Assembly: GCA_003326215.1 (NCBI GenBank)
Contig: LXQD01000205.1
Span: 1 to 32,000 of the forward strand
DNA length: 32,000 nucleotides
Reading direction: 5' to 3'
Source of the DNA: Nostoc minutum NIES-26
GTDB taxonomy: Bacteria > Cyanobacteriota > Cyanobacteriia > Cyanobacteriales > Nostocaceae
In this document: in pieces, positions 1 through 32,000 of the stretch
How the letters are laid out: each line of letters starts with the position of its first letter
Numbering within the stretch: the first letter of the stretch is position 1
Program-made: the position numbers and the translations under genes
Notes under the pieces: model-generated
What the model was told of the DNA's origin: nothing
Seen by the model: the letters and a program-made list of their open reading frames with translations, nothing else
The model's database searches: none

Positions 1-1595
1 GGGACGAGGGCTGCATTGATTGCATTGCTGATTTAAATAGGGTGTACCATGCCTGGGTGGGCAAATAAATCTAGTCTCCTAAACGGGATAGTAGCTTTAA
101 CTACTTCACCAATACCATTGCCAACAACACCCAGAACCACGCTCACATTCGGACGAATACTGCACCAGTGTCATTACGGCTTCTACTGTCATGGTACTTC
201 TTCAGTGTATAAGTTACTTAGTCTTAAAACTCTTGTTAACTGTGTTTCTTTCATTTATTGTGGGCGTGTAATCGCGCCCGTTGGGCGCTCACTAATTGCA
301 CCTGGAAATATGGATGTCAAAACCACAACTACGTGTAAGAGGAATTAGTCGTTCAATCTCAAGTAAAAGAAGAGACACGACTATTTAAGGGAAAATAGAT
401 TCAAGTGCAGTTTGTGCAGCCTCACTCCAATCAGGTGTAATGGTAGTTAAGTGGATAAATAAGTCCAATGAGCAATAAGGTAAGCAGTTAGAGAAAGGAT
501 GAGCCAGTAATACATCCCAAGCAGAGTACCTTGCCCAAAACGATGTAAGCCGAAGCGATGTTTTCCCTGTGTTTATCCCTGAGTGCCTGTGATATTGCTT
601 TGCTCTGATTACTATCGAACAGATGTTGCCCTTCGTAACAAAAGCCATCACGCACACAATTGTGCTATGCAATACGATCGCAGAAAGCGCAATGACGTAA
701 ATCCACCAATGCCGTGCAACGCCCCTCCTCTATAGGCATTGAAAGAATCATCTAAAATTATTCTCTATACATGTCTACATGCGTAAACGGCAACACCTAC
801 GACATGACTCACGGCCTCACGGCGATCGCACGCAGTAATCAGAATTAAGCCAAGAGAATATCTAAAATTAAGTCACACAGACGACCTATTTATATAACAA
901 TGCCTTAGCCAATTTACGAGGGTTCAACACCAGTAGAAACGGGATGAATACGTCCTAAAGAACTAAGTTGGGCAAGAATTTGGGACAATAAAATAGGCTC
1001 AGGCTGTTGGGGAAGCATTTTTAATATTTCACGGACATATCGAAAGCCACGATAATGAGCTTTCAGGTCAGTAATGCCAGAGCCAGGATTGTGTTGACGA
1101 AAACAAGAAAGAAGATGATGGGATAAAGTAGCCAAAAATTATTTGAGTCCAATGTAAAAAATATTTTGCAAGAAAGACAAAAGCTTAAATTAAGCAAAGA
1201 CTATTTAGCAGCATTCATAGAGGTATAAAGCTTATCTAATCAACTTTACTGCGCTAGTTACGATCTAAATTATTTATGTACGAGCGACGTAAATTTAACT
1301 ACAAAACATTAAGTATTATTTAACAAATGAGCAAAGATGAAGTAGTTTCTCCGAATGTAAAACTAGAAACTGTTTGATAATTTATAAAAACTTTAATTTT
1401 TATATTCTTTTCAAGGTACATATGTATCTACGTCTATACTCAAGCACACAATTTACTAAAGAACCTGTTTGAGCCATTATCGCGCAAGAGCATTGGCTGT
1501 CTAAAACCTTTATCAATAAAGCTTTTTAGCTTGCTAAGAAAAATTGTTCTTACTTATAAGAATTATTATAAGTAAACTTAGCATCAATCTAATAG

Positions 1596-1617
1596 CCCAT
1601 AGATTTAAATCTATGGG
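1596..1617. repeat. perfect 22-nt palindrome CCCATAGATTTAAATCTATGGG in a long AT-rich intergenic region
   Basis: Read directly; self-complementary over its full length. A second hairpin with a 10-bp stem (TTACTTATAA / TTATAAGTAA) lies at 1550-1575. Function unknown. Confidence 0.6.
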
Positions 1618-1781
1618 ATGCTCGGCAAGCAATTGGCTAAAATGGAATCCACTCCAGTAGTTTAGAATTTTGCTCCATTGATATATATCAATTATCTCTC
1701 TCTAAGCAGGTGCGCGATCTCTACTCAACAAGTCAGTACAGAGAAAGAGTTGATGAGACTAAAGCCACGTGATACGCGCGC

Positions 1782-3761
1782 ATGGTATATATATCACATG
1801 GGAGAAGTAATGTTTTGATGCCTAAATTAATTACTTCAAATCGTGTCAGCCGACAATTCATTCATTGGTTGCTGGCAGAAGACCGACAAGAGAAGAAAGG
1901 TCCGTACAGGAAGGAACAAACACACCGCAAACACCCTTGGTGGCAGGTGATGTGTTTGACTGGTGTAGATTATTTTTCAACACTTGGCTACCAACCTGGA
2001 ATTGCAGCAATAGCCGCAGGCGCTCTTTCTCCTGTGGCTACTCTAGTTTTAGTTCTGTTAACACTTTTTGGAGCTTTGCCAATTTATCGGCGTGTTGCTG
2101 CTAAAAGTCCTCATGGTGAAGGTTCGATCGCAATGCTCGAACATTTGCTACCCTGGTGGCAAGGTAAGCTATTTGTCCTTTGCTTACTTGGTTTTGTGGC
2201 AACAGACTTCATCATTACCATTACACTATCGGCTGCTGATGCCACGGCTCACATTATCGAAAATCCGCTCGCCCCGAATTTCGTTCACAATCAGGAAGTC
2301 GGAATCACGCTGGTATTAATTGCATTATTAGGTGCGGTTTTCCTGCGAGGTTTTCGAGAAGCGATCGGGATTGCAGTATTTTTAGTGGGAGTTTATTTGC
2401 TGTTAAACTCGATTGTTATTGGCGTTGGTCTGTATCAGATCCTAAATCACCCATCTGCGATCGCTAACTGGCAAACAGCACTTTTTGCACAACATTCTAA
2501 CCCTCTGTTAATGCTCGGCGCAGCTATTTTGGTATTTCCCAAGCTAGCACTGGGATTGTCAGGCTTTGAAACTGGCGTGACTGTCATGCCTCTTGTACAA
2601 GGTAGCAGCAGCGACACCCCCGAAAAGCCCAAAGGACGTATTCGGAATACGCGCAAGCTGCTTACCACTGCTGCGTTGATTATGAGCTTCTTTTTAATTA
2701 CCAGCAGCTTTATCACTACTCTACTGATTCCGGCAGCAGAATTTGCAACTGGGGGCAAAGCAAATGGACGTGCCCTTGCTTATCTAGCACATCTTTATCT
2801 AGGTAATAGCTTTGGCACAATTTATGATTTAAGTACCATTAGCATTCTGTGGTTTGCAGGTGCATCGGCAATGGCAGGGCTGCTGAATATTGTGCCTCGC
2901 TATCTGCCACGCTATGGGATGGCACCTAACTGGACAAGAGCAACGCGACCTTTAGTATTGGTGTATGTAGCTATTGCCCTTATTGTCACAATTATCTTTC
3001 GGGCTGATGTCGAAGCCCAAGGTGGGGCTTACGCAACAGGTGTGCTGGTGTTGATGAGTTCCGCTGCGTTGGCTGTAACTTTGTCAGTCCACCGTCAGAG
3101 GTCAAGGCGAGCAACACTTGTGTTTGCACTTATCACACTGGTATTTATATTCACTACTGTTGTAAATATCATTGAAAGACCAGAGGGCATCAGGATTGCT
3201 TCGTTCTTTATTGGTGCTATTGTTCTCACCTCATTAATTTCCCGTGTTTGGCGTTCCACCGAACTGCGAGTAGAAAGGATTGAAATTGACGAAAAAGCTC
3301 GCCAATTCATTGCTGAGGAAAGCCAAGGTGCAATCCGCATAATTGCTAATCGATTCAATAAGGGCGACGAGCTAGAGTATTTTTTAAAAGAGAAAGAGGT
3401 GCGCGAAGACAATCACGTTCCGTCCACCGACCCAGTTCTTTTTCTCGAAATTATGGTGTCAGATGCTTCCGACTTTGCTGATGTCATCAAAGTAAAGGGA
3501 GTGCAGGTTGGTGATTACCGTATCCTGCGTGCTGAGAGTGCAGCGGTTCCCAATGCGATTGCGGCTTTACTTCTTCATATTCGCGACCAAACCGGAAAGA
3601 TTCCACATGCTTACTTCGGCTGGGCAGAAGGAAACCCGATACAATACTTGCTACGTTTTATTTTGTTTGGTGAGGGTGATATTGCTGTGGTCACTCGTGA
3701 AGTCCTTCGGAAAGCTGAGAAAGATACCGAACGTCGTCCTGGTATTCATGTAGGCGGGTGA
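1782..3761 (+). CDS. polytopic membrane protein, APC-superfamily-like permease with a soluble C-terminal domain of about 170 aa
   Basis: 659-aa ORF. It has many hydrophobic helices (e.g. [43 protein letters not shown]) and the motif [15 protein letters not shown], which I associate with amino-acid-permease-like transporters. The C-terminus is charged. The true start may be the internal ATG near 1818 (MPKLITSN). Confidence 0.6.
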
Positions 3762-3780
3762 AAGGGAGAGCAGGAGAGGC

Positions 3781-3815
3781 AGGGGGAGCAGGGGGAGCAG
3801 GGGAAGCAGGGGAGG
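3781..3815. repeat. short tandem repeat, about four copies of a 9-nt unit AGGGGGAGC / AGGGGAAGC
   Basis: Period 9 read directly (A followed by a G-run at 3781, 3790, 3799, 3808). The same repeat family recurs inside lysC (10384-10468) and flanks an insert in the response regulator (16280-16300, 16371-16392). Confidence 0.85.
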
Positions 3816-4021
3816 AAGAATCTCACAATCGTCTTCGCTCTTACAATTGAATAATTTAATTTCTGGAAGTCCCTAACTTCTGTCTCTTGTCTTATTAATG
3901 GTGGTTAATGGTGGAAAAGGAGGGTTTTTTAGAATTTTTTCAATTGTTTGCTCTCCATTAGCTATTTAGAGGCTGTTAGACTGGAAATTATAAGTATAAT
4001 TTCGTATATTTTTGCGAATTT

Positions 4022-4399
4022 ATGGAGCCAGCATCACTAACAGCAGCGGCTATTGCTACTTTGGTCATCACTAAGGCTTTTGAAAAGACTGGCGAAATCG
4101 TCGGTGAAAAGGTTTGGGAGGAAGGCGAACAGTTGTTATCACTACTGAAGCGCAAAGAACCTAGTACGGCGAGTGCGATTGAACTGACTCAAGCACTACC
4201 TTTAGATTATAGTCGGGCTTATCTGATTGGGCAGCAAGTAGAAGAAGCGGCGCAGAAAGACCCTGAGATTGCTGAAGCAGTGGAAGCTGTAGCCAAGGAG
4301 GCACAACCGAAACTGACGAATACTATTATTGAAAATTGGCAGGGAATAAATATTAAAGGTGGGACTAATACCATTTCTGGCAATACCTTTAATTTCTGA
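4022..4399 (+). CDS. helical N-terminal (effector-like) module, separated from the downstream NB-ARC/TPR ORF by one in-frame TGA
   Basis: 125-aa ORF. It has a hydrophobic first helix (SLTAAAIATLVITKAF), charged helices, and a G/N/T-rich tail NIKGGTNTISGNTFNF. It is in the same reading frame as 4460..6805, and TGA 4397-4399 is the only stop between them. Confidence 0.6.
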   Translation: MEPASLTAAAIATLVITKAFEKTGEIVGEKVWEEGEQLLSLLKRKEPSTASAIELTQALPLDYSRAYLIGQQVEEAAQKDPEIAEAVEAVAKEAQPKLTNTIIENWQGINIKGGTNTISGNTFNF

Positions 4400-4459
4400 C
4401 TACAGTCGCCCGCAGGGGAACGGGTAAAGTTAAATCCCCCTACTGAAATACCGCAAAAT

Positions 4460-6805
4460 TTGCCCCTGAGTGGGGTGGTGGAATTTGTCGGACGTGAAGA
4501 GGAATTGCAAAACCTCCACCAACTTTTGCAGGATAATAAACAAGTAGCAATAGCAGCGATCGCTGGCATGGGTGGAGTCGGGAAAACAGAACTCGCCCTG
4601 CAATATGCCATCAACAAGCGCGAAACATATAACGGTGGGCTTTGCTGGTTGCTACCAAAAACCGGGGATGTGGGCATTCAAGTTGTGCAGTTTGCCAGAA
4701 CGCAGCTTGATTTAAATCCACCAGAAGATTTTGATTTATTGGCGCAAGTGCAATATTGCTGGCGGCGTTGGCGTGAAGGTGATGTGCTGCTAGTGTTGGA
4801 TGATGTTGGCGACTACCAAGAAGTTAAGCCTTACTTCCAGTCCCTACCTTCTCGGTTTAAAGTGTTGATGACTACGCGCCAGAACTGGGGACGCATTGCA
4901 AAGTTATCTTTGGATGTGCTGCTACCAGAGGCGGCGCTGGAGTTGTTGAGGTCTTTACTCAAAGAAACACCAGAGCGAATTGAGCGAGAATTAGCTGTAG
5001 CAAATCAGTTGTGTGAGTGGCTGGGATATTTACCTTTGGGTGTGGAATTAGTGGGGCGCTATCTGGCGCGAAAACAGGATTTATCTCTAACAGAAATGTT
5101 GCGGCGGTTGGAGAACAAGCGACTAGATGAGCGTTCCCTCTTTAAATCTAAGTCGGAAGCCGACATGACAGCACAACGAGGGGTGTTAGCAGCCTTTGAG
5201 TTGAGTTGGCAAGAATTAGAAGACGACGATAAACAATTGGGCTGTTTATTGAGTTTATTTGCCGCCGCACCCATACCTTGGAAGTTGGTAGAACAGTGTT
5301 TACCAGAAGAAGATGCGGAAGATTTAGAAGAAATTAGAGATGATAAGTTGCTGAATTTGCATTTACTTCAGCGCAAAGGTGAGGGAATTTACCAACTGCA
5401 TTCACTGCTAAGGGAGTTTTTCCAATATAAGTGTACAGGTTTAGAACAGGCAGAGGAATTAAAGCGATCGCTTTGCAACGAAATCGTAGTAGTTGCCAAG
5501 GAGATTTCGCCAATGCCCACCCTTGAGCAAATTACTGCCGTCTCCCCCGCTGTACCTCATATAGCTGAAGTTGCGAAGAATCTCATTGAATACATTAGCG
5601 ACGATGATTTACTTTGGCCTTTCGTCGGTAACAGTCGATTTTATTATGGTCAGGGGTTATATGACCAGGCTTTACCTTGGTTTGAGCAGTGTTTAGAAGT
5701 CATTAAAAAGCGTTTGGGAGAGGAGCATCCAGATGTTGCCACTAGCCTCAACAACCTAGCGGAACTCTACCATTCCCAAAGCAGATACAGCAAAGCCGAA
5801 TCCCTATTACAGCAAGCTTTAGCACTCAGGCGTAGGCTACAGGGACAGGAGCATCCAGATGTTGCTACTAGCCTCAACAACCTAGCGTTACTCTACCATT
5901 CCCAAGGCAGATACAGCGAAGCTGAACCCTTATTACAGCAAGCTTTAGTACTCAGACGCAGGCTGCTGGGAGAGGAGCATCCAGATGTTGCACAGAGCTT
6001 CAACAACCTAGCGTTACTCTACCATTCCCAAGGCAGATACAGCAAAGCCGAACCCCTGTATCAGCAAGCTTTAGCACTCAAGGGCAGGCTGCTGGGAGAG
6101 GAGCATCCAGATGTTGTACTTAGCCTTAGCAACCTAGCGTTACTTTACTACTCCCAAGGCAAATACGGCGAAGCTGAACCCCTATTACAGCAGACTTTAG
6201 CACTTAGGCGTAGGCTGCTGGGAGAAGAGCATCCAGATGTTGCACAGAGCCTCAACAACGTAGCAGGACTCTACGACTCCCAAAACAGATACAACGAAGC
6301 CGAACCACTGTATCAGCAGGCTTTAGCACTTGGGCGTAGGCTGCTAGGAGAGGAGCATCCAGATGTTGCGACTAGCCTCAACAATCTAGCGTCACTCTAC
6401 TACTCCCAAAGCAGATACAGCGAAGCCGAACCCCTCTACCAGCAAGCTTTAACACTCAGGCGCAGGCTGCTGGGAGAGGAGCATCCAGATGTTGCACTTA
6501 GCCTTAACAACCTAGCGTTACTTTACTACTCCCAAGGCAGATACAGCAAAGCCGAACCCCTCTACCAGCAAGCTTTAACACTCAGGCGCAGGCTGCTGGG
6601 AGAGGAGCATCCAGATGTTGCACTTAGCCTTAACAACCTAGCGTTACTTTACTACTCCCAAGGCAGATACAGCAAAGCCGAACCGTTGTACATGCAAGCA
6701 TTAGATATTTTTGAGCGATGGTTAGGCACAAATCATCCTAATACTGTGACTGTGCGTGAAAATTTAGCATATTTGCGCGATCGCCTCACCTCAAATCCAG
6801 AATAA
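4460..6805 (+). CDS. STAND NTPase: NB-ARC-type P-loop domain plus about 8.5 TPR (kinesin-light-chain-like) repeats
   Basis: Walker A GMGGVGKT (4565-4588), Walker B LLVLDDV, and eight 42-aa repeats of the form LGEEHPDVAxSLNNLALLYxSQGRYSxAEPLYQQALxLRRRL. The ORF-track start is a TTG. The frame is open upstream back to the TGA at 4397-4399. Confidence 0.9.
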   Translation: MPLSGVVEFVGREEELQNLHQLLQDNKQVAIAAIAGMGGVGKTELALQYAINKRETYNGGLCWLLPKTGDVGIQVVQFARTQLDLNPPEDFDLLAQVQYCWRRWREGDVLLVLDDVGDYQEVKPYFQSLPSRFKVLMTTRQNWGRIAKLSLDVLLPEAALELLRSLLKETPERIERELAVANQLCEWLGYLPLGVELVGRYLARKQDLSLTEMLRRLENKRLDERSLFKSKSEADMTAQRGVLAAFELSWQELEDDDKQLGCLLSLFAAAPIPWKLVEQCLPEEDAEDLEEIRDDKLLNLHLLQRKGEGIYQLHSLLREFFQYKCTGLEQAEELKRSLCNEIVVVAKEISPMPTLEQITAVSPAVPHIAEVAKNLIEYISDDDLLWPFVGNSRFYYGQGLYDQALPWFEQCLEVIKKRLGEEHPDVATSLNNLAELYHSQSRYSKAESLLQQALALRRRLQGQEHPDVATSLNNLALLYHSQGRYSEAEPLLQQALVLRRRLLGEEHPDVAQSFNNLALLYHSQGRYSKAEPLYQQALALKGRLLGEEHPDVVLSLSNLALLYYSQGKYGEAEPLLQQTLALRRRLLGEEHPDVAQSLNNVAGLYDSQNRYNEAEPLYQQALALGRRLLGEEHPDVATSLNNLASLYYSQSRYSEAEPLYQQALTLRRRLLGEEHPDVALSLNNLALLYYSQGRYSKAEPLYQQALTLRRRLLGEEHPDVALSLNNLALLYYSQGRYSKAEPLYMQALDIFERWLGTNHPNTVTVRENLAYLRDRLTSNPE
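5711..6721 (+). repeat. eight tandem 126-nt coding repeats (TPR units), including a perfect duplication
   Basis: 6425-6558 is identical to 6551-6684 (period 126 nt), checked base by base. The other units are highly similar. Confidence 0.95.
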
Positions 6806-6856
6806 GCAAGTTTTGTGCAAACTGTACCATGTTAAAAGTTAGATTTGCGATCGCCT

Positions 6857-7025
6857 AAACTCGGTCTTTCGTGTTCTGAACTCGGCTTTTCATGTTCCGA
6901 ACGAGAATGTTTCTGTTCCAAGTGAGAACGTTCTCGTTTAGAACGAGAATGTTCCTGTTTGAAGTGAGAAAGTTTCTGTTCCAAGTGAGAATGTTTTAGT
7001 TTCAAGCTCGACGTTCCGAGTTCTG
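6857..7025. repeat. noncoding tandem array, eight units of about 21 nt (consensus roughly AAsyGAGAAyGTTyCyGTTyyr)
   Basis: Units read at 6857, 6879, 6900, 6921, 6942, 6962, 6984 and 7005. The array contains GTTCYGAAC palindromes (6873-6881, 6894-6902) and the 12-nt palindrome GAGAACGTTCTC (6924-6935). No frame is open across it. Confidence 0.85.
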
Positions 7026-7026
7026 A

Positions 7027-7059
7027 GGTGGAATGATGGTGTTGTAAACGCGATCGCTC
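7027..7059. repeat. 33-nt conserved element, copy 1 (GGTGGAATGATGGTGTTGTAAACGCGATCGCTC)
   Basis: Aligns with copies at 7489-7521 (4 mismatches) and 8203-8235 (about 6 mismatches), all in the same orientation. It abuts the 21-nt array. Confidence 0.8.
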
Positions 7060-7148
7060 GTCTAAAACTCATTAGACTACATTAACAGCGATCGCTTCTC
7101 GGCACATTTTAAAGGCTATTCCATTCTTTTTTCACAAAATCCCGACGC

Positions 7149-7421
7149 TTACACAGTATCCATCGACTCAAGTGTTGGCTCTTTGTTCAGGTCAATGCTA
7201 TCAATTACTGGTAGAGAATGTCCCAGCTTTAACGCAAGCAAAATCCAGTCTTCCAGGGTTGAGCGTAATTCATCCTCACACTCGCGCAAAGTTGATGCAA
7301 AGGCTATTACTCCTTTGCAAACAGGAATTCTACCTGTAAATGTACCATCTTCTAACTTGTCATAAATTGCCTTGGCGATCGCTCGGTCAACATAATCGCT
7401 CAAAATAAATCTTATCGCCAT
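7149..7421 (-). CDS. HicB-like (UPF0150-type) antitoxin-family protein; no HicA partner visible
   Basis: 90-aa ORF. The pattern ...GTFTGRIPVCKGVIAFASTLRECEDELRSTLEDWILLALKLGHSLP is typical of the HicB N-terminal fold (recognised by eye). Confidence 0.55.
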   Translation of the reverse strand: MAIRFILSDYVDRAIAKAIYDKLEDGTFTGRIPVCKGVIAFASTLRECEDELRSTLEDWILLALKLGHSLPVIDSIDLNKEPTLESMDTV

Positions 7422-7488
7422 GAAATCTCGCGTTGTGCTACCAGTTTTATTTTATGTTAAAAAATTGATTTCTCTGGCAGTTTACCTC

Positions 7489-7521
7489 GGTTGAATGATG
7501 GTGTTATGAAGGCGATCGCTC
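7489..7521. repeat. 33-nt conserved element, copy 2
   Basis: GGTTGAATGATGGTGTTATGAAGGCGATCGCTC. It lies 67 nt upstream (in minus-strand sense) of the HicB-like ATG at 7421. Confidence 0.8.
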
Positions 7522-7544
7522 ATGTTATACCAGTCTTATTTTAC

Positions 7545-7907
7545 TTATATTGGTAATCGCCTCAGCCGGAAAGTTTCATTATTTACAGAAATAATTACCC
7601 CTACCTCTAAATCTTCTTGACATTCACGCAAAACTTGCATCAACCGTTCATTAATTGCATCGTAATTTTCATTCCCTAACCTAAATAAAATCACACTGGG
7701 TAAACTATCCCCACTAACTGCTAAAAGTTGGGCAAAATCTAAATCTATACTTAATAAAATTCTCCCTTCTGTACGGGCTTTAATTAAAATCTCATCATCT
7801 GGTAGTTTTTGCAAACCTTCATCGCGCAAATGCACTACATCATAACCACCACTACGCAACCAAAATACAGTGCGTAATGAAATTCCCATATCTGCCAAAA
7901 ACTTCAT
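7545..7907 (-). CDS. DUF5615-type PIN-like / Mut7-C-like putative toxin
   Basis: 120-aa ORF beginning MKFLADMGIS...VVHLRDEGL..LPDDEIL. It sits 9 nt downstream of a DUF433-like gene, which is the usual pairing for this family. Confidence 0.6.
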   Translation of the reverse strand: MKFLADMGISLRTVFWLRSGGYDVVHLRDEGLQKLPDDEILIKARTEGRILLSIDLDFAQLLAVSGDSLPSVILFRLGNENYDAINERLMQVLRECQEDLEVGVIISVNNETFRLRRLPI

Positions 7908-7916
7908 TATTATTTT

Positions 7917-8147
7917 TTAAGCACTTTTGAAGGGATAAACCCGCTCTTGAGTCAACCACGCCGCGTAAAGTAGAGATTGACGAATATCTTCTGGTTCTAG
8001 ATCGGGATATTCTTCTAAAATCTCCGCTACAGGTTTGCTATTAGCTACCAAATTTACGACTAAAGAAACCGGAATTCGCATCCCGCGAATACAAGCTTGT
8101 CCACCCATAATGCTAGGGTTAAATGTAACTCTGTCCAGACCTAACAT
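7917..8147 (-). CDS. DUF433-domain protein (putative antitoxin partner)
   Basis: 76-aa ORF carrying the IMGGQACIRGMRIPV motif characteristic of DUF433. Confidence 0.7.
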   Translation of the reverse strand: MLGLDRVTFNPSIMGGQACIRGMRIPVSLVVNLVANSKPVAEILEEYPDLEPEDIRQSLLYAAWLTQERVYPFKSA

Positions 8148-8202
8148 AAAATTGTCTCTCTAAAATCTCGTTTATCTTTGCTGTTGGGCTTCATCTCTCT
8201 GG

Positions 8203-8235
8203 GGTGGAATCATAGTGTCATAAAGGCAATCGCTC
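8203..8235. repeat. 33-nt conserved element, copy 3
   Basis: GGTGGAATCATAGTGTCATAAAGGCAATCGCTC. It lies 55 nt upstream (in minus-strand sense) of the DUF433 ATG at 8147. Confidence 0.75.
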
Positions 8236-8429
8236 CACTTAAAATGTAGATTCACGAGCGATCGCACATCAAATTTCAAGATTCCAAGAGGAACTTACTA
8301 CAAAAGTGGCAAGTTGCATCAAAATGAGGCTATGCGATCGCACTCAAAAACTAACTTCAATCAACAGCAAACGCTACCCTAGAACTCAGTAAACGCGATC
8401 GCGATCGCTCAAGCTTTGAAGTTTCAACT

Positions 8430-8999
8430 ATGATAGCCTCCTCCCAACAGAATTACCTTACCCCTGAAGAGTACCTCCAACTAGAGGAACAAAACTCTGT
8501 TAAACATGAATACATCGACGGCTACATCTACGCAATGGCTGGGGCGCTTGACCCACATGTTACCATTGCTCTTAACCTTGCTTCTCTCCTCCGCAATCAT
8601 GTACGCGGTACTGGGTGTCGCGTTTACATCGCCGACATGAAAGCACGAATTGAATCTCTAAATCGCTTTTACTATCCCGATGTTATGGTTACTTGCGATC
8701 CACGCGATCGAGAAACACCAGCCTATAAAAGATTTCCTTGTTTAATTGTCGAAGTTTTATCCGATTCTACCGAAGCCTTTGACCGGGGCGATAAATTCGC
8801 CGACTACCAAGCGCTGGAAAGCCTCCAAGAATATACTTTAATTAATACAAAACGTCAGCGAGTCGAGTGTTTTCGTCGCAATGATGAGGGGCTGTGGGTT
8901 TTACAATCTTACACATCAGAAAATCAAACATTTCGGCTTAACAGTGTGGATTTCCAGGAAACAATAGTATCACTTTACGAAGATGTAGTTTTTGAATGA
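8430..8999 (+). CDS. Uma2-family (DUF820) putative endonuclease
   Basis: 189 aa, with EYIDGYIYAMAG, YYPDVMV, LIVEVLSDST and GDKFADYQALESLQEYTLI, matching the PD-(D/E)xK-like Uma2 pattern common in cyanobacteria. Confidence 0.8.
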   Translation: MIASSQQNYLTPEEYLQLEEQNSVKHEYIDGYIYAMAGALDPHVTIALNLASLLRNHVRGTGCRVYIADMKARIESLNRFYYPDVMVTCDPRDRETPAYKRFPCLIVEVLSDSTEAFDRGDKFADYQALESLQEYTLINTKRQRVECFRRNDEGLWVLQSYTSENQTFRLNSVDFQETIVSLYEDVVFE

Positions 9000-9123
9000 T
9001 CGACTTATCATGAAGTATGCTACACGATGTTTAGTAAACTAAATATCTATATAATGCCTTCAAAGCTTCCTAACCCGGCGGGAGCGTTGATGAAAGTAGG
9101 CTACTTCATTCAATAAAAAAGTT

Positions 9124-11109
9124 ATGGCGCTCATAGTTCAAAAATACGGTGGTACATCTGTCGGTTCAGTCGAACGCATCCAAGCTGTTGCACAACGCGT
9201 TTATAAAACAGTTAAAACAGGAAACTCACTTGTTGTAGTGGTTTCCGCAATGGGCAAAACCACCGATGGACTCGTCAAACTAGCTAATGAAATTTCCACA
9301 AATCCTAACCGCCGGGAAATGGATATGCTGCTTTCTACTGGCGAGCAAGTTACCATTGCCTTACTCAGCATGGCATTGCAAGAACTCGGACAACCAGCAA
9401 TTTCGATGACTGGCGCTCAAGTAGGAATTGTTACCGAAGCAGAACACACCCGCGCTCGAATTTTGCACATTAAAACCGATCGCCTCGTCCGTCACCTCAA
9501 TCTCGGCAAAGTAGTTGTAGTAGCTGGGTTTCAAGGTATAGCTAGCACTGAAGAGTTAGAAATTACAACTTTGGGGCGCGGTGGTTCTGACACGTCAGCA
9601 GTGGCTTTAGCCGCAGCCTTAAAAGCAAATTTTTGTGAAATTTATACAGATGTGCCAGGGATTTTAACTACAGACCCCCGCTTGGTTCCCGAAGCCCAAC
9701 TGATGGATGCAATCACCTGCAATGAAATGCTAGAACTGGCAAGCTTGGGAGCAAAAGTACTGCATCCCCGTGCCGTAGAAATTGCTCGTAACTATGGTGT
9801 TCCCCTAGTAGTCAAGTCTAGCTGGACGGATGACCCCGGTACTTGGGTGACATCAGCCAAACCCCAAGGGCGATCGCTAATCAATTTAGAAATTGCCCGT
9901 CCGGTAGACCATGTAGAATTTGACACAGACCAAGCCAAAGTAGCTTTATTGCGCGTACCTGATAAACCAGGGGTAGCAGCCAAATTATTTGGTGAAATAG
10001 CCCGCCAAAACGTCGATGTAGACTTAATTATTCAGTCAATTCATGAAGGTAACAGTAATGACATTGCTTTTACCGTCACAACACCCATATTAAAACGGGC
10101 AGAAGCAGTAGCAGCAGCGATCGCCCCAGCACTGAGAAGTAAATCTAACCCAAAATTTGACGAAGCCGAGGTGATGATAGAGCAAAATATCGCCAAAGTT
10201 AGCATTGCTGGTGCAGGCATGATTGGCCGTCCTGGCGTAGCTGCCAAGATGTTCGCCACCTTAGCTGAAGCTGGCGTAAACATCCAAATGATTTCCACCA
10301 GCGAAGTCAAAGTAAGTTGCGTAGTAGATGCAGCAGAATGCGATCGCGCCGTTACCGCACTTCGCAACGCCTTTGAAGTGGAAGCAAGGGAGCAAGGGAG
10401 CAGGGGAGCAGGGGGAGTAGGGGAAGCAGGGGGAGCAGGGGGAGCAGGGGGAGCAGGGGGAGCAGGGAGAGAAATAACAACTAACTTCCTACTTAGCAAC
10501 GCCAGTCCGCTCAAGTCGGGAGACCCGCCCACGCGGCTGGCTCCTCAGCACTCAGCACTCTCTTGTACAGACGTGATTCATCGCGTCTCTACTCAGCACT
10601 GTCCATGGGTTCGCGGCGTTGCTCTAGATATGAATCAAGCCCGTCTTGCCATTCGCCAAGTGCCAGATCGGCCGGGGATGTCGGCGCAGTTGTTTGGACT
10701 ATTGGCACAGCACAACATCAGCGTTGATATGATTATCCAATCTCAACGTTGTCGGATAATTGATGGTGTTCCCAGGCGGGATATTGCCTTTACAGTCTCG
10801 CGGATGGATGGGGAAAATGCAAAAGAATTGCTTACCCAAGTAGCAGCAAAATTAGGATGGGGTGAGGTTGTTTTAGATGGTGCGATCGCCAAAGTCAGTA
10901 TTGTCGGTGCAGGCATGGTGGGACAACCAGGAGTTGCTGCCAAAATGTTTGAAGCCCTAGCTCAACACCAAATTAATATCCAAATGATTGCCACCTCAGA
11001 AATTAAAATTAGCTGTGTCGTGGCACAAGAGCAAGGTGTGAAAGCTTTACAAGGCATTCATGCTGCCTTTGGGCTTGCTGGCAGCGAGAAATTCGTAGTG
11101 CCAGCTTAA
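9124..11109 (+). CDS. lysC: aspartate kinase with duplicated ACT regulatory region (cyanobacterial type), carrying an in-frame repeat-derived insert
   Basis: Starts [15 protein letters not shown], with the [12 protein letters not shown] kinase core and two blocks of paired ACT domains ([11 protein letters not shown]...[14 protein letters not shown] and [11 protein letters not shown]...[14 protein letters not shown]). The blocks are separated by the repeat-encoded stretch [21 protein letters not shown]... Confidence 0.95.
10381..10600. repeat. composite repeat insert inside lysC: 9-nt tandem repeat, a small dispersed repeat, and an imperfect palindrome
   Basis: 9-mers of the GGGGGAGCA type span 10384-10468. 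GTCGGGAGACCCGCCCACGCGGCTGGCTCCTC (about 10515-10546) is homologous to GTCGGCAAAGCCGCCCAACGCAGTGGCTCCTC at about 31040-31072. The palindrome-like GTACAGACGTGATTCATCGCGTCTCTAC lies at about 10565-10592. Confidence 0.8.
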
Positions 11110-11133
11110 GCGGCGATAACGCTCGTTTCGCAT

Positions 11134-11170
11134 AAAGACGCAAAGGCGTTGAAAACAACTTTGCGTCTTT
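11134..11170. terminator. hairpin between convergent lysC and trmFO (12-bp stem AAAGACGCAAAG / CTTTGCGTCTTT)
   Basis: Stem read directly, with a 13-nt loop. A/T-rich flanks on both sides suggest a bidirectional terminator. Confidence 0.5.
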
Positions 11171-11191
11171 ATAGATGAAAATGTCTTTCCC

Positions 11192-12526
11192 CTACACCCC
11201 TACACCCATTTTTAAGACAGCATCTTTCCAGTTTGCCAAGTCAGCCAAAGAGCGATCGCGATAACGTCCGTAACGCTCTTGTTTATTTTTGATTTTTGCA
11301 CCCAGTTCTGGCAAAATCCCAAAATTAGGCGGCATCGGCTGGAAATGTTTGGGTGAAGCGGAACTGATAAACTCAAACAGTGCCCCCATCATCGTTGTTG
11401 GTGGTGCAGTCAACGGTTCTTGCCCCAAAGCTAGCCTTGCTGCATTTCTGCCAGCCAGCAAGCCCCCCGCTGCGGCTGCGGTGTAGCCTTCAGTCCCAAT
11501 CAATTGCCCAGCTGCGAATAAAGTCGGACGTTGCTTAAATTGCAGGGTAGGATACATGAGCTGAGGAGCATTGATAAAAGTATTGCGGTGCATCACTCCC
11601 AATCGCACAAATTCTGCCGCCTCCAAACCTGGAATTAGCTGGAATACTCGCTTTTGTTCGCCCCAACGCAAGTTAGTTTGGAATCCGACCATATTCCAAA
11701 GTTGACCAGCTTTGTCTTCTTGTCGCAACTGCACCACAGCATAGGGACGTTCTCCAGTGCGACTGTCAGACAATCCCACTGGCTTGAGGGGGCCGTAACG
11801 CATTGTGTCTTCCCCCCGTTGTGCTTGTTCTTCAATTGGCAGACAAGCTTCAAAAAATTTCGCTGTTTCCCGGTCAAAATCCTTAAGTTCTGTTTGTTCG
11901 GCTTTACGGAGTTCTTCCCAGAACCGCAAGTACTGCTCTTTATTCATTGGGCAGTTGAGATAAGAAGCTTCGCCTTTGTCATATCGTGATGCCATAAAGG
12001 CAATATCGCGGTTAATCGATTCTCCCACGATAATCGGACTAGCCGCATCAAAAAAGCTGAGGTATTCCATCCCCGTCAAGCGTTGCAAATCTTCTGCCAA
12101 GTCAGGACTGGTTAAAGGCCCAGTTGCCAAAACTACAATTCCTTCAGGTAGAGCTGGTACTTCGCCTCGGCGGAATTCAATCAAAGGATGGCTAGATAAA
12201 GTTTCCGTCAAATCTTGACCAAATTGACCCCTATCTACGGCTAACGCGCCACCAGCAGGAACAGCGTGTTCATCAGCTTTCGAGATGATTATAGAACCAA
12301 GTTGGCGTAACTCTTCGTGCAATAATCCAGCAGCGCGATCGCTTGCCATTGCCCCAAAGGAATTACTACAAACTAATTCCGCCAGATGTTCTGTATGATG
12401 AGCAGGGCTGAAGCGTTTTGGGCGCATTTCATGGAGAATTGCAGGCACTCCAGCCTGGGCTATTTGCCACGCTGCTTCTGTCCCAGCTAGTCCACCTCCA
12501 ATCACTTGTATCGGTTGTTTATCCAT
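11192..12526 (-). CDS. trmFO: methylenetetrahydrofolate--tRNA-(uracil-5-)-methyltransferase TrmFO
   Basis: 444 aa. The N-terminal FAD-binding motif [16 protein letters not shown] is followed by LHEMRP...[15 protein letters not shown], typical of TrmFO/Gid. Confidence 0.93.
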
Positions 12527-12897
12527 AAATTAGTCAAATTGTTAATTGCTAGTCTATTTGATTGTGCTTGTCTTCAGCTGTTTGGTAGATAAAAAAGCGT
12601 TTTACGAGCTTACCATCATCACGTTTGAGATAGTACCAAGATAACGAAACTGAAAAATCTTAACCGACAAATTAAACTTATTATCCACAAGAGTGCAAAT
12701 GTCTCAAACTCAGACCGAAAACTTTTGTGAAAGCGCTGTGCTTGCTGACTTCACAGTCTGCCCCATAGCAGTAAAGAATTCCATGCCCTGGTTGATAGGC
12801 GGCAGCCAGTGTTTTACACATTGATTGCGAGGTCGTGGTAGACAAAAATCAGCGACGTATTCGTGACTCGCTCAAGAAACACATTTTCATGCACCGT

Positions 12898-13742
12898 CAA
12901 TTTTTAGAGACAAAATTGCTGGCATTATGTTTGAAATGTTGAATAACAAAAAACACCGTAAATGCACGCATATTATAGTCAGAACTGAAATTTTCAGAAT
13001 AAGTCGCAGATGAAGACAGCATCTTGTTTACCGTTAGGCATAGACCAAAAGCTATATACAGTAGTAGGTATTGAGTTGTGATAAAGTTATGCATAGCTTT
13101 CAGATATTGACTTTGCGTGTTTAGTCTCAGACTTTTAGATTCAGGACAATTCTACCAAATGGAATAGTCCATTATTGATATTTCGCTATTGGGATTTATG
13201 CTAGCTATTTTTTTAATTTAAATGGTTATGTAATTCACCAAAAAAAATATTTGTCTCTAGTTAAAATGTGGGACAGACATAATTGTAATTATTAGGTCTT
13301 TTCCAGATAGTTTATCTAGTTGATTATTGAAAATGTTTGAAGCACAATAGCATCAAGTAGTTAAGTTAAAGAGCTTAATTACCTACAAAAACAACTTGTC
13401 GAGAGTCAACTATTCTAGGAGTAAATTATGTCAACTATCGCTGTTTCCGAACTAAACAACGCTGGCATTCAATTGTTTGAAGATTCCGAAAACTTTCTCA
13501 ATGACCTAAGCGATATAGATTCCATCTCTGTATATGGTGGTGGTGGTAATGGTGGTAATGGTGGTGTTAGTGATGTTACAACCTTGACAAAGCTGGCTGA
13601 AGGATTTGTGACTGTATATGCTGTTGGTCACATTGCTGATATAGCTAAATCATTCAGCGCAATTCAGTAATGAAAACGATAGTTCATTACTAATCTCTAA
13701 AACGCTTATCGGAGGCAAGGGAAAAACAATCTCTGCTATCAG
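12898..13742. repeat. left arm of a large inverted duplication
   Basis: It is the reverse complement of 14311-15147. The 5' region and leader-coding part are near-identical; the distal end (12898-13100) is more diverged. Confidence 0.9.
13428..13670 (+). CDS. double-glycine-leader peptide precursor (bacteriocin / microcin / pheromone-like), copy A
   Basis: 80 aa, with GGAG 8 nt upstream of the ATG. The leader ends LSDIDSISVYGG (fits LSxxELxxIxGG). The core is Gly-rich then amphipathic and contains no Cys. Confidence 0.7.
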   Translation: MSTIAVSELNNAGIQLFEDSENFLNDLSDIDSISVYGGGGNGGNGGVSDVTTLTKLAEGFVTVYAVGHIADIAKSFSAIQ

Positions 13743-13848
13743 CATGAAGGTTCGCGGATTACTGAGCCTCCGAAAGTGTCTACCAAAACTAGCTATTTAT
13801 ATAGCTTAGCTATAGTAAAAGATTTGCCATGCTCTCCTGAAAAATAAC

Positions 13849-13880
13849 AACCTAGCCAATTAGATTGGCTAGGTTTTTTC
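13849..13880 (+). terminator. intrinsic terminator downstream of peptide gene A
   Basis: AACCTAGCCAAT-taga-TTGGCTAGGTT followed by a T-run (TTTTTC). Confidence 0.7.
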
Positions 13881-14236
13881 TATTAAAAAAACTTCAAAAA
13901 ACTTTTATTTATCCATGTATAGGATGTATTTAAAGCTCAACAAGTTTAACATTTTAGTTTAGATAAACACTTTCATAAATGAGATTGTTGCAGATAAAAT
14001 TAACCACTACATAAGTTGTGCAATCTTTGCAAAACAATGGTTTAAAAATAAAAAAACAACAGATAATTAAAAGTCTTTATGTATTACTCTACTGCTATAC
14101 CAATATAAACTTTAGTGATGTAGCATAAGATTTTATAACATAGCTACAAGGATTCGAAGCTACTAAAAACTATAGAGTTTTAAATTGTACTGCTTGAAGT
14201 ATGTAAGACTAATTTAGGATTGCTAAATAACTTGTG

Positions 14237-14273
14237 ACAAACAAAATCCCCAACTTCTCAAAGAAGTCAGGGA
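14237..14273 (-). terminator. probable intrinsic terminator downstream of peptide gene B
   Basis: Imperfect hairpin TCCCCAACTTCT / AGAAGTCAGGGA (10 of 12 pairs), followed on the minus strand by TTTTGTTTGT. Confidence 0.5.
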
Positions 14274-14310
14274 TCTGTGGGTTTCGATTCTCAGAAATCA
14301 AGTAAAATTG

Positions 14311-15147
14311 CTACAGCAGAGATTCTTTTTCATTACCTCCTATAAGCGTTATAAAGATTAATAATGAACTATCGTTTTCATTACTGAATTGCGCTGAATG
14401 ATTTAGCTATGTTAGCAATGTGACCAACGCCATATACAGCTACAAATGCTTGAGCTAGCTTCGTTAATGGTGTAGCATCACTAGCACCACCATTACCACT
14501 AGCACCACCATATACAGAGATAGAATCTATATCACTTAGGTCATTGAGAAAGTTTTCGGAATCTTCAAACAATTGAATGCCAGCGTTGTTTAGTTCGGAA
14601 ACAGCGATAGTTGACATAATTTACTCCTAGAATAGTTGACTCTCGACAAGTTGTTTTTGCAGGTAATTAAGCTCTTTAACTTAACTACTTGATGCTATTG
14701 TGCTTCAAACATTTTCAATAATCAACTAGATAAACTATCTGGAAAAGACCTAATAATTGCAATTATGTCTGTTCCACATTTTAGCTAGAGACAAATATTT
14801 TTTCTGGTGAATTACATAACCATTTAAATTAAAAAAATAACTAGCATAAATCTCAATTGTGAAATATTGATAAAGGACTATTCCATTCGGTAGAATTGTC
14901 CTGAAACTAAAAGTCTGAGACTAAACACGCAAAGCTAATATCTAAAGGCTATACATCAATTTGTTACTACTCAACACTTATTCCTCTATATAACTTTTGG
15001 AATATGTCAAACGGCAAGCAAGATGCTGTCTTTATCTACGACTTCTTATTCCAATTTCAGTTCTGACTATAATATGCGTGCATTTACGGTATTTTTTGAA
15101 TTCAATAATTCAAACTTAATGCCAGCAATTTTGTCTCCAAAATTAGT
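14311..15147. repeat. right arm of the large inverted duplication
   Basis: It is the reverse complement of 12898-13742. Confidence 0.9.
14381..14617 (-). CDS. double-glycine-leader peptide precursor, copy B
   Basis: 78 aa. The first 38 residues are identical to copy A, with only 2 synonymous nt differences. The core is diverged (ASGNGGASDATPLTKLAQAFVAVYGVGHIAN...). Confidence 0.7.
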   Translation of the reverse strand: MSTIAVSELNNAGIQLFEDSENFLNDLSDIDSISVYGGASGNGGASDATPLTKLAQAFVAVYGVGHIANIAKSFSAIQ

Positions 15148-15238
15148 GAGTTTTTCCAAATGTAATACTTTCGCAAATTAACCATGCAAATTTGATAGAA
15201 TAGCAAGTTAGTTGTTTTTATAGGTAATTAATGCTTTT

Positions 15239-15271
15239 GCCCTCTGCCCTAGACAGAGGGCTTTTTGTTTT
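15239..15271 (+). terminator. hairpin plus T-run (GCCCTCTG-ccctaga-CAGAGGGC TTTTTGTTTT)
   Basis: Read directly. It lies between the inverted duplication and the response-regulator gene. Confidence 0.6.
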
Positions 15272-15594
15272 GCAAAAGATTAGCGATCGCTAGAAGTCAA
15301 GATATTGTCCAAAAATCAGATTTGTCTTGGGCTGGTTCTGGGAGGCATTTGTTCGTGACTAGCGCTCTTGCGTCACTCTGAGAAAGAAATCAAAGACAAC
15401 TAACGCCTAGATGGCAGGCTGGATAGAGAAAGAAGAAATTTGTAGAGCATGTGCGAGATTCTTTTTAGCTTTATACATAAACCTAAAAAGTAAATTTTTT
15501 TCTCTGGGTAGAATTTCCAGGAACTTTCTACAGATACACTAGTCATGCGATAGGCAAGCTGGGGAAGATTTAAGCAGTAGAGGGTGTTTTTGCA

Positions 15595-18009
15595 ATGAGA
15601 ATCTTGCTGATTGAAGATGACGAGATATTAGCGAGTGTCTTGTTGCAGTCTCTTACCCAACAACACTATGTTGTTGATACCGCACATGACGGACAAACTG
15701 GTTGGGAATATGCCCAAGGCACGCAGCACGACCTGATATTACTAGATGTGGGACTGCCAAAGCTGGATGGAATTACATTATGTCAACGCTTACGTTCTGA
15801 TGGCTATTCTGCTCCTATTTTGTTGATGACAGCGAAAGATGCAACTAGCGATCGCATTCGTGGACTCGATGCTGGAGCAGATGATTATCTGATTAAACCT
15901 TTGGATTTGGGAGAACTCCAAGCAAGAGTCAGGGCGTTGCTGCGTCGGGGCGATACTCCCCGTACTCCAGTGCTAGAAGTTGGTGCATTACGGTTAGATC
16001 CAAGTAGCTGTCAGGTAACATACAATAATCAACTGCTAGATTTAACACCCAAAGAATACAGTTTGCTGGAACTTTTGCTGCGGAATCCCTCGCGGGTTTT
16101 CAGTCGGGGAAATATCATCGAGCATCTCTGGACTTTCGACGATCCACCCCAAGAAGAAAGCGTCAAATCGCACATTAAAGGCTTGCGACAAAAGATGAAA
16201 GCAGCCGGAGCAGCAGACTGGATTGAAAACGTATATGGTTTGGGATATCGTCTGAATCCATCTTCAGGAGGAAGAGAAGTAGGAGAGCAGGGGAGCAGGA
16301 AGAGAAGTTGCCATAGCGTAGCGTTAGCGAGTCATCGAGCGTCGGAGGGTTTCCCTCCAAGCAAACTTCGGGGAGCAGAGGAGCAAGGGAGAAACTTTAA
16401 TCCAAAATTGCAAATCCCAAATTCTGAAGTTGAACAACAGTTCAACCAAGCTATGAGTGGCTTGTGGAGTCAATATCAGGGGTTGATGACACAACGGATG
16501 GAGGTAGTACAACAAGCAGCAGCAGCCATTTCTAGCAAAACGCTGACTCAAGAGTTACGCCAATCCGCAGAACGGGAGGCGCACAAGCTAGCTGGTGTCT
16601 TGGGAATGTTTGAGCAAGAAACTGGTACTCAGATAGCGCGAGAAATCGAACAGATTTTAGGCAAAGATGGAGACTTGTTACCAGCCCAAAAACGTCGGGT
16701 GTTGTCGCTAATACAAGAGTTAGCTGAATTGCTCAACCTGATGGGACAAAAGGTAGTTAATCAACCTACTATCTCGATGGTGGAAGAAATCAGTGCCAGA
16801 TTGCTACTAATTGACCCCGATTTGCAACTTGGTTTTCAGCTACAAGAACTGGCGCAATCTGAAGGAATAGGCTGGCAGCAAATCACAACCCTAGAAAGTG
16901 CGAAAAACTACCTGCAAACGACATTACCAGATTTAGTGGTGCTGAGTGTAGATGAAGTGGGGCTGCGGGAAGCAAGTTTAGCAATGCTTTCAGACTTAGC
17001 AACTCGCACCCCTCCTGTACCCGTGCTTGTGCTGGCTGCTGCTGATGGGTTGGTAGATCGCGTGAGCGTTGCTAGGTCTGGGGCGCGGGGTTTTCTGGTC
17101 AAGCCTGTCACCGCGAATCAAGTTTGGGATGTTGGGTCTGCACTATTACAGCGCACCCATTCTCTAACAGTCAATTTACTAGTAGTAGATGACGATCCGC
17201 TGATTTTGGCAGCTTTACGCCCAATGTTAGAGCCTTGGGGTATGCGTGTTACAGGATTAGACGAGCCGGTACGTTTCTGGGATGTACTGCAATCTACCAC
17301 ACCCGATTTGTTGATTTTGGATGTGGAGATGCCGCAAATAAGTGGTATTGAACTTTGCCAAGCAGTTCGTACAGATCCCCAGTGGCAGGAATTGCCGATT
17401 GTATTTCTCACCGCGCACCGAGAGATGGAAACTGTGCAGCAGGTATTTGCAGCTGGAGGAGATGATTATGTGGTCAAACCTGTCGTTGTGGCAGAACTGG
17501 TGGCAAGGATAACCCATCGCTTAGAACGCAGTCGTCTGCTTCACTCTTTCTGCACTCAAGACCCTTTAACCCGACTAGCAAATCAATCTCAGTCTAGCCG
17601 CGACTTGCAGCACCTGATTGCTCAAGCAAACAAAAATCAACACCCTGTTTGCTTAATGGTATTGAGTGCAATCGAGTTGCACCAAATTAATATCCAGTAC
17701 GGTCATGAGGCCGGCAACCAAGTCTTGCAACGATGGAGTCGTCTGTTTCAATCGACATTTTGTAGTGGCGAATTACTCAGCTATTGGGGCAACGGGGAGT
17801 TTGTGGTGGGAGTGTCTGGATTGACAAAAACAGAAGTAAGCACTCAGCTCAGTGATATTTTGACTACCCTTCGCCAACAAATATTCACAGCATCCAATGG
17901 CGATCGCTTCCAGGCAACATGTAGTTTTGCGATAGTTGAGTATCCTAATGATGGATTAACAATACAATCTCTCTATAAAATTGCTAATTCTACCTTGAAG
18001 CATAATTAA
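15595..18009 (+). CDS. multidomain response regulator: REC - OmpR-type wHTH - HPt - REC-like - REC - degenerate GGDEF
   Basis: 804 aa. REC1 has D51 (15745-15747) and LIKP. The wHTH region reads LTPKEYSLLELLL...VYGLGYRL. The HPt motif is EAHKLAGVLGMF (His at 16582-16584). The second REC-like region carries VLSVD and LVKP, and the third REC carries VVDDD, LILDVEMP and VVKP. The C-terminal domain starts DPLTRLAN and has GNGEF (17788-17802) in place of GGDEF, and it lacks the usual DxD. Confidence 0.9.
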   Translation: MRILLIEDDEILASVLLQSLTQQHYVVDTAHDGQTGWEYAQGTQHDLILLDVGLPKLDGITLCQRLRSDGYSAPILLMTAKDATSDRIRGLDAGADDYLIKPLDLGELQARVRALLRRGDTPRTPVLEVGALRLDPSSCQVTYNNQLLDLTPKEYSLLELLLRNPSRVFSRGNIIEHLWTFDDPPQEESVKSHIKGLRQKMKAAGAADWIENVYGLGYRLNPSSGGREVGEQGSRKRSCHSVALASHRASEGFPPSKLRGAEEQGRNFNPKLQIPNSEVEQQFNQAMSGLWSQYQGLMTQRMEVVQQAAAAISSKTLTQELRQSAEREAHKLAGVLGMFEQETGTQIAREIEQILGKDGDLLPAQKRRVLSLIQELAELLNLMGQKVVNQPTISMVEEISARLLLIDPDLQLGFQLQELAQSEGIGWQQITTLESAKNYLQTTLPDLVVLSVDEVGLREASLAMLSDLATRTPPVPVLVLAAADGLVDRVSVARSGARGFLVKPVTANQVWDVGSALLQRTHSLTVNLLVVDDDPLILAALRPMLEPWGMRVTGLDEPVRFWDVLQSTTPDLLILDVEMPQISGIELCQAVRTDPQWQELPIVFLTAHREMETVQQVFAAGGDDYVVKPVVVAELVARITHRLERSRLLHSFCTQDPLTRLANQSQSSRDLQHLIAQANKNQHPVCLMVLSAIELHQINIQYGHEAGNQVLQRWSRLFQSTFCSGELLSYWGNGEFVVGVSGLTKTEVSTQLSDILTTLRQQIFTASNGDRFQATCSFAIVEYPNDGLTIQSLYKIANSTLKHN
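16265..16395. repeat. in-frame repeat-derived insert in the regulator linker
   Basis: GGAGAGCAGGGGAGCAGG and GGGGAGCAGAGGAGCAAGGGAG flank GCCATAGCGTAGCGTTAGCGAG...CGGAGGGTTTCCCTCC. The inner piece resembles GCGTAGCGTCGACC...CGGAGGGAGACC at 30955-31000. Confidence 0.7.
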
Positions 18010-18431
18010 TATTGAATCGTAGAACTAGCCTAGTACTCGACCAACCCAAAATTGCTGGATGAAGGCAAGCAGGGGAGGCAGATATATGTACTTTGAAAAC
18101 GTGCGTCAGTGGCAAGGAACTGCGGATGCACTTACAACCCACATTCCGCACCCGGAACTGTCACAAAAGAAAAGGCAGGGAATTTTGGGGCTAGTTTTTG
18201 ATTCAAGATCAAAACTGGAGGGAAGAAAAGTTAAAAATCAAGCCAGGTTTGATAAAAAATGAATCGGTATAAAAAATACTGCATAAAAAAGTAGAGCTAC
18301 TGCTGCTAATAATTGCGATCGCATACCTTTGAGCGAGAGTAGCTTTGTTGATTTAGTTCGCATGAAAAGGCGAGTGCATGTATACCCGGTAAGCGCACTC
18401 GCCCCAAACTGTAATCAGAAATGAGGTCATC

Positions 18432-18698
18432 ATGGCACAAACTATAAATATTACACTGTCTTCTCTAGACAATTGTGATTCTGCCTACTTTTTGTATGAA
18501 GAGTCCACAGAGAAAATTCTCTTGCCCCCAGATGACCACAATGCAGAGGTAATTGCACTAGCTGGATACAAACTCGTGTACGTCAAAGGTGCTTGCCCGA
18601 AGATGTACCGCGTGTATAAAGACGCTTTAATGCTGGGTGTGGTGTTTCAACACCTGACGCATTGGTCAAATGCAATCAATAGACAAAATTCGGCATGA
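18432..18698 (+). CDS. hypothetical protein
   Basis: 88-aa ORF with a GAGG-like sequence upstream (aaatgaggtcatcATG). No recognisable motifs. Confidence 0.35.
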   Translation: MAQTINITLSSLDNCDSAYFLYEESTEKILLPPDDHNAEVIALAGYKLVYVKGACPKMYRVYKDALMLGVVFQHLTHWSNAINRQNSA

Positions 18699-18731
18699 CG
18701 AGCCGTTGAGTGCGGCGATAGGGTTGGACGA

Positions 18732-19049
18732 GTGAAATATGGTGGTGTGTCAGTGTCAGAAGGAAGAATAGGATATAGTGCCCCGGTACTTCAACAAAAC
18801 TGTTTAGCTTCTCAAATATACCAGCTAATACCGTCTAAAACAGTTTCAAAAATGTTGAATGATAATCGTAAACTCTTCCTTGCAAATCGTGATTTGGGTG
18901 GTTATCAATATCCAGTTAGTGCTATTCCTTTTTCTTGTAATGATTGGCAGCAGCCCTTTCGCCCGTTCTGGGCATATTTAATCAGTGCAAAACGGCGCTA
19001 CGATCCAGATAACTTGCTAACTCCAGGTCAAAGGATTTTTGAAGCATAA
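18732..19049 (+). pseudogene. C-terminal fragment of a cytokinin-oxidase-like / FAD-linked oxidase gene
   Basis: The ORF ends ...NDWQQPFRPFWAYLISAKRRYDPDNLLTPGQRIFEA, matching the conserved CKX C-terminus (W..HFG..W..F...K..YDP..IL.PGQ.IF). The FAD-binding N-terminal part of about 350 aa is absent, and the start is a non-ATG codon. Confidence 0.55.
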
Positions 19050-19618
19050 GCACCAAGCCAAGGGCTAATTGGTCGATTAGGCAGTTGTTGAGTGCGTACT
19101 TCTTGTTTATAAATTTGGAATCCTCGTGCTTGGTAGTTTGCTAGTGCATGGGGACTATCTAAACTGCAAGTATGTACCCATACTCGTTTTGCTCCTATCT
19201 CCCAAGCTCTTTTTACTCCTACACTCAGCAGATGTCCTCCCAATCTTTGCCCAATAAACTGTGGCAGGATACCAAAATAGGCAACTTCTGCATTTTCCTG
19301 TGGTTGCATTTCCAGTTCGATGTAGCCTGCTGGCGTACCCGAAATGTAAGCAACCCACGTTTCCAACTCTGGACGATTGGGGTAATTGTGCCAACGCTCT
19401 TTATTCCAACTCAAGCGGTCAATCCAGTAGTATTTACCCCCAACACTGCTGTAGAGAAAGTGACTAAATTCTGGTGAAGGAATTTTTGCTTGTTCAATTC
19501 TCAATTGATAGTCACCTGGAGCAGATGAACGCAGCTGCTTGGGGTCTAGCATTTCTAAATACCAAGTTGTGACTTCTACAAGAATGTTGTACAACTCAAT
19601 TGCTGTTAAGGGAATCAT
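19028..19618 (-). CDS. GNAT-family N-acetyltransferase
   Basis: 196 aa. The acetyl-CoA-binding core reads YFGILPQFIGQRLGGHLLSVGVKRAWEIGAKRVWVHTCSLDSPHALANYQARGF. Its ATG overlaps the upstream gene's stop in an ATGA at 19615-19618. Confidence 0.8.
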   Translation of the reverse strand: MIPLTAIELYNILVEVTTWYLEMLDPKQLRSSAPGDYQLRIEQAKIPSPEFSHFLYSSVGGKYYWIDRLSWNKERWHNYPNRPELETWVAYISGTPAGYIELEMQPQENAEVAYFGILPQFIGQRLGGHLLSVGVKRAWEIGAKRVWVHTCSLDSPHALANYQARGFQIYKQEVRTQQLPNRPISPWLGAYASKIL

Positions 19619-20175
19619 AGCAAGCGTTCTGCTGCATCTGGCTGCACTTTGATAGCTGCTACAAGTGCATCAAGGACAAATCTGAGTAACTGAGCAGTAT
19701 CAGGGTCTGTCAGTTCACCTTTAGTATTCAGTTTTTTACTCACAAATGGAACACTCAGCGATGCTCCCAGGACAATATTTGCAGCTAACGCCGTCAATGT
19801 CAGCAATAGTGAAGCATGAGCATTGGCACCACCAAATTCTGATGGAGAGGCACTGATTGCAGCAACAGGTTTGCCCACCAACTCACCTGATGAGACTATC
19901 CAATCTAAAGCATTCTTCAGTACACCTGGCATTCCATATGCATATTCTGGTGTACAAATGATTAGTCCATCAGATTCTCTAAGCTGCTTACGCCAGTTGT
20001 TTACTGATATTGGAGGAACTTCACCGTCGAGTTCAGGATTGAAATGCGGCAGGTTGGCTAATCCTTCATAGATTGTAAGCTCAATTCCTTCACTGATAAG
20101 TGTTGCAGCAGCATGTAGCAGTGAGGTATTGGCAGAACCAGGTCTGAGACTTCCAGAAATCGCAAGTATTTTCAT
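19615..20175 (-). CDS. NAD(P)H-dependent FMN reductase family protein
   Basis: 186 aa, with MKILAISGSLRPGSANT and ICTPEYAYGMPGVLKNALDW, typical of the flavodoxin-like FMN_red family. Confidence 0.85.
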   Translation of the reverse strand: MKILAISGSLRPGSANTSLLHAAATLISEGIELTIYEGLANLPHFNPELDGEVPPISVNNWRKQLRESDGLIICTPEYAYGMPGVLKNALDWIVSSGELVGKPVAAISASPSEFGGANAHASLLLTLTALAANIVLGASLSVPFVSKKLNTKGELTDPDTAQLLRFVLDALVAAIKVQPDAAERLL

Positions 20176-20206
20176 AGTCTAATTTTGACCTAGTTCTGCT
20201 GTGATT

Positions 20207-20431
20207 CTACTTGTTAGCTGCTTTTTTGATAGTTGTTAGCTCTGACTGCTGGACAGCAAAATACTCACAGACTTCAGCCGCAGTCAACTTTCTGACTGGA
20301 GTGTGCGGTCGAATCGGCTGTGACATTCCGTTCAAGCTGCAATGGGTATCGCTAGCTTTTCTGTAGACGTAACCAGTACTCATGCTAGGGATGCGAAAGT
20401 AATCACCTGTTTGTAATTGTTGGTAAGTCAT
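20207..20431 (-). CDS. hypothetical small protein
   Basis: 74-aa ORF, co-oriented with and 31 nt upstream of the FMN reductase gene. No motifs recognised. Confidence 0.4.
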   Translation of the reverse strand: MTYQQLQTGDYFRIPSMSTGYVYRKASDTHCSLNGMSQPIRPHTPVRKLTAAEVCEYFAVQQSELTTIKKAANK

Positions 20432-20655
20432 AACCTTGACTTTAACTACAGATTGAATCTAGATTACACGAGTTTTATGATTGGGAAAATGCTATTCATT
20501 AAGTGCTGTGTTACCGTTTCTACAAAGTATTTCAAGAAATACTAGTTTTCTAAAGTGCGATCGCATCGTGGCGAGTCAAACTATCACAATCAAGAGCGAT
20601 CGCAGTTTAAAATTTTAATAGGGGTCAAGCAATAGCGGTGTCACCAAGGAGAAAA

Positions 20656-20923
20656 ATGACAGACAATTCTAGGTTTGATGACATTTATTTACGCCTCAAC
20701 GAACTGACACAGGACGTAGCCACCCTTAAAATACAAGCAGGAACTATAGGGACAATCACAAGTAGCAACTGCCACTACCTTGAGTTTAGCTACCCGATTA
20801 GTATCGGATATGTGTAAGGTCAAAGCAGATATCCGTGAAATGAAAGCTGAGATTACGAATTTCAATGCAGGAGTAAAAGAAGTTATAACCCTATTGCATA
20901 ATAAAAGCTCTTTTGAAGCATAA
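20656..20923 (+). pseudogene. small coiled-coil-like gene interrupted by a frameshift
   Basis: A strong SD (AAGGAG, 20646-20651) precedes ATG 20656. That frame stops at 20815-20817. The +1 frame is open from about 20750 to TAA 20921-20923 and reads ...KVKADIREMKAEITNFNAGVKEVITLLHNKSSFEA, so joined it gives about 88 aa. Confidence 0.4.
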
Positions 20924-20949
20924 TTCACAAAATCAAAAGGAATAGCATT

Positions 20950-21564
20950 ATGTTTCAGCCTTTAGTAGAACCGATAATCTTTGAAGAATTTCTGGAATGG
21001 AAACCAGAAAATGGCAGATATGAATTACATAAAGGAGCCATATTTGAAATGCAGCCAACAGGAGACCATGAGCTAGTTAGAGCATTTTTGATTAGAGAAC
21101 TCAATTTTGAGATTCGTAAGTTTAATTTAGCTTATACAATTCCTGGTCAAGCATTAGTCAAATCAGTTGATAAGAAATCTGGTTATATTCCAGATGTATT
21201 AGTATTGAATGTCCCTAACTTGGTTAATGAGCCATTTTGGAAAAAGTCATCTACGGTTACTCAAGCAGAATCAATTCCATTGGCAGTAGAAGTTGTCAGT
21301 ACAAATTGGCGAGATGATTATTTCCTAAAATTTGGTGAATACGAGGAAATTGGAATTCCAGAATATTGGATTGTTGACTATGCTGCTCTTGGCGGAAAGC
21401 GGTTTATTGGAAATCATAAACAGCCAACAATATCAGTTTATGTTTTAGTTGACGGTGAATACCAAGTTACTCAATTCCGGGGTAATGATAAAATTCAATC
21501 GCCAACTTTCCCAGAGTTAAATTTAATCGCTGAACAAGTGTTTCAGTCTGCTTTGATTGAATAG
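20950..21564 (+). CDS. Uma2-family (DUF820) putative endonuclease
   Basis: 204 aa, with YELHKGAIFEM, YIPDVLVL, PLAVEVVSTNW, and KFGEYEEIGIPEYWIVD. Confidence 0.8.
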   Translation: MFQPLVEPIIFEEFLEWKPENGRYELHKGAIFEMQPTGDHELVRAFLIRELNFEIRKFNLAYTIPGQALVKSVDKKSGYIPDVLVLNVPNLVNEPFWKKSSTVTQAESIPLAVEVVSTNWRDDYFLKFGEYEEIGIPEYWIVDYAALGGKRFIGNHKQPTISVYVLVDGEYQVTQFRGNDKIQSPTFPELNLIAEQVFQSALIE

Positions 21565-21705
21565 TAATTCAAGTAGAAGATTTTCAAAGTAAACTAACGC
21601 CAGAAGAATTTACGCCTTTGTGTTTGCAATTATCTCGTGAAGAATTGTTAGTGAGATTCGCGCAGTAAAATCCTTTCCAGCACATTAATATTACGCATTA
21701 AAATC

Positions 21706-21737
21706 AAAAGCGGTTTGTTAACAGCAAACCGCTTTTT
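21706..21737. terminator. intrinsic terminator hairpin AAAAGCGGTTTG-ttaacag-CAAACCGCTTTT
   Basis: Perfect 12-bp stem with an A-run before and a T-run after, so it could act in either direction. It marks the left edge of the small-gene operon. Confidence 0.7.
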
Positions 21738-21793
21738 GAATGGCACAAGCATCTCAACCAAAAAACGCAATCTAGAATTGACAGGGTAAAAAT

Positions 21794-22000
21794 ATGCAAG
21801 TAACAATTACGATTCCACGCGGTTGGGGATATCCAAGGTTTACCTTTGGTCAACGCACTAAACAAGGAGTAGTCGTAGGAATCGAATTCATCCCAAGCAA
21901 CAGTTTGATAGCAAAAGAAAACGCCGCAGGTTGGTATTACGGATTGCTGCTTGATAAAAACAGCAAAGACATTATTTATCTGAGTGAAGACGAAATATAA
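21794..22000 (+). CDS. hypothetical protein (first gene of the small-gene operon); the frame stays open past its TAA to 22183
   Basis: 68-aa ORF. The same frame continues for 60 codons after the TAA and ends in an ATGA overlap with the next gene. Confidence 0.45.
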   Translation: MQVTITIPRGWGYPRFTFGQRTKQGVVVGIEFIPSNSLIAKENAAGWYYGLLLDKNSKDIIYLSEDEI

Positions 22001-22179
22001 CAGCTTTCGTCATCTGAATCAACTGAAGAGATATTGACCGAAATAGACAATCATCTCAACCAATTAGCAATACTTCAGGCGCAATTAGGAGACAACCTGG
22101 ATATCAAAACTCCCTTTGCTGATATCAAACCGAAAATCGCTACATCCAAATCAAAGAGTATTTCAAGACGGTCTGCGGC

Positions 22180-22473
22180 ATGAACAAACCACAAGAACTA
22201 GAAGAAGCTTGGGATGCTTTGATGGGCATCAATAGAAAGCACTATGTCTCAACAGGTTTTTATACCCTTGGTGATGCATTCTTAATCAGTAATAAAGACC
22301 CCAATTACAAAAACAAAGTTGTACTCGTAGAGCATCGGTTGAAATCACAGATTAATCACTGGACTTTCACTTGCGACTCGTCTTTTTGCAGTAATCCAAT
22401 TATCACAAGCAATGGTGATGATGGCAACGGGAATTTGAAGCGCAAAGCGCAGTATCTTAAAGTATTCAGCTAG
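22180..22473 (+). CDS. hypothetical protein
   Basis: 97-aa ORF. Its start is embedded in an ATGA overlap at 22180-22183. It follows the operon orientation. Confidence 0.5.
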   Translation: MNKPQELEEAWDALMGINRKHYVSTGFYTLGDAFLISNKDPNYKNKVVLVEHRLKSQINHWTFTCDSSFCSNPIITSNGDDGNGNLKRKAQYLKVFS

Positions 22474-22479
22474 AAAAAT

Positions 22480-22674
22480 ATGCCGAAAAAACTTGTTCAA
22501 GAAGCTTCTTCCTATTATCCCTGTTTACATTATCTTCAGAGATGCGGTGGACGGGCTAAGTTATCGCAACTGAATTTTATTAGGGACGTAATTCAGAAGT
22601 TGGTTGATACTAACTTGGCTAAAGTTAGAAATACAGGCGCAGGTTTCTATCTGGAATTGGAGAAAAAGTCATGA
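22480..22674 (+). CDS. hypothetical small basic protein (possibly wHTH-like)
   Basis: 64-aa ORF starting 6 nt after the previous stop. Its stop overlaps the next ATG (ATGA at 22671-22674). Confidence 0.45.
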   Translation: MPKKLVQEASSYYPCLHYLQRCGGRAKLSQLNFIRDVIQKLVDTNLAKVRNTGAGFYLELEKKS

Positions 22675-22865
22675 AACTCAATCCTGTTTATGAGCCAAAA
22701 ACTCTGAATCCATCAAAAGTTTATTTGATTGATAGTACACAATACAGATATCTAAGAATTGAAGGCACTGGGAAGCATATTAAGTATGTGTTTTCACCAC
22801 TACCAAATCAAAGAAAGACATCCGATATAAGCCTCAATAACACAAAACTGACTATCAAATGTTAG
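22671..22865 (+). CDS. hypothetical protein
   Basis: 64-aa ORF, apparently translationally coupled to the genes on both sides. Confidence 0.45.
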   Translation: MKLNPVYEPKTLNPSKVYLIDSTQYRYLRIEGTGKHIKYVFSPLPNQRKTSDISLNNTKLTIKC

Positions 22866-23119
22866 GAAGTCGAAGGAATGGTTTGTCAGCCTCCAAAAAA
22901 CCAAAGTGTTGTACAGATGGGGTTTTTGTGATGTCAATACATAAACCGCCTACGATTAAGTACCCTGTTAAAGTTCAGAAGGGTAATTCAAAAAAGATAG
23001 TTTATCGAACTATCAGGGACATTCAACAACTCAAAAATAACCAAGCAGTAGGCATAGCCAGAATCAAAAATAAATCTCAAATGGTTCGTAAACAAGGGAT
23101 TTATTGGGTTGTCGTCTAG
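22859..23119 (+). CDS. hypothetical basic protein (alternative start ATG 22931)
   Basis: 86-aa ORF overlapping the previous stop by 7 nt. It is rich in Lys/Arg. Confidence 0.4.
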   Translation: MLGSRRNGLSASKKPKCCTDGVFVMSIHKPPTIKYPVKVQKGNSKKIVYRTIRDIQQLKNNQAVGIARIKNKSQMVRKQGIYWVVV

Positions 23120-23212
23120 GTTTGATGAAAGTTGACTCTCAGAAACTCGTGTTGTATCAAAACCATTCCACCGCAAAGCGGTGAGTCAATGAAAAAAATG
23201 AGGTACTGAACA

Positions 23213-23821
23213 ATGGTACAAGTGCTCGCTCCTAACGAAACGTTCTTGCAAAATGCAATTGTTGAAAGAATTAACTTTTCTAAGTTAAACAAAACTCGTA
23301 TTCGCTTTAGTATTAGGTTGAAAAACAGTACAATTAGTGCAGCACCTAAATGGGCAGATGTGCTAAAAACTTCTGACACTGACACCGAATCCGACTTAAT
23401 CAAGGTGACGAATTCTGAAGTCGGTCTGCGCGGCATCAAGGTATTCAAAGCCCTGAATGAAGCAGCCTCCCAACTCAGGCAAGAAATTGCATCAGTGCAG
23501 GAGTGGATGAGTTCTGACAACGGAGATTGGATCTGTCCGATAGACCTTGCACCTTTGGTTTGGAGTCAGTTGCTCAACATCCGAGACGCGATCGCTCCCA
23601 ATCTCCGCGCTGGACTACTAGACGAGTACGAGAAAGGCTTAGAAGATTACAAGCAACGAATAGAAAACTTCATCTCTATCCAGGCTTGGGAACTGTCACA
23701 CCTTCAGCAAGAAGAAGTCAAAGCTAATCTGCTAAGAGCTTTTCCAAATTTAAGCGAGTTAGAAGATTGTTTGCAGGTAATCATCGGTCGCCCCGTTATG
23801 ATCCCAGCATTGGTGCATTAG
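23213..23821 (+). CDS. hypothetical protein, last gene of the operon; its 3' end overlaps the convergent methyltransferase gene
   Basis: 202-aa ORF with natural-looking composition (…LLDEYEKGLEDYKQRIENFISIQAWELSHLQQEEVKANLLRAF…). It overlaps 23796..25970 by 26 nt. Confidence 0.5.
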   Translation: MVQVLAPNETFLQNAIVERINFSKLNKTRIRFSIRLKNSTISAAPKWADVLKTSDTDTESDLIKVTNSEVGLRGIKVFKALNEAASQLRQEIASVQEWMSSDNGDWICPIDLAPLVWSQLLNIRDAIAPNLRAGLLDEYEKGLEDYKQRIENFISIQAWELSHLQQEEVKANLLRAFPNLSELEDCLQVIIGRPVMIPALVH

Positions 23822-25970
23822 TATAATTTGTAGTGGCATGGCAAGGTGAGCGAGAAATGCGATCGCTTGCCTTGCCACTAACGGATATTATGGGAATACG
23901 GGACATTTCACGCTCTTGAGCATACTGCTTTTTTAGGGTTTCAATAGAAGCAAGGTAAGTACGGATGCTTTTTTCCCATTCCTCAGTACCGTAGGTTCGT
24001 AATAGTTCGAGCGCACTTGCTTCAATTTGATACACAGTTTTTGGACTGTTGATAGGGCGGCTCAGATCGTCTGGATTAGCAACTATCAAAGCGGCATCCA
24101 GAAATTGATGTACTGTCTGGCGGCGTACTGTTTCTCGTGTATTGGGCTTATAGGTTTTGCCATAATGCTGAGCCATGAATTCCATCATCGGCGTGATTCC
24201 CATAAAAGGGGAAGTTGCTAATTGCCAAGAGTCTGTCGGCTTTAAGTCAAGTAACGCCAGAAGGGTTAAAGCTGACCGTTCGTTAAGCTGTCTTCGTGGA
24301 AAGCCCAATTGTGACAAAATTTGCACCGCTTCATCAATTCGAGACTTAATTGCGATGGGATTGTTGCCTGACTGATTCGACATACTCAGTAACTTATTTT
24401 CCACAAGTTCATCGATTGCGCGCAAAGAGAGAAACTGTTCTTTGATTTCCGTCCCTAAAGACAATAGTTGTTCCAAAGTAGGATACTTTAATTTCCGCAA
24501 ATCTGTTGCATTTACCTGAGTATGTCCATTGAACAACCGAAAGAATGAATCAACCAAGGTTGAATTAAGATAAACTGCAAGCCCACAAGCCAAGGTATAG
24601 CTAAGTCCACGCCCCTGTTTGTGAAAGTAATTCAAGTGATTTTCAAAGCCGACATAAGCATAATCGAATCGATCGGCATTATAAATGACCGCAACAACCC
24701 GTCTTTTCTCTTCTTTTGACGAAAATCTTTTGCAGAGGACATAATGCTCATTTGGTACCAGAAGATTCTTTGTTTCTGCTCTATGCACTATAGCTTGGGG
24801 CTTTTTGGTTATTTTGGGATGCTCTATATATCCATCTGAGAAATTTACCGGATAAATCAAAGGAACAGTATTTTTTTCGGAATTTGTTCTGAGGTAATTT
24901 TTAGCTCGAAAATCTACAACCTTTCCAGTTGAAACTGTTAGCCCTAAATCTTGCAAAGTGCAAGTGAAAAGTGCCATTTGCTGAACAATTTGCTGGCTAA
25001 TTTTATCTGGAAGAATATGAATGAACTGCTCTTTATCGTCAGGGTGAACTAAATTCGCATATGGTACAGAGTGTGACATGATATAGTCATCATTAGCACC
25101 AAAGCTAGTATTAATGATTACGCTGCTAAACTTTTGCTCTTGTTTTGTAGCTCGGACGATCGCAGTTTCTTGTAGAACATCATCATTAAATGCTTCTTGC
25201 CGCGACTCAAAAAGATGTACTTGTTGTAAAGCCATCATCTCCAAAAACATCTTCCGAAAGTCACAAAAATACGGGCCATTGCAAAAACTACGCGGGGTAA
25301 TCGCTACAAACTCCCCTTTTGGTTTTAGCAGTTTTGCTGTGGCAGCCATAAAACCAGTATAAAGATTGCTAGTTTCCAAACCTATAGAACGTAGCAATTT
25401 CCGAACTTGGGAATGAGCATTGATTTTTAAATAAGGTGGATTGAGGATTGCATGGGTAAATTCTGCTGGATTTGTATTATTTAATAAACCAAGCTGAAGT
25501 CGCTTAACAGCATCTTCAATAAAATCAGTCTCACGAATTTCGTAATTGAAAGAAATACTTACATGTTGGCATTCTCTGGCACATAGCTCTAAAGTCTGGC
25601 GCAAATACCCGATCAGAAAAGGGTCAATTTCATAGGCTACAATACGTAAACTTGACGTATGTTGCTGCTGGCATACTTTGGTCACAAAAGCGGCTAGTAA
25701 TGAACCGATTCCAGCTCCGGCATCAAGCAAAAATATTTCAGGCAAATCCAGCCTATCAAACATCCCAGCCATCAATTCCGCCACCGAAGCGGGGGTGAGA
25801 AACTGCCCCATTAATCCTTTTTTATTTTGTCTTAGTTTAAAACTTGCTACAGCCCGATGCAGATCCACTTCTGCAAGCAAGTTGCCCCTAGATAATTGTG
25901 CTAGGCTGCTAAAACCTAAAATACTTCTATCACTTGCTACGAAAGCTTTACTACTTGATGGAATGCTCAC
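23796..25970 (-). CDS. N6-adenine DNA methyltransferase (gamma-class, Eco57I/PstI-like) fused to a BsuBI/PstI-type restriction endonuclease N-terminal DNA-binding domain; the nuclease domain is missing
   Basis: 724 aa. The SAM motif LLDAGAGIGSL precedes the catalytic NPPY (AILNPPYLKI). Residues from about 540 to 690 (…LGFPRRQLNERSALTLLALLDL…GITPMMEFMAQHYGKTYKPNTRETVRRQTVHQF…) match my memory of the BsuBI/PstI RE N-domain. The ORF ends about 35 aa later in unrelated sequence. Confidence 0.8.
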   Translation of the reverse strand: MSIPSSSKAFVASDRSILGFSSLAQLSRGNLLAEVDLHRAVASFKLRQNKKGLMGQFLTPASVAELMAGMFDRLDLPEIFLLDAGAGIGSLLAAFVTKVCQQQHTSSLRIVAYEIDPFLIGYLRQTLELCARECQHVSISFNYEIRETDFIEDAVKRLQLGLLNNTNPAEFTHAILNPPYLKINAHSQVRKLLRSIGLETSNLYTGFMAATAKLLKPKGEFVAITPRSFCNGPYFCDFRKMFLEMMALQQVHLFESRQEAFNDDVLQETAIVRATKQEQKFSSVIINTSFGANDDYIMSHSVPYANLVHPDDKEQFIHILPDKISQQIVQQMALFTCTLQDLGLTVSTGKVVDFRAKNYLRTNSEKNTVPLIYPVNFSDGYIEHPKITKKPQAIVHRAETKNLLVPNEHYVLCKRFSSKEEKRRVVAVIYNADRFDYAYVGFENHLNYFHKQGRGLSYTLACGLAVYLNSTLVDSFFRLFNGHTQVNATDLRKLKYPTLEQLLSLGTEIKEQFLSLRAIDELVENKLLSMSNQSGNNPIAIKSRIDEAVQILSQLGFPRRQLNERSALTLLALLDLKPTDSWQLATSPFMGITPMMEFMAQHYGKTYKPNTRETVRRQTVHQFLDAALIVANPDDLSRPINSPKTVYQIEASALELLRTYGTEEWEKSIRTYLASIETLKKQYAQEREMSRIPIISVSGKASDRISRSPCHATTNYTNAPMLGS

Positions 25971-26179
25971 GATATGTCTTGAAAATAGGGAGTAGGGACT
26001 GGGGAAGAAATCTTTTTTATCCTTAGTTGTGAGATTTTCTTATGATTATCCGTCTTTTTAATTGCTATGGCGAATGGAATGTGGCGATCGCTGATTAATC
26101 TATGCAACTACTGCCTCACCGCCAAGACTCCGACTTCCTCACCGCGTCTTTGCGTCCCTTGCTCACCAGTTCGTGACAG

Positions 26180-28699
26180 CTACTTAAGCGGTACAAACTC
26201 ATATTCATCAGCACCAAGTTTTCGTTGAACTTTGACTAAGAAGATGGGATTATTTGTGCGATCGCCTGATGGTAAAAATTGAATCTTTCCCGTGGCACCA
26301 TCGACTGAAAAACTTGAACTGTGCAGCACCCTTTGCAATTCATCGCGCCTGTTAGTTTGCTCCAAACCTTTGACTATTGCTAAAGTTGCATCATAAGCTG
26401 TAGCTGTTCGCCAATTCACAGTTGCACCCCAAAGTCTCTGAGCGTTTTGCACAAAGATGTTATTTGGAAATGCTGCGGGATACCAAGGTGCAGAGATGAT
26501 CAGTCCGTCGATACCTCTACCTTCCTTTAAGGTTTCGTCAGTGAAAAGTGTCGGACTACCAAATACAGTCAACTGTCCTTGATTAGATTGTGCTACCGCT
26601 AGACCTTGCTTGATTTTGTCTATATAAAGACCTAACACCAATCCATTAGCACCGCTACCTACAGCTTGAGAAATGACAGCACTAGGGTTAAAGTCACGGG
26701 CAGAAATATCGCACTCTGTAGAATTAATCTGACCGCCAGCAGCCTTTATTGCTCTGACAAACTCACTGTTAAACGATTGATTATCTATCCCTTGGTAATC
26801 AACACAGATCAGAAAATTGGTTTTGCCCGCTTTTTTAATGGCGTAATTAGAGACGCTATCTGCTATGGATTTAACACTAGGAGCAGTGCGAAAAATATAG
26901 TTGCCAATACTGGTAAGGTTTTGGGCATAACTAGTAGGAGATATCATTACTAACCCGTCTTTTTGATAGACTGGGGCTGCGGAGAGGGAAGCATTACTAG
27001 AATTATGTCCCACGACAGCCAAAATGTGAGTATCTATGACAAACTCAGTGGCAAGCTGTGCGGCTTTGCTTGGGTTATTGCTATCATTAGCGATCGCTAC
27101 CTCCAAAGCTTTGCCTTTAATACCACCATTGTTATTTATTTCATCTTGGGCTTGAGCTACACCGCGTAACATCTCTTGTGCTACGTTTCGGTTAGTGCCA
27201 ATGGGTACGCTCACAGCAATTTTAAGCCGCTCTCCTTGCTGACGAGCTTTAGTATTATTCAGGTAAATCAAGGCTTCTGGATCTCTGAGGTTAGCTATTC
27301 GATATGAATCAAATTTATTAATAGCAGTCTGACAATCACCATTTAAAAATGCCCTAGATCCAGCTTCTTTATCTGAGTTCGTATCTTGTTTATCTAAAAT
27401 TTCTTCGCCCAGGCTAATGTTGTCATTCAAACTATAAGTCTCTTTACCACAAGAATTTAGTGCAGGCGCAACTACAGTTGTAGACGAATTTTTGGTTAGA
27501 AAATAGACTACAGTACCACCAATCACTACTCCAATTATTCCGATAATGAACGCTCCCATGTAGTTTAAATAATTGCTATTGCGGGAGTATGTAGAATTGA
27601 CATCTACTGGAGATGTGGTGACTTTTTGTTCCGTAATTATCGGAGCTTCAATTAAGGCTATATCTTCATCTCTTAGTCCTAACACTTGCTGAAGACGTTT
27701 TAAATTAGCGCGAGTTCTATCACTGAGCGGAACCTCATTTTCAATCTCCTTACGTAATGCTTGCTCATATCGCTGCAATTTTTTCTTGTAAACTTCAATA
27801 GGTGCTAAAACTTCAGTTTCAATTGCAGCAGCCTCCTCAGGTGCTAGTTCTAGCCCATCTTGTAGCCCGTCCAATGCCGCGCGACCAATAAAAGAAATCT
27901 CACCGTTACCACCCTCTACCCAATACTCAACTTCTCGACGATATTTGAGCTTAGGGTCATCGGTAGGTGCTTTGGCAAGCTTGATTTTATAACCTCCTTT
28001 GACAGGATATATCTCTGGTTTCATTGCTGGAGCAGCTTCTTGTACCTTCTTGGCAGCATAATCATGCAATTCATCAACCGAAATCCAACCATCTTCATCC
28101 CAATCTGCTGCACCAGTCTCCAGCCCTTCAACTATGTAGCGCGTGTAAGTTGAGGTATCTGCTCCTTGTTGTTCAAAAGAATACTGGGTTGAAGTACTAG
28201 ATGTGAGAACAGCCCGTCCTTCACCACCTAATTGGTTCTTGACATCTACAAAACCATCATCTCTTGCTAACATACCCTCGGCAAACGCACCACTAAAGCA
28301 ACAATCAAGAATCACTACTTGATGCTTAGAGCGGCTAGTAGTCATGAACCTATGCACAGAACTAGCTGCTACTGCGGTTGTCTCAACAAGTCTCCCCTGT
28401 AAATTTTTGCGGGTGTTGCAAGTAGCAAAGTAAAGCTTACCGCTCTCATCTTTAATGCCATGACCAGAGAAAAATAACAGCAAGAGGTCATCTTTTTGAC
28501 GACCATCAAACAAGGTTTCAATGGCTTCCTCCATTGCTTGTCGTTGAGGATTTACCAGTACTTTTACCTCATCAAAACCGCCAATCTCGGAGTTTTGCAA
28601 AACTCGCTGCATTGCTTCAACATCTTTTGCTGCCGCTGGCAATGGGGTTAGATTAGACTCATACTCGCTTATCCCAATTAGCAGTGCTACTTTCGCCAT
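26180..28699 (-). CDS. caspase (peptidase C14) - helical linker - single TM helix - type-1 periplasmic binding protein (LivK/ANF-receptor-like) fusion
   Basis: 839 aa. The His-Cys dyad contexts are FFSGHGIKD and VILDCCFSGAF. The TM helix is MGAFIIGIIGVVIGGTVVYFL. The C-terminal part of about 400 aa has PBP1 hallmarks (KIAVSVPIGTN, LAVVGHNSSNAS, FRTAPS, WRTATAYDA). Confidence 0.9.
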   Translation of the reverse strand: MAKVALLIGISEYESNLTPLPAAAKDVEAMQRVLQNSEIGGFDEVKVLVNPQRQAMEEAIETLFDGRQKDDLLLLFFSGHGIKDESGKLYFATCNTRKNLQGRLVETTAVAASSVHRFMTTSRSKHQVVILDCCFSGAFAEGMLARDDGFVDVKNQLGGEGRAVLTSSTSTQYSFEQQGADTSTYTRYIVEGLETGAADWDEDGWISVDELHDYAAKKVQEAAPAMKPEIYPVKGGYKIKLAKAPTDDPKLKYRREVEYWVEGGNGEISFIGRAALDGLQDGLELAPEEAAAIETEVLAPIEVYKKKLQRYEQALRKEIENEVPLSDRTRANLKRLQQVLGLRDEDIALIEAPIITEQKVTTSPVDVNSTYSRNSNYLNYMGAFIIGIIGVVIGGTVVYFLTKNSSTTVVAPALNSCGKETYSLNDNISLGEEILDKQDTNSDKEAGSRAFLNGDCQTAINKFDSYRIANLRDPEALIYLNNTKARQQGERLKIAVSVPIGTNRNVAQEMLRGVAQAQDEINNNGGIKGKALEVAIANDSNNPSKAAQLATEFVIDTHILAVVGHNSSNASLSAAPVYQKDGLVMISPTSYAQNLTSIGNYIFRTAPSVKSIADSVSNYAIKKAGKTNFLICVDYQGIDNQSFNSEFVRAIKAAGGQINSTECDISARDFNPSAVISQAVGSGANGLVLGLYIDKIKQGLAVAQSNQGQLTVFGSPTLFTDETLKEGRGIDGLIISAPWYPAAFPNNIFVQNAQRLWGATVNWRTATAYDATLAIVKGLEQTNRRDELQRVLHSSSFSVDGATGKIQFLPSGDRTNNPIFLVKVQRKLGADEYEFVPLK

Positions 28700-28728
28700 C
28701 TGGCTATTCTTCCTTGCTGATAAATTTC

Positions 28729-29106
28729 TCAGTTGCCTGCAATAAACTTTTGAGCTTCTTCAATGGCGGCGGTTAACTCTTCGCGACTGCTAGCTTTGAC
28801 TTTAAGCTTCTTACCATTAGCTTCAACTTCTAATTCAATTGGTTTATTACCCAAGCGATCGCCCAAAAATCCCAGCAATTTCTTAAAATTGGCAAGGCTC
28901 ACCTCAGCTTGCAACACTCCCAGCAGAAAACCTCCAAAAGCTTTCGATCCTTCAGGTGTTTCTGTAACTGCTACAAGTTCAGCACTTTCTACATCTAAGT
29001 CTTGTATTTCCCGCAACAGATTTCGCGTTTGCTGCTCTTGTTCCTCTGGATCTAAGTCTGGATTAGTAAGAGCGATCGTTAGTTTGACGTTAGATTCAGA
29101 ACTCAT
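28729..29106 (-). CDS. small acidic protein resembling the effector-associated constant component EACC1
   Basis: 125 aa, ending 29 nt upstream of the caspase ATG, with AAGGAAG in between. The C-terminal pattern GGFLLGVLQAEVSLANFKKLLGFLGDRL...IELEVEANGKKLKVKASSREEL resembles EACC1 as I recall it (not searched). Confidence 0.6.
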   Translation of the reverse strand: MSSESNVKLTIALTNPDLDPEEQEQQTRNLLREIQDLDVESAELVAVTETPEGSKAFGGFLLGVLQAEVSLANFKKLLGFLGDRLGNKPIELEVEANGKKLKVKASSREELTAAIEEAQKFIAGN

Positions 29107-29272
29107 TTTGTACCCTTTTAGGTTTTCTAGCAGTTGACAGTCAATAGCATTTCCGTGATATCTCTATTGACATCATACTCGCTATGTAATATTCCCTAAA
29201 TTTTTTTAAGATTTTTACAGAAATTTATAAAGTTTAAGTAAAAATATGTAGAGAGACAAGCGATCGCTTTTG

Positions 29273-30055
29273 TTAACTCGAAGCACTGGTATAAAACCGC
29301 AAGGCAAACCGCCAAAACCAGGTAGAAATGAAAAATAGCACGACTGCTAACACCCCCGCACCTATCAACCAAGTCATTTCACCTCGTCCCAGGACGATCT
29401 CTGCTGGTACAGTAGTTAAAAAGGTCACTGGCACTACAAAGGTGAAGAAGAAGCGGTAAGCTGTGGGGTATGCTGCGATCGGATATCTTCCAGCTTCTAA
29501 TAAACCTCGTAGCACTTCTGTGGCGTTGTATATTTTCACAAACCAAATGCTAGTTGCTCCCAGCATAAACCACAGGCTGTAAAGAATCACCAAGCCGAAG
29601 AACAACGGCACTACACCAATAAGATAGTTACTGATTTCTAAGCCGAGGCGTTTACCTGCGTAGCCAATTATGAAACTGCCAAAAACTAAATCTGGCAGTC
29701 CCCAAGGAGAAAGGGTATGAGTAGAAAGCCAAAACTGACTGCGGATAGGTTTAAGTAGCACAAAATCTAAAGTACCTACCTGGACATGACTGACAATTCG
29801 ATTGAGATTTGGAGCCAGAAAGGTAGCAGAAAAGCCTTGTAGCAAAGTAAACACTCCCACAACAATCAAAGCTGCTTCCCATGACCAGCCGGCAAAGGTA
29901 TAACCCGTGCGGTAAAACAAGAACAGTCCAAACAGACTGCCTCCAAGATTGCCTAAGCTGCTGAGGGCAGCTATGAGAAAGTTGAGGCGATACTCCATCT
30001 CCGCTGCTATGGAGGTACTCCAAAATAACCTTAATACTTTCCAATATCTTTGCAT
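29273..30055 (-). CDS. ABC-2 family transporter permease (DUF990-like)
   Basis: 260 aa with six hydrophobic segments. The N-terminus MQRYWKVLRLFWSTSIAAEMEYRLNF is typical of this permease family. No ATPase or second permease gene is adjacent. Confidence 0.7.
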   Translation of the reverse strand: MQRYWKVLRLFWSTSIAAEMEYRLNFLIAALSSLGNLGGSLFGLFLFYRTGYTFAGWSWEAALIVVGVFTLLQGFSATFLAPNLNRIVSHVQVGTLDFVLLKPIRSQFWLSTHTLSPWGLPDLVFGSFIIGYAGKRLGLEISNYLIGVVPLFFGLVILYSLWFMLGATSIWFVKIYNATEVLRGLLEAGRYPIAAYPTAYRFFFTFVVPVTFLTTVPAEIVLGRGEMTWLIGAGVLAVVLFFISTWFWRFALRFYTSASS

Positions 30056-30213
30056 TTTGCACCCGTAATAGAGACTGGGGACTGGTGACTGGGAAAACCT
30101 TTCCTAATACTCCATACTAAATAAATTCATCTAAACTTAATAATATTAATCATTTGGAAAAATTGCTGAACGTTAAGATGTTGGATGCATATTGTTTAAT
30201 AATGTGAGATTTT

Positions 30214-30819
30214 ATGCATTTTGACTTACCACAGTTGATTAAATCACTAGGCTACTTTGGAGTATGGGCAATTATATTTGCTGAATCAGGCTTATTAATT
30301 GGTTTTTTTCTACCAGGAGATAGTTTACTATTCACTGCTGGATTTATCGCCTCTCAGAATTTCTTAAATATTTGGATTCTGATGATTGGTGCTTTTATTT
30401 GTGCATTCCTAGGTGATAATGTCGGCTATACTACTGGTCACAAATTTGGTAGAAGATTATTTCAAAAAGAAGATTCGTGGTTATTTCATAGAAAACATGT
30501 TGTTAAAACTCAACAGTTTTATCAACAGCATGGTAAAAAAACTATTGTTTTAGCAAGATTTGTGCCGATAGTCCGGACTTTTGCACCGATTGTAGCTGGA
30601 CTTGGTGCTATGCATTACCGAACATTTCTATTTTATAACTTAATAGGCGGCTTTGCTTGGACATTTGGACTTACCCTCTTAGGTTATTTCTTAGGAAAAT
30701 CTCTGCCAGCCGAACAAGTAGATAAGTATTTGTTACCCATTATTGGATTAATTATTGTAGTGTCTTTACTACCATCGATTATTCATTTAATTCAAGAATA
30801 TAGAGGCAATAAAAAATAG
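30214..30819 (+). CDS. DedA / VTT-domain membrane protein
   Basis: 201 aa, with [32 protein letters not shown], and [16 protein letters not shown], matching the DedA signature. Confidence 0.9.
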
Positions 30820-30820
30820 G

Positions 30821-30927
30821 AGGCAGAAGGCAGAAGGCAGATGGCAGAAGGCAGGAGGCAGGAGGCAGGAGGCAGAAGGCAGGAGGCAGATGGCAGGAGG
30901 CAGATGGCAGAAGGCAGATGGCAGAAG
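30821..30927. repeat. heptanucleotide tandem repeat (STRR-like), about 15 copies of WGGCAGR
   Basis: Units counted directly from 30821 (AGGCAGA / TGGCAGA / AGGCAGG). It starts immediately after the DedA stop codon. Confidence 0.95.
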
Positions 30928-31108
30928 TGAAGAATTATCTCCCTTGTCCCTCCGTTCGCGTAGCGTCGACCATAAGAGAAGTTCGCCCGGAGGGAGACCA
31001 CGCCACTTGCTACCCTGCGGGAACGCGCTTGAGCGAACAAGTCGGCAAAGCCGCCCAACGCAGTGGCTCCTCCTTGCGACTTCTCTCCTTGTCTCCCTTG
31101 TCCCTCTA
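30928..31108. repeat. small-dispersed-repeat-like composite element flanked by CTCCCTTGTCCCTC motifs
   Basis: TCTCCCTTGTCCCTCC occurs at about 30936-30951 and TCTCCTTGTCTCCCTTGTCCCTC at about 31083-31105. The internal pieces are homologous to the inserts in lysC and the response regulator. Confidence 0.65.
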
Positions 31109-32000
31109 TTTTCTCGTGCAGATCGAGCGATCGCTCTCCTCTACGGCTATATTAGTTTTCAAGTAATCTTGCACAAGAGCGCAACCATAAGCCAGTGGGT
31201 CTAGCTTGAGAATTCGCTGCAAATTCCACAGAATGAGTCTGTTATCATCACCCCCTGAGACCAGCAAAGTCCCGTCAGGGCTGATAGCAATTTGCCTAAT
31301 CGCTGCGGTATGTCCTTGAAGAGTCGTTAATTCCGTACCATCAAGCTGCCAAAGTTTGATGCTAGCATCCACGCTACCAGAAGCTAGTATTTTTCCATCA
31401 GGAGTAAATGCAACTCCCCAAATCGCAGCTGTGTGACCTTTGAAAGTTTTCAGCAATTTCCCATCCAGCGTCCACAACTTCACTGTATTGTCGCTACTTC
31501 CAGTAGCTACCATTTTACTGTCAGGGCTAAAAGCAACTCTCCATACTGCCGCTGAGTGTCCTACAAGGGTTTTGAACAACTTGCCCTCAAGCGTCCACAG
31601 CTTAACAGTACCATCACCACTGGCTGAGCCAACCAGCCGACTATCCGGACTAAATACGACATGCCAAACTTCCGCCTGATGGCCTTTGAGAATCTGCGGT
31701 GCAGGACGATTACTTTGCCATATCTGAGCAATCTTGTCAACATTTGCTATTGCGATCGTTTGACCGTCGGGACTCAATACTGCTGCTAAGAGCTTACTCT
31801 GAGAACCTTTATAAGTAGCAACCAAAGTGCCGTCTGGCTTCTTGAGTTTTACAATATCATTATCAGCGGCAAGAGCAATTAACTTACCATCTTTACTAAA
31901 TGAAACCTCGAAGACTATGCGCCCAGGTTCAGTTAAAGCTTTGAGCAACTTGCCTTGGCGATTCCAAAGTTTAGCAGTGTTTTCGTGGCCGGCTGTAGCG
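31106..32000 (-). CDS. WD40-repeat protein, C-terminal part (the gene continues beyond the window)
   Basis: Repeats follow the pattern [39 protein letters not shown]. The frame stays open upstream of the track start (TTG 31948) to the window edge and still reads as a WD repeat (…[15 protein letters not shown]…). Confidence 0.9.

What the first reader, a model, noticed from the sequence alone, without database searches (positions are those of the whole stretch)
4022..6805. One in-frame TGA separates an N-terminal helical module from an NB-ARC/TPR STAND NTPase
ORFs 4022..4399 and 4460..6805 share a reading frame. The only stop between them is TGA at 4397-4399. The 20 codons after it (LQSPAGERVKLNPPTEIPQN) are open and run directly into LPLSGVVEFVGREEEL and the Walker A motif GMGGVGKT. 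The downstream ORF has no ATG or GTG start; the track start is a TTG. The upstream 125 aa look like the N-terminal modules of bacterial NLR-like proteins. They have a hydrophobic first helix (SLTAAAIATLVITKAF), charged helices, and then a G/N/T-rich strand-like connector (NIKGGTNTISGNTFNF) of the kind that usually precedes the NTPase domain in cyanobacterial STAND proteins. The hydrophobic first helix recalls membrane-targeting Bell/HeLo-like execution domains, but that link is inference only. Three readings are possible: a freshly inactivated immune-type receptor, a functional split into effector and sensor, or stop-codon readthrough that controls the dose of the full-length protein.
Basis: partly seen in the sequence, partly recalled or inferred. 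Interest (0 to 1): 0.65.

Follow-up and report, generated by a model that had tools for sequence, protein, structure and literature searches.

The report
Leaky stop joins death-effector to sensor
A small cell-death protein gene and the immune-sensor gene behind it are separated by one stop codon plus a small RNA hairpin that are conserved across many cyanobacteria. This suggests ribosomes sometimes read through the stop and make a fused effector-sensor protein, which would be a rare, untested case of programmed readthrough in a bacterial chromosome.

Summary
ORF 4022-4399 (125 aa) ends in TGA, and frame 0 stays open into an NB-ARC/TPR NLR that ends at 6805.

The small protein is a Bell domain carrying a C-terminal BASS7 amyloid-signalling motif (Dyrka et al. 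2020). It is not a decayed N-terminus.

Across 79 related loci, 67 end in TGA. All 54 of these with a recognisable NLR continue in frame 0, with spacers of 72, 75, 78 or 84 nt and no conserved start codon. Relatives that end in TAA or TAG have a separate, out-of-frame NLR with its own ATG and its own BASS copy. This switch happened about nine times on the tree.

Eight nt after the TGA (context TGA-CTA) lies a 5-bp hairpin with compensatory changes, and possibly a pseudoknot.

A metagenome scan for the hairpin alone gave 22 matches. All 22 had TGA exactly 10 nt upstream, including behind alpha/beta-hydrolase heads fused to NACHT bodies.

Best reading (about 0.6): a portable UGA-readthrough cassette yields free effector plus a rare effector-NLR fusion. 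No protein evidence exists, and the first 28 post-stop codons show RNA-level rather than coding constraint. Pseudogene and assembly error are excluded, and selenocysteine is unlikely. I found no prior description.

The parts
4022..4399 (+). Short ORF (125 aa plus TGA) encoding a Bell domain with a C-terminal BASS7 motif. This is the termination product.
   Evidence: There are 192 homologues, and the best 120 are all 88-163 aa stand-alone proteins. dN/dS is 0.24.
4022..4330 (+). Bell domain, residues 1-103. It is a helical bundle with a hydrophobic first helix and a MEPIS-type N-terminus (MEPASLT).
   Evidence: It is 82% identical to RCJ33357.1, the 'Nosto' Bell example in Dyrka 2020. The MEPIS motif is described. 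AlphaFold2 predicts helices over residues 6-106, with block-mean pLDDT 71-88 for residues 11-90.
4331..4396 (+). BASS7 amyloid-signalling motif, ENWQGINIKGGTNTISGNTFNF.
   Evidence: It matches the bass_07 rows of Dyrka 2020 Table S2, for example AKG20974.1 ...ENWQGINIKGGTNTINNNTFNF paired with NLR AKG24489.1. It is predicted to be disordered in the monomer, with pLDDT below 50 over residues 107-125.
4397..4399 (+). Conserved in-frame UGA, the proposed leaky stop.
   Evidence: TGA is the stop in 67 of 79 related loci. It is invariant in every in-frame junction and lies exactly 10 nt upstream of all 22 hairpin matches found in metagenomes.
4400..4407 (+). Eight-nt spacer CUACAGUC. Its first codon, CUA, gives the UGA-CUA context.
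   Evidence: CTA follows the stop in 51 of 54 loci. TGACTA occurs in 0 of 32 background TGA stops.
4408..4425 (+). RNA hairpin GCCCG-CAGGGGAA-CGGGU: a 5-bp stem and an 8-nt loop, -7.4 kcal/mol.
   Evidence: It is 99.5% paired in 44 distinct junctions, with CG/UA/UG/GC alternation at two pairs. None of 500 shuffles reached the observed values, and slid controls paired 18-52%. RNAalifold predicts it independently. All 44 pattern matches in the fetched loci lie within 14 nt after a TGA.
4416..4438 (+). Tentative second stem of an H-type pseudoknot: loop GGGA (4416-4419) pairing with UCCC (4435-4438).
   Evidence: It is 96.6% paired, with AU:3 and GU:5 at one pair. It was proposed after looking at the sequences, so the support is weak.
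4400..4483 (+). Twenty-eight post-stop codons (LQSPAGERVKLNPPTEIPQNLPLSGVVE) linking the UGA to the FVGR start of the NOD module.
   Evidence: They are always open and in frame, with spacer lengths of 72, 75, 78 or 84 nt. Synonymous sites are nearly frozen, dN/dS is 0.73 and there is no 3-base periodicity. The IPxNLPxSG motif is internal and translated in related NLRs.
4460..4462 (+). TTG that gene callers use as the NLR start. It is not a conserved start.
   Evidence: It is TTG in only 38 of 54 loci and otherwise another Leu or Ile codon. Five of 54 loci have no ATG, GTG or TTG before FVGR, and 53 of 54 have none upstream of the conserved IPQN motif. P0121 shows the annotated start.
4484..5158 (+). 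NB-ARC NTPase module: FVGR at 4484-4495, Walker A at 4565-4588 and Walker B at 4787-4807.
   Evidence: Pfam PF00931 scores 54.7 bits against a cut-off of 23.5. Motif coordinates are. dN/dS is 0.18.
5603..6736 (+). TPR sensor array of nine TPR_12 units.
   Evidence: Pfam TPR_12 E-value is 1.5e-144. The array has a 126-nt period, 7.7 copies and 87% identity.
4400..6805 (+). The whole open frame after the UGA, 801 codons plus TAA. With readthrough, the product from 4022-6805 would be Bell-BASS7-linker-NB-ARC-TPR, about 927 aa.

Best explanation
This is one expression unit with a programmed leaky stop.

Most ribosomes terminate at UGA 4397-4399 and release a 125-aa Bell-BASS7 protein. That protein is a membrane-targeting cell-death effector with an amyloid-forming tail.

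A minority of ribosomes decode the UGA with a near-cognate tRNA, most likely tRNA-Trp. They continue in frame and make Bell-BASS7-linker-NB-ARC-TPR. Readthrough would be favoured by the UGA-CUA context and by a hairpin, possibly a pseudoknot, that sits 8 nt downstream at the mRNA entry channel.

The rare fusion is the sensor. When the TPR array binds its trigger, the NB-ARC oligomerises and brings the BASS7 segments together. They nucleate an amyloid fold that templates the abundant free Bell-BASS7, whose Bell domains then damage the membrane.

The UGA-plus-hairpin junction is a portable cassette. In other cyanobacteria it also joins other BASS types and alpha/beta-hydrolase heads to NB-ARC, NACHT, nSTAND1 or transmembrane bodies.

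Shown here: the anatomy, family membership, conservation of the UGA, frame, context and hairpin, and the contrast with TAA/TAG two-gene relatives.

Inferred: readthrough itself, the inserted amino acid, the product ratio, and the signalling steps. The signalling steps are carried over from published work on Bell/BASS and HET-S/NWD2.
For: 1. Stop identity tracks architecture. Of 79 loci, 67 use TGA. All 54 TGA loci with an FVGR-type NLR are in frame 0. The TAA/TAG loci have the NLR 128-205 nt away in frames 2,2,2,1,1,1,0, with its own ATG and its own N-terminal BASS copy. The Bell tree shows about 9 transitions between the two types.

2. The TGA and the following CTA are invariant across a tree of 4.65 substitutions per site, about 9 at third positions.

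3. There are four spacer lengths and all are multiples of 3. Unrelated bodies (nSTAND1-WD40, a divergent NB-ARC, TM-PsbP-like, TM-PPC and TM-Pro-rich proteins) are all open in frame 0 directly after the TGA.

4. There is no conserved start codon. Five of 54 loci have none before FVGR. In 53 of 54, none lies upstream of the IPxN part of the IPxNLPxSG motif, which is internal and translated in related NLRs.

5. The NLR ORF has no BASS of its own, so it can only acquire one through the UGA.

6. A hairpin 8 nt after the UGA shows compensatory changes. Synonymous sites are frozen for about 75 nt after the stop. Enhanced synonymous-site conservation next to the stop, a UGA-CUA context and a stem after an 8-nt spacer are each described at viral readthrough sites (PMC3159437).

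7. In an unbiased metagenome scan for the hairpin alone, 22 of 22 matches have TGA at -10, and 20 of 22 are open in frame for at least 100 codons or to the contig end.

8. L076 keeps the hairpin with one extra nt in the loop. The encoded peptide changes, yet the ORF after the TGA stays in frame 0.

9. UGA is the leakiest stop (PMC7026636), and in E. coli it is read almost always as Trp (PMC11126739).

10. All-in-one NLRs with Bell-like MEPIS N-termini are active antiphage proteins, so the fused architecture has precedent.
Against: - There is no protein, ribosome-profiling or reporter evidence.
- The 28 codons after the UGA show no coding signature. dN/dS is 0.73 and diversity by codon position is .185/.147/.183. 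An untranslated but conserved RNA spacer would look the same.
- Forty-nine of 54 loci do have a TTG or GTG before FVGR, and annotation pipelines start the NLR there.
- The hairpin is small (5 bp, -7.4 kcal/mol), and the window region folds no better than shuffles (z = 0.22).
- The 25-codon linker variant shows no covariation.
- I found no precedent for a hairpin stimulating near-cognate readthrough on bacterial ribosomes, and the effect of +4C in bacteria is disputed.
- Some alpha/beta-hydrolase heads carry the cassette without an obvious amyloid motif, so the templating rationale cannot be universal.
- The loci are related paralogues and orthologues, so raw counts overstate independence.
Confidence: 0.6

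Rival explanations
1. These are two separately translated proteins with no readthrough. The NLR initiates at the TTG or GTG (or at a non-canonical codon) just before FVGR. The conserved UGA-hairpin element acts as an intercistronic regulator, for example in translational coupling, ribosome pausing, mRNA processing or binding of a regulator. The NLR talks to Bell-BASS7 by some route that needs no BASS on the NLR.
For: Forty-nine of 54 loci have a TTG or GTG within 24 nt of FVGR. Gene callers annotate the NLR that way (P0121). The linker lacks a coding signature and behaves like a conserved RNA. Short distances and polycistronic Bell-NLR pairs are the norm in the published two-gene systems.
Against: It does not explain why the frame is 0 in 54 of 54 loci across four spacer lengths and several unrelated bodies. 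It does not explain why the stop is never TAA or TAG at this junction, or why no stop occurs in the linker. It does not explain why the start codons drift like ordinary Leu and Val codons and are absent in 5 loci. Such starts would cut the conserved IPxNLPxSG motif and, in L033 and L069, the transmembrane helix. The NLR would have no BASS, although every TAA/TAG relative has one.
Confidence: 0.2
2. This is dedicated recoding rather than near-cognate leakage. The UGA plus hairpin would be a SECIS-like signal for selenocysteine, or for another amino acid delivered by a specialised tRNA or factor.
For: A UGA, a hairpin immediately downstream and a continuing ORF together make up the formal definition of a bacterial selenoprotein gene (PMC7026636). 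The hairpin loop is conserved in sequence (GGGAA).
Against: The Sec-decoding trait (SelA/SelB) was not detected in Cyanobacteria (PMC1794560). There is no Rfam match and no tRNA in the window. The UGA sits at a domain junction in many unrelated proteins, not in a redox site. Relatives with a sense fusion or with two genes have no Cys at the position.
Confidence: 0.05
3. This is a DNA-level cassette. The roughly 45-nt junction would be kept uniform by frequent recombination or gene conversion that shuffles effector heads onto NLR bodies, and the TGA and hairpin would be hitch-hikers with no role in translation.
For: The same junction joins many different heads and bodies. The Bell tree and the stop type are interleaved. 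The nucleotide sequence is more conserved than the peptide.
Against: Paired compensatory changes that keep the stem point to selection on RNA rather than to homogenisation. The element diverges normally elsewhere. The idea gives no reason for the strict frame or for the exclusive use of TGA. Shuffling and readthrough are also compatible with each other.
Confidence: 0.1
4. This is a recently broken fused gene (a pseudogene) or a sequencing or assembly error.
For: A single in-frame stop in an otherwise intact 927-codon frame looks like a nonsense mutation.
Against: The same TGA is present in 67 loci from independent assemblies and in 22 metagenome contigs. There is no sense-codon version among the 80 loci, and no protein spanning this junction in the protein searches. 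Both halves are under purifying selection.
Confidence: 0.01

Closest known systems
Bell-BASS / BASS-NLR two-gene amyloid signalling pairs of filamentous bacteria (Dyrka et al. 2020, bioRxiv 10.1101/2020.01.06.895854)
   Same: It has the same Bell domain; a close paralogue is one of that paper's examples. It has the same BASS7 motif at the Bell C-terminus, the same collinear adjacent NB-ARC-TPR partner, and the same Nostocales hosts.
   Different: The defining second copy of the motif at the NLR N-terminus is absent. Instead the NLR frame continues from the Bell gene through an invariant UGA followed by a hairpin. The published screen required a motif on both proteins and would have missed this form. 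Neither that paper nor the 2024 paper mentions stop codons or readthrough.
Viral UGA readthrough signals: alphavirus and tobra-, peclu-, furo- and pomovirus UGA-CUA/CGG with a 3' stem, and the MuLV gag-pol pseudoknot (Firth et al. 2011, PMC3159437)
   Same: It shares the UGA-CUA context, a structure that starts after an 8-nt spacer, enhanced conservation of synonymous sites after the stop, compensatory substitutions in the stem, and two products from one mRNA.
   Different: Those signals act on eukaryotic ribosomes and eRF1, and their stems are much longer (12 or more bp spanning about 140 nt). Here the stem is 5 bp, possibly with 4 more in a pseudoknot, in a bacterial chromosome. Function is untested.
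Coliphage Q-beta coat/A1 UGA readthrough (cited as reference 27 in PMC7026636; the details are my own knowledge)
   Same: It is bacterial translation in which a UGA is read at low frequency by tRNA-Trp. This gives an abundant short protein and a rare C-terminally extended one that is functionally required.
   Different: It is a phage gene rather than a chromosomal gene family. No conserved 3' hairpin cassette is known there, and the extension is a capsid domain rather than a sensor.
All-in-one NLRs with Bell-like (MEPIS) N-termini, such as Avast2/Avs2 and bNACHT02/11/23, and the Bab/Agp amyloid antiphage pair (bioRxiv 10.1101/2024.11.07.622273)
   Same: The predicted readthrough product has the effector-NOD-repeat order of those NLRs. 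The short product resembles Bab, which is a Bell-like domain plus an amyloid tail acting in abortive infection.
   Different: Those are either true fusions or true two-gene pairs. Here a single locus would make both forms.
Bacterial selenoprotein genes (UGA plus SECIS)
   Same: It has an in-frame UGA, a hairpin directly downstream and a continuing ORF.
   Different: The host phylum lacks the Sec trait. The position is a domain linker, there are no Cys homologues, and there is no Rfam hit.

Membership tests
Bell domain (Dyrka et al. 2020) | An N-terminal helical domain of about 100 aa with a conserved hydrophobic first helix and a MEPIS-type N-terminus, homologous to named Bell proteins. | tested here: met
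   The sequence begins MEPASLTAAAIATLVITKAFEKTGE. It is 82% identical to RCJ33357.1, the 'Nosto' sequence in the paper's Bell alignment. AlphaFold2 predicts helices over residues 6-106. Pfam has no model that matches it.
Bell domain (Dyrka et al. 2020) | Membrane-targeting, cell-death activity. | not testable with these tools
   The Foldseek search against the PDB gave nothing significant; the best E-value was 0.57, to Bcl-2-like bundles.
BASS7 amyloid signalling motif | A sequence match to the BASS7 motif located at the C-terminus of a Bell protein. | tested here: met
   ENWQGINIKGGTNTISGNTFNF compares with Table S2 bass_07 rows such as ENWQGINIKGGTNTINNNTFNF.
BASS7 amyloid signalling motif | A matching copy at the N-terminus of the adjacent NLR (paired motif). 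| tested here: not met
   The downstream ORF begins with LQSPAGERVK...FVGR and has no motif. TAA/TAG relatives such as L067, L070 and L071 do have one. The NLR would carry the motif only through readthrough.
BASS7 amyloid signalling motif | Forms amyloid or prion-like fibrils. | not testable with these tools
   Only disorder in the monomer model is seen.
NLR-like STAND NTPase (NB-ARC plus TPR) | An NB-ARC domain above the Pfam cut-off with Walker A and Walker B motifs, followed by a repeat sensor. | tested here: met
   PF00931 scores 54.7 bits against 23.5. GMGGVGKT and LLVLDDV are present, with nine TPR_12 repeats.
Programmed stop-codon readthrough | A conserved leaky stop with a conserved 3' context and a maintained downstream frame. 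| tested here: met
   TGA is invariant and CTA follows in 51 of 54 loci. Frame 0 holds in 54 of 54 loci with four spacer lengths. TGA is present in 22 of 22 hits in the unbiased scan.
Programmed stop-codon readthrough | A 3' RNA structure supported by covariation at the spacing where it can act on the ribosome. | tested here: met
   A 5-bp hairpin lies 8 nt after the UGA. It is 99.5% paired, with double-sided changes at two pairs, and none of 500 shuffles reached the observed values. The pseudoknot stem is inconclusive. The short linker variant is inconclusive.
Programmed stop-codon readthrough | A protein-coding signature in the extension. | tested here: inconclusive
   The first 28 codons give dN/dS 0.73 with no periodicity, probably masked by constraint on the RNA. 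The next 70 codons give dN/dS 0.18.
Programmed stop-codon readthrough | The extended protein is detected, and its level depends on the signal. | not testable with these tools
   This needs mass spectrometry, Ribo-seq or reporters.
Bacterial selenoprotein gene | Sec machinery in the lineage, Cys homologues at the UGA position, and a SECIS element. | tested here: not met
   I did not search these genomes for the machinery. The literature reports that the Sec trait was not detected in Cyanobacteria. Relatives have no Cys at the junction. There is no Rfam hit.

The most novel reading that the evidence does not exclude
Filamentous cyanobacteria would own a portable recoding cassette of UGA-CUA, an 8-nt spacer and a hairpin or pseudoknot. 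It encodes L-x-S/P-P-E-x-E-R-x-K-x-N-P. The cassette is spliced between interchangeable death-effector heads (Bell with various BASS motifs, or alpha/beta hydrolases) and interchangeable sensor bodies (NB-ARC-TPR, NACHT, nSTAND1-WD40, transmembrane receptors). One mRNA would then yield abundant free effector and a rare effector-sensor fusion at a hard-wired ratio. In the amyloid versions, sensor and effector would carry a literally identical templating motif. This would be the first conserved, structure-assisted stop-codon readthrough signal in bacterial chromosomal genes, and a new way of wiring an NLR to its executioner.
Probability: 0.5. Interest if true: 0.9.

Novelty: new variant of a known kind. 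Interest (0 to 1): 0.82.

Why it matters
Programmed readthrough is well known in viruses and eukaryotes, but it is almost undocumented for bacterial chromosomal genes.

A conserved UGA-plus-hairpin cassette would give a defined bacterial readthrough signal that can be tested directly. Useful mutants include UGA to UAA or UGG, stem-breaking and stem-restoring changes, and changes to the CUA.

It would also change how Bell/BASS-NLR immunity is read. Many cyanobacterial NLRs now annotated with short TTG-start N-termini, and many 'hypothetical' 125-aa genes, would be halves of one recoded gene. The sensor-to-effector ratio and the identity of the amyloid motif would both be set by translation.

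In practice, motif-pair screens and gene callers systematically miss this class. Its size (67 of the 79 loci analysed here, plus 22 metagenome hits) suggests that it is a major form of the system in Nostocales.

Tried and rejected
- **Family searches on the 125-aa protein.** Pfam and PADLOC found nothing.
- **Structure search.** Foldseek of its AlphaFold2 model against the PDB found nothing significant. The weak Bcl-2-like matches (E 0.57 or worse) are not used.
- **Second 125-aa ORF.** The ORF at 28729-29106(-) upstream of a caspase gene looked like a possible paralogous pair, but its sequence is unrelated.
- **True fusions.** A junction-spanning query found only proteins covering one side, or unrelated N-domains such as P0133 and P0171. 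That tool listed only proteins up to 347 aa, so the negative result is weak. The profile search of 1.84 billion representatives found a few long Bell proteins (P0301, P0324, P0319). None is fused through this junction.
- **Rfam.** There were no gathering-level hits in the window, and only chance-level hits at the junction.
- **tRNA scan of the window.** None were found.
- **Single-sequence folding of 4388-4470.** It folds no better than shuffles.
- **Outer helix UGACU/AGUYA from RNAalifold.** It shows no double-sided changes and would be melted when the stop is in the A site, so it is not relied on.
- **Short (25-codon) linker variant.** It shows no covariation.
- **Promoter and terminator scan of 3700-7100.** Counts are at shuffle level. 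There is no terminator between the ORFs and no convincing internal promoter.
- **Hopping or frameshifting.** I considered and rejected these because the downstream ORF is in frame 0 and the last sense codon varies.

Full report
**1. Observation**

- An ATG at 4022 opens a 125-codon ORF that ends in TGA at 4397-4399.
- The same frame then runs open for 801 codons to TAA at 6803-6805.
- Between the TGA and the Walker A motif (GMGGVGKT, 4565-4588) there is no ATG. The first TTG is at 4460 and GTGs are at 4475 and 4478.
- Pfam finds NB-ARC (54.7 bits against a cut-off of 23.5) and nine TPR_12 repeats downstream. It finds nothing in the short ORF, and PADLOC finds nothing there either.

**2. What the short ORF is**

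The short ORF is a conserved stand-alone gene.
- A protein search found 192 homologues. The best 120 are all 88-163 aa stand-alone proteins of heterocystous cyanobacteria.
- An exhaustive profile search of 1.84 billion cluster representatives found 448 families. Almost all of the best 150 are 56-197 aa.
- The closest genome is Dendronalium phyllosphericum CENA369, at 98% identity.

It is a Bell domain with a BASS7 tail.
- The paralogue in locus L014 of Nostoc punctiforme NIES-2108 is RCJ33357.1. That is the 'Nosto' sequence in the Bell-domain alignment of Dyrka et al. 2020.
- The N-terminus MEPASLT fits the 'MEPIS' motif shared by Bell, Hell and Bab domains.
- The C-terminal ENWQGINIKGGTNTISGNTFNF matches the BASS7 rows of that paper's Table S2.
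- AlphaFold2 predicts a helical bundle over residues 6-106 and a disordered tail over 107-125. Foldseek against the PDB gave no significant match.

**3. Comparative anatomy of the junction**

A scan of one genome per species returned 80 loci. With the window, 79 have an intact short ORF.

Stop codon use divides the loci into two architectures.
- 67 loci end in TGA, 8 in TAA and 4 in TAG.
- In 59 TGA loci the frame stays open for at least 200 codons directly after the stop.
- The other 8 TGA loci are degraded NLRs, contig ends, or in-frame extensions of 124-133 aa.
- Every TGA locus with a recognisable NLR (54 of 54) has the FVGR motif in frame 0. It lies 72, 75, 78 or 84 nt from the stop.
- The TAA/TAG loci have the NLR 128-205 nt away in frames 2,2,2,1,1,1,0. 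Those NLRs have their own ATG and their own N-terminal copy of the Bell protein's C-terminal motif. In L067...ENWKGINIKGGNSTINNPNFNF-TAA is followed by MTTENWNGINIKGGNPVINIS.... These are the published two-gene form.
- On a neighbour-joining tree of the Bell domains the two types are interleaved, with about nine changes of state. The TGA loci alone span 4.65 substitutions per site, about 9 at third positions. The invariance of the TGA is therefore due to selection and not to recent ancestry.

Background values come from 215 long ORFs in the same DNA.
- TAA accounts for 57% of stops, TAG for 28% and TGA for 15%.
- TGA-C occurs in 3 of 32 TGA stops and TGACTA in none.
- No TGA is followed by 100 open in-frame codons.

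**4. No conserved start for the NLR**

- Between the TGA and FVGR, 5 of 54 loci have no ATG, GTG or TTG.
- The TTG that gene callers use (4460 in the window) is TTG in 38 of 54 loci. Elsewhere it is TTA, CTC, CTT or ATA, which is ordinary synonymous drift.
- In 53 of 54 loci no canonical start lies upstream of the IPQN residues.
- Those residues belong to an IPxNLPxSG...FVGR motif that is internal, and therefore translated, in related NLRs with other N-terminal domains (P0126, P0133, P0135, P0152, P0159, P0160).
- In L033 and L069 the first canonical starts fall inside or after the predicted transmembrane helix of the extension.

**5. An RNA element after the stop**

The 28 codons after the TGA do not evolve like ordinary coding sequence.
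- dN/dS is 0.73, against 0.24 for the Bell ORF and 0.18 for the NB-ARC start.
- Synonymous divergence is 0.21, against 0.44 and 0.41 in the two flanks.
- Diversity is flat across codon positions (.185/.147/.183).
- Synonymous sites are nearly frozen: CTA is used for 51 of 52 Leu at the first codon, and GAA, CGG, GTA, AAG and AAT are invariant.

A hairpin explains part of this.
- It reads GCCYG, an 8-nt loop, then CRGGY, and it begins 8 nt after the UGA (window 4408-4425).
- It is paired in 99.5% of cells in 44 distinct junctions.
- One pair alternates CG/UA/UG/GC and another CG/UA.
- None of 500 shuffles reached the observed values, and slid controls paired 18-52%.
- RNAalifold predicts it independently. 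Its energy is -7.4 kcal/mol, and it is the minimum-free-energy fold of the consensus.
- The compensatory changes are often non-synonymous, for example Pro to Ser paired with Val to Thr. The RNA is therefore more constrained than the peptide.

Further points on the RNA:
- A second stem pairing loop GGGA with downstream UCCC (4416-4419 with 4435-4438) would make an H-type pseudoknot. It is 96.6% paired with a few double changes, but I proposed it after seeing the sequences, so it is tentative.
- The 25-codon linker variant shows no covariation.
- The window region alone folds no better than shuffles.
- Rfam has no match.
- L076 keeps the hairpin with one extra loop nucleotide. Its peptide differs, yet a 407-codon NB-ARC ORF still follows in frame 0.
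- The two-gene relative L067 keeps the linker peptide SQSERAKLNPP but lacks the left arm of the hairpin.

**6. The junction is a portable cassette**

After the same TGA-CTN junction, frame 0 continues into several kinds of body:
- NB-ARC-TPR in most loci;
- nSTAND1-WD40 in L073;
- a divergent NB-ARC in L076;
- transmembrane proteins with a PsbP-like domain (L069), a PPC domain (L079) or a Pro-rich ectodomain (L033, L034).

An unbiased test confirms the link between hairpin and stop.
- I scanned metagenome contigs for the hairpin and its 3' flank, leaving the stop out of the pattern.
- The scan gave 22 matches on 21 contigs. All 22 have TGA exactly 10 nt upstream.
- 20 of the 22 are open in frame for at least 100 codons or to the contig end.
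- 16 upstream ORFs match the Bell profile and carry many different C-terminal motifs.
- 3 upstream ORFs are alpha/beta-hydrolase heads (L086, L091, L095). L086 is followed by a NACHT NTPase.
- Within the 80 genome loci, all 44 pattern matches also follow a TGA.

**7. Interpretation**

Pseudogene and assembly error are excluded by this conservation.

The simplest account of the data is programmed readthrough. It covers the invariant UGA, the strict frame, the absence of a conserved start, the NLR without its own BASS, and a covarying structure at an 8-nt spacing.
- Most ribosomes stop and release Bell-BASS7.
- A few continue and make Bell-BASS7-NB-ARC-TPR.

Published work supports parts of this.
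- UGA is the leakiest stop, and UGA-CUA is a classical leaky context (PMC7026636).
- UGA-CUA/CGG contexts, stems after an 8-nt spacer and enhanced synonymous-site conservation after the stop are each reported at viral readthrough sites, though for different viruses (PMC3159437).
- In E. coli, UGA readthrough inserts Trp almost exclusively (PMC11126739).

The functional logic is carried over from published Bell/BASS work and is inference. The rare fusion would be the sensor, and on oligomerisation its BASS7 would seed the abundant free effector.

Cautions:
- There is no protein-level evidence.
- The first 28 codons look like conserved RNA rather than coding sequence.
- Most loci do have a possible TTG or GTG start.
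- The hairpin is small.
- I found no bacterial precedent for hairpin-assisted near-cognate readthrough.
- The effect of +4C in bacteria is disputed.
- Some hydrolase heads lack an evident amyloid motif.
- The loci are not phylogenetically independent.

Selenocysteine is unlikely.
- The Sec trait was not detected in Cyanobacteria (PMC1794560).
- The site is a domain linker.
- Relatives have no Cys at the position.

**8. Novelty**

- Full-text searches found no description of readthrough or in-frame stops in Bell/BASS/NLR systems or in cyanobacterial NLRs.
- The two key papers contain neither 'readthrough' nor 'stop codon'.
- The published screen required the motif on both proteins, so it would not have seen this class.

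I rate this as a new variant of a known kind: a Bell/BASS-NLR system wired through a recoding cassette. Interest is high and depends on experimental confirmation.

Noticed in passing
window 26180-28699 (-) and 28729-29106 (-): An 839-aa protein combines an N-terminal caspase domain (Peptidase_C14), a transmembrane segment and a periplasmic-binding-protein domain (Peripla_BP_6). It is preceded by a 125-aa ORF with no Pfam hit that is unrelated to the Bell protein. This may be another conflict or cell-death module.
   Followed up: partly
window 5715-6684: The TPR array of the NLR is a 126-nt tandem repeat with 7.7 copies at 87% nucleotide identity. NLR lengths in relatives range from about 215 to 1053 codons. 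This suggests rapid gain and loss of repeats, or concerted evolution of the sensor.
   Followed up: no
window 3763-3812 and 6858-6996: Short tandem repeats flank the locus. A 9-nt unit AGGGGGAGC (5.6 copies) lies between the upstream 659-aa ORF and the Bell gene, and 21/42-nt repeats lie just after the NLR stop.
   Followed up: no
window 1782-3761 (+): A 659-aa ORF directly upstream of the Bell gene has no Pfam match at E 0.1 or better.
   Followed up: no
window 23796-25970 (-), 8430-8999 (+), 20950-21564 (+), 7545-7907 (-): The neighbourhood has defence-like genes. One is a fused Eco57I/N6 methylase with a BsuBI/PstI restriction-endonuclease HTH domain. There are also two Uma2-family putative endonucleases and a DUF5615/Mut7-C-like protein.
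   Followed up: no
window 15595-18009 (+): An 804-aa multi-domain response regulator carries three receiver domains plus Trans_reg_C, Hpt and GGDEF domains.
   Followed up: no
L086 (minus strand, junction near 7483-7487 of the reverse complement), L091, L095: Alpha/beta-hydrolase (DUF676/PGAP1-like) effector heads end in the same TGA-plus-hairpin cassette. In L086 it is followed in frame by a NACHT NTPase. L095 carries a FQTQIEGGTAYIA motif before the stop, which resembles motifs in the fused NLRs P0133 and P0171.
   Followed up: partly
L033, L034, L069, L079: Here the Bell-BASS-TGA junction continues in frame into single-pass transmembrane proteins with Pro-rich, PsbP-like or PPC ectodomains. 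These may be membrane receptors that are wired in the same way as the NLRs.
   Followed up: partly
L007, L025, L092, L096, L021, L037: These are decayed copies of the system. Two have premature stops inside the Bell ORF (L007, L025), one has a second stop two codons after the TGA (L092), and three have truncated NLR bodies. They could serve as natural controls for which half is lost first.
   Followed up: no
proteins P0126, P0128, P0132, P0142, P0188, P0195: Close relatives of this NB-ARC clade carry other N-terminal modules, including effector-associated domains PF19959 and PF19954 and TIR. The N-terminal head is therefore highly interchangeable in this NLR lineage.
   Followed up: no

Follow-up and report, generated by a model that had tools for sequence, protein, structure and literature searches.

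Introduction

In the prochlorosin system of marine picocyanobacteria, many ProcA genes carry a conserved GG-type leader, and scattered copies are processed in trans by one ProcM. Family 1A comprises 570 peptides in 183 BGCs, which were found in cyanobacteria exclusively; these peptides carry a GG leader and are encoded beside HopA1 and a phosphotransferase (Eyles et al. 2021, Chem Sci, PMC8153245). The cores of Family 1A were described as highly variable and as devoid of conserved Ser/Thr, and the dataset holds 193 DSESFL and 44 LAKSFS peptides (PMC8153245). As regards the enzymes, APH-like LanK and HopA1-like LanY dehydrate Ser/Thr (PMC9486802), and C39 exporters are near-universal in cyanobacteria (PMC3140520).

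The DNA analyzed here, referred to as the window, is a 32-kb stretch of Nostoc minutum NIES-26. A first-pass annotation had read two small genes in it as double-glycine-leader peptides of an orphan bacteriocin or signalling type. These peptides are members of the known cyanobacteria-only Family 1A of GG-leader RiPP precursors. They have the same leader, M..I..SEL..AGSELFQDSESFLNEL...GG, are likewise confined to cyanobacteria, and come as several non-identical precursors per locus, the two window peptides being 87% identical. Moreover, the Family 1A dataset (Eyles 2021) includes peptides with this exact core type, N. minutum NIES-26 paralogues among them. The locus is probably a convergent inverted pair of satellite Family 1A precursors, modified and exported in trans, with a leader kept identical by gene conversion.

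Results

Two Intact Precursor Genes

The two claimed ORFs of 78-80 aa were both present as described, and their convergent orientation was evident (genes L and R; Table 1). The GGAG said to precede each start codon was confirmed at -10 to -7 from both ATGs. The product of gene L is identical to the hypothetical protein A6770_18690 of N. minutum NIES-26, and gene R is apparently without annotation in public records. Neither core contains Cys, nor does any of 36 aligned family cores. The AlphaFold model of the peptide is of low confidence (pLDDT 60) and has two helices with a disordered linker between them.

Table 1. Coordinates of the features of the inverted precursor locus in the window.
Feature	Position	Strand	Remarks
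Left arm	12902..13742	+	truncated 5' region, precursor gene L, first ~70 nt of 3' UTR
Conserved non-coding 5' region, gene L	12902..13417	+	72-78% identity to the corresponding region of copies in four further genomes
39-nt block AGCAnAATAGCATCAAGTAGTTAAGTTAAAGAGCTTAA	13340..13378	+	50-88 nt upstream of ATG; mirror copy 14667-14705 (-)
GGAG ribosome-binding site, gene L	13418..13421	+	mirror copy 14624-14627 (-); invariant in 10 copies from 6 sources
Precursor gene L	13428..13670	+	intact ORF, 80 aa
Parts of gene L		+	leader residues 1-38, GG at 13536-13541; Gly/Asn linker 39-46; conserved core module 47-77 (13566-13658)
3' UTR hairpin, gene L, CGGAGGC...GCCTCCG	13710..13772	+	GGAGGT...ACCTCC in other genomes, a compensatory change
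Intrinsic terminator, gene L	13849..13875	+	12-bp stem and T run; conserved in CENA369 copy a and single-copy units
AT-rich central spacer	13882..14222	.	compared with the spacers of CENA369 and L195
Terminator-like hairpin downstream of gene R	14244..14276	-	copy of a short dispersed hairpin repeat of many Nostocales loci
Right arm	14311..15147	-	homology to single-copy units of other genomes runs outward to about 15273
Precursor gene R	14381..14617	-	intact ORF, 78 aa; GG at 14504-14509; core module 14393-14485
Candidate divergent non-coding transcript	14903..15270	+	complete in right copy only; transcription predicted from sequence signals

When compared with the consensus LSxxELxxIxGG (hydrophobic at -4, -7, -12 and -15), the leader fits at L-15, L-12, S-11, D-8, V-4, G-2 and G-1, with Ser at -7. 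Known GG-leader families gave no match for either peptide. The Pfam scan returned no meaningful match and, even at E<=10, none to PF10439, and the NCBIfam scan (E<=10) returned only a spurious match to DfrA10, leaving the Nif11/NHLP leader models TIGR03798 and TIGR03793 unmatched by both peptides.

Inverted Duplication

The claimed inverted repeat around a 568-bp AT-rich spacer was borne out by repeat search and pairwise alignment of the window: the two arms of ~840 bp end near 12902/15147 (outer) and 13742/14311 (inner), and the sequence between them has about 32-34% GC. Repeat block I1 (12947-13566/14479-15098) covers 620 nt with 91% identity, block I2 (13541-13725/14326-14510) covers 185 nt with 86% identity, and block I3 carries the arms outward to about 12874/15170. 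The outer boundary of the left arm at 12902 is common to CENA369 and all single-copy units, and the duplication breakpoint 13742 falls inside the loop of the 3' UTR hairpin of gene L. The outer ~130 nt of the conserved 5' region are missing from the left copy, and the right copy no longer has the ancestral 3' terminator.

This inverted pair, joined at the same points and with both ORFs intact, recurs in Dendronalium CENA369. It also occurs on metagenome contig L195, where the R-type gene is intact and the contig ends inside the partner ORF. Judged by sequence comparison, the inverted duplication is older than the split of N. minutum and Dendronalium. The core module of gene R has Q58/N71-type residues, which are common to the R-type copies of CENA369 and the metagenome contig, and the L-type copies in this comparison retain E58. 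The central spacer shows no homology to the spacers of these two loci (about 106-120 nt there) and holds no conserved ORF. An immunity gene in the spacer was rejected because the spacer is not conserved relative to either of them.

Gene Conversion and Divergence of the Cores

The arms differ at 89 of 839 sites, and these differences are clustered: the best 400-nt window holds 14 of them, and the arms agree without interruption over as many as 125 nt, both values being beyond anything seen in 5000 permutations (p<0.0002). Codon comparison confirmed the identical 38-codon leader with two synonymous sites (MSTIAVSELNNAGIQLFEDSENFLNDLSDIDSISVYGG), to which no non-synonymous difference has to be added (omega of 0). 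The leader dS within a genome was 0.08 for the window and 0.00 for CENA369, but 0.49-0.67 between genomes. For the cores, dS was 0.35 with a dN/dS of 0.33 in the window and 0.25 with an omega of 0.33 in CENA369, and the pooled synonymous differences were unevenly distributed between leader and core (Fisher p=0.004). Since leader dS is 0-0.08 within and 0.5-0.7 between genomes, the sequence comparison indicates that the near-identity of the leader and the inner 5' region is due to gene conversion, not to selection for new variants. Strong purifying selection acting on leader and 5' UTR could contribute to this identity, but it cannot explain the lost synonymous divergence.

The first-pass annotation had also held that the cores were diversified. 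The 2-codon indel after the GG was found as claimed, but instead of about eight further replacements about 10 replacements and 7 synonymous changes were counted. At the 3' end, 9 codons and the stop are identical (IAKSFSAIQ), not 11. The cores (15/99, 15%) and the outer non-coding arm (36/239, 15%) have diverged to the same extent, so that core divergence does not exceed synonymous or non-coding divergence, an outcome which the first-pass annotation had itself named as refuting its claim; together with the core dN/dS of 0.33, this does not support diversification of the core. Core identity was 85% and 88% within genomes and 79-83% between them.

Non-Coding Elements

The 39-nt block is nearly invariant in 10 copies from 6 sources. 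It contains a candidate -10 element, CACAAT (13343-13348), which with a candidate -35 element, TTGATT (13320-13325), may constitute the promoter. A possible 9-bp hairpin in the block (GTAGTTAAG/CTTAATTAC) shows one-sided changes only. The conserved non-coding 5' region is ~650 nt at full length and ends in a terminator facing away from the gene. Cross-genome comparison revealed no conserved reading frame on either strand, and a conserved small ORF was rejected because frames and start codons vary: ORFs beginning MRAFT... and MSNGKQD... are seen in some copies and are frameshifted or start-less in others. The candidate divergent transcript would start from a promoter-like site at 14867-14896 (TTGATA-18-TAGAAT) and end at a conserved intrinsic terminator (15239-15261, followed by a T run).

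Matches to Rfam covariance models in 12500-15600 were all below threshold; JA04 (26 bits, gathering 81) and NsiR1 (22 bits, gathering 39) both scored on terminator hairpins. NtcA (GTAN8TAC) and DIF (TCCGGA) motifs are not conserved among the copies, and RNAalifold found little covariation in the sense 5' region and the antisense candidate RNA except in the terminator. When metagenomes were scanned with the invariant 5' UTR motif, a first scan gave no matches and a second gave 120, none of which showed wider blastn similarity to the unit. The 5' region also contains the operator-like palindromes AGTCTCAGACT and AGACATAATT.

A Nostocales Subfamily of Family 1A

Profile searches returned 480 relatives, with Nostocales in all matches listed. 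The leader is shared by 709 representative clusters, most of which match only profile positions 1 to about 43. The claim of double-glycine-leader precursors was supported, G37 and G38 being invariant in an alignment of 36 sequences, and the claimed conserved leader with differing cores holds at the family level, where the same leader heads hundreds of cores. In the alignment, leader and core are conserved and the linker between them varies. The family core is a 30-aa module, VSDPxTLTKLAEAFVxVYAIGHVTxLAKSFS, and only the Gly/Ala/Gln-rich linker after the GG is hypervariable. In the Nostocales subfamily, Ser, Lys, His and Tyr of the core are invariant and the core is conserved across genera. The subfamily with the ...LTKLAEAFV...GH...AKSFS core is confined to heterocystous Nostocales. 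All 67 genome loci, to which N. minutum NIES-26 itself does not belong, are from Nostocales, and the named protein matches are all cyanobacterial. Family members are mostly singletons or arrays of 2-10 genes, not pairs. In the satellite clade (MSTIAVSEL...), the leader is two residues longer than in main-cluster peptides. Peptides of this clade are only 58% identical to main-cluster peptides. Both points, like the lack of a match to Pfam and NCBIfam leader models, count against the explanation preferred here.

Main Clusters and Their Enzymes

Genomic context was counted over 69 non-redundant loci; rotamase, HlyD and C39 exporter were scored where the fetched flank extends far enough. In 30/69 loci, APH-like and HopA1-like genes (PF01636, PF17914) occur with precursor arrays directly upstream, the arrays lying between two M16 peptidase genes and this pair. 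M16 pairs were found in 26 loci, TetR in 24, PPIase in 21 and HlyD in 20. A C39 ABC exporter was verified in 18/69 loci, 6-8 kb downstream of the precursor arrays and in constant gene order: TetR, M16, M16, precursor array, APH-like kinase, HopA1-like lyase, PPIC rotamase, HlyD and C39-peptidase ABC exporter.

As claimed, exporter and modification genes are absent from the 32-kb window, and protease, M16, HopA1-like or phosphotransferase genes were not found in it either. According to the published dataset and protein records, the main cluster of N. minutum NIES-26 lies in another part of the genome and includes at least six paralogous precursors: six or more LTKLAEA(F/Y)V...KSYS precursors lie 2.1-4.1 kb from the HopA1 RCJ30949 (PMC8153245 dataset). 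Two of them, A6770_20690 and A6770_20700, were confirmed on another contig by protein records, and one of these two is 58% identical to the window peptide. As no cluster genes are present in the window and the main cluster lies elsewhere, the window pair is a satellite, homologous but not cluster-linked. It would have been beyond the reach of the Eyles survey, since HopA1 served as the survey bait.

Discussion

A modified RiPP processed in trans is more likely than an unmodified class II peptide, because precursors of the family are associated with an APH-like kinase plus a HopA1-like lyase and N. minutum itself possesses a cluster of this kind, in which at least six paralogues occur. That the 32-kb window contains no modification, protease or exporter gene counts against this reading, under which processing would have to take place in trans. 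Both window genes are followed by a terminator, and each would form a transcription unit of its own, beginning at a promoter within the conserved 5' region and stopping at this terminator. The 38-aa leader would then recruit the kinase/lyase pair encoded elsewhere, which by analogy may dehydrate a subset of S48, T51-T54, S75 and S77, all of them conserved Ser/Thr positions. The C39 domain of the exporter is expected to cut the leader after the GG during export, and the variable Gly-rich linker may be shortened by M16 peptidases. The predicted product is a Cys-free, largely helical peptide of 30-42 residues. Gene conversion between the arms would hold the inner 5' region and leader near-identical in each genome, and the core would be under purifying selection, retaining older paralogue-specific differences. 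On this view, the identical leader contrasts with the divergent core for evolutionary rather than functional reasons.

It is unlikely that the genes encode unmodified class II-type bacteriocins or ComC-like pheromones, exported and cleaved by a generic C39 exporter, perhaps feeding a phosphorelay/GGDEF regulator and diversified in the core by selection. The leader does agree with L-12, S-11, D-8, V/I-4, G-2 and G-1 of LSxxELxxIxGG, modification genes are absent nearby, and a C39 exporter could be expected in nearly any cyanobacterium (PMC3140520). Signalling genes are neighbors as well, a response regulator-Hpt-GGDEF gene here and a CheB/CheR hybrid kinase in loci L020 and L024. However, the CENA369 pair has different neighbors, so that the regulator is not conserved beside it; the suggested link to the phosphorelay regulator was not supported, and a functional tie to the adjacent response-regulator/GGDEF gene was rejected. 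In addition, arrays stand directly upstream of the kinase/lyase genes in 30/69 loci, N. minutum itself has such a cluster with paralogous precursors, the core (omega 0.33) is conserved across genera and diverges no more than non-coding DNA, and the spacer is without a conserved immunity-like ORF. The orphan bacteriocin or pheromone of the first-pass annotation thus gives way to a family tied to dehydration machinery of the class V lanthipeptide type.

The conserved differences between L-type and R-type cores might reflect an obligate two-component pair (E-type plus Q/N-type core), in which selection against core conversion, and not a mechanical tract limit, restricts homogenization to the leader. 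Q58 and N71 are indeed common to the R-type copies of the window, CENA369 and the metagenome contig, with E58 in the L-type copies, and two genomes show the same identity pattern. Yet core identity is highest within each genome, so the core has been partly converted too, indels in the GGT-rich linker might be enough to keep a heteroduplex from extending, and most family members are singletons or members of 2-10-gene arrays, which makes an obligate pair very unlikely. Another reading to be weighed takes the pair for what is left of a duplicated precursor gene that has lost its function and is decaying, with a similarity pattern that records recombination history only. The distance of the pair from any biosynthetic gene, the sequence lost from the two copies and the apparent lack of annotation for the second gene would fit such decay. 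This is highly improbable, however, in view of ORFs that are intact here, in CENA369 and, for the R-type, on the metagenome contig, omega values of 0.33 (core) and 0 (leader), a ribosome-binding site and 39-nt block invariant in 10 copies from 6 sources, and an arrangement that has persisted since before the split of two genera.

The satellite pair processed in trans thus remains the preferred explanation. A more speculative and rather doubtful extension is that the MSTIAVSEL satellite clade forms a self-contained module of ~1.3 kb in at least five Nostocales genomes, consisting of a precursor and a divergent ncRNA of ~370 nt with back-to-back AGACATAAT promoters and a conserved outward-facing terminator. 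Through the RNA or the operator-like palindromes, these precursors could be linked to the biosynthetic cluster far away or to a developmental signal, and the ancient inverted pair may have retained two cores that differ in function and together form a two-component product.

With these results, an apparently orphan "bacteriocin" pair is placed in a large cyanobacterial RiPP family whose product chemistry is uncharacterised; the literature on the leader sequence and on HopA1 with Nostoc yielded no product characterisation. As the likely trans-acting enzymes are named in the same genome, natural-product chemists are provided with concrete substrates. With respect to evolution, gene conversion and purifying selection can suffice for a conserved leader beside a divergent core in inverted or tandem paralogues, and a comparison with synonymous and non-coding divergence should precede any appeal to diversifying selection. 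Two minor points are new: the Cys-free core is strongly conserved in one Nostocales subfamily, and the stand-alone precursors of one clade are preceded by a long non-coding 5' region that is likewise conserved.

Compared with the Family 1A clusters described, the window pair lacks the adjoining HopA1/phosphotransferase pair, and its inverted arrangement and long conserved 5' region are not described in the Family 1A paper. The variable cores reported there also contrast with the conserved 30-aa core of the Nostocales subfamily and its invariant Ser, Lys, His and Tyr. Class II bacteriocins and ComC-type pheromones share with the window family a GG-ended leader with a hydrophobic/acidic pattern, and the C39 exporter and HlyD-type adaptor likewise occur in the family's main clusters. 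The leader of the window family is longer (36-38 aa), however, matches neither PF10439 nor NCBIfam models, and is associated with modification enzymes and no evident immunity gene. Class V lanthipeptides/lanthidins (cacaoidin, lexapeptide, pristinin) and thioamitides have the LanK/LanY-type enzyme pair that is also present in the family's main clusters but absent from the window. Unlike class V lanthipeptides, which have core Cys, the window family has Cys-free cores and therefore no lanthionine or AviCys rings. Its main clusters show no LanX/LanD-type genes among the recurrent neighbors, carry two M16 peptidases, a rotamase and a PCAT, and belong to cyanobacteria, whereas the class V hosts are actinobacteria. 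Prochlorosins differ by a Nif11-type leader, a LanM enzyme and hypervariable Cys-rich cores, as opposed to APH plus HopA1 and a conserved Cys-free core here; in both systems, several precursors are united under one conserved GG-type leader, with copies distant from the modifying enzyme.

Two precursor genes in an inverted duplication

An inverted-repeat search of the window recovered 620 nt arms at 91% identity and 185 nt arms at 86% identity, and pairwise alignment delimited both arms around an AT-rich spacer of 568 bp. Thus, the inverted duplication described in the first-pass annotation is real. The two ORFs that it had reported, gene L in the left arm and gene R in the right arm, were recovered intact at the same coordinates, each with GGAG at −10 to −7 relative to the ATG. 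A recount of the 38 leader codons agreed that L and R differ at only two synonymous sites. The 2-codon indel claimed for the region after the GG was also present, while the replacements there numbered about 10 instead of about 8, together with 7 synonymous changes; the identical C-terminal stretch, given as 11 codons plus the stop, comprised 9 codons plus the stop. The differences between the arms cluster in a highly non-random manner, the longest identical run (125 nt) being equalled in 0/5000 permutations.

Coordinates of features in the window
Feature	Position	Strand	Remark
Defence-/signalling-type genes	4460-6805, 8430-8999, 20950-21564, 23796-25970, 26180-28699		
Aspartate kinase	9124-11109		EQGSR insert at ~10396-10624
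Left arm	~12902-13742		
Nearly invariant 39 nt block	13340-13378; mirror copy 14667-14705		10 copies in 6 sources
TTAATTACCTAYAAAAACAACT motif	13375-13396, 14649-14670, 15210-15231		22 nt
Precursor gene L	13428..13670	+	80 aa
Gene L 3' UTR hairpin	13710-13772		conserved
Gene L terminator	13849-13875		
AAATCCCCAACTTCTCAAAGAAGTCAGGGATCT repeat	14237-14283		inner end of right arm
Hairpin at gene R end	14244-14276		copy of dispersed repeat
Right arm	~14311-15147		
Precursor gene R	14381..14617	-	78 aa
Promoter-like site	14867-14896	+	start side of candidate divergent RNA
Candidate divergent RNA	about 14903-15270	+	~370 nt, right copy
Outward-facing intrinsic terminator	15239-15261 + T run	+	faces away from gene R
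Response regulator-Hpt-GGDEF protein	15595-18009		EQGSR insert at ~16267-16450

Elsewhere in the window, the aspartate kinase and the response regulator-Hpt-GGDEF protein contain in-frame low-complexity inserts with a common EQGSR motif (e.g., GEQGSRKRSCHS...), which may be small mobile repeats placed in coding linkers. Among the defence- and signalling-type genes are two that resemble Uma2-family endonucleases and one for an NB-ARC/TPR protein. Another encodes Eco57I/N6-methylase domains together with a BsuBI/PstI restriction-endonuclease HTH domain, and in a further one a periplasmic-binding domain is fused to a caspase-like (Peptidase_C14) protein.

Concerted evolution of leader and inner 5' region

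A unit of ~1 kb (5' region, ORF and 3' UTR) was found at 74–77% DNA identity in four genomes, i.e., Nostoc sp. NIES-4103, Amazonocrinis CENA67, Nostoc sp. UHCC 0702 and Dendronalium CENA369. The last carries the same convergent inverted pair (copies a and b) and has the outer arm boundary, inner breakpoint and asymmetry in common with the window; in both, the left-type copy (counterpart of gene L) retains the ancestral 3' UTR and terminator and the right-type copy the ancestral outer 5' extension. The pair occurs a third time on metagenome contig L195. Since the junctions are common to all three sources, the duplication was a single old event.

The leaders of L and R were 98% identical (dS 0.08) and those of CENA369 a and b 100% (dS 0.00), as compared to 84–86% (dS 0.49–0.67) between genomes. 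The inner 5' region showed 95% identity within the window, 93% within CENA369 and 75–78% between genomes. For the core, dS was 0.35 and dN 0.12 in the window and 0.25 and 0.08 in CENA369, with an omega of 0.33 in either pair. With both genomes pooled, synonymous differences amounted to 2/49 in the leader versus 12/48 in the core (Fisher p = 0.004). Core divergence in the window (15/99) equalled that of the outer non-coding arm (36/239), which, together with the omega value, rules out accelerated or adaptive change of the core. The earlier claim of a diversified core therefore falls: core divergence no greater than non-coding divergence was the outcome named in advance as refuting it. Thus, what is anomalous is the homogenisation of the leader and of the inner 5' region. 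As judged from these sequence comparisons, its cause is concerted evolution by inter-arm gene conversion, in parallel in two lineages.

The core has been partly homogenised too, because core identity was highest within each genome. Right-type copies of all three sources carry Q58 and N71, and left-type copies E58. These paralogue-specific residues were kept either because indels in the GGT-rich linker halt conversion tracts or because selection preserves two core types. The locus clearly exemplifies concerted evolution in an inverted pair of ancient origin; its interest lies also in the family chemistry and the conserved 5' region.

Non-coding elements of the unit

The 5' region contained no conserved reading frame on either strand, and nothing was found for it in an Rfam search. 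Its nearly invariant 39 nt block holds a candidate −10, 17 nt downstream of a candidate −35. It also holds, at the 5' UTR start, a possible hairpin, backed by one-sided changes only. Upstream of the block lie palindromes that are likewise conserved, namely AGTCTCAGACT and a pair of inverted AGACATAATT decamers separated by about 120 nt. Each full unit contains two copies of the TTAATTACCTAYAAAAACAACT motif in direct orientation, spaced by about 560 nt (at 9383 and 9947 in L007 and at 9379 and 9943 in L011, two single-copy loci), one within the 5' UTR and one beside the outward-facing terminator. The motif may represent a pair of operators or a scar left by an old insertion or duplication.

The full unit opens with a GC-rich hairpin, an intrinsic terminator on the strand opposite the peptide gene. 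It is conserved in 7/8 units; in CENA369 and L195, a C-G pair has been replaced by T-A in a compensatory manner, and homology between units of different genomes begins exactly there. The conserved terminator and the promoter-like site suggest, as a lead only, a divergent non-coding transcript from the right copy. In the left copy, the transcript would be cut short at 12902. Little covariation was seen within the body of this candidate RNA.

In other genomes, the hairpin in the gene L 3' UTR carries a compensatory change. The gene R end has AAATCCCCAACTTCTCAAAGAAGTCAGGGATCT, a hairpin belonging to a short dispersed repeat that recurs at 78–90% identity across many unrelated loci of Nostocales (L001, L008, L009, L018, L021, L023, L026, L030, L038, L041, L049, L062).

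Peptide family and genomic context

Pfam and NCBIfam scans of both peptides gave no match. A single-sequence search with the window peptide returned only nine relatives, among them the 100% match of the gene L peptide, A6770_18690 of Nostoc minutum NIES-26. The profile built from these matches retrieved 480 proteins; among the matches listed, all were from heterocystous cyanobacteria and often encoded by adjacent genes. In an exhaustive HMMER search, 709 representative clusters were obtained, of which only about 18 matched at full length, the others aligning to profile positions 1 to about 43, i.e., to the leader alone. The clusters have the leader M[AS]xIxISEL.PAGSELFQDSESFLNEL...GG in common, and their cores are many and unrelated. 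The double-glycine-leader precursor reading of the first-pass annotation was correct.

The alignment of the full-length subfamily revealed four parts: a leader of 36–38 aa with GG at its end, a linker of 8–25 aa that is rich in Gly/Ala/Gln and hypervariable, a conserved module (VSDPxTLTKLAEAFVxVYAIGHVTxLAKSFS) in which S48, L53, K55, L56, V61, Y64, H68, A73, K74, S75 and S77 are invariant, and a short variable tail. Since the module is kept across the subfamily, the core is conserved, not diversified, at the family level. A low-confidence AlphaFold model predicted helices at 4–36 and 50–77 with a disordered linker between them.

A genome scan for the family yielded 67 loci, all in Nostocales (67/67); by HMM search of their ORFs, these were mostly same-strand arrays of 2–10 genes, otherwise singletons. 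Recurrent neighbours, defined by clustering ORFs around the loci followed by Pfam annotation, follow the canonical order DUF4332, TetR, two M16 peptidases, precursor array, APH-like kinase, HopA1-like protein, PPIC rotamase, HlyD and Peptidase_C39 ABC exporter. Among 69 non-redundant loci, the APH-like kinase and HopA1-like protein were present in 30, the M16 pair in 26, TetR in 24, PPIC rotamase in 21, HlyD in 20 and a verified C39 exporter in 18; in several other loci, the sequence stops short of the exporter position. None of the canonical genes lay within 10 kb in 39/69 loci, including the window; thus, stand-alone satellite precursors are normal for the family. No window ORF of at least 120 aa clustered with the canonical families, and Pfam scans of window ORFs likewise revealed no canonical gene, upholding the earlier statement that the window lacks an exporter or modification gene.

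In main clusters, the full-length C39-peptidase ABC exporters have a cNMP-binding domain at the N-terminus (PF00027, 32 bits; L057 2957-6028, homologues in L033, L038, L058, L059, L071), which hints at export gated by cNMP. The surroundings of single-copy satellites varied. The one of Nostoc sp. UHCC 0702 (L194 10001-10285) has nifT/nifZ and an HMGL-like (NifV-type) gene as neighbours; those in L020 and L024 adjoin a CheB/CheR-PAS hybrid histidine kinase, and those in L007 and L011 converge with a fused double-M16 peptidase (about 923 aa). Two further double-glycine-leader peptides (8191-8451 and 12180-12464), unrelated in their cores, flank the Nodularia precursor array (L001), so that a single cluster may act on several kinds of core.

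Relation to known RiPP families

In class V lanthipeptides and thioamitides, Ser/Thr residues are dehydrated by an APH-like LanK acting together with a HopA1-like LanY (PMC9486802). Eyles et al. 2021 surveyed HopA1/phosphotransferase pairs and described Family 1A, comprising 570 precursor peptides in 183 clusters exclusively from cyanobacteria; the peptides share a conserved leader of the double-glycine type, and their products are uncharacterised (PMC8153245). Their dataset contains DSESFL in 193 peptides and LAKSFS in 44, and two HopA1 baits for N. minutum NIES-26 (PMC8153245). For one of these, RCJ30949, six or more precursors of the window-peptide core type are listed at 2.1–4.1 kb, e.g., MANINLSELHAAGSELFQDTESFLNELSDVDSISGGNYGSNVSDISGLTKLAEAYVLTYGVGHIAVITKSYS... 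(PMC8153245 dataset). Two of them were confirmed as A6770_20690 and A6770_20700, on a different contig (102 kb), and one of them is 58% identical to the window peptide. The processing machinery for the window pair is likely located elsewhere in the N. minutum genome. Characterisation of a Family 1A product was not found in literature searches. The window peptides are new satellite members of this already catalogued, chemically uncharacterised cyanobacterial RiPP family.

What the first reader, a model, noticed from the sequence alone, without database searches (positions are those of the whole stretch)
26180..29106. Receptor-like caspase: EACC1-like small protein plus a cytoplasmic caspase wired through one TM helix to an extracytoplasmic ligand-binding (PBP1) domain
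The two genes are co-oriented and 29 nt apart, so an operon is likely. The upstream 125-aa acidic protein resembles the small constant partner (EACC1) reported next to variable effectors in NTP-dependent conflict systems. I recall this from the comparative-genomics literature and from RefSeq naming ('caspase, EACC1-associated type'); I did not search. The 839-aa protein has an intact caspase His/Cys dyad at its N-terminus and a helical linker with an LSxxxRxxLxxLQxxLGL motif. This is followed by one strong TM helix and about 400 aa of a LivK/ANF-receptor-type periplasmic binding fold. This topology implies that an external small molecule, possibly an amino-acid-like ligand, could gate a death-type protease. 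No STAND NTPase, vWA or MoxR component lies adjacent. The next upstream gene is a lone ABC-2 permease.
Basis: partly seen in the sequence, partly recalled or inferred. Interest (0 to 1): 0.72.

Follow-up and report, generated by a model that had tools for sequence, protein, structure and literature searches.

The report
EACC1 toxin with receptor-like caspase
This Nostoc gene pair is an already described two-gene cell-death module: a small latent pore-forming protein (EACC1) followed by a membrane-anchored caspase whose outer part is a ligand-binding domain. It is real but not new.

Summary
A 125-aa ORF (28729-29106, minus strand) lies 29 nt upstream of an 839-aa ORF (26180-28699, minus strand).

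**Large protein.** It passes NCBIfam "caspase, EACC1-associated type" (183 bits; cut-off 140). It has an invariant His80/Cys133-134, a five-helix linker and one Gly-rich hydrophobic segment. Its C-terminus is a LivJ-like type-I periplasmic binding fold (Pfam E 2e-39; Foldseek TM 0.85).

**Small protein.** It hits no profile library directly. It is nevertheless a divergent cyanobacterial EACC1: relatives 37-42% identical pass the Pfam EACC1 cut-off. Its AlphaFold model matches the published autoinhibited monomer with a disordered cleavage loop.

**Neighbourhood.** In 79 genomic loci the EACC1-caspase pairing is nearly universal, while the C-terminal module varies (PBP, TPR, EAL, FGE-sulfatase, CVNH, WD40).

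**Prior knowledge.**
- Kaur et al. 2020 list TM + PBP variants of this system.
- Orthocaspase surveys list ANF/Peripla_BP_6 fusions and propose ligand-triggered death.
- RefSeq already names orthologues.
- Evans et al. 2025 showed that a caspase cleaves EACC1 into a pore-forming fragment.

**Most likely mechanism (inferred).** An outside ligand activates the caspase, which cleaves EACC1 and releases a membrane pore. The ligand is unknown, and the LivJ amino-acid clamp is only half conserved.

**Verdict.** A new member of a known kind, of modest interest.

The parts
29107..29272 (-). 166-nt AT-rich leader / presumed promoter region between the ABC-2 permease gene and the EACC1 gene
   Evidence: Sequence. 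No consensus sigma-70 site was found by the simple scan and there is no Rfam match. The promoter is assumed, not shown.
28729..29106 (-). EACC1-family gene (125 aa): a latent pore-forming effector of a divergent cyanobacterial clade
   Evidence: No direct Pfam or NCBIfam hit. 363 representative homologues. 19 of 60 aligned relatives hit PF19953, and P0183 (26.4 bits) and P0231 (23.9 bits) pass the 23.6-bit cut-off over model positions 5-106 of 107. AF2 model has pLDDT 82.
28969..29106 (-). EACC1 residues 1-46: N-terminal beta-alpha-beta unit, the predicted autoinhibitory fragment
   Evidence: AF2 secondary structure: E6-13, H20-36, E41-46. This corresponds to the non-toxic N-terminal fragment of Evans 2025.
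28930..28968 (-). EACC1 residues 47-59: disordered loop, the predicted caspase cleavage region. Lys55 (codon 28942-28944) is the best P1 candidate.
   Evidence: pLDDT < 50 at residues 50-53 and 56-58. Position 55 is K/R in 55 of 60 sequences, P51 is conserved in 50 of 60 and G53 in 43 of 60. Asp at the position equivalent to the published Asp49 site occurs in only 29 of 60 and is Val in the window.
28732..28929 (-). EACC1 residues 60-125: Gly-patch hydrophobic strand/helix followed by beta-beta-alpha, the predicted pore-forming fragment
   Evidence: E60-70, H71-85, E90-96, E99-105, H108-124. G58 and G63 are conserved. The KD maximum is 1.31, so this is not a classical TM helix. It corresponds to the toxic C-terminal fragment in Evans 2025.
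28700..28728 (-). 29-nt intergenic spacer with an AAGGAAG ribosome-binding-like motif; no terminator
   Evidence: The spacing of 9-67 nt is conserved across the loci.
28010..28699 (-). Caspase (Peptidase_C14, EACC1-associated type) domain, residues 1-230. His80 codon is 28460-28462; Cys133-Cys134 codons are 28298-28303.
   Evidence: NF047832 at 182.9 bits against a cut-off of 140. Pfam E 7e-22. H80, C133, C134, D26 and D132 are invariant and E176 is >=90% conserved. The low-confidence loop 140-150 carries K/R146 in 49 of 51 sequences.
27566..28009 (-). Cytoplasmic helical linker, residues 231-378 (five helices). It contains two copies of an S-x3-R-x2-L-x2-LQ-x2-L-x-L type helix.
   Evidence: AF2 helices at 249-263, 270-282, 287-321, 327-340 and 344-359. 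The linker is co-conserved with the caspase domain in nearly all downstream genes, whatever their C-terminal module. No Pfam match.
27494..27562 (-). Single predicted transmembrane segment, residues 380-402, with a conserved Gly ladder (G387, G390, G394, G395)
   Evidence: KD 19-mer maximum of 2.47 and the only segment above 1.6. Gly conservation. AF2 gives low confidence here.
27230..27493 (-). Extracytoplasmic stalk and three-helix cap, residues 403-490, with conserved Cys417/Cys456
   Evidence: Helices at 442-452, 456-469 and 474-488. C417 is present in 51 of 51 sequences and C456 in 44 of 51.
26183..27229 (-). Type-I periplasmic binding protein (Peripla_BP_6 / ANF_receptor, LivJ-like Venus flytrap) domain, residues 491-839: the presumed extracellular sensor
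   Evidence: Pfam E 2e-39. Matches LivJ/LivK at E 1e-15. Foldseek hits 4q6b/4mlc/3td9 with TM-score 0.85-0.86 normalised to the target. Cys632/Cys663 co-vary: CC in 43, FF in 7, never mixed.

Best explanation
The two genes form an EACC1-caspase cell-death module ('System 4' of Kaur et al. 2020) whose variable module is an extracellular sensor.

Proposed sequence of events:
1. The 839-aa protein sits in the cytoplasmic membrane as a single-pass protein. The caspase domain and a helical linker face the cytoplasm. A disulfide-stabilised LivJ-type Venus-flytrap domain faces outwards.
2. Binding of an unidentified small molecule outside closes the flytrap.
3. Through the Gly-rich transmembrane segment and the helical linker, this brings two caspase domains into an active arrangement. 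Self-cleavage at the conserved K/R146 loop may be involved.
4. The active caspase cuts the co-expressed 125-aa EACC1 protein in its disordered loop (residues 47-59; most likely after the conserved Lys55).
5. The cut removes the N-terminal inhibitory beta-alpha-beta unit. The C-terminal fragment then oligomerises into pores in the cell's own membrane, and the cell dies or stops growing.

Shown here: the domain identities, predicted folds, topology signatures, residue conservation, and the conserved pairing with a swappable C-terminal module.

Shown elsewhere for a homologue (Ktedonobacter EACC1 with KrAvs12): caspase cleavage near residue 49, toxicity of the C-terminal fragment, and liposome leakage.

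Inferred: ligand gating, the cleavage site, pore formation by this particular protein, and the biological trigger.
For: - Caspase type: the domain passes the curated 'caspase, EACC1-associated type' model, and the dyad is invariant.
- EACC1 identity: the small ORF is homologous to Pfam-positive EACC1 proteins. It has the family's Gly-patch hydrophobic segment.
- EACC1 fold: the AF2 model (pLDDT 82) shows an N-terminal beta-alpha-beta unit, a disordered loop at 50-58 and a C-terminal unit. This matches the published autoinhibited monomer, which is cleaved at about residue 49 into 5.7 and 7.1 kDa fragments.
- Pairing: a caspase gene lies 9-67 nt downstream in nearly all 79 loci, with constant caspase and linker and at least 16 classes of C-terminal module.
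- Selection: dN/dS is 0.12 for EACC1, 0.18 for the caspase, 0.45 for the linker and 0.35 for the PBP. Identity is mosaic, which indicates module exchange.
- Outside location of the PBP: there is no N-terminal signal peptide and only one hydrophobic segment. Cys632/Cys663 co-vary perfectly and Cys417/Cys456 are conserved.
- PBP fold: confirmed.
- P1 specificity: basic-P1 specificity is plausible. D132 is invariant and E176 >=90% conserved; these are the residues proposed for Arg-P1 binding in a Nostoc PCC 7120 orthocaspase. K/R55 is the most conserved loop residue.
- Published models: Kaur 2020 lists TM+PBP variants. PMC7475262 proposes ligand-triggered orthocaspase death.
Against: - No experiment exists on any PBP-coupled member, so ligand gating is purely inferred.
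- Evans 2025 place the cleavage at an Asp, predicted from an AlphaFold3 model. The window protein has Val at the equivalent position, so the scissile bond is uncertain.
- AF2 does not model the TM segment as a helix. No dedicated topology predictor was available, and the flanking charges are not decisive (2.2 versus 1.6 K+R).
- The module sits in a syntenic chromosomal position in many Nostoc genomes and is very widespread in Nostocales. That also fits a physiological or developmental role rather than defence.
- An extracellular sensor cannot detect intracellular phage proteins the way Avs-type partners do.
Confidence: 0.6

Rival explanations
1. Original Kaur et al. 2020 model. EACC1 is a membrane-inserted sensor (a single TM helix) that activates the caspase. 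The caspase then auto-cleaves to release the C-terminal variable domain as the effector.
For: This is stated in the defining paper. The central segment of EACC1 is conserved, hydrophobic and Gly-rich. The caspase has a conserved basic residue (K/R146) in a flexible loop that could be an autoprocessing site.
Against: A binding protein located outside the membrane is not a plausible toxic effector. The EACC1 hydrophobic segment scores only 1.31 on the KD scale, below TM thresholds, and is modelled as part of a soluble alpha+beta fold. Experiments on a homologue show EACC1 is the substrate and toxic effector, not the sensor.
Confidence: 0.08
2. A non-lethal signalling or developmental protease. 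The PBP senses a nutrient or filament-derived metabolite. The caspase processes EACC1 or other substrates to regulate membrane permeability or differentiation (hormogonia, necridia, akinetes) rather than acting as anti-phage abortive infection.
For: The PBP-type proteins found were all from Nostocales, with more than 100 clusters at 90% identity. In many Nostoc genomes the pair sits in a syntenic chromosomal position next to housekeeping genes such as ilvD. All parts are under purifying selection. An outside sensor suits intercellular or environmental cues.
Against: The only tested EACC1 is a lethal pore former. The locus shows hallmarks of conflict systems: module swapping at one position, truncated or frameshifted caspases in about 9 loci, orphan EACC1 genes in 5 loci, and a paralogue whose EACC1 is reduced to a 36-aa remnant. 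Relatives are fused to TIR, CHAT, TRADD-N and STAND domains.
Confidence: 0.22
3. Database reading: a membrane-tethered substrate-binding protein of a branched-chain amino-acid ABC importer, working with the neighbouring ABC permease. The caspase domain would be incidental.
For: RefSeq and JGI name many orthologues 'ABC transporter substrate-binding protein' or 'branched-chain amino acid transport system substrate-binding protein'. The best solved relatives are Leu/Ile/Val binders. An ABC-2 permease gene lies upstream.
Against: The upstream permease is an ABC2_membrane_6 protein, not LivH/LivM, and is adjacent in only 14 of 79 loci. No ATPase or LivHMGF genes are nearby. The caspase dyad is invariant and under strong purifying selection. 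Other sequences at the same position replace the PBP with TPR, EAL, FGE-sulfatase, CVNH or WD40. The LivJ Thr102 and Glu226 equivalents are not conserved.
Confidence: 0.03

Closest known systems
EACC1-caspase two-gene conflict system ('System 4', Kaur, Burroughs, Iyer & Aravind 2020, eLife, PMC7159879); mechanism from Evans et al. 2025 (bioRxiv 10.1101/2025.11.14.688446; Ktedonobacter EACC1 + KrAvs12)
   Same: A 5' small EACC1 gene and a 3' gene with an N-terminal caspase. The C-terminal module is variable. TM + extracellular PBP variants are explicitly listed in the defining paper. The predicted EACC1 fold and the central cleavage loop match the characterised homologue.
   Different: This EACC1 belongs to a divergent cyanobacterial clade that the Pfam model mostly misses and that databases call 'hypothetical'. 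Kaur et al. describe the system as mainly actinobacterial. The characterised example uses an intracellular STAND (Avs12) sensor of phage proteins, not an outside binding protein. The likely P1 here is Lys55 rather than Asp.
Cyanobacterial orthocaspases with ANF_receptor / Peripla_BP_6 accessory domains (Jiang 2010 and Asplund-Samuelsson 2012 as cited in PMC7475262; PMC8283722 Table 1)
   Same: The same protein architecture (p20 caspase domain, TM, extracellular PBP) in Nostocales, and the same published hypothesis of an extracellular ligand triggering caspase-dependent cell death.
   Different: The passages of those two surveys read here (searched for domain and topology terms only) do not mention the upstream EACC1 partner. 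They proposed a caspase cascade rather than cleavage of a pore-forming substrate.
LivJ/LivK-type (HAAT family, type-I) periplasmic binding proteins
   Same: A two-lobed Venus-flytrap fold (TM-score 0.82-0.86 normalised to the target, against Leu-bound structures). The lobe-1 Ser79 equivalent and the Ala100-Ala101 region are conserved in character.
   Different: The domain is fused to a caspase through a TM segment and has no partner ABC importer. The Thr102 equivalent is Tyr/Phe and the Glu226 equivalent is Thr (never Glu). It also has an extra N-terminal three-helix cap and two conserved Cys pairs.
Single-pass Venus-flytrap receptors such as natriuretic peptide (ANF) receptors (analogy from general knowledge)
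   Same: An extracellular type-I PBP domain, one TM helix and an intracellular enzyme whose activity depends on dimer geometry.
   Different: The intracellular output is a caspase, not a guanylate cyclase. No homology exists outside the PBP fold. Dimerisation is not shown here.
Caspase-gasdermin and bacterial protease-gasdermin pore systems (analogy)
   Same: A protease removes an inhibitory part of a latent pore former encoded next to it.
   Different: EACC1 is a ~125-aa ferredoxin-like alpha+beta protein with no detectable fold similarity to gasdermins. Foldseek gives only generic hits with TM <= 0.5.

Membership tests
EACC1-caspase two-gene system (Kaur 2020 System 4) | 5' gene encodes an EACC1 domain (Pfam PF19953) | tested here: met
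   There is no direct hit. The window protein matches P0183 (phmmer E 4e-19, 42% identity) and P0231 (E 1e-15), which score 26.4 and 23.9 bits against the 23.6-bit gathering cut-off over nearly the full model. 19 of 60 relatives hit PF19953, and no other family recurs. The feature is met by transitive homology.
EACC1-caspase two-gene system (Kaur 2020 System 4) | Conserved central hydrophobic segment with a patch of small or Gly residues, flanked by alpha+beta elements | tested here: met
   The segment is AFGGFLLGVL. G58 is conserved in 42 of 60 sequences and G63 in 53 of 60. The AF2 model is alpha+beta.
EACC1-caspase two-gene system (Kaur 2020 System 4) | 3' gene with an N-terminal caspase domain of the EACC1-associated type | tested here: met
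   NF047832 scores 182.9 bits against a cut-off of 140, over residues 4-221.
EACC1-caspase two-gene system (Kaur 2020 System 4) | Conserved adjacency and orientation of the two genes across genomes | tested here: met
   A caspase gene lies 9-67 nt downstream on the same strand in nearly all 79 loci with readable DNA. The exceptions are 5 orphan EACC1 genes and several truncated caspases.
EACC1-caspase two-gene system (Kaur 2020 System 4) | Constant caspase with highly variable C-terminal modules | tested here: met
   There are at least 16 tail classes, including Peripla_BP_6, PBP_like_2, TPR, EAL, FGE-sulfatase, CVNH and WD40.
EACC1-caspase two-gene system (mechanism of Evans 2025) | The caspase cleaves EACC1 in the central loop, and the C-terminal fragment forms membrane pores | not testable with these tools
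   Only structural consistency is available: a disordered loop at 50-58 between two folded units. Testing needs biochemistry or at least a multimer prediction.
Orthocaspase / Peptidase C14 | Caspase-haemoglobinase fold with an intact His-Cys dyad | tested here: met
   PF00656 at E 7e-22. H80 (SGHG) and C133/C134 (DCCFSG) are invariant in 51 sequences. The domain is modelled with high pLDDT.
Type-I periplasmic binding protein (Peripla_BP_6 / ANF_receptor) | Two-lobed Venus-flytrap fold | tested here: met
   PF13458 at E 2e-39 over model positions 12-339 of 343. Foldseek TM-score 0.82-0.86 normalised to the target.
LivJ/LivK branched-chain amino-acid binding proteins | Conserved alpha-amino-acid anchoring residues (Ser79, Thr102, Tyr202 per PMC6983066; Glu226 from my own recollection) | tested here: not met
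   The Ser79 equivalent is conserved (S568). The Thr102 equivalent is Y591 (F/Y in 40 of 51 sequences). The Tyr202 equivalent is Tyr in only 27 of 51. The Glu226 equivalent is T717 and never Glu.
LivJ/LivK branched-chain amino-acid binding proteins | Works with a LivHMGF-type ABC importer encoded nearby | tested here: not met
   No such genes are in the window. The ABC-2 permease neighbour is a different family and is adjacent in only 14 of 79 loci.
Extracytoplasmic location of the PBP domain (receptor topology) | Single TM segment with N-in / C-out orientation | tested here: inconclusive
   Supported by one strong hydrophobic segment, no signal peptide, and covarying or conserved Cys pairs outside. 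However, AF2 confidence is low for the segment, the flanking charge bias is weak, and no topology predictor or experiment was available.

The most novel reading that the evidence does not exclude
The pair is a bacterial 'extrinsic death receptor'. A strain-variable extracellular Venus-flytrap domain recognises a diffusible danger, kin or competitor molecule, for example something released by lysed neighbours in the filament. It directly licenses a caspase to unleash a pore-forming toxin, giving filament-level altruistic death or programmed necridium formation. Rapid exchange and divergence of the sensor domain among Nostoc strains would reflect changing ligand specificity.
Probability: 0.3. 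Interest if true: 0.7.

Novelty: new member of a known kind. Interest (0 to 1): 0.3.

Why it matters
As a discovery it adds little. The architecture, its pairing with EACC1 and the idea of ligand-triggered caspase death are all in the literature, and RefSeq already names the orthologues.

Its practical value has three parts.

1. It shows that the 'hypothetical' 125-aa proteins next to these caspases in Nostocales are divergent EACC1 effectors that Pfam and NCBIfam miss. Some are even mislabelled 'sugar ABC transporter permease'. Many of the large proteins are mislabelled as ABC substrate-binding proteins.
2. Combined with the 2025 demonstration that EACC1 is a caspase-activated pore former, the PBP-coupled members become a concrete system for testing whether a multicellular bacterium has a ligand-gated, outside-in cell-death pathway.
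3. The mosaic divergence of the sensor domain suggests that ligand specificity differs between strains.

Tried and rejected
- **Direct profile searches of the small ORF.** Pfam and NCBIfam (both at E <= 10) and PADLOC (at E <= 0.01) gave nothing. Membership had to be established through relatives.
- **The search for related loci with two protein alignments.** Both failed because no conserved stretch was available for back-translation. The single protein worked.
- **A suspected second pair.** The 125-aa ORF at 4022-4399 followed by the 781-aa ORF at 4460-6805 was rejected as a second EACC1-caspase pair. There is no sequence similarity, and the large protein is an NB-ARC/TPR STAND NTPase.
- **Foldseek of the EACC1 model against the PDB.** It returned only generic ferredoxin-like folds (TM <= 0.5), with no gasdermin or other pore-former match.
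- **phmmer of the caspase+linker region against PDB sequences.** No hits.
- **Functional linkage to the ABC-2 permease.** Rejected: it is adjacent in only 14 of 79 loci, and ilvD or other genes occupy that position elsewhere.
- **A conserved third gene.** None was found.
- **Promoter and terminator scan.** Uninformative: fewer sites than in shuffled controls.
- **Rfam and tRNA scans of the window.** Empty.
- **Ligand class from the pocket.** It could not be resolved.

Full report
**1. Observation**

The two ORFs exist exactly as described. One is 28729..29106 (-), 125 aa. The other is 26180..28699 (-), 839 aa. They are separated by 29 nt containing an AAGGAAG ribosome-binding-like motif.

The small protein is acidic (net charge -8) and has no segment that reaches a transmembrane hydropathy threshold (19-mer maximum 1.31).

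The large protein matches several models:
- Pfam Peptidase_C14 at residues 3-225, E 7e-22.
- Pfam Peripla_BP_6 at residues 501-825, E 2e-39, plus ANF_receptor and Peripla_BP_5.
- NCBIfam NF047832 'caspase, EACC1-associated type', 182.9 bits against a cut-off of 140.

It has exactly one strongly hydrophobic segment, residues ~380-402, with a KD score of 2.47. The upstream gene is an ABC2_membrane_6 permease, and the gene beyond it is a divergent DedA/VTT protein. The small protein is 100% identical to a 'hypothetical protein' of Nostoc minutum NIES-26.

**2. Is the small ORF an EACC1?**

It hits nothing directly in Pfam or NCBIfam (even at E <= 10) or in PADLOC at E <= 0.01. An exhaustive phmmer search nevertheless found 363 representative relatives. 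Among 60 aligned full-length relatives, 19 match Pfam PF19953 (EACC1), and no other family recurs in more than two.

Two relatives pass the gathering cut-off of 23.6 bits over model positions 5-106 of 107:
- P0183: 42% identical to the window protein, phmmer E 4e-19, 26.4 bits.
- P0231: 23.9 bits.

The family consensus carries the feature Kaur et al. describe: a conserved hydrophobic core with a Gly patch (…GSK-AFGGFLLGVL…).

The AlphaFold2 model (pLDDT 82, pTM 0.72) has three parts:
- An N-terminal beta-alpha-beta unit (residues 6-46).
- A disordered loop (pLDDT < 50 at 50-53 and 56-58).
- A C-terminal beta-alpha-beta-beta-alpha unit.

This is the layout Evans et al. report for the autoinhibited EACC1 monomer, which KrAvs12 cuts near residue 49 into a 5.7-kDa non-toxic N-terminal fragment and a 7.1-kDa toxic C-terminal fragment. 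Foldseek finds only generic ferredoxin-like folds. Other relatives of the small protein are fused to CHAT, TIR, TRADD-N, STAND or COR domains.

I conclude that it is a divergent, cyanobacterial EACC1.

**3. The large protein**

*Catalytic residues.* His80 (SGHG), Cys133/Cys134 (DCCFSG), Asp26 and Asp132 are invariant in 51 homologues, and Glu176 is >=90% conserved.

*Full-length model* (pLDDT 82.7):
- A confident caspase domain, with a floppy loop at 140-150 that carries K/R146 in 49 of 51 sequences.
- A low-confidence stretch (359-413) that includes the hydrophobic, Gly-ladder segment.
- A three-helix cap (442-488).
- A confident two-lobed PBP.

*PBP fold.* Foldseek places the PBP next to closed Leu-bound binding proteins (4q6b, 4n0q, 3td9), with TM-score 0.82-0.86 normalised to the target. 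It also lies near binders of keto acids, aromatic acids, pyroglutamate and urea, and near mGluR ectodomains.

*Pocket residues.* I used the LivJ residue list in PMC6983066 and, from my own recollection, Glu226.

| LivJ residue | Window equivalent | Conservation in 51 orthologues |
|---|---|---|
| Ser79 | S568 | conserved (S in 46) |
| Ala100 / Ala101 | T589 / S590 | conserved as Thr-Ser |
| Thr102 | Y591 | Phe/Tyr in 40 |
| Tyr202 | Y692 | Tyr in only 27 |
| Glu226 | T717 | never Glu |

An amino-acid ligand is therefore not supported, and the ligand class remains open.

*Topology.* There is no signal peptide and only one hydrophobic segment. Outside that segment, Cys632 and Cys663 co-vary perfectly (CC 43, FF 7, never mixed). 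Cys417 (51 of 51) and Cys456 (44 of 51) are also conserved. These are disulfide signatures, consistent with an extracytoplasmic PBP. The flanking charge bias is weak, and no topology predictor was available.

**4. Conservation of the pair**

A genome scan gave 79 loci with 49-90% EACC1 identity. In nearly every locus with readable downstream DNA, a gene with the same caspase domain and the same helical linker starts 9-67 nt after the EACC1 stop.

The C-terminal tail falls into at least 16 classes:
- Peripla_BP_6: 29 including the window.
- TPR: 7.
- PBP_like_2: 4.
- EAL: 4.
- FGE-sulfatase: 2.
- CVNH, WD40 and several unknown classes.

Among PBP-type orthologues the identity to the window is mosaic:

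| Region | Identity to window |
|---|---|
| EACC1 | 79-90% |
| Caspase | 63-87% |
| Linker | 42-76% |
| PBP | 40-87% |

The values are uncorrelated between domains. For example, L003 has caspase 63% and PBP 84%, while L005 has caspase 87% and PBP 61%.

Pairwise dN/dS is 0.12 for EACC1, 0.18 for the caspase, 0.45 for the linker and 0.35 for cap+PBP. This used the Nei-Gojobori method. Synonymous sites are partly saturated and recombination is ignored, so the values are indicative only.

No third gene is consistently linked. The ABC-2 permease is adjacent in 14 of 79 loci, ilvD occupies that place in 27, and the usual downstream neighbours are absent from the window.

Signs of decay are common. 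About nine loci have truncated or frameshifted caspases and five have orphan EACC1 genes. A paralogous caspase-PBP in N. minutum NIES-26 has a partner reduced to a 36-aa in-frame remnant.

**5. Mechanism**

The best-supported reading combines the anatomy above with published experiments on a homologue:
1. A ligand binds outside.
2. The signal passes through the Gly-rich TM segment and the helical linker.
3. The caspase is activated, possibly with autoprocessing at K/R146.
4. EACC1 is cleaved in loop 47-59.
5. The C-terminal fragment is released and assembles into pores.

The likely P1 residue is Lys55. It is K/R in 55 of 60 relatives and is the most conserved loop residue. Three further points support this:
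- The Asp equivalent to the published Asp49 site is present in only 29 of 60 relatives and is Val here.
- Orthocaspases are described as cleaving after basic residues (PMC6426788 abstract).
- D132 and E176, proposed by docking to give Arg-P1 specificity in a Nostoc PCC 7120 orthocaspase, are conserved here.

All steps after the domain assignments are inferred for this protein.

**6. Comparison with what is known, and novelty**

- Kaur et al. 2020 define the EACC1-caspase two-gene system. [quoted passage not shown]
- Orthocaspase surveys list ANF_receptor/Peripla_BP_6 fusions: 8 of 473 in PMC8283722, and Jiang 2010 and Asplund-Samuelsson 2012 as cited in PMC7475262. Figure 6 of PMC7475262 already draws ligand binding to an ANF domain activating the cytosolic p20 domain.
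- RefSeq names many orthologues 'caspase, EACC1-associated type'.
- Evans et al. 2025 supply the effector mechanism. The term search of that preprint found no mention of periplasmic or extracellular sensors.

What is modestly new here:
- Recognition that the unannotated small partners in Nostocales are divergent EACC1 proteins.
- The disulfide and topology evidence.
- The non-canonical pocket.
- The mosaic evolution of the sensor.
- A Lys55 cleavage-site prediction.

**7. Verdict**

This is a real, correctly read feature, and a new member of a known kind. Interest is 0.3. It becomes interesting mainly as a tractable test case for outside-in, ligand-gated cell death in a multicellular bacterium.

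Noticed in passing
window 4022-4399 (+) and 4460-6805 (+): A second 125-aa ORF with no Pfam match lies directly upstream of a 781-aa NB-ARC + ~9xTPR STAND NTPase. It is not homologous to the EACC1/caspase pair but could be another small-effector + STAND conflict module.
   Followed up: partly
window 23796-25970 (-): A 724-aa fusion of an Eco57I/N6_Mtase-type DNA methyltransferase with a BsuBI/PstI restriction-enzyme N-terminal HTH domain lies directly downstream of the caspase gene (PADLOC MTase_II 679 bits). No matching endonuclease catalytic domain was identified.
   Followed up: no
L080 3428-3538 (paralogous locus in Nostoc minutum NIES-26): A 58%-identical paralogue of the caspase-PBP protein (P0352) has only a 36-aa ORF upstream. 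The ORF is an in-frame internal deletion of EACC1 that keeps the start and residues ~95-125, so that copy has apparently lost its effector.
   Followed up: yes
loci L007, L009, L012, L015, L021, L039, L042, L054, L077; and L036, L045, L050, L057, L063: About nine loci have truncated or frameshifted caspase genes, and five have an EACC1 gene with no caspase downstream. Some may be MAG assembly errors, but the frequency suggests recurrent inactivation.
   Followed up: partly
proteins P0129, P0131, P0198, P0209, P0210: EACC1-like domains occur fused in one polypeptide to CHAT, TRADD-N, TIR, STAND NTPase and Roc-COR domains. Some may be gene-call fusions.
   Followed up: no
database names for homologues: Several EACC1 orthologues are named 'Sugar ABC transporter permease' in UniRef/NCBI. 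Many caspase-PBP proteins are named 'ABC transporter substrate-binding protein' or 'branched-chain amino acid transport system substrate-binding protein'. These are probable annotation errors propagated from neighbours or from the C-terminal domain.
   Followed up: partly
window 12527-15594: A ~3-kb AT-rich stretch (GC 0.32-0.34) has no ORF longer than 80 aa and no Rfam or tRNA match. It lies upstream of a REC-Trans_reg_C-Hpt-REC-GGDEF multidomain regulator at 15595-18009.
   Followed up: partly
window 8430-8999 (+), 20950-21564 (+); L080 6220-6858: There are two Uma2-family (putative restriction endonuclease-like) genes in the window, and another directly downstream of the paralogous caspase-PBP gene.
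   Followed up: no
window 27566-28009 (-), protein residues 231-378: The cytoplasmic linker contains two similar helix pairs (…ISFIGRAALDGLQDGLELAPEEAAAIE… and …LSDRTRANLKRLQQVLGLRDEDIALIE…). It has no Pfam match, yet it travels with the caspase domain whatever the C-terminal module is. It may be an undescribed signal-transmission or dimerisation domain.
   Followed up: partly
window 1782-3761 (+): A 659-aa ORF with no Pfam match.
   Followed up: no
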